Virus record (IMG/VR): IMGVR_UViG_3300049982_000336
Location: 1 to 55,784 of that record
Source of the DNA: a virus
Taxonomy: Duplodnaviria > Caudoviricetes
Length of the DNA: 55,784 bases
Reading direction: 5' to 3' (one strand)
The notes beneath the pieces are model-generated. The model saw only the letters and a list, made by a program, of their open reading frames with translations. It searched no databases and was not told the DNA's origin. Both the position numbers and the translations under genes were made by a program. Below are positions 1-55,784 of the stretch, one piece after another; within the stretch, counting starts at the first letter, position 1; each line of letters begins with the position of its first letter.

Positions 1-1008
1 ATGGCCGAAATCATCCCCATCACCGCCGCGCGCAGTCGCCGTCCTGCCCCTGCGCCGGCGCCCGCACGCCCCCGGCGCAAGCCGATCACCCCCCAGGGAG
101 CCCCCTTGGCGGCTCTCCTCAACTCCTGGCGGCTCTCCCTGCAAGGGGCGACCAAGAGCCCGAAGACCATCGGCAACTACACCGACACCGCGGCGAGGTT
201 CATCCGCTTCCTCCAGGAACGCGACTACCCCTGCGACGCCGAGGGCGTCCAGGCCGAGCACGTCCGCAAGTTCCTGATCTACGAGAGGGAACGCACCAGC
301 GCCAGCAGCGCCGCACACCATTTCCGTAACCTGCGCGTGTGGTTCAACTGGCTGATCGACACCGAAGGGGAGCGCACCACCGCCAGCCCGGTCGTGCCCA
401 GCGATGCCCCCCGGGTGGCAGACAAGGTCAGGGCGTACATCACCGAGGAGGAGCAGCAGGCGCTGCTGAAAGTTTGCTCGAGCAACAGCTTCGACGATCG
501 CCGCGACAACGCGATCCTGCGGGTGTTCATGGACAACGGCGTCCGGGTGAGCGGTCTGGCCAACGTGCTGTTCGACGGAGTCGACCTCGGCAGCCACACC
601 TTGAAGATCACGCTCAAGGGTGGCAACGAGCTCCTGGTCCCGATCGTCGCGAAGACCGCCGCGGCGGTGGACCGGTATCTCCGTGTCCGAGCCGGCCACC
701 CGAAGGCCAATGAGTCGCCGTGGCTGTGGCTCGGCTCACGCGGCCGGGGTACCGGCCACTTCACGCATTCGGGCGTGCGGACCATGCTGGCCCGGCGAGG
801 GACGCAGGCCGGGGTGAAGGACGTGCATCCGCACCGGTTCCGCGGTACGGCCGCACACGAACTCCTCAAGGCGGGGGTTCACCCGGACGCGGTCATGCGG
901 ATCATGGGGTGGCGAACTCAGGCGATGCTGGGGATGTACACCGAGGAGCTGGCGGGAGAACGGGCGCGGGAGATGCACGCGCAGTTGTCTCCGGGGAATA
1001 GGCGCTGA
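1..1008 (+). CDS. Tyrosine recombinase (phage integrase)
   Basis: N-terminal core-binding region (SPKTIGNY), catalytic R (GVRVSG), K, HPHRFR, MGW (W variant of second His) and Tyr (MLGMY). Confidence 0.95.
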   Translation: MAEIIPITAARSRRPAPAPAPARPRRKPITPQGAPLAALLNSWRLSLQGATKSPKTIGNYTDTAARFIRFLQERDYPCDAEGVQAEHVRKFLIYERERTSASSAAHHFRNLRVWFNWLIDTEGERTTASPVVPSDAPRVADKVRAYITEEEQQALLKVCSSNSFDDRRDNAILRVFMDNGVRVSGLANVLFDGVDLGSHTLKITLKGGNELLVPIVAKTAAAVDRYLRVRAGHPKANESPWLWLGSRGRGTGHFTHSGVRTMLARRGTQAGVKDVHPHRFRGTAAHELLKAGVHPDAVMRIMGWRTQAMLGMYTEELAGERAREMHAQLSPGNRR

Positions 1009-1015
1009 GTGTGGG

Positions 1016-1051
1016 GGGCCTCGCTCGCATCAGCACTTGCGAGCGGGGCCC
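1016..1051. terminator. GC-rich hairpin between convergent genes
   Basis: GGGCCTCGCTCGCA...TGCGAGCGGGGCCC inverted repeat just after the integrase stop. Confidence 0.55.
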
Positions 1052-1105
1052 GGCGCTCACATCCACGCTCTGGGAAGCCGGGGAAGGGGAAGGCCGGGTG
1101 AGCGT

Positions 1106-1357
1106 TTACCAGTCTCTGTCGCCGCGGTTCTTGTTCTTGCGTCCGTGCCGGTAGCCGACGCGGTACTCGAGGCCGCAACGGTCCATCCACCACATGAGGG
1201 TGAGAACGGCGGCAGCGGTTGTGACGATGCGCTGGAGAGGGGCCAAACCCTCAACAGGCCAAACCAGGACGATCAAGGAGTAGATGAATGTCGCGATCCA
1301 TAGGGTGATCGCCCCGACCGGGATGAGTAGACGCACGAGATCTCCTCCGTAAGCCAT
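1106..1357 (-). CDS. Small two-TM membrane protein downstream of the repressor
   Basis: MAYGGDLVRLLIPVGAITLW..., two hydrophobic segments and a basic tail. Lower GC than flanks. Start uncertain. Confidence 0.55.
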   Translation of the reverse strand: MAYGGDLVRLLIPVGAITLWIATFIYSLIVLVWPVEGLAPLQRIVTTAAAVLTLMWWMDRCGLEYRVGYRHGRKNKNRGDRDW

Positions 1358-1483
1358 GCTGTTCACAGGAAACTTTCCTGTTGTTACAGCGGCACGTGTG
1401 TTCCACGCGTGGCATGACGTGACCGTTGACGCACGCCGGAGAGTTTTTCCTTCACAATCCCACAATGTGTTGCGTGATTTTTG

Positions 1484-1939
1484 TCACATCTCGCGCTTTT
1501 CGGCCTCATCGGCCTCGAGACGGACGCGATCAGCGAAACGCTCGTTCGCCAGCTGCTGCAGCTTTGCCAGGTGCCTCTGTTCGGACTCGCGCACCCGCTC
1601 CAAGAACTCACGGCGCTTCTGCGGCAGCCGCGCCAGGAGCGCTTCGGTCTCCAGGTCGCCCTCGACGTCCAGTATGGCGTGCGGCTCGGTGGGCGTCTCG
1701 GCGTGAAGCAGACCGGCCAGAGTGAACGCCTCCGTGCGATCGATGCCGACCGCGTCGGCGAGCTTCTGCACCGTCGAAGGTGACGGCGACTTCTTGAGCT
1801 TCGGCAATCGCAGGTAGACCGAACGATCTATACCTGCCCGTCTGGCCAGCTCGGTGTCGTTCCACCCGAGGTTCAACTTCGCCCTCTCGACGCGCTCCCA
1901 GAAGGCAATCGCCGGGGAGCGCGTTCCATCCCTCGCCAT
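1484..1939 (-). CDS. XRE-family HTH immunity repressor
   Basis: WNDTELARRAGIDRSVYLRL...PSPSTVQKLADAVG is an HTH_3 pattern, and the gene is divergent from a Cro/Xis-like gene. Confidence 0.88.
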   Translation of the reverse strand: MARDGTRSPAIAFWERVERAKLNLGWNDTELARRAGIDRSVYLRLPKLKKSPSPSTVQKLADAVGIDRTEAFTLAGLLHAETPTEPHAILDVEGDLETEALLARLPQKRREFLERVRESEQRHLAKLQQLANERFADRVRLEADEAEKREM

Positions 1940-2011
1940 GGTGCTTGTTGTAGCACGTTGAGCGGTAGCACAACGATTTGTGCTTGCAAATCATGCCCGA
2001 ATTCATAGGTT

Positions 2012-2080
2012 CCATGGGGCGTCTTGCGGTACGTTGTGGCATCTTGTAGCGTCACAGAACAACATGCAGCGACATGCATC
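2012..2080 (+). promoter_or_regulatory. Early lytic promoter with operator inverted repeat (copy 1)
   Basis: TTGCGG(2024-2029)-N17-TAGCGT(2047-2052). Near-duplicate at 11740-11808. Confidence 0.7.
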
Positions 2081-2101
2081 ACACTGATCACGCGAGGCTC
2101 C

Positions 2102-2317
2102 ATGAAAGTCGCAACCGAAAAGGGTTATTTGACCATCACTGAGGCCTGTGAGCGTCTGGATCGTTCCCGTTGGACCATCACACGCCTCATCCGCAACAGG
2201 AAGCTGAAGTCAGTGAAGCGGGGGAACGCGCGCAACGCCGAGGTGCTCATCGTCGAAACGTCGGTCGAGGACTACAAGAGGTCCCTCGCCGTCCCACCGG
2301 CGTCCGAGGTGCGCTGA
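2102..2317 (+). CDS. HTH_17 excisionase/Cro-like protein
   Basis: YLTITEACERLDRSRWTITRLIRNRKL, ATG at 2102 after GAGG. Confidence 0.85.
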   Translation: MKVATEKGYLTITEACERLDRSRWTITRLIRNRKLKSVKRGNARNAEVLIVETSVEDYKRSLAVPPASEVR

Positions 2318-2608
2318 ATGGCCACCTCCAGGCTGTCCACCGTCCGTCGTATGGCGGCCGACATTTCGTGGGCGCGGACCCCGAACAGGACCGAGCGGAC
2401 CGAGGCGGCACGACGTGCCGGCCCCACCCGCATCGAGCACTGGATCGCCAAGATCCGCGCCGAGGGCAAGGTCCGCGAGCAGGACATCGTCAAGAACGCC
2501 GAGTCCATGCTGCGCGCCCACATGACCAAGGTGTCGCTCGCCGCCGCCGAAGCGCGCCGCGTGAAGGCCGCCGGCCAGGAGTCGGACGCCGGCTCGACGG
2601 CGGCCTGA
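2318..2608 (+). CDS. Hypothetical phage protein
   Basis: Abuts the previous stop, high GC3, SWARTPNRTERTEAARRA motif. Confidence 0.75.
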   Translation: MATSRLSTVRRMAADISWARTPNRTERTEAARRAGPTRIEHWIAKIRAEGKVREQDIVKNAESMLRAHMTKVSLAAAEARRVKAAGQESDAGSTAA

Positions 2609-2701
2609 ACGTAAACGGGGCCCCGAACCGCGGCTACGGCCGGGAGCCCCACGACCCACCAACCCGCAATCCCATTCCGTGTGAAAGGAGCTGGTGAAGC
2701 C

Positions 2702-3127
2702 GTGTCTACGGTAACCCAGACCCAACCCCCCGATCAGGCGCCCGACCGCGCCCTGCTCGCCGTGACGTTGGTGACCGGCCGGGCCCGCGCCTACAACGAC
2801 ATCGCCGCGTGGCTGGCCGGCAACCCGGGCATCGCCGCGCAGACGTCGCTCATAGACTCCGGGCCCGGGCACGTGCTCATTCCCGTCAGCGACGCCAAAG
2901 ACCCGAAGGCCTGCATGGCGGATATCGCCGCGCGGGGTGTCGCGGCCGGCGCCATCGCCGAGGGGTACGTCGGCGACGAGTACGCCGGGATGCTGCTGCA
3001 CTTCGGCCCGGTCTTCGTCGACGTGTACGCCCACCCGCACCTGGTGTGCGAGGAGGGCGAGGTCACTACCCGCGGGCTGCGCCTGGCGGTGCCGGTGCCG
3101 TCTGGCGAGACGGGGGCGACCGCGTGA
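2702..3127 (+). CDS. Hypothetical protein
   Basis: GAAAGGAG RBS upstream of GTG, high GC3. Confidence 0.7.
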   Translation: MSTVTQTQPPDQAPDRALLAVTLVTGRARAYNDIAAWLAGNPGIAAQTSLIDSGPGHVLIPVSDAKDPKACMADIAARGVAAGAIAEGYVGDEYAGMLLHFGPVFVDVYAHPHLVCEEGEVTTRGLRLAVPVPSGETGATA

Positions 3128-3240
3128 TCGCCGTCCCGTTCCGGGCCCGCGCGCTCCTGGTGGTCGCCGCCGGCCTCGACGAGCTGTTCTGGCTGCTGCG
3201 CCTGGACCGCCGCGCCGCGCAGCCGGAGCTCACTCGATGA
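3124..3240 (+). CDS. Small hydrophobic peptide (38 aa)
   Basis: GTGA and ATGA overlaps couple it to both neighbours. Confidence 0.5.
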   Translation: MIAVPFRARALLVVAAGLDELFWLLRLDRRAAQPELTR

Positions 3241-3872
3241 ACGCCCTGGAGTACAAGCCCGGCGAGGTCGTGGACATCACGATCACGGCTGCCCGGCTGT
3301 CCACCTCGCACGCACAACCGCCCGCCGTGGACCACCTCGGCGTCTTCGTCGACGAGCGCTACTTGCGCATCCCCCTCGGCGCCTCCGTCGCCATCACCCG
3401 GTGTGTCCCTGCCGAGGGCATGCCCAAGCCCGGCGAGGTGTGGGAGACCTGTGACGGCCGCCGGGTGTTCGTGGTCGAGCAGCGGGACCGCTACGACAAC
3501 ACCCACATCCGTTTCATCGACGGGACCAACTCCTTCCACCTCGAGGACCTGCTCGGCCGGGGCCCGCTGACGCCGATCTGGCGCGAGGAGGTCCCGCCCG
3601 CTGTCGTCGACCCCGAGACGAACCCCGAGGCGTGGTCCACCGACGAGCCGGAGCAGCTGCCCATCGGCGGCGTGACCCCCGGCGCGATCGTCCGCACGCC
3701 GGAGTGGGTCGACGGCGATCCGGTGCGCATCGTGTCCGTCGAGCACGAGAACACCGTGCCGGAGACCGTGAAGGTCATCTACGAGTACCTCGACGGCAGC
3801 GGCCGAGCCGGGCGCCCCGGCATCCCCGCCGACTTCCAGGTCACCCCGGTCTCCCCTGAGGTGTACCTGTGA
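3237..3872 (+). CDS. Hypothetical protein
   Basis: MNALEYKPGEVV..., ATGA overlap, high GC3. Confidence 0.75.
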   Translation: MNALEYKPGEVVDITITAARLSTSHAQPPAVDHLGVFVDERYLRIPLGASVAITRCVPAEGMPKPGEVWETCDGRRVFVVEQRDRYDNTHIRFIDGTNSFHLEDLLGRGPLTPIWREEVPPAVVDPETNPEAWSTDEPEQLPIGGVTPGAIVRTPEWVDGDPVRIVSVEHENTVPETVKVIYEYLDGSGRAGRPGIPADFQVTPVSPEVYL

Positions 3873-4306
3873 CCGCGCCCGCGCTCACCCGGCAGGCGAT
3901 CCTGCGCGGCGCCGGCGACATCCTCACCACCCAAGGCCGCCACATCGGCGACTACTACGACGCCGCCCAGGTCCGAGAAACCGGGCTGCCGCCCGCGAGG
4001 TGCCGCGTGTGCCTGCTCGCGGCCATCGCCATCACCGCCGGCCTGGACCTGGTGCTGTTCATCTACCAGGCCACTGTGGGCGACGACCCGGCCGAGCTCG
4101 CCGCCGTCGCCGCGGCCGAGGCCATGTGCCGCCACCTCGACCTCATCAAGCCCGCCCAAGTCGACGTGGACCCCGAGCTGGTCCTCGACTCCCTCTACTA
4201 CTGGCACGACGGCCATGACGCGCTCACCCCGCCCACCACCGCGGAGGTCCTCGCCGCGCTGACCGCCACTGCCGACGCCCTCGACGCGCAGGAGACTCAC
4301 CGATGA
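3869..4306 (+). CDS. Hypothetical protein (DUF6197-like)
   Basis: CLLAAI and WHD...TAEVLAAL patterns, coupled stop/start. Confidence 0.65.
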   Translation: MTAPALTRQAILRGAGDILTTQGRHIGDYYDAAQVRETGLPPARCRVCLLAAIAITAGLDLVLFIYQATVGDDPAELAAVAAAEAMCRHLDLIKPAQVDVDPELVLDSLYYWHDGHDALTPPTTAEVLAALTATADALDAQETHR

Positions 4307-5073
4307 TCACCGACACCCACACCAGTTACCTGCGCATCATGCTGCGCACCTCGCAGGACAAGACCCGCGGCTGGCAGGGGCTCATCGACCACGCCGTCCC
4401 CCGCTGCCCCGAGGCCATCCTCGCCGAGCTGCGCAGCCAGCTCTCCGTCTCCGAGCAGGAGACCGAAGGCTGGCGCAGCATGCACGACTACGCCGCCGCC
4501 AACCTGGCGTTGCCCGCGGAGCTCGCGCAGGCGGAGGCGCAGCGGCTCGCCGCCGACGTGGCGCAGTACTCCACGGGCGCCCGCCTGGACGCGCCGCCGC
4601 GCACCTGCACGTGCGGGCAGCCGGACGCGCCGTGGCTGTTGCACCGCTCCGACGGACACCCGTGCCTCCCCTTGCAGTACCGCAACGACGGCCCCTCCCC
4701 CAGCGGGGTTCAGCCCGTGGTGCCCGAGCTGCCGCCGTGCACCTGCGGCCTGCCTGGCACCCCCGGCATGTGGCACCGGTTCGACGAGCAGCCCTGCGAG
4801 GTCATCCCGCCCGACCAGCCGGTTCCGGGCGAGCCCCCGGCCGAGGGCGGCCAGGACCCCACTGCGACGGCCGTCATGCCGCAGCTGAGCCCCGAGGACT
4901 TCGTGGATCAGGTGGCCGCGCGGTCCCGGCAGGACAGCGCGCTGCGCCGCCTCGGCGAGGTGGACGAGTCGGAGGACGGCCCGCAGCACCGGGCGCCGCG
5001 CCCGGCGAAGACCGGTCGGGAGCCGTACCCGACCGTGGCCGAGCTCGACCGGATCCGCAGGGAACAGTCGTGA
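4303..5073 (+). CDS. Hypothetical protein with two CTCG...H...PC repeats
   Basis: CTCGQPDAPWLLHRSDGHPC and CTCGLPGTPGMWHRFDEQPC. Confidence 0.7.
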   Translation: MITDTHTSYLRIMLRTSQDKTRGWQGLIDHAVPRCPEAILAELRSQLSVSEQETEGWRSMHDYAAANLALPAELAQAEAQRLAADVAQYSTGARLDAPPRTCTCGQPDAPWLLHRSDGHPCLPLQYRNDGPSPSGVQPVVPELPPCTCGLPGTPGMWHRFDEQPCEVIPPDQPVPGEPPAEGGQDPTATAVMPQLSPEDFVDQVAARSRQDSALRRLGEVDESEDGPQHRAPRPAKTGREPYPTVAELDRIRREQS

Positions 5074-5447
5074 CCCCCGCCGAGAAGCTGCGCATCGCAG
5101 CGGCCAAAGTTCGCACGATGGCCACGCCTGCTTCGCGAGGCCCGTGGCACGTCGGAGACTGCGAGCTCTATCCGCGCTGGATTCTTAGCGACGGCGAGAC
5201 CGACCAGCACGGTTACGCAGCGGACGTGATCCGCATCTCCGAGGAATGGGCGGATGAGCAGTCGGTGTCTGACGCCGACTGGCAGTGGATGGCGTTCGCT
5301 CATCCGGGCCTGGCCGAGCCGCTCGCTTTCCTCCTGGAGGAGGCCGCCAAGCAGGCCGACATGAACGTGACACGGGCACCTCGGCATCGTGTCGATGTGG
5401 CGGCCGCCCTCGCCGTCGCCCGCGCCATCAACGGGAGCGGTTCGTGA
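5070..5447 (+). CDS. Hypothetical protein (Ead/Ea22-like pattern)
   Basis: ASRGPW...DADWQWMAFAHP, GTGA overlap. Confidence 0.65.
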   Translation: MTPAEKLRIAAAKVRTMATPASRGPWHVGDCELYPRWILSDGETDQHGYAADVIRISEEWADEQSVSDADWQWMAFAHPGLAEPLAFLLEEAAKQADMNVTRAPRHRVDVAAALAVARAINGSGS

Positions 5448-5614
5448 CCTTGGCCCTCCTCCTGTCTCTCGTGCTCGCGCTGGTCGCCGCCCTCCTCGGG
5501 GTGGCGGCCAGCCGCGGCCGCCGCTGGGTCCTGCTCATCGCCTGCGGCCTGTGCTGCCAGGTGGCCATCTACAACGCCGCCCTCATCGTCGCCGGGGAGG
5601 TGACCCTCCAATGA
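5444..5614 (+). CDS. Small two-TM protein
   Basis: Hydrophobic 56 aa ORF coupled on both sides. Confidence 0.6.
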   Translation: MTLALLLSLVLALVAALLGVAASRGRRWVLLIACGLCCQVAIYNAALIVAGEVTLQ

Positions 5615-5796
5615 CCGGTCTCGGTTTCCTCGCCTGCGCGATCATCGCCGCCGTCGCAGGCCTCGGGTGCCGTGTGGCGGGTCGGTGCGGCCGTGAGGGG
5701 CTCGCCCTCGTGTTCTTCATTTGCTACCTGACTGCGGCCTGCTGGGGCTTGTTCTTCTTGGTCAGGCTGATCGTCGGGAAGCTGAGTGCCGCGTGA
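5611..5796 (+). CDS. Small two-TM protein
   Basis: GGAGG RBS, ATGA overlap, hydrophobic. Confidence 0.6.
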   Translation: MTGLGFLACAIIAAVAGLGCRVAGRCGREGLALVFFICYLTAACWGLFFLVRLIVGKLSAA

Positions 5797-6269
5797 ACGA
5801 GCCGATCATCACGATCGTGGCCGTCGGGGTACCCGGCCCGCAGGGATCCAAGCACGCCACCTTGCACAAGCATTCAGGCCGGGTCGTGACCATGGAATCG
5901 TCCAAGAAGGTCGGCCCGTGGCGGCAGGCCGTACGGGAAGCCGCCGCCGTGGCCACCGGCCCCGCGTGCGCCCGCCTCGGCCTCGCCGAATGGGAGGCCC
6001 TCGACGGGCCCCTCATCCTCCAAGCCGTCTTCTCGCTGCCCCGCGGCCGCACGGTGAAGCGCACCCATCACACCACCTACCCCGACCTGTCGAAGCTGCT
6101 CAGGTCCACGGAGGACGCGCTCACCGAGGCGGGCATCTGGGCTGACGACGCCCGCGTGGTCGGCTACCACGACCCGCGGAAGGTTTACGCCGGCGACGTC
6201 TACCCGGACGCCCTGGCCATGCCCGGCGCAGTGATCCGCATCTGGGCCGTCGAGGTGACCAGCGGATGA
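5793..6269 (+). CDS. rusA: RusA-family Holliday junction resolvase
   Basis: GVPGPQGSK...ESSKKVGPWR...PDLSKLLRSTEDALT...WADDARVV. Confidence 0.9.
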   Translation: MNEPIITIVAVGVPGPQGSKHATLHKHSGRVVTMESSKKVGPWRQAVREAAAVATGPACARLGLAEWEALDGPLILQAVFSLPRGRTVKRTHHTTYPDLSKLLRSTEDALTEAGIWADDARVVGYHDPRKVYAGDVYPDALAMPGAVIRIWAVEVTSG

Positions 6270-6583
6270 CCAGGAAGCATTACGAGCAGCCCACCGTCAT
6301 CTGCCTGGGCTGCGGCCACCTCCGCGAGCACGAAGCACGAGGCCTGTGCCACCCCTGCTACGGCTTCCACATCCACGCAGAAACCATCGACCAGTACCCG
6401 CTGATCGGCACCCATCTGTCCCATCTGTGGCGGATGCAGGACTACGTCGAGCTGCGTGCCCAGCACCTGACCAAGAAGCAGATCGCCGTGCGCCTCGGCG
6501 TCACGGTCCGCTCGGTTGAGCGGTACATCGCCAAGCACAACGCCCAACAGGCGCAGGAAGCACAACAGGAAGTCGCCGCCTGA
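6266..6583 (+). CDS. Zn-finger plus HTH DNA-binding protein
   Basis: CLGC...H.ARGLCHPCY followed by TKKQIAVRLGVTVRSVERY. Confidence 0.75.
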   Translation: MTRKHYEQPTVICLGCGHLREHEARGLCHPCYGFHIHAETIDQYPLIGTHLSHLWRMQDYVELRAQHLTKKQIAVRLGVTVRSVERYIAKHNAQQAQEAQQEVAA

Positions 6584-7434
6584 TGACCACCAAACCCCTT
6601 CACCCCGACGTGTCCAAGGCCCTCGCCGTCCTCGCGGCCGGCCGCACCATCAGCGAAACCGCCGACACGATCAACTGGCCCGCCTCCTCGATCCGCTCCC
6701 TGATCAACGCACAGAAGGGCTGGCTCATCGACGACAAGGGCCGCGTCTACGACCCGCGACAGCCGGGGTACCGCGTACGGCTCCCTGACGGCGTCCACCT
6801 CGGAAGCGGGCCGCAACCCGCAGCGCAAGCCGTGCCCGCCGAACCGGAACCGGAACCGGAACCGGAACCGGAACCAGATCCGGTCCCGGAGCCGGAGCCC
6901 GCCGCCGAGGATCTGCCCGTCATCCCCGAGGGCAGTTTCGATGACCTGTTCATCCGCGCCGAAAGCGTCGATGACCGTCGCGTCCAATCGGCGCTCCGTG
7001 CCGCGCGAACCGCCGTCGGGGTGCTTCACGAACGCCTGGCCGCGGTTGAACAACGCGCGGCCGCGGAGGCAGCGAAGGAACGCGCCCGCCAGGAGGTGCT
7101 CGACGAGGTAGCCCGGCTCGGACGCGAACTGGCCGCGGCTCAGGACCGTGCCCGGCAACTCGGCGCCAAACCGGGCAAGAAGACCAGGCCCGCCAAGCCC
7201 GCCGACACGGCCCCGGCGCCGACCGAGAAGCACCGTAAGGCCGACAGCTGGGAACCCGGCCGCGAACCAGACGCCACCCCGGCACGGCGCTACAGCCCCG
7301 GTGTCGACTATCCGCCCGTCGAGGTGCGCGCCTGGGCTAAGCAGGCCGGCTTCGGCTACCCGCGTAACGGCCGTTTCCTGCCCGGTCCGCTTGTCCAGGA
7401 ATGGCTGAACGCGCACAAGAAAGAAGACGCATGA
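6583..7434 (+). CDS. HTH / coiled-coil / Lsr2-like C-terminal DNA-binding protein
   Basis: C-terminal VEVRAWAKQAGFGYPRNGRFLPGPLVQEWLNAH resembles the Lsr2 DNA-binding domain. (PE)n linker. Confidence 0.7.
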   Translation: MTTKPLHPDVSKALAVLAAGRTISETADTINWPASSIRSLINAQKGWLIDDKGRVYDPRQPGYRVRLPDGVHLGSGPQPAAQAVPAEPEPEPEPEPEPDPVPEPEPAAEDLPVIPEGSFDDLFIRAESVDDRRVQSALRAARTAVGVLHERLAAVEQRAAAEAAKERARQEVLDEVARLGRELAAAQDRARQLGAKPGKKTRPAKPADTAPAPTEKHRKADSWEPGREPDATPARRYSPGVDYPPVEVRAWAKQAGFGYPRNGRFLPGPLVQEWLNAHKKEDA

Positions 7435-8573
7435 AGATCAGCATTGACCGTCTGAAGCTGGTGGAGGCGGTCACGTGGGCTGCGCGGGCCCTCCCGCAGC
7501 GCCCGTCGAGCCCGGTCCTGGGCGGCATCCGCTTCGAAGCCGGCGCCGACGGCAGCCTCTCGCTCGCGACGTTCGACTACGACGTGTCCGCGCGCGCCAC
7601 GATCGAGGTTGACGTGGCCGAACCGGGCAAGGTCCTGCTTCCGGGCCGGGTGCTCACCGAGATCGTCAAGGCGTTGCCAGCCAAACACGCGGGGAAGACC
7701 TACGGGACGCCGGTCGAGATGGGCCTGTCCGGCACCGAGATGGTCATCTCCTGCGGTGCGGCGGAGTTCGGGCTGGCCACCATGCCCGTCGATGACTTCC
7801 CGACGTTGCCGACGCCGCCGGAGACGATCGCCACCGTGCACCCGGGCGTGTTCCGCACCGCGGTCGACCAGGTTGCTGTGGCCGTTGGCGGCGACAACAC
7901 GCTGCCGATGCTGACCTGCGTGTGCGTCGACATCGACGGTGACGTGGCGACCATGGTGGCCACCGACCGGTACCGGATGGCCCTGCGCGACCTGACCGTC
8001 GAGGTCGACACCAACGGCGCCGCGCTGCTTCAGGCGATGGCCCCTGCCAGGGTGATGATCCCCGGCAAGACCCTGCTGGACATCGCCCACGGTCTCGGCG
8101 TCGGCCCGCTGCTGATCCGCCTGTCCAAGCACCTGGCCGCGTTCACCTGCGACGGCCGCACCACCACCGTGCGGCTGCTCGACGAGCAGTTCATCGAGTA
8201 CCGCGAACGCCTGGAGTTGGACTATCCGACGTGGGCCACCTTCGACGTCGCCCAGCTGACGGAGACGGTGAAACGCATCTCCCTGGTGGCCGAACGCAAC
8301 ACCCCGGTCCGCATGTCCTTCTCCTCCGGCGAGGTCCTGGTGCAGGCCGGCGGCGGGGACACCGGGCGAGGTTCGGAACCGGTCGCCGTCGAGCTCGACG
8401 GGGATGACATTCAGATCGCGTTCCAGCCGAACTACCTGCTCGCGGCACTTGGCGGGGTGGTCGGCGAGCGGGCGCGCATCGGCCTGCGCGAATCGACGAA
8501 GCCTGCCGTAGTCGCCGAGATCGACAGCGACGACTACCGGCACCTGGTCATGCCCATCCGCCTCGCCTCCTGA
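7431..8573 (+). CDS. dnaN: DNA polymerase III beta sliding clamp homolog
   Basis: ARALPQRPSSPVLGGI, TFDYDVS, ATDRYRMA, IAFQPNYL, RHLVMPIRL. 380 aa. Confidence 0.95.
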   Translation: MKISIDRLKLVEAVTWAARALPQRPSSPVLGGIRFEAGADGSLSLATFDYDVSARATIEVDVAEPGKVLLPGRVLTEIVKALPAKHAGKTYGTPVEMGLSGTEMVISCGAAEFGLATMPVDDFPTLPTPPETIATVHPGVFRTAVDQVAVAVGGDNTLPMLTCVCVDIDGDVATMVATDRYRMALRDLTVEVDTNGAALLQAMAPARVMIPGKTLLDIAHGLGVGPLLIRLSKHLAAFTCDGRTTTVRLLDEQFIEYRERLELDYPTWATFDVAQLTETVKRISLVAERNTPVRMSFSSGEVLVQAGGGDTGRGSEPVAVELDGDDIQIAFQPNYLLAALGGVVGERARIGLRESTKPAVVAEIDSDDYRHLVMPIRLAS

Positions 8574-8608
8574 CCCCCGCATCCAGTTCACCCCCTGAAA
8601 GGAATTTC

Positions 8609-8974
8609 GTGACCGATACCGACAGCGACGGCCAAGTCCGGCCGTTCGCCGCCACCCTCCAGGCCATCCAGCGAGGCGCCGTCCTCGAAGAGGCGTCCAT
8701 CGGCCTGAAAGAGGTCGTCGAGGCCGTCATCGAAACCGGGCGGAAAGGCAAGCTGACCCTGGTCATCGACATCGAACCGGTGAAGGGCAACTCGGACGCG
8801 CTCAACGTGTCCGGGAAGGTCACCACGAGCCTCCCGTCCATCCCGGCCGCGTCGGTGTTCTTCGCCGACGGCGGCAACCTGGTCCGCGACGACCCCCGCC
8901 AAGCCCCGATCGTCGACCTGCGCGAGCTCAACCCCGGCAACCGCGACAACGTCCGAGAGGTCAACCCCCGATGA
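8609..8974 (+). CDS. Hypothetical phage protein (usual partner of DUF2303)
   Basis: VIETGRKGKLTL...FFADGGNLVRDDPRQ, GAAAGGA RBS. Confidence 0.8.
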   Translation: MTDTDSDGQVRPFAATLQAIQRGAVLEEASIGLKEVVEAVIETGRKGKLTLVIDIEPVKGNSDALNVSGKVTTSLPSIPAASVFFADGGNLVRDDPRQAPIVDLRELNPGNRDNVREVNPR

Positions 8975-9837
8975 ACGAGAACTTCCGCACCGAGAACGAC
9001 TCGATCATCGAGGTCGCCCAGGAAGCCGCCCGCGCGAAGGCCGGCGCCATCGAGGTGCTGCCGGGACAGATGTACGCCTTCCCCACCGCCGACGGGTACG
9101 AGCTGCTCGACCTCGACCGCGACGAGTACACCAACCGGCTCCCCGCCCCCCTTCGCAAGACCGGCACCGTCGTAGTCGAGGACGTCGCCTCGTTCGCCGA
9201 CTACTACCGCAAGCACGGCGACGGCTCCTCCGAGGTGTACGTCAACATCGACCAGCGGCGCATCACCGCCGTCCTGGACGCCCACCAGCTGGAGGGTCCC
9301 CGCTGGGGGCAGCACCGCCTGGTGCTCGCCCTGAAGGCCACCGAAGCCTGGAACGCGTGGATCGGCAACGACCGCAAGGAGCAGTCCCAGCAGCAGTTCG
9401 CCGAGTTCATCGAAGACCGGCTGTCCGACATCCGGGAGCCGGTCGCCGCGGACATGCTGGAGATCGCGACCACATTCCAGGCCAAGAGCAAGGTGAACTT
9501 CACCAGCGCGCTGGCCCTTTCCAACGGCGAACGCAAGCTGGTGTTCGAGGAGACCACCGACGCGTCCGCCGGATCCAAGGGCAACCTTGAGGTGCCGACC
9601 CGGTTCAAAATCGCGGTCAAGGCCCTGGAGCTGCCCGTCGCCGACGGCGAGGACCCGGTCTACTACGGGATCAACGCGCGGTTCCGGTACCGCATCCAGA
9701 GCGGACAGCTCAAGGTGCTGTATCTCCTCGAGGAGCCGGCCGCCATCATGCGGGACGCCGTGCTCGCGGTGGTTGGCCAGGTGGAGACCGAGCTGGGCGT
9801 CAAGGTTCTCCGGGGCGTGCCGGCGGGTGGCCACTGA
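8971..9837 (+). CDS. DUF2303 (YfdQ-like) protein
   Basis: DVASFADY, WGQHR, SQQQFAEFIED, ARFRYR motifs. Confidence 0.85.
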   Translation: MNENFRTENDSIIEVAQEAARAKAGAIEVLPGQMYAFPTADGYELLDLDRDEYTNRLPAPLRKTGTVVVEDVASFADYYRKHGDGSSEVYVNIDQRRITAVLDAHQLEGPRWGQHRLVLALKATEAWNAWIGNDRKEQSQQQFAEFIEDRLSDIREPVAADMLEIATTFQAKSKVNFTSALALSNGERKLVFEETTDASAGSKGNLEVPTRFKIAVKALELPVADGEDPVYYGINARFRYRIQSGQLKVLYLLEEPAAIMRDAVLAVVGQVETELGVKVLRGVPAGGH

Positions 9838-10175
9838 TGGGCTGGTCTGGCGGACACGAGGTCTTCAACGGCGTCGCCCGGGTCCTCGTCGAGCACCCCA
9901 GCGCCGGGGAGGACTTGAAGCGCGCTGTCCTCGGCACGCTCATCGACCGGCTGCGTCACGAGGATTGGGACAGCGAGGACGAGAGCCTCCAGGAGTTCCG
10001 CGACGACGCCGTGATCGTCGAGCTGTTCCGCAAGCGTGGCATCACCACGACATGCGGCGACCGGACCGGCGGACCGGGCACCAGCGAGTGCGCGCGGAAA
10101 CTGCTCCACCAGGGCGACCACGTCGACGAGAAGGACAACTCCTGGTGGACGAAGGCCAAGGGCGTTCCCGCATGA
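9837..10175 (+). CDS. Hypothetical protein
   Basis: MGWSGG...LRHEDWDSEDESL, TGATG overlap. Confidence 0.7.
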   Translation: MGWSGGHEVFNGVARVLVEHPSAGEDLKRAVLGTLIDRLRHEDWDSEDESLQEFRDDAVIVELFRKRGITTTCGDRTGGPGTSECARKLLHQGDHVDEKDNSWWTKAKGVPA

Positions 10176-10384
10176 CGATCAGCACCACCGAGGCCCTCGC
10201 CGGATCCGCCGGCGGGGGCCTCCCCGTACCAGCCGAACCGCGACGCTCATCGACCATCACCATCACCGACCGCGACGGCGCCAAGGTCACCGTATCCACG
10301 TGGAACGTCTGCCACGGCGTCTCACGGTTCGTCGCCTCGCTCCTCGGCGCACCCGGCGCCAAGCATGAGGTCGGCCATGACTAG
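10172..10384 (+). CDS. Hypothetical protein
   Basis: ATGA-coupled 70 aa ORF. Confidence 0.55.
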   Translation: MTISTTEALAGSAGGGLPVPAEPRRSSTITITDRDGAKVTVSTWNVCHGVSRFVASLLGAPGAKHEVGHD

Positions 10385-10748
10385 TAAGCCCTGCCCCATA
10401 TGCAGGGCACGCGGGCGAAAGCACAGGAAATGGTGCCGGCGGCTATGCCCGACATGCTTCGACGGCGTGCTACTTCGCGCCGAACGCAGCGCCGACCCGA
10501 CGAAACCGGATTACCGCGAGTTCGACTGCGGGCACCGCGTCGATGACCCGCCGACCGACCCTCTGCTGCAGATGCGATGGATGACGGTCGCCGAGGTCGC
10601 GGACATGATGCGCGTCGTTCCCATGACCGTCTACCGCATGTGCCACTCCGGCGAGCTGCGCGCCTCCCGGTTCGGCAGCTCGTTCCGAATCGCCGAGCAA
10701 CACCTCGCCGACTACCTCCGAGAGAAGATGCCCGCCCATGACTCCTGA
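10377..10748 (+). CDS. Cys-rich N-terminus fused to an HTH_17 (excisionase/BldC-like) domain
   Basis: CPIC...CPTC, then WMTVAEVADMMRVVPMTVYRMCHSGELRASRFGSSFRI. Confidence 0.75.
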   Translation: MTSKPCPICRARGRKHRKWCRRLCPTCFDGVLLRAERSADPTKPDYREFDCGHRVDDPPTDPLLQMRWMTVAEVADMMRVVPMTVYRMCHSGELRASRFGSSFRIAEQHLADYLREKMPAHDS

Positions 10749-11055
10749 CCTTTCCATCGCCATGCGCAATCTGGCCGACAACGCTGATTCCGCCCCGTTC
10801 AACCGGGTGTTCGTGTGGCGGCAGATCCTCACCAAGCTCTACGAGCAGGGCGTCGAAGACGGCTACCGAGCCGCCATGACCGACCGGGGAACCGCAGACC
10901 TGATCGCCGACCAGGAGATCACGACCAGCAACAAGCGCCACGAGCGCGCCGCCGAGATCCTCGCCCAGGCATTGAAGGAGACGCCGAACCTGGCCAACGA
11001 CGAGGTCCTCATCGACCACCTGGCCGCTGTCGTGCTCGCCGAGGCCCAGTCATGA
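10738..11055 (+). CDS. Hypothetical protein
   Basis: High GC3 ORF within the operon. Confidence 0.65.
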   Translation: MTPDLSIAMRNLADNADSAPFNRVFVWRQILTKLYEQGVEDGYRAAMTDRGTADLIADQEITTSNKRHERAAEILAQALKETPNLANDEVLIDHLAAVVLAEAQS

Positions 11056-11444
11056 TCCGCGACTGGTGGCGGAGCCGCGTGGAGCTCCTCGGCGCGCTGG
11101 GTCGGGAGCGTGCGCGTTCCAAGAAGCTGACATCCGAGCTTGCCGAGGCGCGGGGGGATCTCGACGTGCTCGACAACAAGTACGTCGACACGCGCCGTGC
11201 GCTCCGCCTGACCGTCGAGAAGTGGAACAAGGCGCTGGTGGAACTGGCCAAAGTGCAGCCCGCCGCGTCGGCCCCGTTGACGGGCGCCTTCGTCGACGTC
11301 AACGACGTCCTCAACGAGCGTGCCCGCGCCAACGCCCTGGAGGCACGGCTCGCCGTGCTCCAGGAGGCGAACATGGCGGCCAACGCCGAGCTGGCCACCA
11401 TACGTAGGGAGCTCGACCTGAAGGGGTTCACCGTCGATGTCTAA
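11052..11444 (+). CDS. Hypothetical coiled-coil protein
   Basis: MIRDWWRSR..., ATGA overlap. Confidence 0.65.
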   Translation: MIRDWWRSRVELLGALGRERARSKKLTSELAEARGDLDVLDNKYVDTRRALRLTVEKWNKALVELAKVQPAASAPLTGAFVDVNDVLNERARANALEARLAVLQEANMAANAELATIRRELDLKGFTVDV

Positions 11445-11667
11445 CCTGGCCGGCGGCTGCATCATGTGCACCGCCGGGCCCGGCGGGAACTGCGACCAGG
11501 CCTGCCCGAACCGGACCGCCCGGCCCCGGCCCGCCGCGCTCGAACACGCCCCCCACCTGCCGAAGGGCGCGGCCGCAGGGGAGCGGTGCGAGTTGACCGA
11601 TCTGCTCGTCGACCAGTGCCACCACTGCCGGTACGCGCCCCGGCCGGCGCCGGACTCCGGTGAGTGA
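11437..11667 (+). CDS. Small Cys-rich protein
   Basis: CIMC...CDQAC and ERCELTDLLVDQCHHC. Confidence 0.65.
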   Translation: MSNLAGGCIMCTAGPGGNCDQACPNRTARPRPAALEHAPHLPKGAAAGERCELTDLLVDQCHHCRYAPRPAPDSGE

Positions 11668-11739
11668 CGTGGGGTCACGTCGCAGTTCACGCGGGGTTTG
11701 ACGGACACCGTCAACGCTTGAAGATCACCCGGGTTTGGA

Positions 11740-11808
11740 CCATGAGGCGTCTTGCGGCATGTTGTTGCATATTGTAGCGTGAGCGCACGAGATGCGGCAA
11801 CACGCCGC
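11740..11808 (+). promoter_or_regulatory. Second early promoter with operator inverted repeat (copy 2)
   Basis: TTGCGG(11752-11757)-N17-TAGCGT(11775-11780); CGGCATGTTGTTGCATAT...AGATGCGGCAACACGCCG. Confidence 0.7.
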
Positions 11809-11836
11809 ACTCCTACCTCAGAGATAGGCCCCCGCA

Positions 11837-13579
11837 TTGATCCCCATTCCCCCGCCCGCGGACGGACCGGTCACGGTTCGTCGCGGCGAGCCCGAACAGG
11901 GCTACCGCATCCCCCCGCCGCCGGTCGACGTCGACGCCGAGCTCGGCGACTTCACGCTGACCGCCGCCCAGCTCGACGGCACCGCGTGCGTGGCCTGCGG
12001 GTGCACCGACACACCCATGCGCCCCGTGACCACGCTGGGAGGCGTGCAGCTCGTCGCCTGCATCACGCACCCGGCCGCGCACGCCCTCATCCGCGTGCAC
12101 CACGTGCAGGGAGGTGTGGCGTCCGCGGCGCACGGCGTGCACGCCACGTGGCAGGCCGCCCGCACCACCGCTGAGGTCCTCGCCGGACGCGAGTACGAGG
12201 CGACCACCCTCTTCACGTGGGGCTTTGTCCCCGGCGGGCCGGATCATCTGGTCGCGCACCCGCCGTTCGGTGAGCGGGACGAGACCGGCTACCAGGTGCA
12301 CCCGTGGGCTGCCCTAGCCACCCCCAAGCCCGCTGACGGGCCCGTGACGGTCCGCCAGGGTGAGCATAAGCCCGGGTTCCACATCCCCCCGCCGCCGGTC
12401 TCCTTCCAGGAGCCCGAGCTGCACATGGACCACAGCGACACCAGTGACCTCCTCACCCCCGACGAGCCGCAGGACGGGCACATGGGTAACGACCCCATGG
12501 GCGCACCCACCACGCACAAGGGCAGCAAGGACAACTGTCCTGCTCCCGATTGCGGCCCCGAGACGGCGGACCGGCCGAAGGGCGGGCTGATGACTCAGGA
12601 GTCGCTCGACGCCATCCGTCGGATGTACGCCGGGCCGACCATCGGGCGGCGGACGGTGTACGAGCTGCTCGACGAGATCGAGCGGCTCCACATCGAGCGA
12701 GTGTCCGCGCCCGTGGACTGGTCGCAGTGGTTCCCCGCCGAGCCCGATGCCGTGTTCGAGACGAACATCCAGACGGCCGTCAACGCTGCCGTGGCGGCCG
12801 AGAGGGTCCGCGTCGAGCAGCTGGTCCACCACCGCGCCGCGACCGTGAAGTACGGCACCAACTGGGACCAGGCGCACGGCTACGTGCAGGGCCTCGCCGA
12901 CGCGGTCGGCCTCATGTACCACCACCAGCACGCCCTCGACTCTCTGCTCGCCGACGCCGGGATTCCCCCCGACCAGCCTGCGCCGTCCGCCGAGCCTGAC
13001 CCGTGGGCGTGCGACGCGTGCGGCGCCGCGTTCGGCCCGACCCGCCTGCCCGTCGCCCGCCTCGGCCACAACGGCGCCCGGCACCTGCTCGCCTGCATGG
13101 ACTGCACGCCCGAGCAGCAGTCCGAGCCCGCCGTGGTCGTCGCAGAGGTCGAGTACCACTGGATGCTTTGCTACATCGTTCCCCGCGCCGACAGGGGTGC
13201 CGACTACCGCCAGAAGAGCGGCGTCATCACCCTGACCAACGGGACCCGCGCCCAGGCCTTCGGGGAGCTCGGCGCGCGTGTGGCCGTGGAGGACGGCATC
13301 ACCGCGGCGGACTTCGCGGTCACGTTCTTCTCCCTGGAGCCCAACGCCCTCGCGCCCGACGTCGAGCGCGTCCTGGCGGCCGAGCCCGCGCCGTTCATCC
13401 CGCGCCGCGGCGACGACGTCGAGGCGTGGCTGGAGGCGTGGTTCGACAGGTACGAGACCGCGAGCTTCACCTACGTCATCGGCCGCCTCCTCGGCGACCA
13501 CCACGCGCACGCCGACGCCGGGATCCCGCTAGACCAGCCGCTGCCGCCCACTGGCACCGACCCGGCCGAGGACGTGTGA
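11837..13579 (+). CDS. Mosaic hypothetical protein with internal repeats and two Cys clusters
   Basis: 580 aa, high GC3, stop overlaps the helicase ATG. TTG start uncertain. Confidence 0.7.
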   Translation: MIPIPPPADGPVTVRRGEPEQGYRIPPPPVDVDAELGDFTLTAAQLDGTACVACGCTDTPMRPVTTLGGVQLVACITHPAAHALIRVHHVQGGVASAAHGVHATWQAARTTAEVLAGREYEATTLFTWGFVPGGPDHLVAHPPFGERDETGYQVHPWAALATPKPADGPVTVRQGEHKPGFHIPPPPVSFQEPELHMDHSDTSDLLTPDEPQDGHMGNDPMGAPTTHKGSKDNCPAPDCGPETADRPKGGLMTQESLDAIRRMYAGPTIGRRTVYELLDEIERLHIERVSAPVDWSQWFPAEPDAVFETNIQTAVNAAVAAERVRVEQLVHHRAATVKYGTNWDQAHGYVQGLADAVGLMYHHQHALDSLLADAGIPPDQPAPSAEPDPWACDACGAAFGPTRLPVARLGHNGARHLLACMDCTPEQQSEPAVVVAEVEYHWMLCYIVPRADRGADYRQKSGVITLTNGTRAQAFGELGARVAVEDGITAADFAVTFFSLEPNALAPDVERVLAAEPAPFIPRRGDDVEAWLEAWFDRYETASFTYVIGRLLGDHHAHADAGIPLDQPLPPTGTDPAEDV

Positions 13580-15513
13580 TGTTCACTCAGCCCGCCCCCG
13601 CCGTCGACCTCGACGGGCCCGCGCACGCCGGGCCCGTCCCCGTCCCCCCCATCCACCACGTGGCACCGGCCGCCCCCGCGGCCCCGGTGTTCGCCCAGAC
13701 CCCCACCGGCCAGCAGACCGTCATCCTGGACGCCGCCCGCACCGGCGCCGGACTCGTCATCGAAGCCGGCGCCGGAACCGGCAAGACCACCACCCTGAAG
13801 ATGGCCGCGCAGGTCACCCGCGGACGATGCCTCTACGTGGCCTACAACAAGGCCATCGCGGACGACGCCCGCGGCTCGTTCCCCTCCGGGACGCACTGCT
13901 CCACCGCGCACAGCTTGGCGTTCCAGTCGGTCGGCCGCCGGTTCTCCCACCGGCTCAACAGCCCCCGCCTGCCCTCCCGCGAGGTCGCCCGGAAGCTCCG
14001 CATCCCCGCGGTGGTCGACCTCGGCGCCAACGCGTTGACCAACGTGAAGGTCGCCCGCGTCGTCATGGACACCGTGGCCCGGTTCTGCCACAGCTCCGAC
14101 GTCGACATCTACACCACGCACGTCCCCGACCTTCCCGGGCTCACCCCCGAGTCGGCCACCGCGCTGCGCATGGAAGTCGTGCCGCTCGCCCGCCACGCCT
14201 GGCAGGACCTCACCGACCCCGACGGCGCGCTGCGCTTCACCCACGACGTCTACCTGAAGATGTGGGCCCTCGGACACCCCGTCCTCCCGTACGGCACCGT
14301 GTTCCTCGACGAAGCCCAGGACGCCAACCCGGTTATCGCCGACGTGGTGATGCGGCAGGAAGTCCAGCGGATCCTCGTGGGCGACCGCAGCCAAGCCATC
14401 TACGGGTGGCGCGGCGCCGTCGACGCCATGGACGACTTCCTCGCCACCGGAGCGCAGCGGTTCGCGCTCACCCGGTCGTGGAGGTTCGGGCAGGCCATCG
14501 CCGACGAGGCGAACACCTGGCTGGACCTTCTCGACGCTCCGCTCCGGTTGACCGGCAACCCTGACCGGGCCTCAACCCTCGAGGGTCTGGAACACGCCGA
14601 CGCGATCCTGTGCCGCACCAACGCGGGCGCCATCGCTCACGTCATCACCGCCCTCGACGCAGGGAAGACCGCGGCCATGGTCGGCGGCGGCAAAGAGATC
14701 CGCATGCTCGCCGAAGCGTGCCGGGACCTACGCGCAGGCCGGGGCACCTCACACCCGGAACTGATGGCTTTCAACACCTGGTCAGAAGTCCTGGAGTACG
14801 TCGAGCACGACGCCGGCGGATCCGATCTGAAGGTCTTCGTCAAGCTGATCGAGTCACGCGGACCCATCGAAATCATCCGCGTCGTCGACCAGCTGTCCGC
14901 CGAGCCCGACGCCCAGGTGGTCGTCTCCACGGCGCACAAGGCCAAGGGCCGCGAGTGGCCCACCGTGCGCCTGGCCGACGACTTCGGGGTGTACGTCGAC
15001 GAGGCCGGGGCCATCATCCCGGCCGAGGTGATGCTGCGCTACGTCGCCGGAACCCGAGCCCAGAACACCCTCGACACCGGCCAGCCCCAGCCGGGCGGCC
15101 TGTTCGACGCCCCGGACGAGGTTGTCCACAGAACGCCGCTCGACCAGGCGCACGCTCCGGAGATCCCCGCAGACTCGGCGCCCGTGGACAGCGAACAGGG
15201 CACCCCGGGCAGGGCTGTGGAGCTGCCCGCGGAGCTCGTTGGCTGGTTGACCTTCCGCAAGGACGCCAAGGCCAACAAGGAGCAGTGGGCGAAGCTCCAG
15301 ACCCAGGCCGAAGAGAAGATCCAGGACTGGCTCGGCAAGCACGAGCAGGCCACCGTGGACGGCGTCCCCGCCGTGTCATGGAAGACGTCGCTGCCCGGCA
15401 CGCAGCTCGACGGCGCCGCGCTGAAGCGGGACTACCCGGATCTTTACGAGCAGTACGCCAAGCCGAAGAAGGCCGCGCGCCCGTTCAAGCTTCTCGGGCC
15501 GTGGGCCGAATGA
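13579..15513 (+). CDS. UvrD/SF1-like helicase with an extra C-terminal domain
   Basis: AGAGTGKTT, DEAQD, VGDRSQAIYGWRGA, LTRSWRF, LCRTNA, STAHKAKGREW, YVAGTRA. True start at the TGATG overlap. Confidence 0.92.
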   Translation: MFTQPAPAVDLDGPAHAGPVPVPPIHHVAPAAPAAPVFAQTPTGQQTVILDAARTGAGLVIEAGAGTGKTTTLKMAAQVTRGRCLYVAYNKAIADDARGSFPSGTHCSTAHSLAFQSVGRRFSHRLNSPRLPSREVARKLRIPAVVDLGANALTNVKVARVVMDTVARFCHSSDVDIYTTHVPDLPGLTPESATALRMEVVPLARHAWQDLTDPDGALRFTHDVYLKMWALGHPVLPYGTVFLDEAQDANPVIADVVMRQEVQRILVGDRSQAIYGWRGAVDAMDDFLATGAQRFALTRSWRFGQAIADEANTWLDLLDAPLRLTGNPDRASTLEGLEHADAILCRTNAGAIAHVITALDAGKTAAMVGGGKEIRMLAEACRDLRAGRGTSHPELMAFNTWSEVLEYVEHDAGGSDLKVFVKLIESRGPIEIIRVVDQLSAEPDAQVVVSTAHKAKGREWPTVRLADDFGVYVDEAGAIIPAEVMLRYVAGTRAQNTLDTGQPQPGGLFDAPDEVVHRTPLDQAHAPEIPADSAPVDSEQGTPGRAVELPAELVGWLTFRKDAKANKEQWAKLQTQAEEKIQDWLGKHEQATVDGVPAVSWKTSLPGTQLDGAALKRDYPDLYEQYAKPKKAARPFKLLGPWAE

Positions 15514-15719
15514 CGGTGCGAATCGGTTACCGGGGGGACTGGGGGCCGACATGGCTCCGGCGGTGCGTGATCAAGCTGGAGTTCGCCTGGGAGCACATCG
15601 GGTGGGGCTTCTACAAGGACCGCCGCTTCCCGATGATCCGAATCTTCCCTGTCCCCTTTATGAAGATCACGCTCGGGCTGATCAACGGGCCGTCCGTGGA
15701 TAAGAGGCGCGAGCCGTGA
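15510..15719 (+). CDS. Hypothetical protein (69 aa)
   Basis: ATGA and GTGA overlaps with both neighbours. Confidence 0.55.
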   Translation: MTVRIGYRGDWGPTWLRRCVIKLEFAWEHIGWGFYKDRRFPMIRIFPVPFMKITLGLINGPSVDKRREP

Positions 15720-16495
15720 CGACCATGTTCACCCAGCCGGCCACCGGGTGGTCCACGGGCCCTCCCATGACCGGGCTGGCCGCCGCGATCGCCACCTCCG
15801 TTGTCTCGACGGTGAAGAGCGCGGCGGCTAACGCCCCCCGCTCCCTTCAGAAGGTGATCGGGCCATCCGGGATCGGTGTCCCCTGCGTGCGCAGGCTCAC
15901 CTACGAGCTCCTCGACTGGCCCGCCGCCAATGTCGACGGCGACCCGTGGGCCTCCACCGTGGGCACCGCCGTGCACGCGTGGATGGCCGACACCTACGAG
16001 ACCGAGAACCGGCGACTCGGCTGGGAGCGGTACAAGGTCGAGTCACGGCTGTGGATCGACGGCAACATCTGGGGGAACGCCGACCTGTTCGACCGTGACC
16101 TGCACGTCAACAACGACTGGAAAGTCGTCGGCGACGAGCCCCTCAAGAAATACCGGGCCAACGGCCCCGGCGACCAATACCGCATCCAGGCCCACCTGTA
16201 CGGCCTCGGCCAGGAGAACGCGGGCGAGACCGTCACCGACGTCGCCATCACGTTCCTGCCCCGGACCGGGCGTATCGATGGCCTGCACGTGTGGACCGAA
16301 CCGTACGACCGCAGCGTTGCCCTCGGCGCCCTGGAGCGCCTCCAAAACGTCATCACCGCTCTCGACGCACTCGACCCGGCCAACACCCCGCAGAACTGGG
16401 CGATGTTCCCCGCCACGGAGAGCTACTGCACGTTCTGCCCCTTCTTCTTGCCCGGATCCACGGATCTCAGCAAGGGATGCCCCGGCGCCTCCTGA
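15716..16495 (+). CDS. PD-(D/E)XK exonuclease, Cas4/RecB-like, with probable Fe-S cysteines
   Basis: IGPSGIG.PC.R, GTAVH, GNADL...DWK, QAHLYG, CTFCPF...C. Confidence 0.85.
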   Translation: MTTMFTQPATGWSTGPPMTGLAAAIATSVVSTVKSAAANAPRSLQKVIGPSGIGVPCVRRLTYELLDWPAANVDGDPWASTVGTAVHAWMADTYETENRRLGWERYKVESRLWIDGNIWGNADLFDRDLHVNNDWKVVGDEPLKKYRANGPGDQYRIQAHLYGLGQENAGETVTDVAITFLPRTGRIDGLHVWTEPYDRSVALGALERLQNVITALDALDPANTPQNWAMFPATESYCTFCPFFLPGSTDLSKGCPGAS

Positions 16496-16543
16496 GGTGC
16501 CAGGGCCCCCGTCACATCCGATCAAACAAAAGGATCACAAATC

Positions 16544-17293
16544 ATGTTCAGCCAGCCCACCGCCGGATCCGACTTCAAGGCCAAGGACCACATCGGCCAC
16601 CTCCTCCTCATGTACCCCCGCGAGATCCGTCAGGGGATCGTCACCAAGTACGGCCCCTCCGATGCCCTGTCCCTGGACCTCGTGGTCCTCACCGACCAGG
16701 CTGGGCCCCGGTTGGAGACTCAGGTCCTGTTCTTCCAGAAGGGCCTGATGAACTCCCTTAAGGGCAACATCGGCGGAGACGCCGTGCTGGCCCGCCTCGG
16801 CCAGGGAACCGCCACCCCCGGCCAGGACCCGCCTTACATCCTGATCCCCTTCACTGAGCAGGAGGGGGCGTTCGCAACCCAGTACCTGCAGAGCGTCGGC
16901 GGCAACCCGTTCCAGAGCGCGACCAACTTCCAGGCCCCCGCTCCGGCGCCGGTCCCCGCGGTTCCCGCGGCTCCGCTGCCCACCGCCGCCCCCGCCGCGG
17001 CCTACCCGGCCGCCTACCCCCCGGCATACCCGGCCACCCCTCAGGCGCCGTTTCCGGCTGCCCCGGGAGGCGGTGTGGGTGTGCCTGCGGCGGCCGCGCC
17101 GGTAGCGCAGCAGTACCCGGCCCCGCAGCCCCCCCAGGTGCCGCAGCAGCAGTACGCGCCCGCCCCGGTCCCGGCGGCCGCGCCGCAGCACCTGGTGCAG
17201 CTGCCCAACGGCCAGATGGGCACCCCCGAGCAGGCCGCCGCCATCCAGGCGCTCGGCATGAACGGCATGCCGCCGGCCGCCCCCGCCCAGTAG
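16544..17293 (+). CDS. Putative single-stranded DNA-binding protein with a Pro/Ala/Gln tail
   Basis: Compact N-domain of about 120 aa plus low-complexity tail, located between nuclease and primase. Function inferred. Confidence 0.6.
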   Translation: MFSQPTAGSDFKAKDHIGHLLLMYPREIRQGIVTKYGPSDALSLDLVVLTDQAGPRLETQVLFFQKGLMNSLKGNIGGDAVLARLGQGTATPGQDPPYILIPFTEQEGAFATQYLQSVGGNPFQSATNFQAPAPAPVPAVPAAPLPTAAPAAAYPAAYPPAYPATPQAPFPAAPGGGVGVPAAAAPVAQQYPAPQPPQVPQQQYAPAPVPAAAPQHLVQLPNGQMGTPEQAAAIQALGMNGMPPAAPAQ

Positions 17294-17356
17294 CCCAACC
17301 CCCGGGGCGGACCGGAACCGCGGTCCGCCCCACATCCCCCGGAAAGGCAACAGCAC

Positions 17357-17515
17357 ATGTCCGACCTGAACAACTTCCGCGACGAGCTCATCCCGGTCAT
17401 CGGGCAGATGGACGGCGTCGTGGCCGCCAGCGCCATCCAGACCGACAAGGCCGCCGTCATCGGAGTCGAGCTCGACGACGGCAACACGGTGTTCGTCGAG
17501 ATCCAGCCCGCCTGA
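17357..17515 (+). CDS. Small acidic protein (52 aa, not in ORF track)
   Basis: GAAAGG RBS; MSDLNNFRDELIPVIGQMDG...VFVEIQPA; very high GC3. Confidence 0.7.
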   Translation: MSDLNNFRDELIPVIGQMDGVVAASAIQTDKAAVIGVELDDGNTVFVEIQPA

Positions 17516-17687
17516 CCTGAGCCTCGGCCCGCCCCAGCTCCAAGCACCGGCAGGCCGAGGCCCACACCGTCCCTGGCGCCGAAGGGAAGCGGCGACCAGG
17601 GGCACCTCGCGGGCGGACCGAAGCCACCGGTCCGCCCGCGAAAGCCGTTCTACGCCCACCAGAACCACGAACGCGGGGACGAACACC

Positions 17688-20285
17688 TTGACCGACACCG
17701 CCATCCTGGAAACCGCGATCCAGCTCCACGACGCAGGCCTGTGCGTCATCCCCGTCGCGGCCGATGGCCAGAAAAGACCCGCCGTCCGCTGGAGGCAGTA
17801 CACCGCCGCCGGGGGAGGCGAACCCCGCCCCGACCGCGACCAACTCGAAGCATGGTTCACCAACGGCCAATTCGACGGGCTCGGCATCGTCTGCGGCGCC
17901 GCGAGCGGCGGCCTGGAAATGCTCGAGTTCGAAGGCCGCGCCGTCCGCGAAGACGTCGCCGCCCGGCTCACCGAACTCGCCAACGGATCCGGTCTCGGCG
18001 ACCTGTGGCAGCGCGTCTGCTCCGGGTACATGGAAGCCACCCCCGGCGGAGGTATCCATCTGTACTACCGGGTGGCAGGAGACGACGCCCGCAACGCAAA
18101 ACTCGCCTCCCGCCCCGCCCGCGACGACGAGCTCGACGACCGCGAGCGCGCCGTCCGAGCCGAAAAGCCCCACGCCACCTTCACCCGCGTCCTGGTAGAG
18201 ACCCGCGCCGAAGGTGGCTTCGTCGTCGTCGCCCCGTCCGGCGGCCGCTCCCACCCCGACGGCGGCTCGTGGGTGCTCCTGGCCGGCGGCCCCAGCTCGA
18301 TCCCCACGCTCACCGTCGAAGAACGCGACGCCCTCCACCACCTGGGCGCCGCGTTCGACCAGATGCCCCTCCCCGACGCCACCCCAGCGGCCGCCGCCCC
18401 GCCGCCGAGCTCGCCCCTGTTCACCCAGCCCGCCTCGCCCTACGACGACGACGGAACCCCGCCCGGCACCGACTACAACGACCGCACCCGGTGGGAAGAC
18501 ATCCTCACCCCACGCGGCTGGACCCGGGTGTTCACCGACAGCCACGGCGTCACCTACTGGCGGCGCCCCGGCAAGAAGACCGGTTTCTCCGCGACCACCG
18601 GGCGCAACGACGCCGACAACCTGTACGTGTGGTCCACCTCCACCGAATTCGAAACTGAGCGGCCCTACGACAAGTTCGGCGCCCACACCCTCCTGGAGTA
18701 CGGGTCCACCAGCCCGGCCGCCCTCAGTAGCGCCGCGCAGGCCCTCGCCGCCGCCGGGTACGGCCACCGCCCCGAACCAACCAGGGCCGCCCCCGCCCCG
18801 GCCGCTCCGCCGCTCGTCGACCCCACCCCCGGCCCCGCCCCCACACCCGCCGTTGTTGTCGAGGAGCGCACCCTCGCGCACTCCGACGACGGCAACGCCC
18901 TCGACCTCGTGCAGGAGTACGGCACCGTCATCCGGTACGTGCCCGACCGTGGCCGGTGGCTCGCATGGACCGGCACTCTGTGGGAGTGGCAGCCCGTCAG
19001 CGGGGGATTGGTCCGCGAGTACGCCAAGCGCATCGCCCGCGCCCTCCCCGACGAAGACAAGGCCGCCACAGCGCACAAGAAGAAGGCGCTGTCCGCGAAC
19101 GGCGTCGGCGCCATGCTCACCCAGGCCGCCACCGACGTCCGCGTCGTCACCCCCTTCGACCAGCTCGACGCCCACCCCTGGGAGCTCAACACCCCCGCCG
19201 GCATCGTCGACCTCCGCACGGGCCTCCTCGGCCCCTCAGACGCCTCCCGCCTCCACACCAAGGTCACCAGGTGCGCCCCCGACTTCGGAGCCGACAGGGC
19301 CCGCTGGGAGGAGTTCCTGGCCGACACCTTCAACGGCGACGACGAGCTCGTCGGCTACCTCCAGCGGCTCGTCGGATACTCCGCTACCGGGTCCGTGGCC
19401 AAGCACGTCTTGCCCTTCGCCGTCGGCTCCGGCGGCAACGGTAAGGGCGTTTTCCTTGAATCGTTGACGGCTGTTCTCGGCGATTATGCGACCACCGCGC
19501 CGAGCGGATTCCTCATGGCCAAGGCCAGCATTCAACATGAGACGGAGATTGCACGCCTGGCCGGTATGAGAATGGTCGTGTGTAGTGAGGTCGCCGACGA
19601 TGACCGTTTCGATGAGGTGAAAGTCAAGCAGCTCACCGGTGGCGACACTTTGACGGCCCGTTTCATGAGGCAGGACCATTTCACTTTCCGCCCGTCCCAC
19701 CATTTGTGGCTCATGGGAAACCACCAGCCGACCGTCCGCGCGGGCGGTCGCGCGTTCTGGCGTCGCCTCCGGTTGATCCCGTTCTTGCACGAGGTGCCCA
19801 TCGAGCGGATGGTGGATGACCTGCAAGAACAGCTCGCCGCCGAGCACGGGCCCGCCCTGATGGCGTGGATCGTGCAGGGCGCCGCCGCGTACGCCGCGGG
19901 AGGCCTCCAGGAGCCTGAGAGCGTCACCGCCGCCACCGGGGCCTACGCCGCTGACCAGGACACCGTTGCCCGGTTCGTCGAGGAGATGTGCCACCTGGCC
20001 CCGGGCAGCGTCCAGGTGCAGATCAAGACGGCCCGGCTCCGCGAGGCCTACGAGAAGTGGGCCTACGGGGAAGGAGAGGAGCCGGTCTCGGCGAAGAAGC
20101 TCACCATGGAGCTCACCCGCCGGTACGCCATCGGGCAGACCCGAACCGGCACCGCCCGCTTCTACACAGGCATCACGATCATCGAAGACGAGCCGAACAC
20201 ATCTGTCACAGAGCCCGCCGAGCGGGCGCCGTTCGCACAACCGTCACAGCCCGAGCAGGACAAGATCGGCGGGCCAGGATGGTGA
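17688..20285 (+). CDS. Bifunctional primase-polymerase fused to a P4/D5-like SF3 helicase
   Basis: GLCVIP...KRP, TPGGGIHLYYR, ETRAEGGFVVVAPS; D5_N region; GSGGNGKG Walker A; KQLTGGD...ARFMRQD. Confidence 0.93.
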   Translation: MTDTAILETAIQLHDAGLCVIPVAADGQKRPAVRWRQYTAAGGGEPRPDRDQLEAWFTNGQFDGLGIVCGAASGGLEMLEFEGRAVREDVAARLTELANGSGLGDLWQRVCSGYMEATPGGGIHLYYRVAGDDARNAKLASRPARDDELDDRERAVRAEKPHATFTRVLVETRAEGGFVVVAPSGGRSHPDGGSWVLLAGGPSSIPTLTVEERDALHHLGAAFDQMPLPDATPAAAAPPPSSPLFTQPASPYDDDGTPPGTDYNDRTRWEDILTPRGWTRVFTDSHGVTYWRRPGKKTGFSATTGRNDADNLYVWSTSTEFETERPYDKFGAHTLLEYGSTSPAALSSAAQALAAAGYGHRPEPTRAAPAPAAPPLVDPTPGPAPTPAVVVEERTLAHSDDGNALDLVQEYGTVIRYVPDRGRWLAWTGTLWEWQPVSGGLVREYAKRIARALPDEDKAATAHKKKALSANGVGAMLTQAATDVRVVTPFDQLDAHPWELNTPAGIVDLRTGLLGPSDASRLHTKVTRCAPDFGADRARWEEFLADTFNGDDELVGYLQRLVGYSATGSVAKHVLPFAVGSGGNGKGVFLESLTAVLGDYATTAPSGFLMAKASIQHETEIARLAGMRMVVCSEVADDDRFDEVKVKQLTGGDTLTARFMRQDHFTFRPSHHLWLMGNHQPTVRAGGRAFWRRLRLIPFLHEVPIERMVDDLQEQLAAEHGPALMAWIVQGAAAYAAGGLQEPESVTAATGAYAADQDTVARFVEEMCHLAPGSVQVQIKTARLREAYEKWAYGEGEEPVSAKKLTMELTRRYAIGQTRTGTARFYTGITIIEDEPNTSVTEPAERAPFAQPSQPEQDKIGGPGW

Positions 20286-20525
20286 CCGGTCGCCACAGCA
20301 AGATCACGGCCCAGGGGATGACAGATGCATGTGTCACATCCGTCATCCCGACCACCTCACGTGTGAGCTGGGAAAACTCGGCTTCCCCGACCAGCGGTGT
20401 GACGGATGACAGATTTTCCCGCGTTCCCCCCTACGCGTGTGCGTATATGTGCGCCCGCGTGACGTGCGCGCACGCACCTAAGGGCTCATATGGGAGTACC
20501 TGTCACAACTGTCATCCGTCAGGGC
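20200..20525. other. Putative replication origin (iterons plus alternating purine/pyrimidine tract)
   Basis: Multiple TGACA/TGACG repeats in both orientations, e.g. GTGACGGATGACAG 20399-20412 and CTGTCATCCGTCA 20509-20521, directly after the primase-helicase. Confidence 0.8.
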
Positions 20526-20532
20526 AGCCATC

Positions 20533-20889
20533 ATGATCTTCATGACGACCCCGGCCGTCCTCGACACCTGCCACCGATGCGGCCGGCCCCTCCTCATCGG
20601 CCACTCCGAAGGCCTCCACACCCGCGCCACCGCCACACCGATCGACCCCCTGGGCGAAGTCGAAGCCCTCGGCGCCGGCCTGTTCACCTACGACGTCCAA
20701 CTCGAAGGCCTACCCCGGCGGCCGCACCTGATCTACCGATGCCAATTCAGAATCCGCGCACCACGCAAATGGAATGTGGTCGCCGCTCACCGATGTCCAC
20801 CGGGCCCGCATTTCCCCGTCCGACCCGGCCCGCCGATTGAACTGTCCGTCCCGTACGGGGTGCCCGACCCTGACCAGCCGCCGTTCTGA
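20533..20889 (+). CDS. Hypothetical Zn-binding protein
   Basis: CHRCG...AAHRC, C-terminal PPF. Confidence 0.7.
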   Translation: MIFMTTPAVLDTCHRCGRPLLIGHSEGLHTRATATPIDPLGEVEALGAGLFTYDVQLEGLPRRPHLIYRCQFRIRAPRKWNVVAAHRCPPGPHFPVRPGPPIELSVPYGVPDPDQPPF

Positions 20890-20910
20890 AACCGGAGGAG
20901 ACACACCCAT

Positions 20911-21621
20911 ATGAGCACGCTGGGAAACACCATTTACAACCTGGGATGGGTCATCGCGTTTTGGGAGGACCTGAGTGAATCCCGGCTCCCCGGAACCGTG
21001 CGGCCGTGGCGGCAAATGATCCTCACCGGAGAACAGGCAGAGGAACGCGACTATCAGGTGCGCCTGGAAAGGTTCGACGCGATCTCCGCGATGCCGGGGG
21101 AGCACCCCGCGCCCATCGACCTTCGGGTGCTGGACCTCATGCGAGGCATTTTGACCGAGGCCGAGAATTTGGCGTGGATCGTGGCGAGCAACACCCGGTG
21201 GGGAACCTTCCATTGGCCCGGCTCGCCCAGGCCCGGCATCGTGGACGCCCGGCCGTACCTGGAGCTGGCCCGCCAGCACATCACCGAGGACCTCGCCGAG
21301 TACGCCGCCCCCATCACCGGGCGTATGGCCACCCAGGTGGCCCACGCCCTGTCATTGATCTCCGACGGCCAGACCCTCAACATCGTGTGCCCCTGGTGCC
21401 GCGGCGTCACCCCGGAGAGCCCGGCCGGCGGGGAACGCACCTGGCGTATCCGCGTGCTGCCGGGTGATCAGATCGCGATCGTGTGTGAGGGGGTGTGTGA
21501 GCCGCCCTCGAAGGATGTGGGGACGTGGTGGCGGGGCCGGCCGTGCTGGCCGCTCAACTCGTGGAGGTGGCTCGCCAAGCGCGTGCACGCCGCCGACACC
21601 CGCGAGAAGATGAGCGCATGA
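20911..21621 (+). CDS. Hypothetical protein, possible late-gene regulator
   Basis: GGAGG RBS, CPWC...CEGVC, last large gene before the packaging module. Confidence 0.7.
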   Translation: MSTLGNTIYNLGWVIAFWEDLSESRLPGTVRPWRQMILTGEQAEERDYQVRLERFDAISAMPGEHPAPIDLRVLDLMRGILTEAENLAWIVASNTRWGTFHWPGSPRPGIVDARPYLELARQHITEDLAEYAAPITGRMATQVAHALSLISDGQTLNIVCPWCRGVTPESPAGGERTWRIRVLPGDQIAIVCEGVCEPPSKDVGTWWRGRPCWPLNSWRWLAKRVHAADTREKMSA

Positions 21622-21797
21622 AGACCGCTCCTCCCGCGTTCCTGGTGGAAGCCTGGACCGAAGCTCGGAAGTTCACACCGCGAGCCGTTGGCGAGGTTCT
21701 GTTCTTGTGGGCCCGGAACCCCGATGCGTGGTGGTTCGCCCTCGGCATGACCGGCTGGCTCGTCGCGACCGCGTTCGGGATCCGGATGTTGTCGTGA
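21618..21797 (+). CDS. Small membrane protein
   Basis: ATGA overlap, C-terminal TM segment. Confidence 0.5.
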   Translation: MKTAPPAFLVEAWTEARKFTPRAVGEVLFLWARNPDAWWFALGMTGWLVATAFGIRMLS

Positions 21798-21803
21798 CCT
21801 GGG

Positions 21804-21833
21804 TTGACGCGGGTTATCCACAGATGGCATGAT
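21804..21833 (+). promoter_or_regulatory. Putative late promoter containing a DnaA-box sequence
   Basis: TTGACG-N18-CATGAT with TTATCCACA at 21814-21822. Confidence 0.5.
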
Positions 21834-21913
21834 CCAAGCGCCTCCGGCATGCCCGGAAACAGCGAGCCCCGCAGCCACCACGCGCGGGGCTCTCGTCATG
21901 TCCGGGGGTGCTC

Positions 21914-22027
21914 ATGTGCCTCCTCTTCCACCAATGGGACCTGGTCGAGGTCATCGGCGACGTCTGGACCTACCAGTGTCGTAAGTGCCCCAAGACGAAG
22001 ACCGACGTTCGGAAGCGACGGGGGTGA
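21914..22027 (+). CDS. 37 aa Zn-ribbon microprotein (not in ORF track)
   Basis: MCLLFHQWDLVEVIGDVWTYQCRKCPKTKTDVRKRRG, GGGGGTG RBS. Confidence 0.6.
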   Translation: MCLLFHQWDLVEVIGDVWTYQCRKCPKTKTDVRKRRG

Positions 22028-22033
22028 GCGCGT

Positions 22034-22501
22034 GTGCCAGCACCCATCCCCGACGACACCCGCGCCGCCATCCTTGAGGACATCACGGCTAGTGAGAAGT
22101 CGCGAGCGCAGATCTCGCGTGACCACGCAGTAAGTACGACCAGCGTCAGCAAGATTGCCAAAGACGCAGGGATCGTCTCGCCGTTCTCTCGGGAGAAGAC
22201 CAAAAAGGCGACTGAGGCCAGCATCGTCGATCACAAGGCGCGGTTGTCCAAGGCGGCCCGGCGTTCCCTCGGCGTGTTCGAGACGATCATCGGTTCGTAC
22301 GAGAAGATGACCAGCGCGCAGTGGGACAAGGTCCATCCGCGTGATCGCGGCATTATCGCTGGCATCATGGCCGACAAGGCGCGCGAGCTCGAACCACCAG
22401 ACGACAACGGCGCGGCCGCCGGACGCAGCATGCTCGGCGCGCTGGCCGCCGGCCTGCAACTCGCCTACGACCAGCTCCCCCCCGATGACGATCAATCTTG
22501 A
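22034..22501 (+). CDS. Terminase small subunit (HTH type)
   Basis: N-terminal HTH (SRAQISRDHAVSTTSVSKIAK), overlaps terL. Confidence 0.75.
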   Translation: MPAPIPDDTRAAILEDITASEKSRAQISRDHAVSTTSVSKIAKDAGIVSPFSREKTKKATEASIVDHKARLSKAARRSLGVFETIIGSYEKMTSAQWDKVHPRDRGIIAGIMADKARELEPPDDNGAAAGRSMLGALAAGLQLAYDQLPPDDDQS

Positions 22502-23768
22502 CCTGGTCACCAGCGCCCTGGCCCCGAAACAGATCCGCAGCATCGTCGAGGCGCAGGCCCGGATCAACCTGTGGGAGGGCGCGGTCCGGTCGGGGAAGAC
22601 CATCTCCTCGTTGCTGCGCTGGCTCATGTTCGTCGCCGAGGCGCCGACCGGCGGCGAGCTCGTCATGGTCGGCCGCACCCGCGACTCCATCTCACGCAAC
22701 GCCTTCGGCCCGCTGACCAACCCCGACATCTTCGGCGTCCTGGCCTCCCAGGTGCAGTACACCAACGGCGCGGCGACCGCGACGATCCTCGGCCGCACCG
22801 TGCACGTCCTGGGCGCCAACGACGCCAAGGCCGAGCCGAAGGTCCGGGGCATGACCGGGGCCGGCGCCTACGTCGACGAGGCCACCACGCTCCCGAAGGC
22901 GTTCTTCGACCAGCTCAACGCCCGCTGTTCGGTCGCCGGCGCCAAGCTGTTCGTGACCACCAACCCGGACAACCCGGCGCACTGGCTGCGTAAGCACTAC
23001 ATGCTCCGCCCGGGGGAGACCGGCCTACGGTCGTGGCACTTCGTCCTCGACGACAATCCGCATCTGGATCCGCAGTACGTGGCCACGCTGAAGAGCACGC
23101 ACGTCGGCCTGTGGTATCTGCGGTTCGTTCTCGGCCGCTGGGTCCAAGCCGAGGGCGCCGTGTACGACATGTTCGACGAGCGGCACCACGTCGTCGACAT
23201 CCTCCCGAACATCGTCCGCTGGATCGCCCTGGGCATCGACTACGGCACGACGAACCCGTTCGCCGCGCTCATGCTCGGCCTGGGCGCCGACGGCCGGCTG
23301 TACCTCACCCACGAGTACCGGTACGACTCCAAGACGGCGCACCGGTCCCTCACCGACCACGAATACTCCAAGCGGCTCCGCCAGTGGATGGACGACGCGC
23401 CGATCCCGCACACCATGGCGCGCGGCATCCGCCCCGAGTACGTCGTCGTCGACCCCTCGGCCAAGTCGTTCCGCGTCCAGCTACACGCAGATGGGATGAC
23501 CTCAAGGCTCGGCGACAACGAGGTCCTCCCCGGGATCCGCACCATGGCGTCGCTGTTGGCCACGCGCCAGCTGCTTGTCCACCGGTCGTGTGTCGGACTG
23601 CTGGAGGAGATCCCCGGCTACGTGTGGGACGACAAGAAGTCCGAGCTCGGCGAGGACGCCGTCATCAAGGCCAATGACCATTCGCTGGACGGCGCACGGT
23701 ACGCGCTCCACACAACCCGCTCGATCTGGCGTGACCAGCTGGCTGAGCCCTATCTGGAGGCAGCATGA
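22485..23768 (+). CDS. terL: Terminase large subunit (PBSX-like)
   Basis: GAVRSGKT, YVDEA, TTNPDNP.HW, GIDYG, VDPSA, NDHSLDGARY. Confidence 0.95.
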   Translation: MTINLDLVTSALAPKQIRSIVEAQARINLWEGAVRSGKTISSLLRWLMFVAEAPTGGELVMVGRTRDSISRNAFGPLTNPDIFGVLASQVQYTNGAATATILGRTVHVLGANDAKAEPKVRGMTGAGAYVDEATTLPKAFFDQLNARCSVAGAKLFVTTNPDNPAHWLRKHYMLRPGETGLRSWHFVLDDNPHLDPQYVATLKSTHVGLWYLRFVLGRWVQAEGAVYDMFDERHHVVDILPNIVRWIALGIDYGTTNPFAALMLGLGADGRLYLTHEYRYDSKTAHRSLTDHEYSKRLRQWMDDAPIPHTMARGIRPEYVVVDPSAKSFRVQLHADGMTSRLGDNEVLPGIRTMASLLATRQLLVHRSCVGLLEEIPGYVWDDKKSELGEDAVIKANDHSLDGARYALHTTRSIWRDQLAEPYLEAA

Positions 23769-24082
23769 CCCCGACCCTCGGGCGCGTCGTCCACTACAAG
23801 CTCACCGAGCAGGACGCCGTCATGATCAACCGTCGTCGCGACGACTTCGACGCCTTCCGACTCGGCGACGGCCGAGGCAAACGCGGCACCGGCCACGTCG
23901 CCCACGTCGGCAACACGGCCCGCGGCGGCGACGTCTACCCGGCGATCGTCGTCCGCACGTTCGACCCCACGATCAGCACCTGCAACCTCCAGGTGTTCCT
24001 TGACGGCAACGACGCCTACTGGGCGACCAGCCGCGTTGAGGGCGATGAGGCCGGCCAATGGACTTGGCCCTCGCGCATTTGA
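23765..24082 (+). CDS. Hypothetical protein, PxxGxxVHY...WxWP family (paralog A)
   Basis: PTLGRVVHY...PAIV...NLQVFLDG...GQWTWP, coupled to the terL stop. Confidence 0.8.
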   Translation: MTPTLGRVVHYKLTEQDAVMINRRRDDFDAFRLGDGRGKRGTGHVAHVGNTARGGDVYPAIVVRTFDPTISTCNLQVFLDGNDAYWATSRVEGDEAGQWTWPSRI

Positions 24083-24120
24083 CGATTCCCCCTCCGCCCT
24101 CCCTTCCCCTGGAGATCGAC

Positions 24121-24597
24121 ATGACCGCCGAGAACATCGCCCAGGCCTTCCACGAGACGTACGAGCGTCTCGCCCCGGACCACGGTTACGAGACGCGCGA
24201 GGCCTCGGCCAAGCCGTGGGATCAGGTGCCCGAGCAGAACAAGAGCCTCATGATCGCGGTGGTCGACTCGCTGCTCGCCGAGGGGATCATCAGCGAGGAG
24301 GGCTGGGTCGACGGTGAGACCGCCCTCCCCTCGCTGATCCCCGCCGTCGGTGACCGCGTCCACTACGTGTCGTACGGCACGCCCGGCGGCGAGTACCCGA
24401 GCGTCTGCCGCGCGGCCATCGTCACCGCCGTGGACACCTACCAGGACGGCGAAGGCGGCGGCGGACTCCATGTCGGCCACGTCAGCCTCGCCGTGCTCAA
24501 CCCGGAGGGCCTGTTCTTCAACCGTGCCGTCTTGCAGGACGAGATGTCGGAGGAGCCGCGCGGCGGCACGTGGCATTGGCCCGAGTGCACTGCATAA
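24121..24597 (+). CDS. Two-domain protein: small helical N-domain plus PxxGxxVHY...WxWP domain (paralog B)
   Basis: AENIAQAFHETYERLAPDHGY...PWDQVPEQNK, then PAVGDRVHY...AAIV...GTWHWP. GGAG RBS. Confidence 0.8.
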   Translation: MTAENIAQAFHETYERLAPDHGYETREASAKPWDQVPEQNKSLMIAVVDSLLAEGIISEEGWVDGETALPSLIPAVGDRVHYVSYGTPGGEYPSVCRAAIVTAVDTYQDGEGGGGLHVGHVSLAVLNPEGLFFNRAVLQDEMSEEPRGGTWHWPECTA

Positions 24598-24757
24598 ACG
24601 GCTGCATGACCATGCAAGAACCGGTCATTGCGTCGTCTTTCGGGCACAAGATCGCTCCGGTTGGCGTTTCCGCAGGTGGTAACCCAGCAGAGCAACGACT
24701 CTGTTCCGTTACCAGTGAGTAACCAGTTTTCGCCCTCTCCCTCCCCTGGAGATCCCC

Positions 24758-25183
24758 ATGGCCGTTCTGCCTCCTATTGAGATGACCGCCGAACTCACCA
24801 TCAACGTGCCAGAGTCGATGCGGCAGGCACTGATCGCGCTCGGCTGGACGCCGCCGGCAGAGACCGTCGAGCTCGCGCCGAACCCCAACGAGACGGCCAG
24901 CCTCTACCGCGAGCGCGCCGCCTTGGTCGCGCACCTCGCCGCCGTCTACCCCTCGGCCATCGTGCACGACGCCGACCCTGAGGCGCCCGGCTGGTCCGTG
25001 GTCTTCATCCACACGCCGAAGGGCCAGATGTCCTGGCACCTGTCCGGCGACGACCTCGACCTGTTCGGCCACGTGCTTACGTCAACGACCGACCGATGGG
25101 ACGGGCACACCACCGAGGAGAAGTACGAGCGCCTCGCCGCGCTCACCCGCGCGACCGCCGCCGCCCGCACCACCAGCGGCTGA
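24758..25183 (+). CDS. WDGH-motif protein, Tad1-like anti-Thoeris/CBASS sponge candidate
   Basis: LYRERAAL...GWSVVFIHTPKGQMSWH...DLF...WDGHTTEEKYERL matches the Tad1 motif order as I recall it. Confidence 0.7.
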   Translation: MAVLPPIEMTAELTINVPESMRQALIALGWTPPAETVELAPNPNETASLYRERAALVAHLAAVYPSAIVHDADPEAPGWSVVFIHTPKGQMSWHLSGDDLDLFGHVLTSTTDRWDGHTTEEKYERLAALTRATAAARTTSG

Positions 25184-25196
25184 CGGGTTGCTTGCT

Positions 25197-25874
25197 CTAG
25201 CTGGTAATTCTTCCCAGGAAGAAGCCCAGCACGAGGAACAACGCGCCACCGATGATCTGCACTATCCAGTCGTCCCGTGTCCGACGCCAGAACGGCGGCC
25301 GGTCAACAAGATAGGCGTTCACCAAGATCGCGCCCACGACGCCTCTTCGTCGCAGCCACCTCACGTACACGAGCAAGAGTGTGGCTGTTGCCATCATCGT
25401 GATGAGCAGCGGGTAGATGGAGCCTACGACCGGCGTGCCCTTGAGCTGCTGAAATGCCGCGATAAGTGAAATTGTGGCGGATGTCGCAGCGATTATGGTG
25501 CTCAGGAGTACCAGTAGCTTGTACATCGGACGACGACGACGGCCGGGACGTCGACATACGTCTTGGATTCGACTGAGGATTCCTCGGCTGAGAGTGTTGG
25601 GCTCAGTGAGTGTCACGCGTGATCCATATGCATCGAATATGACATTGACGCCCTGGCCCTCCAACGTCGCCGCAGTGAAGGACAAACTCGTCGGCCTCTC
25701 CGGCAGCTCAGCGAAATCCTTCGGATCGTATGCAGCGAAGGTCTCGTCACACGTGATCAGCAACGGCCCTAGCTCTTCGACCGTGGATGCGATCTCTTCG
25801 AGATCTTCGCGATAGAGCTTCACGGGGCCCAGTTCGGTCGTCTCTTTCCGATCCTTGATCCGCTCAACAGGCAT
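25197..25874 (-). CDS. Moron: multi-TM membrane protein
   Basis: Reverse strand, lower GC, soluble N-domain plus 2-3 TM helices. Confidence 0.7.
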   Translation of the reverse strand: MPVERIKDRKETTELGPVKLYREDLEEIASTVEELGPLLITCDETFAAYDPKDFAELPERPTSLSFTAATLEGQGVNVIFDAYGSRVTLTEPNTLSRGILSRIQDVCRRPGRRRRPMYKLLVLLSTIIAATSATISLIAAFQQLKGTPVVGSIYPLLITMMATATLLLVYVRWLRRRGVVGAILVNAYLVDRPPFWRRTRDDWIVQIIGGALFLVLGFFLGRITS

Positions 25875-25946
25875 GCACAAATCGTGGCGTATCCGTCACG
25901 CACAACGTGCTACAACAGCTCAACTGTGACCTGAGAGGACACCCTC

Positions 25947-26258
25947 ATGGACTTCGGCGTCGCCCTGTCCAACCTCAAGCAAGGCATGAAGGCCACCCGC
26001 GAAGGGTGGAACGCCTCCGGGCAGTTCGTCGTCCTCCAGGCCGGCTACCCGGACGGCATCGGCATCAACGCCAACACCGCGGCGGCGACCGGCGTCCTGG
26101 AGGGCACCGTCTGCCGGTTCCGGCCGTACCTGATGCTGCGGACGGCGGACGGCAGCTTCGTCCCGTGGGCGCCGACCGTGAGCGATGTCCTGGCCGAGGA
26201 CTGGCTCATCGCCAGCCCGGATGGCAACATCACCTGGCCCGACGGAACCCGGGCCTGA
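25947..26258 (+). CDS. DUF2829 protein, Tad2-like sponge candidate
   Basis: MDFGVALSNLKQGMKATREGWN...PYLML.TADG..VPWAPTVSDVLAEDW. Confidence 0.88.
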   Translation: MDFGVALSNLKQGMKATREGWNASGQFVVLQAGYPDGIGINANTAAATGVLEGTVCRFRPYLMLRTADGSFVPWAPTVSDVLAEDWLIASPDGNITWPDGTRA

Positions 26259-26324
26259 TGGCCGGCGGCCGAGGCCCCATCTCGGCCAACACCTGACGGC
26301 GTTGGTCGAGGTTAGCCTGATCGG

Positions 26325-26486
26325 CTAGTTGATGCGCTCGACCTCGTCGATCTCGGACCAGCGGATGCGCAGGACCACGTCGTTGCCGTTGTAGAGCGTC
26401 AACCAGTACCGCTCGACCGTGCCCGAGTCGTAGACGATCAGGTCGCCGCGCTTCCGATTGCGCTTCACGATTTTCGCGAGAGCCAT
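26325..26486 (-). CDS. Moron: 53 aa protein (not in ORF track)
   Basis: GAAAGGGG RBS; MALAKIVKRNRKRGDLIVYDSGTVERYWLTLYNGNDVVLRIRWSEIDEVERIN; AT-richer upstream region with TACAAT on the minus strand. Confidence 0.65.
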   Translation of the reverse strand: MALAKIVKRNRKRGDLIVYDSGTVERYWLTLYNGNDVVLRIRWSEIDEVERIN

Positions 26487-26597
26487 TTCGGCCCCTTTCT
26501 TCCGGAATCGAATTTCCTGTCTAAATTCTCCCGGAAACGATTTCCCGGATTGTAATTGCAGGCATCAGTGCAGGTCAGCCGATCGATGGGAGATCTG

Positions 26598-28211
26598 ATG
26601 GCGCTCCCTGAAGGCGGAAATACCGCGTGGCCGCCCCCTTCGTGCCACCGACCCAATGACCTCTACCGTCAAGCCGGCGTCTGGTACTCCGGCGACCCCG
26701 ACCAGCTCGCCAACCTCTACAGCATCGGCGGCCCCGCCGCTCTCGACCCCAAACACCTGGTCCGCCCCTCCCAGCACGCCGGCGGCGTCGTCGGCCGCCT
26801 CGCCCGCTTCTTCTGGGGCAACCCGCCGCCCCTCGGCCAGCTGCGCGACCACCGCCTCCACGTCCCCATCGCCGGCGACATCGCCGCCACGTCCGCAGAC
26901 CTCGTGTTCGCCGAGGCGCCCACGTTCCGCATCGAGCACGAGACCACCCAGGCCCGGCTTGAGCAGATCTTCGAAGACGCCGGCGTCGAAGCCACGCTCA
27001 TCGAAGGCGGCGAGCTCAACGCCGCATACGGCGACGTCTACCTCCGCGTCTCCTGGGACAAAGACCTGGCCGACCACCCCCTGTTCGACGTCATCCCCGG
27101 TGACACCGCCGTCCCAGAGTGGGGGCGCGGCAGCATCCTCACCGCGGTCACCTTCTGGAAGATCCTCGAAGAGGACAAGGGCGAGGTGTGGCGGCACCTC
27201 GAACGCCACGAGAAAGGCCGCGTCTACCAGGGGTTGTACAAGGGCACCGACATCAAGCTCGGCATGCAGATGCCCCTCGAAGACCATCCGGCAACCGCAC
27301 CGTTCGCCGACCTGGTCGACGCCGACGGGGCGTACGTGACGGGGTACAAGGGGCTCACCGCGCGGCACGTCCCCAACATGCGACCGCACCGGCTGATCCG
27401 CGGCACACCCCTCGGCCGGTCCGACTACTCACCAGCCGGCATGCGGCTCATGGACTCCCTCGACGAAACGTACTCGTCGTGGATGCGGGACATCCGTATC
27501 GGCAAAGGCCGCCTCGTCGTCCCCAAGTCGTACCTCCAGTCCGGCGGCCGCGGCCAAGGCGCATTCTTCGACCTGGACCAAGAGGTGTACGAGCCGGTCA
27601 ACGCGATGGAACGGGACGGCCTGGACCTGTCGGCCCACCAGTTCGCGATCCGCGTTGTCGAGCACCGAGACACCGCGGCCGAGCTGCTCACCCAGATCGT
27701 CCGCTCGGCCGGCTACAGCGCGCAGACGTTCGGCGAGCACGGCGAAGGCGCGGCGCCCACCGCGACGGAGATCCGGGCACGGCAGGCCCGTTCGTACACC
27801 ACGCGGGGACGCAAGATCTCCTACTGGTTGCCCGCAATGCCATGGCTGGCCGAGGTGTTCCTGGCCGTCGACGTCGCCGTGTTCAAAACCAAGGGCGTGG
27901 TGGCGCAGCCGGCCGACGTCGAATGGCCGGATGGCGTGGACACCGATCCCAAGACCATGGCCGAAACTCTGAACCTGCTCAACCAGGCCATCGCAACCTC
28001 GGTGGAAACCCGTGTTCGGATGCTGCATCAGGACTGGGATGAGACGGCCATCGCCGAGGAGGTGGAGCGGGTCAAGAAGGAGGGCGGCATCGGGGAGCCG
28101 ATCCCCGACCCACTCGCGGTCCGCCCGCCCGACCTCGCCCCGGACATTTCACAGGACGGGCCCGGAGGCTTCCCGCCGGCCGACGAGCCCCCGGCCGCAG
28201 GGCAAGCGTGA
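26598..28211 (+). CDS. Portal protein (SPP1/A118-like)
   Basis: LHVPIAGDIAATSADLVF, LGRSDY, LDETYSSWMRDIRIGK, GYSAQTFG, TATE. Confidence 0.92.
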   Translation: MALPEGGNTAWPPPSCHRPNDLYRQAGVWYSGDPDQLANLYSIGGPAALDPKHLVRPSQHAGGVVGRLARFFWGNPPPLGQLRDHRLHVPIAGDIAATSADLVFAEAPTFRIEHETTQARLEQIFEDAGVEATLIEGGELNAAYGDVYLRVSWDKDLADHPLFDVIPGDTAVPEWGRGSILTAVTFWKILEEDKGEVWRHLERHEKGRVYQGLYKGTDIKLGMQMPLEDHPATAPFADLVDADGAYVTGYKGLTARHVPNMRPHRLIRGTPLGRSDYSPAGMRLMDSLDETYSSWMRDIRIGKGRLVVPKSYLQSGGRGQGAFFDLDQEVYEPVNAMERDGLDLSAHQFAIRVVEHRDTAAELLTQIVRSAGYSAQTFGEHGEGAAPTATEIRARQARSYTTRGRKISYWLPAMPWLAEVFLAVDVAVFKTKGVVAQPADVEWPDGVDTDPKTMAETLNLLNQAIATSVETRVRMLHQDWDETAIAEEVERVKKEGGIGEPIPDPLAVRPPDLAPDISQDGPGGFPPADEPPAAGQA

Positions 28212-28417
28212 CTCAGCCGCGAGTGGAGCGCAGCGAGGATCACCCTCTCTTCATCCACGTCTGCAATGGCAAGGAGGTCCGGCGCTGGCTCCCGCTCGGC
28301 CAAGAATGGTGGCAGTGGACCGAGGACGGTGGGCTTACTCCGTCTGTCCACTGCACCAGGTGCGGAACACACGGATTTTGGGTCGGTGGTGATCCTCCAC
28401 GTTGGCAGTCTTGCTGA
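28208..28417 (+). CDS. Small Cys/His protein (DUF6527-like)
   Basis: WQW...GLTPSVHCTRCGTHGFW; GTGA overlap with the portal stop. Confidence 0.6.
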   Translation: MTQPRVERSEDHPLFIHVCNGKEVRRWLPLGQEWWQWTEDGGLTPSVHCTRCGTHGFWVGGDPPRWQSC

Positions 28418-28460
28418 TCAACAATCAACTTAGCGTTGATCGTTCGGGGAGGTCCTCCCC

Positions 28461-30566
28461 GTGGCCGTCGACCAGCTGCTCCTCGACGACATCGCCGCCA
28501 CCGTCGCCCAGCTCTACCGCGAAGCCGAAAGCGCCCTCACCCGGCAAATCGCCGACCGCCTCGCCAACGGCATGGACCACCCCTACGCCGAGACGAAGCT
28601 CGACGCGATCCGAAAGCTACAGCGAGCGGCCCGCACCATCCTGGCTACACTCAACAACCGCGTCGGCCCCGTCGTCCGGCAGTCCATCGCCGACGCCTAC
28701 CGCAACGGCTGGGGCTCCGCAGTCGAGGACCTCCCCAAGGAGTGGTTCGCCAAGTCGGGCATCGGCCAGGACGCCGCCCGCGCCCGCCAAGAGGTCCCGA
28801 ACACGGCGGCCATCGAGTCGATCGCCACGGCCGTCGTCCAGGACATCGGCGAGAAGTCCCGCAACGTGCTGCGTGACGTCGTGGACGCGTTCAGGTCCGT
28901 GCAGACCGCGGCGGCGGCACGCGTGCTCACCGGCATACAGACCCGCCGGCAGACCTCGCAGGCCGCGTGGCAGCGCCTGGTCGACCAGGGCATCACCGGG
29001 TTCACCGACAGCGCCGGCCGCCGCTGGAAGCTCTCCAGCTACGTGGAGATGGTGGCACGGACCAACGCCCAGCGAGCCGCGGTGCAGGCCCAGACGGACC
29101 GGCTCGGCTCCCTCGGCGTGCCCCTGGTGTACATCTCCAACGCACCCCAGGAGTGCCGGCTGTGCCGCCCCTACGAGGGCAAGATCCTCAGCTTGGACGG
29201 GCGCGCGGGCAAGCGCACCGTCGCCCACCAGCTCACCGACAAGCCGGTCACCGTCGTCGTGAAGGCCACCCTTCCCGAGGCGATGGCCGCCGGCCTGTTC
29301 CACCCGAACTGCCGTCACTCCGCGTCCGCCTACCTGCCCGGCCTCACCAAGCTCCCCGAGGGCCCCACCGAGGACCCCGAGGGAGACAAGGCCCGGCAGC
29401 GTCAGCGCGCGCTCGAGCGGGAGATCCGCAAGCACAAGGAGCGGTCCGCGGCCGCCCTCACCCCCGAGGGGAAGCAGGCCGCGGACGCCCGGGTCCGCGA
29501 CTGGCAGAAGGAACTGCGCAACCACCTGGCCGCACATCCCGACCTCAAGCGGCTGTCGTACCGGGAGCGCATCGGAGCCGGCAACATCCCCGGCAAGGGC
29601 GGCCCGAACGGCGGGGCCGCGGGGGGCATCGGCCCGGACCAGCAGCCCACCCTCGACGGCGGACCGGGATCCAAGCAGCCGACCGCGAAGCCTCACCAGG
29701 CGGGCCCCGACAACGGGCCAGTCAAGGGCCAGCAGGACCTGCTCAACCAGAAGCCCGCCAAGCCGAAGTCCAAGCCCAAGGCACCGAAAGCCCCGCCGAA
29801 GCCTGAGCCGCAGGGTGACGCCAAGCGGTACCATCGCGACCTCGACGGCATCGAGGACCTCGCCCATGATGTTGAGAACGGATTCCCGCCCAAGGACCGC
29901 CGGCCGCTCGGCGGGGGCGCGGTCGCCGACGTCGAGCTGATCACCTTGAAGGACGGCAAGAAGGTCATCCGCAAGAAGGCGCGGCCGGGCTCCGGCGGCA
30001 TCCAGGAGGCGGACGGCGAGCACGCCGCGTCCTTGATCGCCCGCAAGCTCGGCCTCGACGCACCACGCGTCTACCGTAATGACCGCGAATCGATCTACAT
30101 GGATTACGTCGAACACGCGCAGACGGCGGACGAGCTCATCGGACACGGTGGCAAACGCCCGAAGCGGGTCGCCGATGCGGCCGGCACCGACGACGGCAAG
30201 AAGATTGGCCTCCTAGACCTGCTGACCCACAACTTCGACCGCAACAGCGGCAACTGGATGCTCCGGGACGGCCACGACGGCCACGTCATTCCGATCGACC
30301 ACGGTGTCGCCTACACCGAGATGCCCGATGGCGACGTGGTCGACCTGGACAACGTGGTCAGCGACTTCGCCGACCTCTACACCCAGCACGATTCCAACCC
30401 GCTGACGCGCGAAGACGTGAAGGAGATCCGCCAGCGCCTGGAGAACCTACGCCCGGACTTCGAACGTCTCGGGCACGGCGACTGGCTGGACTACTCGTTG
30501 CGCGTCCTGGACGCCCTCGCGCCCAAAGCGAAGGGCACCCGGAACCTGGTCGCCGGGGTACGGTGA
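28461..30566 (+). CDS. MuF/minor capsid protein with a C-terminal kinase-like domain
   Basis: GITGFTDSAGRRWKLSSYVEM, ECRLCRPYEGKIL, GLFHPNCRH, QRALEREIR, then LGGG...K...E...DLLTHNFDRNSGN...IPIDHG. Confidence 0.88.
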   Translation: MAVDQLLLDDIAATVAQLYREAESALTRQIADRLANGMDHPYAETKLDAIRKLQRAARTILATLNNRVGPVVRQSIADAYRNGWGSAVEDLPKEWFAKSGIGQDAARARQEVPNTAAIESIATAVVQDIGEKSRNVLRDVVDAFRSVQTAAAARVLTGIQTRRQTSQAAWQRLVDQGITGFTDSAGRRWKLSSYVEMVARTNAQRAAVQAQTDRLGSLGVPLVYISNAPQECRLCRPYEGKILSLDGRAGKRTVAHQLTDKPVTVVVKATLPEAMAAGLFHPNCRHSASAYLPGLTKLPEGPTEDPEGDKARQRQRALEREIRKHKERSAAALTPEGKQAADARVRDWQKELRNHLAAHPDLKRLSYRERIGAGNIPGKGGPNGGAAGGIGPDQQPTLDGGPGSKQPTAKPHQAGPDNGPVKGQQDLLNQKPAKPKSKPKAPKAPPKPEPQGDAKRYHRDLDGIEDLAHDVENGFPPKDRRPLGGGAVADVELITLKDGKKVIRKKARPGSGGIQEADGEHAASLIARKLGLDAPRVYRNDRESIYMDYVEHAQTADELIGHGGKRPKRVADAAGTDDGKKIGLLDLLTHNFDRNSGNWMLRDGHDGHVIPIDHGVAYTEMPDGDVVDLDNVVSDFADLYTQHDSNPLTREDVKEIRQRLENLRPDFERLGHGDWLDYSLRVLDALAPKAKGTRNLVAGVR

Positions 30567-30793
30567 CCGGCATGGTCGTACTCCGCATCGTGTCCGTGCG
30601 CACCAACGACGAGGTGTCGCGCGCCGAGCTCGCTGACGACGGCACGGTCACCTACACCGGCGGAGACTCGGCCGCCTCGGCGGTCAGGCGATGGCAGCGG
30701 ACACACCGGGATGCCACCGAGGCTGACGCCGTGCGCGCGCTGGCCCGCGAGGGCTGGTCCAACGGCTATCTGATGGTCGCTCTGAACCAATAG
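30563..30793 (+). CDS. Small protein, candidate immunity partner
   Basis: GTGA-coupled to the kinase-bearing gene and followed by a terminator. Ends GWSNGYL. Confidence 0.65.
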   Translation: MTGMVVLRIVSVRTNDEVSRAELADDGTVTYTGGDSAASAVRRWQRTHRDATEADAVRALAREGWSNGYLMVALNQ

Positions 30794-30820
30794 CCGCGCT
30801 ATCCATCTGATCGACGTAAC

Positions 30821-30859
30821 AGCCTGCCCCGAGCCTCGACGGCTCTGAGCAGGCTTTTT
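30821..30859 (+). terminator. Intrinsic terminator
   Basis: AGCCTGC...GCAGGCT stem followed by a T-run. Confidence 0.75.
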
Positions 30860-30916
30860 CGTGTCACCAGGCCCCGCCAGGAGCGGGGCACCCCCCAGAT
30901 GCCCCAGGAGGGCACC

Positions 30917-31717
30917 ATGCAGCACCTGCACGACTTGCCGACGGCGCCGGGCGCGCTCCTCGGCTACTGGAAGGACGGTCGCCCGTTCTACGTCATGGCC
31001 GGCGGGTCCGGCGAAGGTGACGGAGGCGGCGCCGATGGGGGTACCGGCGGGACCGGAACTACCGACGAAGGCACGGACACAGGCACTGGTACCGGCACCA
31101 TCGATACCGGCGGACAGGGTTCCGGCGACGACGGCAAGACCGGTGACAAGCCGGATAAGCCCGCAGACGCAGGCGGCGACCAGGCGGCCACCATTTCCCG
31201 GCTGGAGAAGGAGCTCAAGGACGCCCGCAAGGACGCCGGAAAGGAACGGGTCACCGCCAAGGAGACCGCGGCGGCTGAAGCCCGAGCCGCCATGGTCCAG
31301 GAGCTCGGCAAGGCCCTCGGCCTGATCAAGGACGACAAGGACGCGCCGCCCGACCCGGCGAAGCTGACCGCGGAGATCGAGCGGGCCCAGTCGGCCCACA
31401 GGGAGACCGCGATCGAGCTGGCCGTGTACAAGGGCGCGGACAAGCACGGCGCCAGCGCGAGCAAGCTGGCCGACTCGCGATCGTTCATGACCGCCCTGGC
31501 CAAGCTCGACCCCGCTGCAGACGACTTCAACACCAAGGTCGGCAAGGCCATCGAGAAGGCCGTGACCGACAACCCCGAGCTGAAGACGACCACCGCCGCA
31601 GCGCCCCCGCCCCGTTCTGGTGGCGAGTTCGCCGGCGGGACCGGGGACAAGGCCCCCACAGACGACATCGAGAGCCTCCGTAAGGACCGCCGTGAGCGGC
31701 GCGGAGTCGGATCCTAG
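30917..31717 (+). CDS. Head scaffolding protein
   Basis: Gly/Thr/Asp-rich N-region plus coiled coil directly before the MCP. AGGAGG RBS. Confidence 0.85.
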   Translation: MQHLHDLPTAPGALLGYWKDGRPFYVMAGGSGEGDGGGADGGTGGTGTTDEGTDTGTGTGTIDTGGQGSGDDGKTGDKPDKPADAGGDQAATISRLEKELKDARKDAGKERVTAKETAAAEARAAMVQELGKALGLIKDDKDAPPDPAKLTAEIERAQSAHRETAIELAVYKGADKHGASASKLADSRSFMTALAKLDPAADDFNTKVGKAIEKAVTDNPELKTTTAAAPPPRSGGEFAGGTGDKAPTDDIESLRKDRRERRGVGS

Positions 31718-31729
31718 GAGTAACAGCCC

Positions 31730-32680
31730 ATGACCAACGTCATTCTCACGCCGCAGGTCATCGCCGCGCAGGCCTTGGCCAACCTGTACGAGACCTGCAC
31801 CATGGCGAATCTCGTGCACAGGGACTACGAGCCGGAGTTCGGCAAGAAGGTCGGCAACGCGATCACCATCCGCAAGCCCGCCATTTTCACGGCCAACGAG
31901 TACAACCGCACCAGCGGCATCACGGTGCAGGACGTGAACGAGACCAGCGTCAACATGTCGCTGAACCACATGGCGGACGTGAGCTTTGCGGTGACCGCGG
32001 AAGAGTTGACGTTGAAGATTCAGAACTTCGACGAGCAGCTGCTCACGCCTGCGATGGAAGCGATCTCGCAGAAGATCGACAAGGACCTGATGCTTCTGCG
32101 TGACGACGTCACCCAGGAAGTTGGCAACACCGCCGCCAACGTCGGCGGCGAGGACTACAACGGCTACGCCGGCAGCTACCCGTACACCGACTCGCGGGTC
32201 CTCATCCAGGCCGGCGCCGTGCTCGACCGCAAGAACGTCCCCATGTCGGAACGGCGCGTCGTGGTCGGCCCGACCACGAAGGCCTCATGGATCGCGGAGA
32301 AGACCTGGCGGCAGGCCGAGCACCGCGGCTCCACCGAGGGCCTCCTGGAGGCGTCCCTCGGCTCGCGGGTGTCCGGGTTCGACCCGTACATGACCCAGCA
32401 CGTCGAGCAGCCCGCACAGTCCCCGGCTTCCGGGCAGCCCACCTCCGAGGTCAGCCTCGCCTTCCACCGGACGGCGTTCGCCCTGGCGTTCCGCCCGTTG
32501 GAGCTGCCGAGGGGCAACCCCAACGCTGCGATCGCCGACTACAAGGGGTTCGCGCTCCGGGTGATCTACGGCTACGACATGGACAAGAAGCAGGACATCA
32601 TCTCGATCGACTGCCTGTACGGCACGAAGACCTTGGACGCCGACCGCGCCGTCCTCATCAAGGCCGCCGACCAGCCCTGA
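31730..32680 (+). CDS. Major capsid protein (P22 coat-like family)
   Basis: LVHRDYEPEF...VGNAITIRKP, AFHRTAFALAFRPL, IDCLYG. Confidence 0.92.
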   Translation: MTNVILTPQVIAAQALANLYETCTMANLVHRDYEPEFGKKVGNAITIRKPAIFTANEYNRTSGITVQDVNETSVNMSLNHMADVSFAVTAEELTLKIQNFDEQLLTPAMEAISQKIDKDLMLLRDDVTQEVGNTAANVGGEDYNGYAGSYPYTDSRVLIQAGAVLDRKNVPMSERRVVVGPTTKASWIAEKTWRQAEHRGSTEGLLEASLGSRVSGFDPYMTQHVEQPAQSPASGQPTSEVSLAFHRTAFALAFRPLELPRGNPNAAIADYKGFALRVIYGYDMDKKQDIISIDCLYGTKTLDADRAVLIKAADQP

Positions 32681-32757
32681 CCCGTCAGGGTCCGTCTTCT
32701 ACGCCCCGTCATCTCGGCGGAGGCTTTCGTATTTCCACCCTCAGAAAGGGATCCCTG

Positions 32758-33147
32758 ATGGGCAGCGGTTACAAGGTCCACAGTGTGGACGGCAAGGCGG
32801 GCGAGGTCAGCCTGGCGCACGTCCGCACTTTCTCCAAGGAATACCGGGTCGCGGCTGGCACGGCCGGCACCTACATGGTGACCAAGGTCCCGGCCGCGTG
32901 CACCGCCATTGCCGTTCGCACTTACCGGACCGGCGGGACGGGCGGCACGGTGAACGCCAAGAAGAACAGCAGCGACCTGCTCGCCAGCGTCCTGACCACG
33001 ACCACGGACTCGTGGGCGGCGAGCACTACCCTGCAGAACGCGTCGTTCGCGGCGGGCGACACCCTGTCCGTGGTCACGGCCTCCCCGGCCGGAACGCCGA
33101 CGGACGTCATCGTCCAGGTCGACTTCCGTATCGACGTCCCGGCGTAG
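32758..33147 (+). CDS. Putative capsid decoration/fibre protein
   Basis: VHSVDGKAGEVSL fibre-type motif plus a beta-rich domain. GAAAGGG RBS. Confidence 0.6.
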   Translation: MGSGYKVHSVDGKAGEVSLAHVRTFSKEYRVAAGTAGTYMVTKVPAACTAIAVRTYRTGGTGGTVNAKKNSSDLLASVLTTTTDSWAASTTLQNASFAAGDTLSVVTASPAGTPTDVIVQVDFRIDVPA

Positions 33148-33154
33148 GCCTGGC

Positions 33155-33508
33155 ATGAGTTACGTCTACAAGAACGCGAACACGGGCGATGTGGTCTCCC
33201 GGGACGAGCGGTCGCCGCGTTTCGACGCGCTGGCCAACTGGTCGCTCATCTCCCAGCCTGCCGAGCCCGAGCCGGAGGTCCACTCCGAGCCCGCGACGAC
33301 GGACGACCAGGGCTCTGGGGAGCTATTCGACCCGGCCGTCCACGACGTTCCCCAGGTCCTGGCTCACCTCGAAGCAGCCGGCCATGACGAGGCGTTGCGA
33401 GTGCTCGACGCCGAGGCTGGTTCCGAGGGCAAGCAGCGCAAGGGCATTCTGAACAACCGCGAGGACATCCTCGCCCGCGCGGAGCAGACAGACGAGGAGG
33501 GCCAGTAG
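33155..33508 (+). CDS. Hypothetical head-associated protein
   Basis: FDPAVHDVPQVLAHL...E...GKQRKGIL pattern, position after the MCP. Confidence 0.7.
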   Translation: MSYVYKNANTGDVVSRDERSPRFDALANWSLISQPAEPEPEVHSEPATTDDQGSGELFDPAVHDVPQVLAHLEAAGHDEALRVLDAEAGSEGKQRKGILNNREDILARAEQTDEEGQ

Positions 33509-33856
33509 ATGGCACGAGCAGCGCTCACCCCTGTCGCCTCATCTGAGGACGGCATCGATCTTGCCGCGGTCGACGTCGCCGCCGAGACCACCGACGGCAA
33601 CAGCTTCCAGTGGACGCGGGACCGCCGCGTGTGGATCCTCAACGGCGACGACGCCTCGATCACCGTCACGTTCCCCACCCCCGCCACCGTCGGCCGGGGA
33701 GCGCGGGCGGTCGCCGACGGCGGCGGGACCATCGCGGCCGCCGGGCACAAGCTGTTCGGCCCGTTCGGCCCCGAGTTCCGCCAGGCCGACGGGTCGGTGT
33801 GGATCAACTACGCGGGCACCACTCCGGTCGCGGTCACTGTGGCGGTGCTCGACTGA
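33509..33856 (+). CDS. Hypothetical virion protein
   Basis: Beta-rich 115 aa ORF, GAGGAGG RBS. Confidence 0.7.
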   Translation: MARAALTPVASSEDGIDLAAVDVAAETTDGNSFQWTRDRRVWILNGDDASITVTFPTPATVGRGARAVADGGGTIAAAGHKLFGPFGPEFRQADGSVWINYAGTTPVAVTVAVLD

Positions 33857-33996
33857 TGCCGATCTACGAGCGCGTCGATGACGGCGAAGTGGTGGAGCGC
33901 GTGAACGTGGTCGACGGCACTTTCGAGGACACCCGGATCGGCCTGGCCGTCCTCGAGGAGCGGGACGGCTGGCGCAAGGCCGACGTCTCGGAGTAG
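33856..33996 (+). CDS. Small acidic protein (46 aa)
   Basis: TGATG overlap; MPIYERVDDGEVVERV... Confidence 0.55.
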   Translation: MPIYERVDDGEVVERVNVVDGTFEDTRIGLAVLEERDGWRKADVSE

Positions 33997-34083
33997 ACGC
34001 GCGTGCGGCCGGGCGGTGGGCGCAAGGGGATGTCTGGGGAGCTGCCCGCCCGCACGCGTCACATCTGAACCGAGGGGGCAGCA

Positions 34084-35466
34084 ATGGCCTGGACCCTCAT
34101 CGACTCCGACGCCGCCGGGTTCCAGGCCGATGCCGGCGGTGGCCACGTCTACACCTTCCCCCGGGTGGGAGCTCCGACTCCTGGTGACCTGGACGTCGTC
34201 TTCGTCAACAGCAACACCGTCATGGACACCACCCCCTCCGGGTGGACTCTGGCGCTCAACCCTGTCATCAACCAGGGCACCTACGCCCTGTGGCGCACCG
34301 CGGCCGGCGGCGAGAGCGACAACGTCGTCATCGACATGGGCGGCAACTTCAACACCATCGTCAGCTGGTCGCGCTGGTCTGGCGCCCAGGGCCTGGACGT
34401 CGCGATTGAAGCCCACGCAGACGGCTCACCAGCGTCGGTCACCCCGAGCGTTTCCACTGGCACCCTGGCCGGGACCGGCGAGCTCGTCATCGCGGCCGCC
34501 CTCCTCCAGGGGTCGTTCCCCACCGTCACCCCGTCGTGGAGCTCCGGCTACACGCCCCTGACCGGCACGCAGTTCAACGGCGGCCCTGCCGACGAGGTCT
34601 CCGCCTACGTCGCCTACCGCACCGACGGCGGCACCGCGGCGGAGACACCCCAAGCGGACTGGACGTCCGCCCCGACCGCGCCGATCTCCGATCGGTACAT
34701 CCACGTCCTGGTCTTCACCCCCACGTCTGCCACCACGGACGCGACCGCGACCCCCGCCAGCGTCGACGCCACGGCCGCCGTCCCCTCGGTGACCGTCTCC
34801 ACGGGCGCCACCCCAACGCCGGCACCCCTCGCGGCCGCCGCAGCGGTTCCGGCGCCTGCCGTGTCCGTGCAGTCCCAGGCCACCGTGACACCGGCTGCGG
34901 TCGTCGCCGTCGCCGCGGTCCCCGGCCCGGACGTTTCGACCGGCGCGACGGCGACACCCGGCCCGGTCGCAGCTGCCACCACGTTCTCAACACCAGCGGT
35001 ATCCGCAGGAGCGACAGCCACGCCGGCCGCCGTCACGGCCATCACCGACCTGCCTCTGCTTTCGGTGATCGCCCAGGTGGCCAACACGGTCACCCCGTCA
35101 ACCATTGCCGCCACCGCCGACGTACCGCTCCCCGCAGTGGCCACCCAGACCGACGCCACCGCCGCCCCGTCGACCATCGTCGCGACCTCGGTTGTTTCTG
35201 CGCCTTCGGTGGTCGCAGAGTCGAACGCCACTGCCGCACCTGGCCCGGTGGCCGCGGTGGCTGCCCTGTTGTCCCCGCTGGTCTCGGTGGGCGTCACGGT
35301 GACACGCAGCACGGTCGCTGCCGTTGCGACCGTCCCGACGCCGCGTGCCGGCGAGGTGTTCCCTTTCGGCGGCTGGGGCGTGCTCACCGCGGGCGTCGCC
35401 GCGAAGTCGACGCTCACAGCGGGTGTCGCCGCCACCTCGACGTTGCTCGCGACCGTCAGCCCGTAG
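34084..35466 (+). CDS. Putative virion fibre: N-terminal beta domain plus A/T/V/P repeats
   Basis: About ten ~22-24 aa repeats (ATATPxxVAAxAAVPxPxVS). Confidence 0.75.
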   Translation: MAWTLIDSDAAGFQADAGGGHVYTFPRVGAPTPGDLDVVFVNSNTVMDTTPSGWTLALNPVINQGTYALWRTAAGGESDNVVIDMGGNFNTIVSWSRWSGAQGLDVAIEAHADGSPASVTPSVSTGTLAGTGELVIAAALLQGSFPTVTPSWSSGYTPLTGTQFNGGPADEVSAYVAYRTDGGTAAETPQADWTSAPTAPISDRYIHVLVFTPTSATTDATATPASVDATAAVPSVTVSTGATPTPAPLAAAAAVPAPAVSVQSQATVTPAAVVAVAAVPGPDVSTGATATPGPVAAATTFSTPAVSAGATATPAAVTAITDLPLLSVIAQVANTVTPSTIAATADVPLPAVATQTDATAAPSTIVATSVVSAPSVVAESNATAAPGPVAAVAALLSPLVSVGVTVTRSTVAAVATVPTPRAGEVFPFGGWGVLTAGVAAKSTLTAGVAATSTLLATVSP

Positions 35467-35474
35467 GAGGAAGC

Positions 35475-36125
35475 GTGCCTAACGCCGGCGACACCCAGAC
35501 CGCGACCCTCACAGTCGCACCGTTCGACGGATCCACCGTCGCCGTCCTGACGGTCCGCTCACCGGCCGGCACCATCTCGACGCCGACTGCGTCGAGCGTC
35601 GACGGCGGGGCCACGTGGACGGCTGACGTGCCGTACCCGGTCGCCGGGGTGTTCACGCTCACCTGGAACGTCACCGGCACGGGCGCGGCCGTGGAGCAAT
35701 ACCGGGTGCCCGTCGCCCCGCTGCTCCCCGGAGCCGGCCGGGCGTACGCCAACAGCACCAACCTAGCCGACTTCCTCCAGGCCGCCCCGCCCCTGGACTC
35801 CGACAAGCAGCTGCGCGACGCCACGCTCGAACTCGACTTCGCGCTGAAGGGCGCCCTCTACGACGTCGACGACGACGGCGAGCCGACCGACCCCATGGTC
35901 ATCGAAGCGTTCCGTGATGCGTGCTGCGCCGTCGTTGAGTGGTGGGAGGAGACCGGTGACCCGCTCGGCGCCGCGGCGTCGTACGACTCGGTCAGCATCG
36001 GCTCGGCGGCCCTGTCCCGTAAGCAGGCATTCGGTGCGCCGGCCGCCGAGGTCCTCGGTAGCCGTGCCATTCAGATTTTGCAGGGATGCCCGAACCTGCT
36101 GCTCGGGGCGGTGACCGTGCTGTGA
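35475..36125 (+). CDS. Head-tail adaptor with an N-terminal Ig-like extension
   Basis: AGGAGG RBS; AYA...L...ACCAVVEWW...SVSIGSA in the C-half. Confidence 0.75.
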   Translation: MPNAGDTQTATLTVAPFDGSTVAVLTVRSPAGTISTPTASSVDGGATWTADVPYPVAGVFTLTWNVTGTGAAVEQYRVPVAPLLPGAGRAYANSTNLADFLQAAPPLDSDKQLRDATLELDFALKGALYDVDDDGEPTDPMVIEAFRDACCAVVEWWEETGDPLGAAASYDSVSIGSAALSRKQAFGAPAAEVLGSRAIQILQGCPNLLLGAVTVL

Positions 36126-36436
36126 AACTCCCCGGCTTCCTCCTGCGGCACAAGGTCATCGTCGAACCGTTTGCCGGGACCGGCCCGTTCGGCGACACCT
36201 ACGGGCCACCCGTGGAGGTCCGCTGCTTCCTGGAGGAGGCTCGCCGCAAGATCCGCGGCAAGGACGGAAGTGAGATCGTCTCGGAGGCCACGTTCTACGC
36301 ACGGCCTGGCATCGATTGCCCGGAAGGGTCGAAGGTCACCCTGCCCTCCGGGCGCGTCAGCACAGCCCTGAAGGTCTCCGACCGCGACGGCGGCGGCCTG
36401 CCTACCCCTGATCACGTGGAGGTGGCTCTGACGTGA
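36122..36436 (+). CDS. Head closure (stopper) protein
   Basis: Synteny; CPEGSKVTLP...DGGGLPTPDHVEV. Confidence 0.75.
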   Translation: MKLPGFLLRHKVIVEPFAGTGPFGDTYGPPVEVRCFLEEARRKIRGKDGSEIVSEATFYARPGIDCPEGSKVTLPSGRVSTALKVSDRDGGGLPTPDHVEVALT

Positions 36437-36786
36437 CGCAGAAGAGCTATGACCTGAAGTGGCGCGGCAAGGTCGTCACTGCTAAGGAAAAGGCCGGCGC
36501 GGTGCGCGGGCTAGAGCTCGGCACCGAACACCTCCTCGGCGAGTCCCGCAAGCAGGTCCCCCTCGAAGAGGCCACCTTGGAACGCTCAGGCACTCCTTCG
36601 GTGGACAGAGGCGCCCTGAAGGCTGCGGTCTCCTTCGACACGCCCTACGCCGTTCGACAGCACGAAGAGATGACCTGGAGGCACGACCCAGGGCGCAACG
36701 CGAAGTACCTGGAGAACCCGTACTACTCCGAGCAGGACGTCATCCTCGGCATCATTGCCGCTGAGCTACGCCGGGCCCTCCAGTGA
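36433..36786 (+). CDS. Neck protein (HK97 gp10-like)
   Basis: VPLEEATLERSG...DTPYAVRQHE...AKYLE. Confidence 0.8.
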   Translation: MTQKSYDLKWRGKVVTAKEKAGAVRGLELGTEHLLGESRKQVPLEEATLERSGTPSVDRGALKAAVSFDTPYAVRQHEEMTWRHDPGRNAKYLENPYYSEQDVILGIIAAELRRALQ

Positions 36787-37211
36787 CGATCCTGGAGGAG
36801 TTCGCCCAGCTCCTAGACGATCTCGACCTGGGCACCTATCACGCGGACGGGACAGCCGGCGGCACGGTATTCCTGGCCACGCTCCCCGAGGCCCCCGACG
36901 ACGCCATCGCCGTCGCCCGGTACGGCGCAGGTGAAGCCGACTCGGCGGACCCGTGGGACGAGATCAACATCCAGTGCCGGGTCCGCGGGTCGGCGGCTGA
37001 CGCGCGCGCCGCTGAGCGTAAGGCGCAGGACGTGTACGACGCCCTGCACGGACTCGGCATGCGAGCCCTGCCTGGCGGCACCTGGCTGCAGCTGGCCGTC
37101 GCAGGCGGAGGCGGCCCGGTCTACATCGGACGCGACATCAACGGCCGCCACGAATACACCGTCAATCTGCGCTGCGAGCTGCAGCGAACCACCGCGAACA
37201 GGGGTGCATAA
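36783..37211 (+). CDS. Tail terminator protein
   Basis: Synteny; IQCRVRG...GRDINGRHEYTVN. Confidence 0.8.
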   Translation: MTILEEFAQLLDDLDLGTYHADGTAGGTVFLATLPEAPDDAIAVARYGAGEADSADPWDEINIQCRVRGSAADARAAERKAQDVYDALHGLGMRALPGGTWLQLAVAGGGGPVYIGRDINGRHEYTVNLRCELQRTTANRGA

Positions 37212-37213
37212 CC

Positions 37214-37675
37214 ATGACGCAGCGCCGAATCAACGCGCGCGACATCATCGTCCAGGTCTCCGATGGCGCCGGGTCCCCCACGTGGCTCGCCATCGAGCAC
37301 CTGGCTGGAGTCGTGCCCAAGCCGGGCGAGAACGAAGAGGTGGCGGAAACCACCGACTTCGACTCCCTCGGTGTCTACGAGCAGGAGATCATGCAGCGAG
37401 GCGCCTCCATGGACCTCGAAGGCCTGGAGCTCAAAGACGACTTGAGCGGCGTGCTTCCGCCCGGCCGGGCCCGCGTGGAAGCCCTCGCCTCGGAGACCGC
37501 CGTCGGCTACCTCAGTCTCGGCCAGATCCGCTTTCGCCACCCCATGGACACCGTGTGGCGCGTCTGGAACTGCACCGTCTCCCTCGACGACACCGGCGGC
37601 AAGAACAACGACAAGTCCTCGTGGGGTGCCACCATCACCAAGAGCGGCCCCACCATCACCACGGCGGTGTCCTGA
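37214..37675 (+). CDS. Major tail (tube) protein
   Basis: 153 aa, ETTDFDS, GGKNNDKSSW, located before the chaperones. Confidence 0.85.
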   Translation: MTQRRINARDIIVQVSDGAGSPTWLAIEHLAGVVPKPGENEEVAETTDFDSLGVYEQEIMQRGASMDLEGLELKDDLSGVLPPGRARVEALASETAVGYLSLGQIRFRHPMDTVWRVWNCTVSLDDTGGKNNDKSSWGATITKSGPTITTAVS

Positions 37676-38142
37676 TGGCGCAGATCCCCGAGGAGAACGT
37701 GCCCGGCGACGAGCCGGAGGAGTACCAGTCCTGGGATGACTTCTGGGCTGAAGTCGTCCCCACCCGGCGCACTGAGAACATCCGCGGCGTCGAGGTCGAC
37801 GTGCCGGCCGATTTGCCGCTCAAGTTCACCCGGGAACTCGAGCAACTCGTCGAGTCTCAGCGTGACGAGGACATCCAATACCTGGTCAGCGTGCTGTTCG
37901 GTGAGGACATCCTGGACGCCTGGACAGAGAACGGCATGACCGGCCCGGAGTTTCAAACCGTGCTCGCTTGGGGCGTCGCCCAAGGGCAAGGCCGGGACGT
38001 CAGCTTCCGCGAGGCGTACGAGGCGGTTCGAACGGGGGGAAAATCCTTGGCGCCTCCCGCGTCTCAGACCAAGTCCGGCGGCACTGGGGCGCGGTCGAGG
38101 CGGACTTCCGGCGGGAGTACCACCTCACGCCGCAAGAGATAG
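37675..38142 (+). CDS. Tail assembly chaperone (gpG-like)
   Basis: TGATG overlap, acidic, contains the slippery site. Confidence 0.8.
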   Translation: MAQIPEENVPGDEPEEYQSWDDFWAEVVPTRRTENIRGVEVDVPADLPLKFTRELEQLVESQRDEDIQYLVSVLFGEDILDAWTENGMTGPEFQTVLAWGVAQGQGRDVSFREAYEAVRTGGKSLAPPASQTKSGGTGARSRRTSGGSTTSRRKR

Positions 38143-38276
38143 CCGGCCTCACCCCTCGATCGCTGCGCGTACTGCTCAACCATCTGTCCCCGGATGCGAT
38201 CTTCCGGCACCTGGTGGAGAACGAGCCGCGGGAAGTGACCGGCGAAGAGGCCCAGCAGTTCATCGGCAACCTGTGA
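38037..38276 (+). other. -1 programmed frameshift site and gpGT-like extension
   Basis: In-frame G GGA AAA at 38037-38043. The -1 frame reads ...HWGAVEADFRREY... to the stop at 38276. Confidence 0.85.
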
Positions 38277-38302
38277 TCTGACGCTCCCGGGAGGTGACTC
38301 CC

Positions 38303-40954
38303 GTGGGTTTGAAGATCGGCGAGCTCGTCGCCTTCCTGACCGTCGAGGACAAGGGATTCCACAAGGCCCTGGATGCGGCTGAGCGTGGCTTGGAACGGGT
38401 CGGGTCGGCGAGCAGCGGCATCGGCAAGGGCGCCGGGTTGGCGATCCTGGCCGGGCAGGCCCTCCAACTCGGCGCAGCGGTCGCCCCCGCGGCCGGGGCG
38501 ATGCTCGCGATGCCCGCCGCGATGGTGGCCGTCAAGGGCTCCGCGCTGGTGCTCAAGCTCGGCCTGATTGGCGTGAGCGACGCCATGTCCGCGCTGGCCA
38601 GCGGCGACACCAAGAAATTGGACGCCGCGCTCAAGGAGCTCGCGCCCAGCGCCCGGAATTTCGTTAAAGAACTCGGCACCCTGAAGACCCACGGGTTCGA
38701 CCCGATCCAGAAGGCCGTACAAGGGCGTCTGTTCGACAACCTGGTCGGCCCGCTGAAGACCGCTGCGTCCAGCGTGCTGCCCACCGCCCGCAGTGGCCTG
38801 GTGGCCATCTCGGGCGCGCTCAACGGCCTCGCCCGGGAGGCCCTGCGGGTCGCGTCGACGGAGACGTTCCGTGGCGAGTTCGGTTACGCGCTGAAGGGCG
38901 TCGCCGGGGTGATCAACACCCTGCGGGGTGCCGTGGGCCCGCTGGTCATCATCCTGCTCAAGCTGGTCAATCTGGGTCAGCCGCTGTTGCAGCGCATGGC
39001 CGCGTGGGCGGTTGAAGGCGCCAAGGCCGCGGCGGCGTTCCTCCAGAGCCGGGACGGCGCCTCCCAGATGTCGGGCATCGTGCAGCGCGCTGGGGACACC
39101 CTTGCCACGCTCGGCCGGATCGCCGGCAACATCGGCACCGGCCTGGTCGGCATCTTCAAGAACGCGGGCCAGGGGTCGGGTGACCTGCTCGGCACGATCG
39201 AGAAGCTCACGGGGTCGTTCGCCGCCTGGTCGCAGTCGGCGAAGGGGCAGCAGCAGATCGCGGCCGTTTTCTCCCTGCTCGCGCAGGCGGGGAAAGCCCT
39301 CGGTGGGGCGTTGCCGGTTCTGGTGGGCCCGCTCGGCGCCATCGCCAAGCTGCTGACCTCGCTGCCCGCGCCCGCCCAGGACGTGGTCGCCAAGCTTCTC
39401 GCGTTCAGCGTGCTCACCGGGACCCTCGCCGGGAAACTCGGCCCGGCGATCAGCGCGATCCGGCTGCTGGGCACCGGGATCGGAAAGATCCCAGCCGCGA
39501 TCAATGGTGTGCGAACCGCTGGCAGCGTCCTGCTTTCGCTCGGCACGACTGCCCTCACCGCCTCGGTCAACGTGGCGGCAGCCATGGGACGGATCGCTCT
39601 CTCAGCTGCCACAGCCGCGGCGCGCTTCGCTGTCTCGGCCGCCCAGATGATCGCGCAGATGGCGCTCACCGCCGGCCGAGTGGTCGCCGGTTGGGTGCTG
39701 ATGGGCGTGCAGTCCTTGCTGCAGGCGGCCAGGGTCGCCGCGGCCTGGGTGCTGGCCATGGGCCCCATCGGCTGGATCATCACCGCCGTCGTCGCCTTGG
39801 TGGCCTTGATCATCGCCAATTGGGACACGATCAAGAACGCGATTGCCGCCGCCTGGCAGTGGATCAAGGACACCACGGTCTCAATTTGGAACGGCATAGT
39901 CGCCTGGTTTTCGGCTTTCTGGTCGAACTTGAAAGCAATTTTTCAGACACACGTCGACTGGGTACGTAATCTAATAGCCCGAGTTTGGGCGGCAATTCAA
40001 CAAACAAATGCCACCATCTGGAATGCGATAAAGAATTTCTTTTCCGGCCTCTGGTCCGGAGTGAAGACGATTTTTCAGAGCGCAGTCGACAAGGTGAAAT
40101 CCGTAATTGATGGTGCCTGGAATGTAATAAAAACCGGAACCAAGATCATTTGGGATACGGTGACTGGCTACATTTCCACCGCCTGGACCAACATCAAAAC
40201 CGCAGTGTCGACCGGCATTTCCAATGCCATCACCCTGGTCAAAGGACTACCAGGCAAAATCCTTGCCGGGCTCGGAAAATTGGGCAACTTGCTGCTCTCA
40301 GCCGGAAAGGACCTGATCAACGGCTTGATCAATGGCGTCAAGCAGATGGCCACCAAACTGATCGACTCGGTGAAGGGCGTCATCAACAGCGCCATCGACG
40401 GGGCTAAGAAATTGCTCGGCATCGCGAGCCCGTCCCGCGTGTTCATGACGATCGGCCAGCAGATGATGGCTGGAATGGCCGATGGGATCCACTCGGGCGG
40501 AATGCAGGTCCTGACCGCCACCTTGAAAATCGCGAAACAAGCCGCGCAGGTGGTCAAGGGCGCCGTCATGTCCGGCCCATACTCGGTGCCCGCTGCGCAG
40601 GGCGAAATCGCTCGGCTTCTGGGTGGCGCAAAGTTTGGCCTCGACGTTCAGGCGATCACTCCGACACCCGCCCCCGCTCCCGCCCCAACTCCTAAATCGA
40701 AAGCCAAGCCGAGGCCGACGGCTAAGCCGCAGGCACGTAGCGACCCTAACGACGTGACCTTCGACCGGGGCCCCACCAAGCCGCGCAGGGACCCCAACGA
40801 CGCCACGGTGGACCGCAACCCCCCGAAGAAGGACAACGCCGGCTACGTCCAGCCCAGCGCCTTCAATGTCGTCCAGCATTTCCACGCGGCGAACGTCTCA
40901 GCAGGCCAGGTGTCGAGCCTGATGTGGATGCAAGCCCACGCCGCCGGCTTCTGA
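38303..40954 (+). CDS. Tape measure protein
   Basis: LKIGELVAFL start, Ala/Gly-rich helices, Trp-periodic repeats, LGIASPSRVF. Confidence 0.93.
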   Translation: MGLKIGELVAFLTVEDKGFHKALDAAERGLERVGSASSGIGKGAGLAILAGQALQLGAAVAPAAGAMLAMPAAMVAVKGSALVLKLGLIGVSDAMSALASGDTKKLDAALKELAPSARNFVKELGTLKTHGFDPIQKAVQGRLFDNLVGPLKTAASSVLPTARSGLVAISGALNGLAREALRVASTETFRGEFGYALKGVAGVINTLRGAVGPLVIILLKLVNLGQPLLQRMAAWAVEGAKAAAAFLQSRDGASQMSGIVQRAGDTLATLGRIAGNIGTGLVGIFKNAGQGSGDLLGTIEKLTGSFAAWSQSAKGQQQIAAVFSLLAQAGKALGGALPVLVGPLGAIAKLLTSLPAPAQDVVAKLLAFSVLTGTLAGKLGPAISAIRLLGTGIGKIPAAINGVRTAGSVLLSLGTTALTASVNVAAAMGRIALSAATAAARFAVSAAQMIAQMALTAGRVVAGWVLMGVQSLLQAARVAAAWVLAMGPIGWIITAVVALVALIIANWDTIKNAIAAAWQWIKDTTVSIWNGIVAWFSAFWSNLKAIFQTHVDWVRNLIARVWAAIQQTNATIWNAIKNFFSGLWSGVKTIFQSAVDKVKSVIDGAWNVIKTGTKIIWDTVTGYISTAWTNIKTAVSTGISNAITLVKGLPGKILAGLGKLGNLLLSAGKDLINGLINGVKQMATKLIDSVKGVINSAIDGAKKLLGIASPSRVFMTIGQQMMAGMADGIHSGGMQVLTATLKIAKQAAQVVKGAVMSGPYSVPAAQGEIARLLGGAKFGLDVQAITPTPAPAPAPTPKSKAKPRPTAKPQARSDPNDVTFDRGPTKPRRDPNDATVDRNPPKKDNAGYVQPSAFNVVQHFHAANVSAGQVSSLMWMQAHAAGF

Positions 40955-40984
40955 CCACCCCCCACCACCTCGAAGGAGTTCGGC

Positions 40985-41266
40985 ATGCCCGGATCCACCT
41001 ACGACCCGCAGCGCGACGGGCCGTACGGCGACTACCTGAAGAACAAAGGCATCCGGGCCAACTTCGGCGGCCTGTCCCGCACCGAGCGCGTCATCGACGA
41101 AGGCCGCCTGAACAGCGGTGAGCGCTACCAGACCCGGCAGGACGAGCTCGGCAACCGAACCCGGGAGCGCAGCGCCGAGATGGGCGTCAGCACCGGCCAG
41201 GACGTGGTGATCCGCGCACCCAAGCTCAACATCAGCATGAAGGCAACGGAGGAACGGCAGCCATGA
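40985..41266 (+). CDS. Hypothetical protein
   Basis: AAGGAG RBS, high GC3. Confidence 0.7.
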   Translation: MPGSTYDPQRDGPYGDYLKNKGIRANFGGLSRTERVIDEGRLNSGERYQTRQDELGNRTRERSAEMGVSTGQDVVIRAPKLNISMKATEERQP

Positions 41267-41529
41267 GCACAGCAGCAGAGCAGGCCGCGCAGCTGCGCGC
41301 GCAGGCCGACGCCCTGGAGGAGGTGGCGGCCCTCGGCGAGGCCATGACCAAGGCGAAGACGGCCTACCACGCCGACCAGACCCCGAAGAACAAGAAGGCG
41401 TACCGCGAGGCCGCACAGGCCCTGTCGGACGCCCGCGAGCGGCAGCGTACCGACCGGCCGCTCACCGTCGAGCCGGGCGGCGTGACCATCACCCCCGGCC
41501 AGGTGGCCGCACGCGGAAAGGCCAGCTGA
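41263..41529 (+). CDS. Hypothetical helical protein
   Basis: ATGA overlap. Confidence 0.7.
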   Translation: MSTAAEQAAQLRAQADALEEVAALGEAMTKAKTAYHADQTPKNKKAYREAAQALSDARERQRTDRPLTVEPGGVTITPGQVAARGKAS

Positions 41530-41530
41530 C

Positions 41531-41983
41531 ATGGCATTTGCCAACTCCGGGCTGTTCATCCCCACGTGGATGGACGCCCTCGACGCCTCCCAGCTGGCGC
41601 TCAACCTGGACCTGGACACCCACAAGGTGGCCATGTTCACCAACAGCATCACCAGCCCGAACTTTTCCACCAACACCGCGTACGGCAGCGCGCCGTTCAA
41701 CGCTAACGAGGTGTCCGGCACCGCCTACATCGCCGGCGGAGCGCTGCTCACCGGCACCACGCTGACCGACTCCCCGTCGGGCACCTTGAAGTGGGATGGC
41801 GATGATGTTGACTGGGCCGCCTCGACGATCTCGGCCGCCCGGGGCGCGGTGGCCTACGCCGACGCCCTGACCGACGAGCTCATCGCGGCGATCGCGTTCG
41901 GCGCCGACTACTCCACCGTGGCCGGCCTGTTCCGCATCCAGTGGCACGCCTCGGGCATTGTGACCATCGACATCACGCCGTAA
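41531..41983 (+). CDS. Putative baseplate/fibre-associated structural protein
   Basis: DTHKVAM...NEVSGTAYIAGG..L...WDGDDVDW pattern typical of actinophage tail-tip genes. Confidence 0.7.
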   Translation: MAFANSGLFIPTWMDALDASQLALNLDLDTHKVAMFTNSITSPNFSTNTAYGSAPFNANEVSGTAYIAGGALLTGTTLTDSPSGTLKWDGDDVDWAASTISAARGAVAYADALTDELIAAIAFGADYSTVAGLFRIQWHASGIVTIDITP

Positions 41984-41999
41984 CAGCCCTTGCCGTGCC

Positions 42000-42020
42000 G
42001 CCGCCTCCGGGCGGTTTTTT
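42000..42020 (+). terminator. Intrinsic terminator
   Basis: GCCGCC-TCCG-GGCGGT followed by a T-run. Confidence 0.75.
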
Positions 42021-42051
42021 CATGCCTGCATGCTGACGATCGGGGGCGGAC

Positions 42052-43893
42052 GTGACGGTTGCGATTGACGCGTCCTCCCCATCGCTGCAAGCAGGATTGT
42101 CCAACTCGCTCACCACGTCGGCATTCAACCCGCCCGACAACAGCGTGCTGGTCGCGGTCGTCATCCGCAGCACCGGCACGACGATCAGCACCAACGGCAC
42201 AGCACTGACGTGGACCTCCCGCAAGGAGGACACCGACAGCGGCAACATCGAGATCTTCACCGCGCCCCTGGTAACTGGGCGCACCGGGATGACGGTTACG
42301 GCATCCGGCGCCACCACCGGTGAACTCGCCCTCAAGGTGTACGTCATCACCGGCGGCGACCTGAGTAACCCCGTGGGCGCGACGGGTAGCGGCACCAGCA
42401 CCGCCAACGCACCCAACGTCACCGGATACACCTCAACGGTCGCAGGATCGCGAGGCATCTGCGGCGCGTTCGACCAGTCCGCCCGCGGCCTCCCGACCAG
42501 CACCGACGACGAGGCCGGCTACAACCTGTTCTCGTCGGGCATGTCGGTGGCCAAGGCCGCCAACACCACCCCGGCCGGCACCGCCGTCACCTTCAACTTG
42601 GACGCGGGCGGCACGAGCACCGGCAACTGGTATTGGATCGCCGTCGAGATCCTCCCCCTCGCCGCAGTCCCTGCCACCGCCACACCCTCCGACGTCGCCG
42701 CGGCCGCCGCCGTACCCGCCCCCACGCTGTCGACGGGCTCCACCGTCACCCCGTCCCCGGTGGCCGCCGTCGCCGCGGTGCCCGACCCTGGAGTGTCCGG
42801 CGGAGCCACCGCCACCCCGGGTGCCGTCGCCGCGACCACCACCGTTCCGTCGCCAGTCATCGCGACCGGCGGCAACATCACCATCGCCGTCGACACGATC
42901 GCCGCGGTTGCCAGCGTCCTGACCCCCACCGTGCTGGCCGGCACCACGGCCACCCCGGACGCGGTGGCAGCCGTCGCCACAGTGCCCCTGCCGCACATCC
43001 AGCTTCCCGAGCACGTCAACGTCGCGCCGGCACCGCTCGCCGTGGTGGTCGCCGTACCGCCGCCCGTCATCTCCACGCCGATCCTGCCCGGTGCGAACAT
43101 CACCCGCCCCGGACAGCTGGAGTACGACGGGTTCGTCATCGGTTCGGGCACCCCTTACCGGATGATCGGGCTCGCCGGGTTCGACGACCTGCCGAACGCG
43201 GACAGTGGCAACTCCGCGGAGCCTGCCGACCACGGGTCCCGACCCGGTCGCACCCTGGCCCGGGACCGCGTGCTCACCTGGACAGGGTTCATCGACTGCC
43301 CGCCGGAGCAGTTCGAGGCCGCGCGTAACGCCCTGGTGAACGCTACTCCGTACCCGCGTGGCGCCGAGGACCTGCCGATCGCCGTGCGCGTGCTGTCCAC
43401 CACCTACCTGGTGTACGGCAAGATCGCGCCGGGCGGGCGGATCATCAGCATGGGCAAGGGCTACAGGCTCGGATACGCACCCGTTGCCCTGCAGTTCCTG
43501 TGCGCCGACCCGCGCATCTACGGGATCACAATCCGCACCGCCGACCTGGCCAACGGCGGCACGATCAGCGTGCTCAACACCGGCAACACCGAGACCAGAC
43601 CCTCGTTCAGGATCCCGGGGCCCGCGGTGAACCCCACGTTGCGCGTGGTCGACACCGGGCGCACCATGCGGTTCGGCATCAACCTGGCGGCCGGCGAGTA
43701 CATCGACGTCGACTGCCGCGCCGGATCCGCGCTGTGGATGGGCGAGGTTAACGTTCTGGCCGCACTGGCCAATTCCACCTCAGTGCCGCCGCATCTGTTC
43801 GAGTTCCTGCCCGGGACATCCCAGGTCACCTACTCGGCGACCGGGGGCAGCGTGCCGGTGATCAACGTGCTGTGGCGGGACGCCACCCAGTGA
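42052..43893 (+). CDS. Distal tail (Dit)-like protein with an N-terminal fibre-like extension
   Basis: C-half GQLEYDG...GFDDLP...LQFLCADPRIY...NTGNTETRP; N-half beta domain plus A/T/V/P repeats. Confidence 0.75.
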   Translation: MTVAIDASSPSLQAGLSNSLTTSAFNPPDNSVLVAVVIRSTGTTISTNGTALTWTSRKEDTDSGNIEIFTAPLVTGRTGMTVTASGATTGELALKVYVITGGDLSNPVGATGSGTSTANAPNVTGYTSTVAGSRGICGAFDQSARGLPTSTDDEAGYNLFSSGMSVAKAANTTPAGTAVTFNLDAGGTSTGNWYWIAVEILPLAAVPATATPSDVAAAAAVPAPTLSTGSTVTPSPVAAVAAVPDPGVSGGATATPGAVAATTTVPSPVIATGGNITIAVDTIAAVASVLTPTVLAGTTATPDAVAAVATVPLPHIQLPEHVNVAPAPLAVVVAVPPPVISTPILPGANITRPGQLEYDGFVIGSGTPYRMIGLAGFDDLPNADSGNSAEPADHGSRPGRTLARDRVLTWTGFIDCPPEQFEAARNALVNATPYPRGAEDLPIAVRVLSTTYLVYGKIAPGGRIISMGKGYRLGYAPVALQFLCADPRIYGITIRTADLANGGTISVLNTGNTETRPSFRIPGPAVNPTLRVVDTGRTMRFGINLAAGEYIDVDCRAGSALWMGEVNVLAALANSTSVPPHLFEFLPGTSQVTYSATGGSVPVINVLWRDATQ

Positions 43894-43905
43894 GAGGCGG
43901 TGAGC

Positions 43906-45102
43906 ATGCCCAGCACCTGGGTCGCCTTGTTCTGTGATCTGCTCACCGACGTTCCCATCACCACGCTGCCCCTCGACGGCCCGCCGAAATGGGCGTCACA
44001 GATCATCGTCCCCGGCGCGTTCACCGCGAAGATCACCACCACCAATCCGGAGATGACCGCCCGGGTCCGCCAGGTGTTCCCCCGCGAAGACCTGTGGCCG
44101 CCCCCTGCCGGGGCCGGGCGGGTGAAGTGCCACATCTTCCAGGGGCCCACCTTCGAGAACCTGTGGGACTCGTACGTCGTCTGGGAGAACACCAACAGCG
44201 GCGACGAGAACCTCGACAACGGGTACATCGACATCAGCGGCGCGCAGCTGGCGTCGTACATGTGGCACCGGCAGATCTGGGACGATCTGGCCTACGCGCA
44301 GGAAGACCAGATCGACATCGCGCATTCGCTGGTCGCGGATATGCAGTTCGAGCTCGGCGGGGACATCGGGATCGGCACCTCCGGCGCTCTGTCCGGGGTG
44401 CTCCGCGACCGCGAATACCCGGCGAGCTCGGCCCTGTGGTACGGCGAAACCCTCGCTCAGCTCGCCTCCGTCGACGGCGGCTTCGAGTGGGTCGTCCAGT
44501 CCTACGTGGATGAGTTCCTCGGGCACCGCGTCCACGACTTCGTGACCGGCTACCCCAACCTGGCCGACCCGGCCCCGGATCTGACGCGCGAGCTGTACGT
44601 GTCCAGGCCAGGCAACATCCTGTCCTACAAATACCTGTCCTCGGCGATCGGCACCGCGAACCGTTTCCGCGGCCGCGGGGACACCATCAACGACGACATC
44701 ACCAACAGCTCCGAGCCGCTGCTGGGCAGCGTGGTCACCGACACCACCTTGACCGGCGGCGGCTGGGCCTACCTCGACCAGACCGTCGACTACCAGTCCG
44801 TCATCGACGTCACCACGCTCGACTCCTATGCGCGGTGGTGGCGCGACACCCGCTCGGGTGTGTCCCGCGTCCTGGACCTGACCGTCCGCTTCGACGACAC
44901 CTTCCCGCTTCACCCCCGCCGCCACCTCGGCAAGTACGTCAACATGTCGATCACCGACCAGTTGTATCCCCTCGACGACCAGGGCCGGCCGACGTTCCAG
45001 CAACGCTCCCGCCTGGTCGGCATCGAAGTCGAACCGAACGGCCGCGGCCAAGGCCAGGACATCGCCCACCTGATCCTGGAAGAGGGGGCGCGAGCGGCAT
45101 GA
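43906..45102 (+). CDS. Minor tail / baseplate hub protein
   Basis: CDLLTD, DQIDIA, SGVLRDREY, DGGFEW, PGNILSY; follows Dit. Confidence 0.8.
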   Translation: MPSTWVALFCDLLTDVPITTLPLDGPPKWASQIIVPGAFTAKITTTNPEMTARVRQVFPREDLWPPPAGAGRVKCHIFQGPTFENLWDSYVVWENTNSGDENLDNGYIDISGAQLASYMWHRQIWDDLAYAQEDQIDIAHSLVADMQFELGGDIGIGTSGALSGVLRDREYPASSALWYGETLAQLASVDGGFEWVVQSYVDEFLGHRVHDFVTGYPNLADPAPDLTRELYVSRPGNILSYKYLSSAIGTANRFRGRGDTINDDITNSSEPLLGSVVTDTTLTGGGWAYLDQTVDYQSVIDVTTLDSYARWWRDTRSGVSRVLDLTVRFDDTFPLHPRRHLGKYVNMSITDQLYPLDDQGRPTFQQRSRLVGIEVEPNGRGQGQDIAHLILEEGARAA

Positions 45103-45872
45103 CCGGACAGCCCGTCCTCACCGACCAGTGGGCGCAGGAGTACAACCGGCTGCGCTCCACCGTCGTTGCCGCCATGACTGCCGCCCGGGCGCGCATCAAG
45201 TTCGCCAAGCTGGTGGCCGCGCAGCTGCTCGTGTCCTCGGCGACCGGGCACCGCATCATCATCAACCCCGACGACGCGACCGACCCGGAGATCTGGCTGG
45301 TCCCCGCGGACTCCGGCACCAACTACTCGCGGATCAGGTCAAGGGACAACATCAACGCCGGCGAGGCGGTCCTGCAGATCACGAGCGGGGAGAACGCTGG
45401 CGGCACGGCGTCGGCCGAGCTCGAGCTCGGCTCCGGCTCGGTGCGAATGCAGATCCACGACTCCGACGGTTCTGGGGATAACGGCGGATACGCCGACTGG
45501 GGGCTGTCGAGGGCGCGGTTCGGCTACCTGAACGGGTCGACCGACAACTACTTCGACTTCTCCGCCTCCTCGATCTCGCGTCATCACGGGCAATGGGATG
45601 ACTTCGGATCCTTGCCCGGCGACGCCGGAATCCTGTCCGGCTCATGGACCCTGGCCTCCGGCTTCGTCGGGGCCACCGTCCACTATCCGACGACCATGGA
45701 CTCCAACATGGGGCCGGTCGCCAGCTTGCGCGACGGCGCGGCCAACCCCAACTTCGATCACTGCCTGACCGCGTCCACACAATCCTCCTACGACCACGAC
45801 TGGTCGCCGTCCGGCGGATCAAGCGGACCGCTCACCGGCAAGGCGGGCTATTTCTGGTCGTTCCGCCACTAG
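45099..45872 (+). CDS. Minor tail protein
   Basis: ATGA overlap, short coiled coil then a beta-rich region. Confidence 0.7.
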   Translation: MTGQPVLTDQWAQEYNRLRSTVVAAMTAARARIKFAKLVAAQLLVSSATGHRIIINPDDATDPEIWLVPADSGTNYSRIRSRDNINAGEAVLQITSGENAGGTASAELELGSGSVRMQIHDSDGSGDNGGYADWGLSRARFGYLNGSTDNYFDFSASSISRHHGQWDDFGSLPGDAGILSGSWTLASGFVGATVHYPTTMDSNMGPVASLRDGAANPNFDHCLTASTQSSYDHDWSPSGGSSGPLTGKAGYFWSFRH

Positions 45873-45885
45873 CCAGGAGGCATGC

Positions 45886-46656
45886 GTGCAGCAGATCGAG
45901 ATATACGACAGCGAGGCCAGCTTCCACTACACGGTGAGACCCCCGGACCTGACCAGCCCGCAGATGGACCCGAACGGGTCCATCGAGCCGATGTGGGGCG
46001 TGCACACCTGGAATCCCGACCGCGGCCGGCGGATGGACATCATCCCGCACGCCCTTCTGGAAGACACGGTCGTCCGCTGCGGACACGACCCCGACGACGT
46101 CGAGGGCATCGTGTCCACCATCTTGCACACCCCATTCATCCCCGACCCGAGCGACCCGCTCGCCTACGACGACCCCGCCAAGGTGGCCGTCCTGGAGGCC
46201 ACCGCGGACGTTCCCGCCCTGCTGCCGGGCATGCCGGACGCCGAGCGCCTGGAGGTCACCCACGCCCTGGTCGGCGCCGTTCGGGCGCACCGGGCCACGG
46301 TGGACCCGGCGAGCCGCGAGGACCGGCAGGGCGCCCTGGACTGGCGCGCCGCCATGATCCTCGACGCGGGCGATCAGGTGCCGCAGGACTTCCAGCATGA
46401 CCTCGGCGTGCAGGCGCCCGGGCACCCCCTCGACGCGCTGCTGAGCGCAGTCCGGCTCGATCCGGCACGCATCGCCGCCCGCCGGGCCCGCAATGACTGG
46501 ATGCAGGCCCGCCGCGAACGCTCGGTGAGCCGCTCCACCGCCGTCATGGGCCCCCGGACGTTCGGGTTCGGCCGAGTGATCCCGCAGCCACAGACGCCTG
46601 TTGAGCCGCCCGCGGTGGCGGCCGCGCGGGCCCGCATCGCGGCGAGCGGCGGATGA
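45886..46656 (+). CDS. Hypothetical protein
   Basis: AGGAGG RBS, high GC3. Confidence 0.7.
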   Translation: MQQIEIYDSEASFHYTVRPPDLTSPQMDPNGSIEPMWGVHTWNPDRGRRMDIIPHALLEDTVVRCGHDPDDVEGIVSTILHTPFIPDPSDPLAYDDPAKVAVLEATADVPALLPGMPDAERLEVTHALVGAVRAHRATVDPASREDRQGALDWRAAMILDAGDQVPQDFQHDLGVQAPGHPLDALLSAVRLDPARIAARRARNDWMQARRERSVSRSTAVMGPRTFGFGRVIPQPQTPVEPPAVAAARARIAASGG

Positions 46657-46829
46657 GCGGCCCCGTCTTCACCGAGCTCGACGAGCCCGACCAGCCGAGG
46701 CCGGTGGACCGGGAAGCCGCCCGGGAGCAACGCGCCGGCGCGCACGCGGTCGCAGCGCAGGCGCGCGAGCTCGCCGCCCAACTCGCCTCTGTCGGCCTCC
46801 GCCTGGCCGATCTGCGAAGCGATCCGTAG
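46653..46829 (+). CDS. Small hypothetical protein (58 aa, not in ORF track)
   Basis: ATGA overlap; MSGPVFTELDEP...LRSDP. Confidence 0.5.
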   Translation: MSGPVFTELDEPDQPRPVDREAAREQRAGAHAVAAQARELAAQLASVGLRLADLRSDP

Positions 46830-46851
46830 CACCAACCGTAAGGAGGCGCCC

Positions 46852-47205
46852 GTGGACCTGAGTACGATCCCGTGGCTTCCAGGCGCCGGCGTCGGAACGA
46901 TCCTGGGTCTCGCGGTCTTACTCGTCTTCAGGGGCGTCTGGGTGCCGAGGCCGACGGTCAACCAGTGGCTGTCGGTGCTGCGTGAGCGGCTGAATGACAA
47001 AGACGAGCGCATCGCTGACAAGGTCGCCCAGGTCGAGGAATACAAAGCCGCCTGGCAGGCCGAAATGGCCGCCCGCCGCCAGCAAGATCAGCAGTTACTC
47101 GAGCTCATGGAGTACGCGCGCACCACCGACCAGGCGATCCGGGCTATGCGCCAAGCGGGGACCGGGGAGCGGGAGGAGGGGTCGCGTGATCCGGTGGCGC
47201 CCTAG
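46852..47205 (+). CDS. Lysis-cassette membrane protein (1 TM plus coiled coil)
   Basis: AAGGAGG RBS; LLVFRGVWVPR...W pattern; two TTA codons. Confidence 0.75.
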   Translation: MDLSTIPWLPGAGVGTILGLAVLLVFRGVWVPRPTVNQWLSVLRERLNDKDERIADKVAQVEEYKAAWQAEMAARRQQDQQLLELMEYARTTDQAIRAMRQAGTGEREEGSRDPVAP

Positions 47206-47434
47206 ACGAGCCTTCACCCCGCCTCCTCCCGAACCGCAGGACGCACCCGAGGATCTCGCCGAGGCCCGCAAGGCACGCGAAACCAGCGAGCAAGGGCTTG
47301 CCGAGGTGTGCGGACGCTGGCCGGAGATCAACCGCCTGGGCGAGACCCACAGGCGGCACCGCGCCGACAACCACTTCCTGGAGATGTTCGAACAGGCCGT
47401 GAAGGGAGGCGGTGGTGATCCAACTCGCCGGTAG
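47186..47434 (+). CDS. Lysis-cassette hypothetical protein
   Basis: GGAGGAGG RBS; RWPEI...NHFLEM. Confidence 0.65.
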   Translation: MIRWRPRRAFTPPPPEPQDAPEDLAEARKARETSEQGLAEVCGRWPEINRLGETHRRHRADNHFLEMFEQAVKGGGGDPTRR

Positions 47435-47729
47435 CGTCCTCATCGTCATCACTGCGATCCTGGCCACTGCCTGCCCCGTCGTCTACGGCGTCTTCCACCG
47501 CTGGTGGCGGTCGGCGACCGGCCGGCACATCTTCTCCTTCATGGCTGCCCTCGCCGTCCCGCTCGACCTGGCTGTGATCCGGCTTGTCCTGGGTGATTCC
47601 GTCGTCTTCCAGCTGATCCGCCTGGCCGCGTTCACGCTGCTGCCATGGGTCCTGGCCTGGCGACTCCTCATTCTCGTCAAAGCCGTCATCGCCGAACGAA
47701 AGCAAGGAAAGGAAGGCGACAGCCGATGA
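47415..47729 (+). CDS. Putative holin (3 TM)
   Basis: Three hydrophobic helices, WWRSATGRH, basic tail, upstream of the endolysin. Confidence 0.7.
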   Translation: MIQLAGSVLIVITAILATACPVVYGVFHRWWRSATGRHIFSFMAALAVPLDLAVIRLVLGDSVVFQLIRLAAFTLLPWVLAWRLLILVKAVIAERKQGKEGDSR

Positions 47730-47890
47730 CCGACCCTGCATCTCCTGAAGAGTCGGAGGCCGAGCTCGTCGCTCGCGGCGTCGACCGACGCGACTGGGAG
47801 GCCACCGAGGACGACGAAGAGGACGTCCTGCGCGAGCTGTACGGCCCGCCAGACGACGATGGCATCTACAGAGGTGTGAGGTCGCAGTGA
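47726..47890 (+). CDS. Small acidic protein
   Basis: Coupled on both sides; DEEDVLRELYGPPDDDGIYRG. Confidence 0.65.
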   Translation: MTDPASPEESEAELVARGVDRRDWEATEDDEEDVLRELYGPPDDDGIYRGVRSQ

Positions 47891-48708
47891 GCGCGCCCGA
47901 GATGCTGGCCGTGGCGCGCAAGTCCCTCGGATTGACGGGCCGGCCGAACTACATCACCCGCGAGTACGCCAAGAGACACGGCAACGAGTTCCTGGACGCT
48001 GCGTGGTGCGACATGTCGGTGACGTACTGGGCCCGGCATAGCGGCAACGAGGCCGCGGTGCTGCCCTTCGGGGACCGGGCCTACACCGTGGCGCACGCCG
48101 AGGACGGGCACCGCCTCGGCCGGTGGCATGCCGGCACAGTGGCCAACATCAAGAAGTACGCCTGCCCGGCCGGGCTGATCCTCTTCGACTGGGACGGCAC
48201 CGACAACAGGGCCGCGATCGACCACATTGGGATCATCGAGCACGTCCTGAGCGACGGCCGGGTGCAGACCATCGAGGCCAACACCGGCAACGCCTGCAAG
48301 CGCCGTGTGCGCTCGGCGGACGTCATCGCCGGATTTTGGAACCCCGACTACGAGGAGGAGGACGACATGCCCAGTGCGAAGGAAGTGGCGGACGCCGTCT
48401 ACGAGCGGCTGACCGGCACCGTCACCAAGGACGTGTGGGCTGCCCGCGAGGGCCTCCTGGACGTCGGCACCAAGCTGGACCCGAAGACCGCGCTCAGGCA
48501 GATCTGGGCGTACGGCAAGGACGGATACGCCCGCGACCGGGAGATCCTCGCCCGGCTCGACGCCCAGAACGCCACGATCAACACCCTGGTAGACGCGCTC
48601 GCCGCCCGGGATACCACGATCGACGCTGACGCCCTGGTGGCCAGGATCCGCGAGGAGATCGCGGGTATCACCGTCCACCTGGACGCCGGCGGCGCCCCCA
48701 CCGAGTAG
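47887..48708 (+). CDS. Endolysin, CHAP domain
   Basis: AWCDM (Cys), DHIGII (His), TIEANT. Confidence 0.88.
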   Translation: MSAPEMLAVARKSLGLTGRPNYITREYAKRHGNEFLDAAWCDMSVTYWARHSGNEAAVLPFGDRAYTVAHAEDGHRLGRWHAGTVANIKKYACPAGLILFDWDGTDNRAAIDHIGIIEHVLSDGRVQTIEANTGNACKRRVRSADVIAGFWNPDYEEEDDMPSAKEVADAVYERLTGTVTKDVWAAREGLLDVGTKLDPKTALRQIWAYGKDGYARDREILARLDAQNATINTLVDALAARDTTIDADALVARIREEIAGITVHLDAGGAPTE

Positions 48709-48723
48709 CCGTCCGAGAACCCG

Positions 48724-48958
48724 GTGACACATCTGTCATCGGGCCCGCAGTGGGGTTGACCTGCGGAAATCACCTTCACCACCCCCTGATCTGTGACGGA
48801 TGACAGTTTCATGCCTGTTATCAGCCCCGCGTACGCGCGCACACGTACGTGAGAGGGAACGCGGGAAAACCTGTCATCCGTCACGGCCGCAGCGCCTGAA
48901 CCGCTGTTTCCCCAGTTCAGACCGGCAGTCCTACCTGTGACACATCTGTCATCCCCTG
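48724..48958. repeat. Second, inverted ori-like iteron element
   Basis: 48855-48884 is the reverse complement of 20399-20428 at 29/30. Bounded by 17-bp direct repeats GTGACACATCTGTCATC (48724-48740, 48937-48953). Confidence 0.9.
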
Positions 48959-48970
48959 AAGGAGTCCCCT

Positions 48971-49240
48971 ATGTACGCGTCCGTCATCCGCACCGTCGTG
49001 CCGCTCATCGTCGGCATCCTGGTCACCAACGCCCTCAAGCTCGGCGTCCAGCTCCCCGAGGGCAGCGTCACCGAGATCGTCACCGTGCTCGTGTCGGGCG
49101 CGTACTACTGGGTGTTCCGCTACGCCGAGCAGTTCAAGCCGCTGCTCGGCCGTATCTTCCTGGCCCTCGGCGCGACGGCCAAGCAGCCCGTCTACGTCCA
49201 GCCGGGCAGCGTCCAGCCGATCGGCGAGCGTCGCCTGTAA
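48971..49240 (+). CDS. Holin-like two-TM protein
   Basis: SVIRTVVPLIVG...AYYWVFRYAEQ...QPVY; AAGGAG RBS. Confidence 0.75.
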   Translation: MYASVIRTVVPLIVGILVTNALKLGVQLPEGSVTEIVTVLVSGAYYWVFRYAEQFKPLLGRIFLALGATAKQPVYVQPGSVQPIGERRL

Positions 49241-49273
49241 CCCGAAGGCGGTCGCACCCAGCGCACGACATCG

Positions 49274-49320
49274 AGACGCCCCCGTCTCCTCCTTCACCGG
49301 AGGGGACAGGGGCGTCTTTT
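49274..49320. terminator. Terminator ending the late operon
   Basis: AGACGCCCC...GGGGCGTCT stem plus TTT, between convergent genes. Confidence 0.75.
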
Positions 49321-49327
49321 CGCGTTC

Positions 49328-49870
49328 TCAAATCCGGCCGAGCAGCTCGCCCTTCTTGGCGTCGAACTCCTGCGGTGTGAGGATCCCGGCGTCCCGGAGC
49401 TCACCGAGCTTCGCCAGCTGCGCATAGACGTCGCCGCCGCCGGCCGGAGCAGGTTCCGGTGCCGCGGCGGGTTGGGCAGGGGCATGTCCGGGTGAGATCC
49501 GATCCCGCAGCGCGTCGGCCAGCTGCTTGCCGTCCTTCTTGTCCATGCTCTTGATCTCGGCCTTGTTGCCGGACGCGAACACGATCATCGTTCCGAGCAG
49601 CATGCCGGAGGACCACTGCACGGACGAGATCTTCTCCAGCGGGAAATCCTCGGTGCTCTTCGACATCACGCCGTCCTTGACGAACAGCATCCGCCGGTCG
49701 GTCAGCGCCACCAGGCCGGTGCCCGGACCGTACTGCCCGGAAGCCAGGAAATCGACGCGCTCGCTCTCCCACAGGTACTCGATCAGCCGGCGGATCTCCC
49801 GCTTGGCCCCGAGCTTGGTCTGCATACGGGCCATGGCCGCCGCGATGTCGGGGCGGAGCTCATCGCTCAC
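49328..49870 (-). CDS. Moron: bacterial PH domain plus SHOCT domain
   Basis: GLVALTDRRMLFV...FPLEKISSV; QLAKLGELRDAGILTPQEFDAKKGELL. Confidence 0.88.
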   Translation of the reverse strand: MSDELRPDIAAAMARMQTKLGAKREIRRLIEYLWESERVDFLASGQYGPGTGLVALTDRRMLFVKDGVMSKSTEDFPLEKISSVQWSSGMLLGTMIVFASGNKAEIKSMDKKDGKQLADALRDRISPGHAPAQPAAAPEPAPAGGGDVYAQLAKLGELRDAGILTPQEFDAKKGELLGRI

Positions 49871-49941
49871 GTGAATTCCTCCTGGGGTCCCGGGGGTGCG
49901 ATAGGTAGACGCGCGACTGCCGCAAATCGTTGACCGCGTGT

Positions 49942-50376
49942 TCAGCCTGCGCCGATGGCCCCGCCGATGGCTGCGCTGATGACGCCCGTGACGACGTCCC
50001 GGCCGCCTTCGGCCAGCCAGGCGCCGAGGGCCTTCAGCTTGGTTCGCTTCTCCGGGTCGGACTCCTGCTCGGCCGCCTGGAGGATGGCGTCGCGGACGGT
50101 GGTTGTGAAGCTGTCGGGGGTCGGCCAGAACTCGGCCGCCCGCTTCCCGTTGCCGTTGGCCCGCTTGATGTACTCGTGGAAGTCGGCCAGGGAGCCATCC
50201 GTTTCGATGTAGGGCTCATCCGCCAGGGAGTGGACGGCACGGCGGACGGTGTCGGCGTCGAAACCGGTGGCGCCCTCGACCTGCTTACGGGGGATGGGCT
50301 GGCCGGGGTTCTCGTCCTTCAGCTGCACGATGGCCTGAAGGACCGGTAAGTCTCGCTGGTACCACATGTCGGTCAT
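49942..50376 (-). CDS. Moron: hypothetical wHTH-like protein
   Basis: WYQRDLPVLQAI...WPTPD...DPEKRTKLK. Confidence 0.7.
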   Translation of the reverse strand: MTDMWYQRDLPVLQAIVQLKDENPGQPIPRKQVEGATGFDADTVRRAVHSLADEPYIETDGSLADFHEYIKRANGNGKRAAEFWPTPDSFTTTVRDAILQAAEQESDPEKRTKLKALGAWLAEGGRDVVTGVISAAIGGAIGAG

Positions 50377-50430
50377 AAGCGGAAAGTGTCGCATTGGGCA
50401 CTGATCGTTATCCGCGGATTGGGTTATCTG

Positions 50431-50721
50431 TCAGCCGGCGGGAGGTGGCTCCTCGGTTGGCCGGGCCTGGGTTGCTTCCTTGCCGACGGTGGGTTCCCGG
50501 AGTCGCTCGACTCCCTCGGCGCGCGCGATGCGGCGGAACACTTCGTCGGTCATTCCCGTCAGCTTGGCCAGCTGGCCCACGGTCGCCCGGCCGGCCTTGA
50601 GCTCGCGGGCCGCCATCTCCTTCACCGGCTCTCTGAGGGCGCGCTCGCCGTCGAGGTAGCGCTTGTAGCGGGCGAAGAGCGCGGCTGCGTCGTCGGGAGG
50701 CGTGTAGTCACTGCGGGCCAT
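50431..50721 (-). CDS. Small HTH regulator divergent from the transfer operon
   Basis: ATVGQLAKLTGMTDEVFRRIAR. Confidence 0.75.
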   Translation of the reverse strand: MARSDYTPPDDAAALFARYKRYLDGERALREPVKEMAARELKAGRATVGQLAKLTGMTDEVFRRIARAEGVERLREPTVGKEATQARPTEEPPPAG

Positions 50722-50743
50722 GGGCTCATGTTGACACAGGTTG

Positions 50744-50825
50744 CAGGCCTATGGGTAGGCCGAACAGACAATTTTCAGAACTACCTGTTGGCCTATTGAC
50801 AGGCCAACTCGTTGGCCTACATACT
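50744..50825. promoter_or_regulatory. Divergent promoter with a palindromic operator
   Basis: TTGACA(50796-50801)-N18-CATACT(50820-50825) containing AGGCCAAC-TC-GTTGGCCT, with further AGGCC/GGCCT half-sites nearby. Confidence 0.8.
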
Positions 50826-50866
50826 TGAGTCATCGCCAAGGGGAACCGACACAGGGAGCAGCCAAG

Positions 50867-51157
50867 ATGAACGCCACCGCCACCACCGCCCGGATGACCG
50901 ACACCGAGCTCACCATCCTGGGTGTCACGGTCGTCCGCGACGAGGACGGCGCCGAGTACACCTTCCAGGGTGTGACGGTCGGCGAGCGGGACCACGGCGG
51001 CTACCTGGTCACCTACGCCGACCTGGCGCTCGCCGCCACCGACAGCCGGTGGATCGACGCCACCCCCGAGCGGGTGCTCGCGTACGAGCTGCCCGGCGAC
51101 GAGATCACCTGGGCCGACCGGGACGCCGCGATCCTCACCGCCCTCGCCACCCTCTGA
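50867..51157 (+). CDS. Hypothetical protein
   Basis: GGGAG RBS, first gene after the promoter. Confidence 0.7.
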   Translation: MNATATTARMTDTELTILGVTVVRDEDGAEYTFQGVTVGERDHGGYLVTYADLALAATDSRWIDATPERVLAYELPGDEITWADRDAAILTALATL

Positions 51158-51220
51158 CCTGCCCGGCGCGTCCCTCCCGGAGGGGCGCGCCCCCACCCCG
51201 CTGATCTACAAGGAGAGTCG

Positions 51221-51493
51221 ATGACCGAGAACACGCGATGCACCTTCACGTGGTGCACCACCAAGCACGACGCGATCGACGTCGACCACCAGGGCGACCC
51301 TCACACGATGCATTTGGCCGCGGGCGGCGAGCTGTGGCCCGAGTTGTTCCAGCACCCGGGCAGCCCCGTGGTCGTCTCGCTCAGCTCCCGCAGCAGCCAG
51401 AACGAGGCGGGTGAGGTCGACATGACCCTCGACGAGACGGAGGTGTTTGCCAACCACCTGCTCGAGCTCGTCCGTAAGGGACGCACCCCCTAA
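51221..51493 (+). CDS. CxxxWC..H protein (DUF6907-like, AICE-type)
   Basis: CTFTWCTTKH...H; AAGGAG RBS. Confidence 0.65.
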   Translation: MTENTRCTFTWCTTKHDAIDVDHQGDPHTMHLAAGGELWPELFQHPGSPVVVSLSSRSSQNEAGEVDMTLDETEVFANHLLELVRKGRTP

Positions 51494-51575
51494 CACGCGA
51501 CGGCCCCGGGCCGGCGACCCTACCGCCGCCCCGGGGCCTGGACCCCATCCCCTGACTTCACCAGGAGAGAGACCC

Positions 51576-51899
51576 ATGCCGACCGTACCCTTTGCCCCCT
51601 GCGCCGTCCCCTGGTGCCAGGGCAACCACCCGGGCAGCCCCGGCACCCACACCGGGAGCCTGGACTCCTTCCAGGTCGCCGACGCCACCGTCACCGCCGC
51701 CCTGCGCCAGGAGGCCGACGCCCCCGCGGTCGTCCGCGTGCTCGTCGAGGTCCCGGGCCGGGCCCGGCACCTGGATGTGGCCGTTGAGACGGCGGCCGCG
51801 CTCGGCCACATCATCACCGCGCTGGGCACGCCGACCGTGTTCGACTTCGCCGCGGCGCTCACCCGGGCCGCCACCCTGCGCGCCCAGGGGCACGCGTGA
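51576..51899 (+). CDS. CxxPWC..H protein (paralog-like)
   Basis: CAVPWCQGNH...H; AGGAG RBS. Confidence 0.65.
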   Translation: MPTVPFAPCAVPWCQGNHPGSPGTHTGSLDSFQVADATVTAALRQEADAPAVVRVLVEVPGRARHLDVAVETAAALGHIITALGTPTVFDFAAALTRAATLRAQGHA

Positions 51900-52738
51900 A
51901 CACCGCGGCCGGGCGGCCGGCCCGCCGGTGGCCCCTGCTGCTGCTCGCCCTCCCGGCCGGCGTCGCCACCTGGTCCGGCTGGGTCGGCCTCGGCGAGCTC
52001 ACCGGCTTCGGCCCCGTCAAGCCGCTCCCCGGCATCAGCGACTTCACGATCAACACGGCGATCACGCTGCCGATCGGCGTGGAGACCTACGCGGCGTACG
52101 CGCTCGGGGCGTGGCTGTCGCACAGCTCGCGGATCAGCGACGGCACCCGCGGGTTCGCGAAATGGTCCGCCTTCGGCGCGCTGCTGCTCGGTATGCTCGG
52201 CCAGGTCGCCTACCACCTCCTGGTCACCTTCGACTTGAAGGTGACGCCGTGGGAGATTGTCACGGCTGTGTCGTGTCTGCCGGTGCTCGTGCTGGGCATG
52301 GGGGCCGGGCTCGGGCATCTGCTCGCCCGCGACTCCCATGCGGTCACCGTCGAGCCGGCGGCAGCAGTCGAGGTGTTGTCCGGGTACGTACCTGAGCCGC
52401 CCGCGGCGCCCCGGGTGCCGGTTAGCCAAGAGGTGTACGACTGGGCTGCCGAGCGCGACGCGTTCCCCCCTGACGCCGCCCCCACGCCCCCCGTGGTCGT
52501 CGACATCCCGGCCGTCGTACCCGTCGCGGCGCCGGAGCTGGAGGCCGAGCCGGAGACCGTCGAGTACGTACCCGGCGAGACGTCCAGCGCTCTGCTCCAC
52601 CAGGCGGCGAATCGGTTCTTCTACGAGATCGCGGGCGGCAAGGTGCCCGGGGTCCGCCAGCTCAAGGCGGAGCTCGCCATCGGCCAGGACAAAGCCCAGC
52701 AGGTCAGGGCGTACCTGTCCCGGCTCGCCACCCAGTAA
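51896..52738 (+). CDS. Spd-like (spread) membrane protein: 4 TM plus C-terminal HTH
   Basis: Four TM helices, Pro/Val linker, KVPGVRQLKAELAIGQDKAQQVR; directly upstream of the TraB-like gene. Confidence 0.7.
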   Translation: MNTAAGRPARRWPLLLLALPAGVATWSGWVGLGELTGFGPVKPLPGISDFTINTAITLPIGVETYAAYALGAWLSHSSRISDGTRGFAKWSAFGALLLGMLGQVAYHLLVTFDLKVTPWEIVTAVSCLPVLVLGMGAGLGHLLARDSHAVTVEPAAAVEVLSGYVPEPPAAPRVPVSQEVYDWAAERDAFPPDAAPTPPVVVDIPAVVPVAAPELEAEPETVEYVPGETSSALLHQAANRFFYEIAGGKVPGVRQLKAELAIGQDKAQQVRAYLSRLATQ

Positions 52739-53146
52739 CCCCTGTACCCCGCCCCCGGGTCATTGCCTGCAAGCCGTACCCGGGGGCGGACCTCCCGAAC
52801 CAACAGGAGATCACCAATCATGACTCAAGCCCTCCAAGAGCACGACACCACCGAGATGTTTCCCCGGCGCCAGACCCCACCGGAGTTCTGGCGGCGACCC
52901 AAGCGGGTACGCGTACCCGTCCGTCGGATCGTCCACCGGGTACGGCAGGGCAAGTACCTGCGCCGCGGCGGACGGTTCGCCTACCGCACCGTCACCGCTC
53001 CGCTGTCCGGGGTCGCGCTGCTGGCCCGCCTGTTCTGGCGGTGGGTACGCGCCGACGACTACGCGGGCACCGAGGACCACATCTTCCGCGAGGCGGTACG
53101 GACGCGCCGGCGCCGTACCGCGTGGTGGGCGTTCGCCGGGTACCTG
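52381..53146. repeat. GTAC-cored repeat cluster (GTACC[C/T]G / CGGGTAC)
   Basis: 17 GTAC counted by eye in about 760 bp across the spd 3' half, the intergenic region and the traB 5' end. Confidence 0.7.
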
Positions 53147-54634
53147 ACGGCCACGGCATCCTCGACGATGTGGTCGACCTCGGCTCCCGTGCTGTCGCTC
53201 GGCGTCGTGGTGTCGCTCGGCACCACCGTTGAAGTCCGCCGGCGGATCGTCGAACGCCCAACGCCGCTGAAGCTTCCGGGGTTCGGCAAGACGCCCGCGG
53301 AGAACACCGTCACCCGAGCGGCCATCGCCGCCAAGCTCGGTGGCGCCGAGGGGATGCGGCTTGCCGCGCCGATCGTCACCGAGCCGGGCGGCTGGGCGAC
53401 GGTTTTGCAGCTGCCCGGCGGGCAGCGCGCGCGGAAGGCTCTCGGCAAGGAACCCGACTTCGCTTCGGCGCTCGGCGTCGGCGAGACACAGGTGGTCTTC
53501 GAGCTGATCCCCGCGCACGCGGGGCGCCTGGAGGTGTTCGTCGCCAAGTCCGACCCCTTCCTGAAGGTGTACCCCTCGCCCCTGCTCGGCCGCACCGAAC
53601 CGCTCGACTTCTGGGCTGGTGTCCCCGCCGGGGTCAACGGCCGCGGCCGGCCGGAAACGCTGCGCCTGGTCGACGCGTCCCTCCTGGTGGCAGGGGAGCC
53701 GCGCGCGGGCAAGTCGGCTGCGGTGAACGGCATCATCGGGGCGGCTGCGCTAGCGGTCACCCCGAAGATCCACCTGTGGGACGGCAAGGGCGCCGGGGAT
53801 CACCGGCCGTGGCGGAAGATCGCCCACACGGCCGAGAAGCGCAACGCCGCCGGGCTGCTCGCGCACCTCCAGAAGATGCAGGCGCAGATGGAACGCGTCT
53901 TCGACCTGCTCGACCAGGCGGGCGGATCCACCAAGCTCACACCAGAGCTGTGCCGCCGCTTCGGCGTCGATGTGGAGCTGACCGTGGTGGATGAGACCCG
54001 GTATTACGTCACGTCGCCGTGGGGGGAGGAGATCGTCGAAGCCGCGGTGGACATCGCGAGCCGCGGCCCGGCCGCCGGGATTCTGCTCGTGTTGGCCTCG
54101 CAGCGGATGACCACCGACGCGATCCCCGGTCCGCTCAAGGGTGTGTGCTCGCTGCGCTGGGCGATGCGCTGCCCCGACACCACCGCCTCCAACGCTGTGC
54201 TAGGCCAGGGCGCGGCCGGCGCCGGGTACAACGCCTCGGAGATCCCGCGCTCCCACCGCGGCGTCGGCATCCTCGACGCCGACGGCTCCGACCCGGTCAA
54301 GGTCCGGTCGTACTTCCTTGACGACCAGGGCCCCGACCTGATGGCCGTCGCCGATGCGGCTTATGCGCTTCGGCTCGCGGCCGGCACGCTGCCCAACCGG
54401 GTGCAGGACAAGCCGGTCGAAGACCCGGTGATGAAAATCCTCGCCGCGTTCGGAGAAGACGAGCGGCTCCACACCGCCGAGCTGGCCGAGCGGCTGGGCG
54501 ACGGATGGAACCCCTCCCGGATCGCTGAGGCGCTGCGGCCGTACGGCATCGCCCCGGGCGACGTGAAGATCAGCGGCATTAACCGGAACGGCTACCGCCG
54601 GCAGGACCTCGAATCGGTCCTTGACAGCGTCTGA
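52820..54634 (+). CDS. traB: TraB-like FtsK/SpoIIIE DNA translocase
   Basis: N-terminal TMs, AGEPRAGKS, DGKG, VVDE, GPAAGI.L.LASQR, C-terminal wHTH. Confidence 0.85.
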   Translation: MTQALQEHDTTEMFPRRQTPPEFWRRPKRVRVPVRRIVHRVRQGKYLRRGGRFAYRTVTAPLSGVALLARLFWRWVRADDYAGTEDHIFREAVRTRRRRTAWWAFAGYLTATASSTMWSTSAPVLSLGVVVSLGTTVEVRRRIVERPTPLKLPGFGKTPAENTVTRAAIAAKLGGAEGMRLAAPIVTEPGGWATVLQLPGGQRARKALGKEPDFASALGVGETQVVFELIPAHAGRLEVFVAKSDPFLKVYPSPLLGRTEPLDFWAGVPAGVNGRGRPETLRLVDASLLVAGEPRAGKSAAVNGIIGAAALAVTPKIHLWDGKGAGDHRPWRKIAHTAEKRNAAGLLAHLQKMQAQMERVFDLLDQAGGSTKLTPELCRRFGVDVELTVVDETRYYVTSPWGEEIVEAAVDIASRGPAAGILLVLASQRMTTDAIPGPLKGVCSLRWAMRCPDTTASNAVLGQGAAGAGYNASEIPRSHRGVGILDADGSDPVKVRSYFLDDQGPDLMAVADAAYALRLAAGTLPNRVQDKPVEDPVMKILAAFGEDERLHTAELAERLGDGWNPSRIAEALRPYGIAPGDVKISGINRNGYRRQDLESVLDSV

Positions 54635-54641
54635 CCCCACC

Positions 54642-54717
54642 TCTACCTCGCCTCTACCGCCGTAACAGGGTCTACCCGCCATCTACCGTCTCCCACCTGG
54701 GCGGTAGGGCCGGTAGA
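54642..54717. repeat. TCTACC repeat cluster after traB (clt-like)
   Basis: TCTACC at 54642, 54653, 54671 and 54682; inverted GGTAG[G/A] at 54703 and 54712. Confidence 0.7.
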
Positions 54718-54779
54718 CCCGTTGGCGTGTTCCCTGCTCAACCTATCCAGGGAGCCCGAGAGGCTCCGAAAGGAACACT

Positions 54780-54962
54780 GTGGAACTGTTCGCCGTCCTG
54801 GCCATACTGCTCGTCGCATATCTGATGTGGGACCGGCGCCGGCACCCGATGAAACGCTGCCCAGCATGCCGTCGCTCACCCGGCCGGAAGCTCAGCGGGT
54901 GGAACTCGCAGGCGTACGGGGCGTGCCGGCGCTGCGGCGGCAAGGGGGAGGTGCGCAGGTAG
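54780..54962 (+). CDS. Small TM plus Zn-finger protein
   Basis: TM segment then CPAC...CRRCGGKG; AAAGGA RBS. Confidence 0.7.
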   Translation: MELFAVLAILLVAYLMWDRRRHPMKRCPACRRSPGRKLSGWNSQAYGACRRCGGKGEVRR

Positions 54963-55056
54963 CGCTCAGCCAGGCGACACCCGCCGGTCCTTGACGGATG
55001 GCCTGCCCACGCTGACCATGACGAGAAGTCCGGAGAATATTCACAGGAGGCCGAGC

Positions 55057-55254
55057 ATGAAACTACGTTTTCTCGGTACCACCTCGAAGGACGGGGACTG
55101 CCCCACCCTGTACGCCACCGACCGCGGCACGATCGTCGTCCAGGGCTACCAGGTCACCGACCCCGAAGCGCTCGACCAGCTCCGCGACGTCCTCCCTGGC
55201 GAGACGTTCGTCGAGGTCCCTCGCGAGCTGCTGAAGTTCGCCGAACCGGAGTAG
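55057..55254 (+). CDS. Small conserved actinomycete protein (DUF6879 partner)
   Basis: LRFLG...GDCPTLYATD...VVQG...GETFVEVP; AGGAGG RBS. Confidence 0.8.
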   Translation: MKLRFLGTTSKDGDCPTLYATDRGTIVVQGYQVTDPEALDQLRDVLPGETFVEVPRELLKFAEPE

Positions 55255-55256
55255 GC

Positions 55257-55784
55257 GTGCCCCTCACCCGCGACGAGTTCCAGCGGCTCTTCGTCACGTT
55301 CGAGCACACCGCGTTCCGGCTGGAGGTGCGCGACTTCTACAACATCGCGGGTGAGGCCGACGACTTTCAGCGGTTCCTCAACGGCGAGCACCTGGACAAG
55401 CGCGCCGAGGCCGAGGCCCGCCGGCCGTGGCTCGACAAGATGCGGGCTGCCACCGCCGCGGGCAAACGGGTGGAGCGGGTGCGCGTGGTCACCGAGCCGC
55501 TCAGCGACTACCTGCGCTTCGAAATGGAGGGCACCGACCTCAACATCGCTGCTGGCGAGGACATCCGCTACCTGCCTCGCCAGCACACGGCCGCCGCCCA
55601 GCTGCCCGGCCACGACTTTTGGTTGTTCGACTCCTCGCGCCTGGTCCTCATGCGCTTCGACGACCAGGCCCGCCCCCTGCCGTACGAACTGGTCACTGAC
55701 CCTGCGACGGTGGTCGAGCACTGTTTTTGGCGTGACACCGCCTGGCATTACGCCGTTCCCCATGACCGGTATGCGGCCCGCTGA
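55257..55784 (+). CDS. DUF6879-family protein
   Basis: FEHTAFRLEVRDFY, RVRVVTEPLSDYLRFE, AGEDIRYLPR, LPGHDFWLFDS. Confidence 0.85.
   Translation: MPLTRDEFQRLFVTFEHTAFRLEVRDFYNIAGEADDFQRFLNGEHLDKRAEAEARRPWLDKMRAATAAGKRVERVRVVTEPLSDYLRFEMEGTDLNIAAGEDIRYLPRQHTAAAQLPGHDFWLFDSSRLVLMRFDDQARPLPYELVTDPATVVEHCFWRDTAWHYAVPHDRYAAR

Follow-up and report, generated by a model that had tools for sequence, protein, structure and literature searches.

Sequence comparison points to a two-copy replication origin system that appears to be conserved in one clade of prophages encoding a P4-family PrimPol-helicase. The window analysed here is the whole of an IMG/VR provirus record (55,784 bp, 68% GC), and it carries one copy of an origin-type element that begins at the stop codon of the primase-helicase gene (locus A, 20286..20532) and a second, fully two-armed copy behind the endolysin gene (locus B, 48709..48970). 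Locus A is very probably a replication origin. For locus B, we lean towards a second complete origin copy that shares a replication role with A, be it by firing as a second origin or by serving as a cis partner, and that is no lysis regulator. Our literature search found no description of a paired origin in actinobacterial prophages, and to our knowledge the origins of temperate actinobacterial phages are almost unmapped.

Gene context of the two loci

Nearly all genes of the window lie on the plus strand. A tyrosine integrase is encoded at 1-1008, and a divergent pair near 1.5-2.3 kb was assigned by reading to the cI type and the cro/xis type. The primase-helicase gene (17688..20285, plus strand, 865 aa) encodes PrimPol, D5_N and DUF5906/SF3 helicase domains and a predicted C-terminal winged helix; beyond locus A follow a gene for a small CxxC protein (20533..20889, plus strand, 118 aa; phrog_10480, function unknown) and the large terminase gene (22341-23768). 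The lysis genes comprise a predicted holin (47412..47729, plus strand; PF23778 Phage_holin_2, E 2.6e-18) and, downstream of it, an endolysin with a CHAP domain (47887..48708, plus strand; phrog_21825 endolysin, E 5e-36), the CHAP score of 25.5 bits being just below the Pfam cut-off of 26. Behind locus B lies a gene for a small hydrophobic protein of 89 aa (48971..49240, plus strand), preceded by a GAAGGAG ribosome-binding site at 48958-48964. The initial annotation had taken this gene for the holin, an assignment that we do not retain: phrog_10742 (unknown function) is its sole match, searches of Pfam and NCBIfam gave no match and no recognised holin family, and the PF23778 holin lies upstream of the endolysin. 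Three genes on the minus strand (49328-50721) come next, and a plus-strand block contains an FtsK/SpoIIIE-like gene (52763-54634) as well as DUF6879.

Two runs of a second study yielded contigs that span locus B and both its flanks with an identity of about 99%, among them a piece of 13.6 kb (154 differences, 12 gaps). A blastn search of public phages in distant mode with locus B and its flanks gave no match. Scans of the window for tRNA and Rfam families returned nothing, and no convincing direct repeats that could mark attachment sites were found between the ends of the window or of its relatives G001 and G024. GC skew shows no turn at locus A or B and is uninformative here, nearly all genes being on one strand.

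Anatomy and repeat statistics

Twenty elements, eleven first copies and nine second copies, were aligned, and the repeat unit in them is a 7-mer. The aligned parts follow one order: an outer palindromic pair (TGACrgATccGTCATC), a box (CTGA[G/C]CTG[G/C]gaAAA), an inner tandem pair (TGACrGATGACAG), a T-rich/TTCCC stretch, a Pu/Py dyad core, a GGGAA/A-rich stretch and the facing inner tandem pair CTGTCATCCGTCA. Beyond this, six of the nine second copies, B included, and one first copy (G018_1) have a mirror box and another outer palindrome, while the other first copies run directly into the CxxC gene. Majority fractions over the 20 elements are 0.81-0.93 in the motif blocks and 0.63 elsewhere.

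Both loci of the window share an architecture of facing tandem RTGACRG 7-mers around a dyad-symmetric Pu/Py core, with an outer palindromic site and a box alongside, and this shared plan supports the earlier view that B is the same kind of origin-type element as the one after the primase-helicase gene. Locus A consists of an outer palindromic site with a 4-nt insertion (20318-20346), a box (20363-20377), inner tandem 7-mers (20399-20412), a T-rich/TTCCC stretch (20413-20431), a Pu/Py dyad core reaching up to 20508 and facing inner 7-mers (20509-20522); it is without a right arm. Locus B holds every block of the architecture and about eight 7-mers, namely a left outer palindrome (48724-48739), a left box (48756-48770), inner tandem 7-mers (48793-48806), a core (48807-48870) with a Pu/Py run at 48828-48851 and a GGGAAC/A-rich stretch at 48851-48870, facing inner 7-mers (48871-48884), a mirror box (48906-48921) and a right outer palindrome (48937-48952). 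It includes two perfect 14-mers and two identical 16-mers. In both loci the inner 7-mers form facing sides of at least two repeats each. A repeat-like site, ACACATCTGTCAC, also occurs at 20197..20209 inside the 3' end of the primase ORF, and similar half-sites were found in the same coding tail of the primase in relatives.

The similarity between the loci is concentrated in these blocks. The motif blocks of A and B agree at 52/60 positions and the remainder at 44/100, which bears out the description of conserved iterons with diverged spacers. The initial annotation had matched 48855-48884 to 20399-20428 at 29/30, and blastn recovered exactly this alignment in opposite orientation (20399-20428 against 48884-48855, E 4e-9) together with an additional 16/16 match at 48943-48958; a repeat search found inverted arms of 37 nt that are 89% complementary (20399-20435 and 48848-48884). 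Reading the sequences likewise confirmed that the reverse complement of 48935-48958 corresponds to 20312 onward apart from the 4-nt insertion. The description of B as an inverted copy holds for the core, which alone is inverted relative to A, and fails for the left arm of B, whose outer site, box and inner site are collinear with A on the plus strand. The two copies carry different core variants, that of A being like the first copies of G022 and G017 and the left core of B like that in G020 and G024 ('TGTTATC'), and for this reason the shared 'TTTTCCCGCGTTCCC' looks inverted between A and B.

Several counts set these repeats apart from the rest of the window. The sequence GATGACAG occurs eight times against 1.62 expected, a number reached in 0/100 shuffles, and seven of the eight occurrences fall within loci A and B. 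With up to three mismatches the 16-mer GTGACACATCTGTCAT was found four times (0.18 expected), always within the two loci. The 14-mer GTGACGGATGACAG, with at most one mismatch, also has four occurrences, all within A and B, and none in a reversed control; with up to three mismatches it is not enriched (7 found, 7.2 expected). Facing iterons around a Pu/Py tract, as first described, are thus confirmed in both loci, and among the alternating Pu/Py runs of the window the three longest belong to these loci, one of 24 nt to B and those of 23 and 16 nt to A; no other run exceeds 12 nt. The core is an alternating Pu/Py dyad and not an AT tract; at 59-60% GC, against 68% for the window, it cannot be called AT-rich in absolute terms, which we count among the points against the preferred reading of B. 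Folded as DNA, both loci form hairpins far better than shuffled sequences do, with z-scores of -5.7 for 48793-48884 and -4.9 for 48715-48965 in B, and of -4.1 in A.

The initiator and the first copy

The primase-helicase matches PF09250, PF08706 and PF19263 in Pfam, DNA primase families in PHROG, and TIGR01613 (P4-family primase C-terminal; E 8.7e-87, 290.8 bits, cut-off 108.7). A single-sequence fold of its C-terminus was poor (pLDDT 44.6) and was replaced by an alignment-based fold (34-row alignment), with a mean pLDDT of 77.8 and residues 60-140 above 87. This model resembles the DNA-binding domain of RFX (1dp7; TM 0.75 on the target, 76 residues, Foldseek E 1.5e-3, probability 1.0) and also matches ASFV PrimPol, and we are confident in predicting a winged helix there. 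An initiator with an SF3 helicase and a predicted C-terminal winged helix is therefore encoded in the same element as A and B. By eye, the sequence groups of the winged helix follow the repeat groups in the relatives, a correspondence that is confounded by phylogeny.

A protein search with the primase gave 23 IMG/VR loci, of which 17 were read (L013-L029) and 16 full records were assembled (G001-G016); L016 (a 9-kb contig), L030 (1.2 kb) and L031-L035 (partial matches, at most 42% identity) were left out of the assembled set. The element type of locus A lies directly 3' of the primase stop codon in all 17 IMG/VR loci shown and in all eight clade genome loci shown. In each of the IMG/VR loci, a non-coding stretch with direct and inverted short repeats around a T-rich/TTCCC and Pu/Py tract is followed by the CxxC gene. 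The repeats themselves are lineage-specific, being RTGACRG in the window and ATGACGC, AGTGACAGC, CAGTGCC, CAGTGCCCG, GGTGGCGC and others in relatives, and at least three distinct 8-mers are repeated at least three times after the primase gene in 17/17 records including the window, by raw count. It is this presence of the same element after every related primase gene examined, together with the match to the published SaPI and pRN1 origins, that makes locus A very probably the replication origin. Locus A is immediately downstream of the initiator gene, whereas locus B is 28.4 kb away from it.

A point against the preferred reading is that the repeats might be recognised by a different protein, such as the CxxC protein encoded beside the first copy. 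This protein accompanies the repeats as closely as the primase does, and homologues of its gene were found by tblastn at the same position in 6/16 other records, always directly downstream of the first copy. A clt site for an FtsK/TraB-like protein was also considered for the element and rejected, since it follows the primase gene in relatives without an FtsK/TraB-like gene.

Distribution of the second copy

A genome collection was searched with the primase and yielded 39 loci, the closest eight of which have primases 63-68% identical to that of the window and belong to Streptosporangium, Nonomuraea, Planomonospora and Microbispora (Streptosporangiaceae prophages). Ten clade genomes, among them the window and G001, could be judged; G003 was left out of the count, being 49% complete and having an origin nearly equal to that of G021. 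A second copy is present in nine of the ten (G000, G001, G017, G018, G019, G020, G022, G023 and G024), so that the recurrence of the pair in relatives is supported for this clade. The copies of G017, G018, G019, G020, G022, G023 and G024 were found by whole-genome search, and in G021 a search of the whole genome with five queries, including its own origin, found none. An endolysin-based search for relatives gave two loci. Among the 17 IMG/VR records, blastn and 8-mer clusters revealed a second element in the window and G001 only. G024 is the genome behind the IMG/VR record G002, their first-copy sequences being identical, and its second copy lies 29.2 kb downstream of the first, about 0.4 kb past the end of that record; provirus records can therefore miss second copies.

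Pattern searches gave a concordant picture. The facing-inner-site pattern occurs, among 401 genomes of the family of G017, only in G017, G018, G020, G022 and G024, with no match in the controls; four of these five have two elements 25.5-29.4 kb apart, and G018 has one match with at most one mismatch. An exact 14-mer scan of viral contigs gave only single chance matches among the at least 118 stretches listed. Weak 8-mer clusters in six distant records (G004, G008, G013, G014, G015 and G016) were dismissed by eye as coding-like sequence in which the architecture is missing.

More distant relatives showed a single copy. This is the case in the 13 IMG/VR records G004-G016, eight of which are at least 93% complete and three of these with terminal repeats, and in six whole genomes with primases 47-53% identical. 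These distant single-copy relatives keep the same gene order. The two-copy genomes all have the same type of repeat; in relatives whose repeats are of another type, one copy was seen. The single-copy distant relatives and G021 argue that the second site is unlikely to be a general requirement of this initiator family.

Conservation of a second cluster in nine of ten clade genomes bears on the idea that B exerts negative control of copy number or timing, titrating the initiator or handcuffing A, perhaps in the lysogenic state or soon after induction. Additional iteron clusters by which initiation is held back occur on plasmids, P1 incA being an example, and B would suit such a role as a distant second cluster of the same repeats with about eight 7-mers. 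Titration, however, needs the repeats alone, and in B conservation extends to the dyad core, the box and the TTCCC/GGGAA stretches; we regard this explanation as decidedly improbable.

Position and ancestry of the second copy

The neighbours of the second copy vary. In the window and G018 it has an endolysin-type gene before it and one for a small membrane protein behind it, the two downstream genes having no significant similarity to each other (E 0.026 over 15 aa), and in G017 it is just upstream of the lysis genes. It directly follows the integrase stop codon in G001, G019 and G023. In G020, G022 and G024 it directly follows a small GntR gene and stands beside an FtsK-like gene at the far element end, next to host-looking genes, one of which, in G024, may encode an IMP dehydrogenase-like protein. 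The GntR assignment rests on PF00392 in G024 and on likeness by eye in G020 and G022; tblastx of the second-copy neighbourhoods against the window is noisy at this GC content, and only the FtsK-like and DUF6879 matches were kept.

The initial annotation had suggested that B might control expression of the holin. Of the nine second copies, only two have an endolysin on one side and a small membrane-protein gene on the other. As the second copy keeps no constant place with respect to the lysis genes, control of the holin finds no support. A broader version, in which A and B are promoter/operator regions whose 7-mers bind a phage regulator such as the CxxC protein, with B controlling the 89-aa gene, would fit the location of both loci at operon boundaries and the outer site at 48937-48952, which is 6 nt upstream of the ribosome-binding site of that gene. 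Against it, crude consensus scans found no sigma-70-like promoter and no intrinsic terminator at A or B, the neighbours of the second copy are unrelated in relatives (integrase, GntR, tail genes), all relatives shown keep the element tied to the 3' end of the primase gene, and the repeats are missing from the repressor/cro-type divergent region of the window, in which other repeats are present. A transcriptional role thus seems very unlikely.

On the circle, all second-copy sites fall into the interval delimited by lysis genes, attachment site, integrase and repressor, and the first copy is located at the junction of early and late genes. The distance from first to second copy is about 13-15 kb via the early genes and 25-29 kb via the late genes in elements of about 44 kb. 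The proposal that the copies would be nearly opposite each other is thus not upheld by these distances (25.5-29.4 kb the longer way in the pattern-matched genomes); the two copies instead bracket the early and late arms at roughly one third and two thirds of the circle.

Copy-to-copy comparison does not support the earlier view that B arose from A as a diverged duplicate: the best partners of B are second copies of other genomes. Alignment scores of B are 62.5-67 against the second copies of G023, G019, G001 and G020 and 50.5 against A. In 7/9 cases a second copy is matched best by the second copy of a different genome, the two exceptions, G018 (90% identity) and G022, being closest to their resident first copy; the G018 copy was probably converted. 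Among the first copies of the two-copy genomes, 6/9 have another first copy as best partner. The scores are helped by the right arm, which is mostly confined to second copies, and the paralog signal is thus partly architectural. As the second copies are mostly closer to each other than to the resident first copy, first and second copies would be old paralogs maintained side by side, and neither a private nor a fresh duplication.

B could also be a relic or recombination linker, left over from arm exchange at conserved origins and now without function. The differing position of the second copy among relatives, the different core variants of A and B in the window and mosaic similarity in one IMG/VR neighbour pair would all be in keeping with this. 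However, all motif blocks of B are intact, its perfect 14-mers and identical 16-mers among them, whereas identity in the drifted spacers is down to 44%; the second copy is kept in nine of ten clade genomes as a distinct paralog lineage, and no decayed copies were found in the eight clade whole genomes searched. We consider a relic a most doubtful explanation. A mobile element was also tried and rejected: the 16-mers at the flanks of B belong to the two-armed origin that relatives show as well, and neither the eight clade whole genomes nor the other 396 genomes of the family sample contained orphan copies. Titration or handcuffing, a transcriptional role and a relic are all less likely than a replication role with A.

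Proposed role of locus B

The completeness of the second copy and the retention of the pair in nine of ten relatives make locus B a probable working replication element. By analogy with homologous systems, the winged helix of the primase-helicase would recognise RTGACRG, both in the tandem pairs facing across the core and in the palindromic pairs of the outer arms. Two hexamers might then load head to head and open the dyad-symmetric Pu/Py core of about 65-95 bp, which could extrude as a hairpin or cruciform, and the PrimPol domain would do the priming. Locus B would offer a second place for the binding and assembly of the primase-helicase. If it acts as a cis partner, it would loop to A in the way P4 crr does with ori.

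A more far-reaching possibility, which we think unlikely, is that the clade evolved an obligate two-site system by duplication of the origin, the two-armed copy near the attachment site being the true bidirectional origin and the half-armed copy a crr-like loading or looping site. If this were true, the copies at the element edge in G020, G022 and G024 could fire before excision and amplify flanking host DNA.

Whichever role applies, this family offers an origin that is recognisable by eye, with lineage-specific repeats beside a P4-family PrimPol-helicase. The paired copies make it testable how an SF3 primase-helicase chooses and opens an origin, whether the second site is an origin, a looping partner as in P4 crr or a fork barrier as in SPP1 oriR, and why it stays near the attachment site while its exact position moves. 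The element could also serve to mark such prophages in annotation, and it shows where the record G002 stops short when compared with G024.

Comparison with known origin systems

The origins of SaPIs have 6-12 iterons directly downstream of rep, with at least two per side in opposite orientation around a central region, and these iterons are read by the C-terminal winged helix of Rep (PMC9371898). In the elements described here, the iterons of A likewise lie just 3' of the initiator ORF, and facing pairs surround the centre. They differ in that SaPIs have been described as having one origin with an AT-rich centre, whereas two copies with a Pu/Py dyad of about 60% GC are found here. The sequence similarity of the initiators is weak; the best PDB sequence match of the primase is SaPI5 PriRep5 (7OLA, E 0.0066).

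For the plasmid pRN1, an origin consisting of a stem-loop of about 100 bp has been described 3' of a rep gene with prim-pol, SF3 and winged-helix domains, and this origin works when moved elsewhere and has also been noted in some phages (PMC4234260). The domain order of the initiator is the same as here, and the cores of A and B fold as DNA hairpins better than shuffles. pRN1 differs in having one origin for which iteron arms are not described.

Phage SPP1 has two like-organised origins in one genome. One of them, oriL, is contained in the initiator gene, the other, oriR, occupies an intergenic stretch within the late region some 13 kb away on the circular 44-kb genome, and both are bound by the same origin-binding protein (PMC6316719); stalling of forks at gp38-bound oriR has been proposed as the switch to concatemeric replication (PMC6316719, PMC3485210). 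The second copy of the window is also in a late-region intergenic segment. SPP1 is, however, a virulent phage that uses gp38 as origin binder, gp39 as loader and the DnaB-type helicase gp40, in contrast to the PrimPol/SF3 fusion here, and its origins contain direct repeats plus an AT-rich unwinding element. SPP1 oriR supplies the main rival to a firing origin or cis partner at B, namely a programmed fork barrier at which the initiator binds B without firing, so that a fork from A stalls and replication passes from theta to sigma, giving concatemers for packaging. The SPP1 precedent fits this in outline, and the geometry is similar, the shorter path between the copies measuring about 13-15 kb in elements of about 44 kb. 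Yet B has a complete core and both arms and surpasses A in symmetry, features that a pure barrier could do without; the SPP1 initiator system, with gp38 and a DnaB-type helicase, is unrelated; and single-copy relatives would have to make concatemers otherwise. We therefore hold a fork barrier to be rather improbable and keep to the replication role of B with A as the preferred reading.

P4, which requires crr in cis, is the closest relative system. The comparison with P4 made in the initial annotation proved apt, as the initiators are homologous over the C-terminal half (TIGR01613, 'phage/plasmid primase, P4 family') and, in both systems, two separated clusters of one short repeat occur in both orientations, one of them directly 3' of the initiator gene. 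In the P4 record X51522, crr, labelled 'cis required region' in the feature note, occupies 4291-4590 directly 3' of the alpha gene (4636-6969, minus strand), beside attP and int, and ori lies at 9086-9809, about 4.5 kb from crr; both are built from the same octamer in both orientations. The P4 sites differ from each other in layout, crr being two 120-bp direct repeats, whereas both copies here are one composite palindromic element; they are about 4.5 kb apart, against 13-29 kb here; and the N-terminal primase here is an AEP PrimPol. Judged on these likenesses and differences, the two-copy system of this clade may be regarded as a variant of the P4 ori/crr, SPP1 oriL/oriR and SaPI-type origins.

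Sequence features around the origin copies

The gene that follows the very probable replication origin behind the primase-helicase gene is always the same: in the window, in the 17 IMG/VR primase loci (L013-L029) and in the eight loci from whole genomes of the clade (L203-L210), the first gene past this origin encodes a small CxxC protein (phrog_10480; 20533-20889 in the window). Since its linkage to the repeats is as tight as that of the primase, the CxxC protein is an alternative candidate for binding the origin repeats. On the other side of the origin, a repeat half-site can be read within the 3'-terminal coding sequence of the primase ORF (20197-20209), and such half-sites are also embedded in the primase 3' ends of L013, L015 and L203-L210, where, as in the window, they encode DPSS or TSVT-like peptides ahead of the conserved terminus ...GGPGW; the first origin copy (20286-20532) therefore reaches into the gene with its left arm. 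Just 5' of the left inner repeats, the loci L013-L029 and L203-L210 often have a short 'CAAGATC'-like motif that includes GATC. Its version in the second origin copy is CTGATCTG (48785-48792), and it is found also in distant relatives having other repeat types.

Other repeats in the window

A repeat search of the window returned a 71-nt direct repeat with 77% identity (2012-2082 and 11740-11810), both copies of which are intergenic and upstream of plus-strand genes, one of them in the repressor/cro-type divergent region. The two copies may act as early promoters or operators and differ from the 7-mers of the origin (RTGACRG). Two late genes separated by about 7.4 kb (34742-35330 and 42674-42980) contain repeats of 103 nt that form one family, with 60-73% identity and 66- and 138-nt spacing; these probably represent repeated domains common to tail or fibre proteins. 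An internal 83-nt direct repeat with 73% identity (11844-11926 and 12318-12400) falls within a 580-aa ORF (11837-13579).

The second origin copy and the element edge

The IMG/VR provirus record G002 stops about 0.4 kb short of the second origin copy and the element edge, and the copy itself is present in G024, the genome behind this record (G024:C15:11377-11538); absences in provirus records thus call for caution in reading. In the window, the block beyond the lysis genes (49328-55784) may be part of the prophage, part of a neighbouring element, or a hybrid. At its end stands a DUF6879 gene (55257-55784), whose homologue in the clade genome G017 (L243, oriented 9918-10460), similar at about 42-47% in tblastx segments, comes after the lysis genes and beside an XRE-type gene. 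The same block carries an FtsK/SpoIIIE-like gene (PF01580; 52763-54634), with homologues in G002/G024 and in another clade genome, G020, that share 68-80% amino acid identity with it, lie in the opposite orientation and adjoin a small GntR gene (PF00392 in G024, by-eye likeness only in G020). Such GntR and FtsK-like neighbours are reminiscent of the Kor/Tra pairs found on conjugative elements in actinomycetes (AICE review, PMC2440964).
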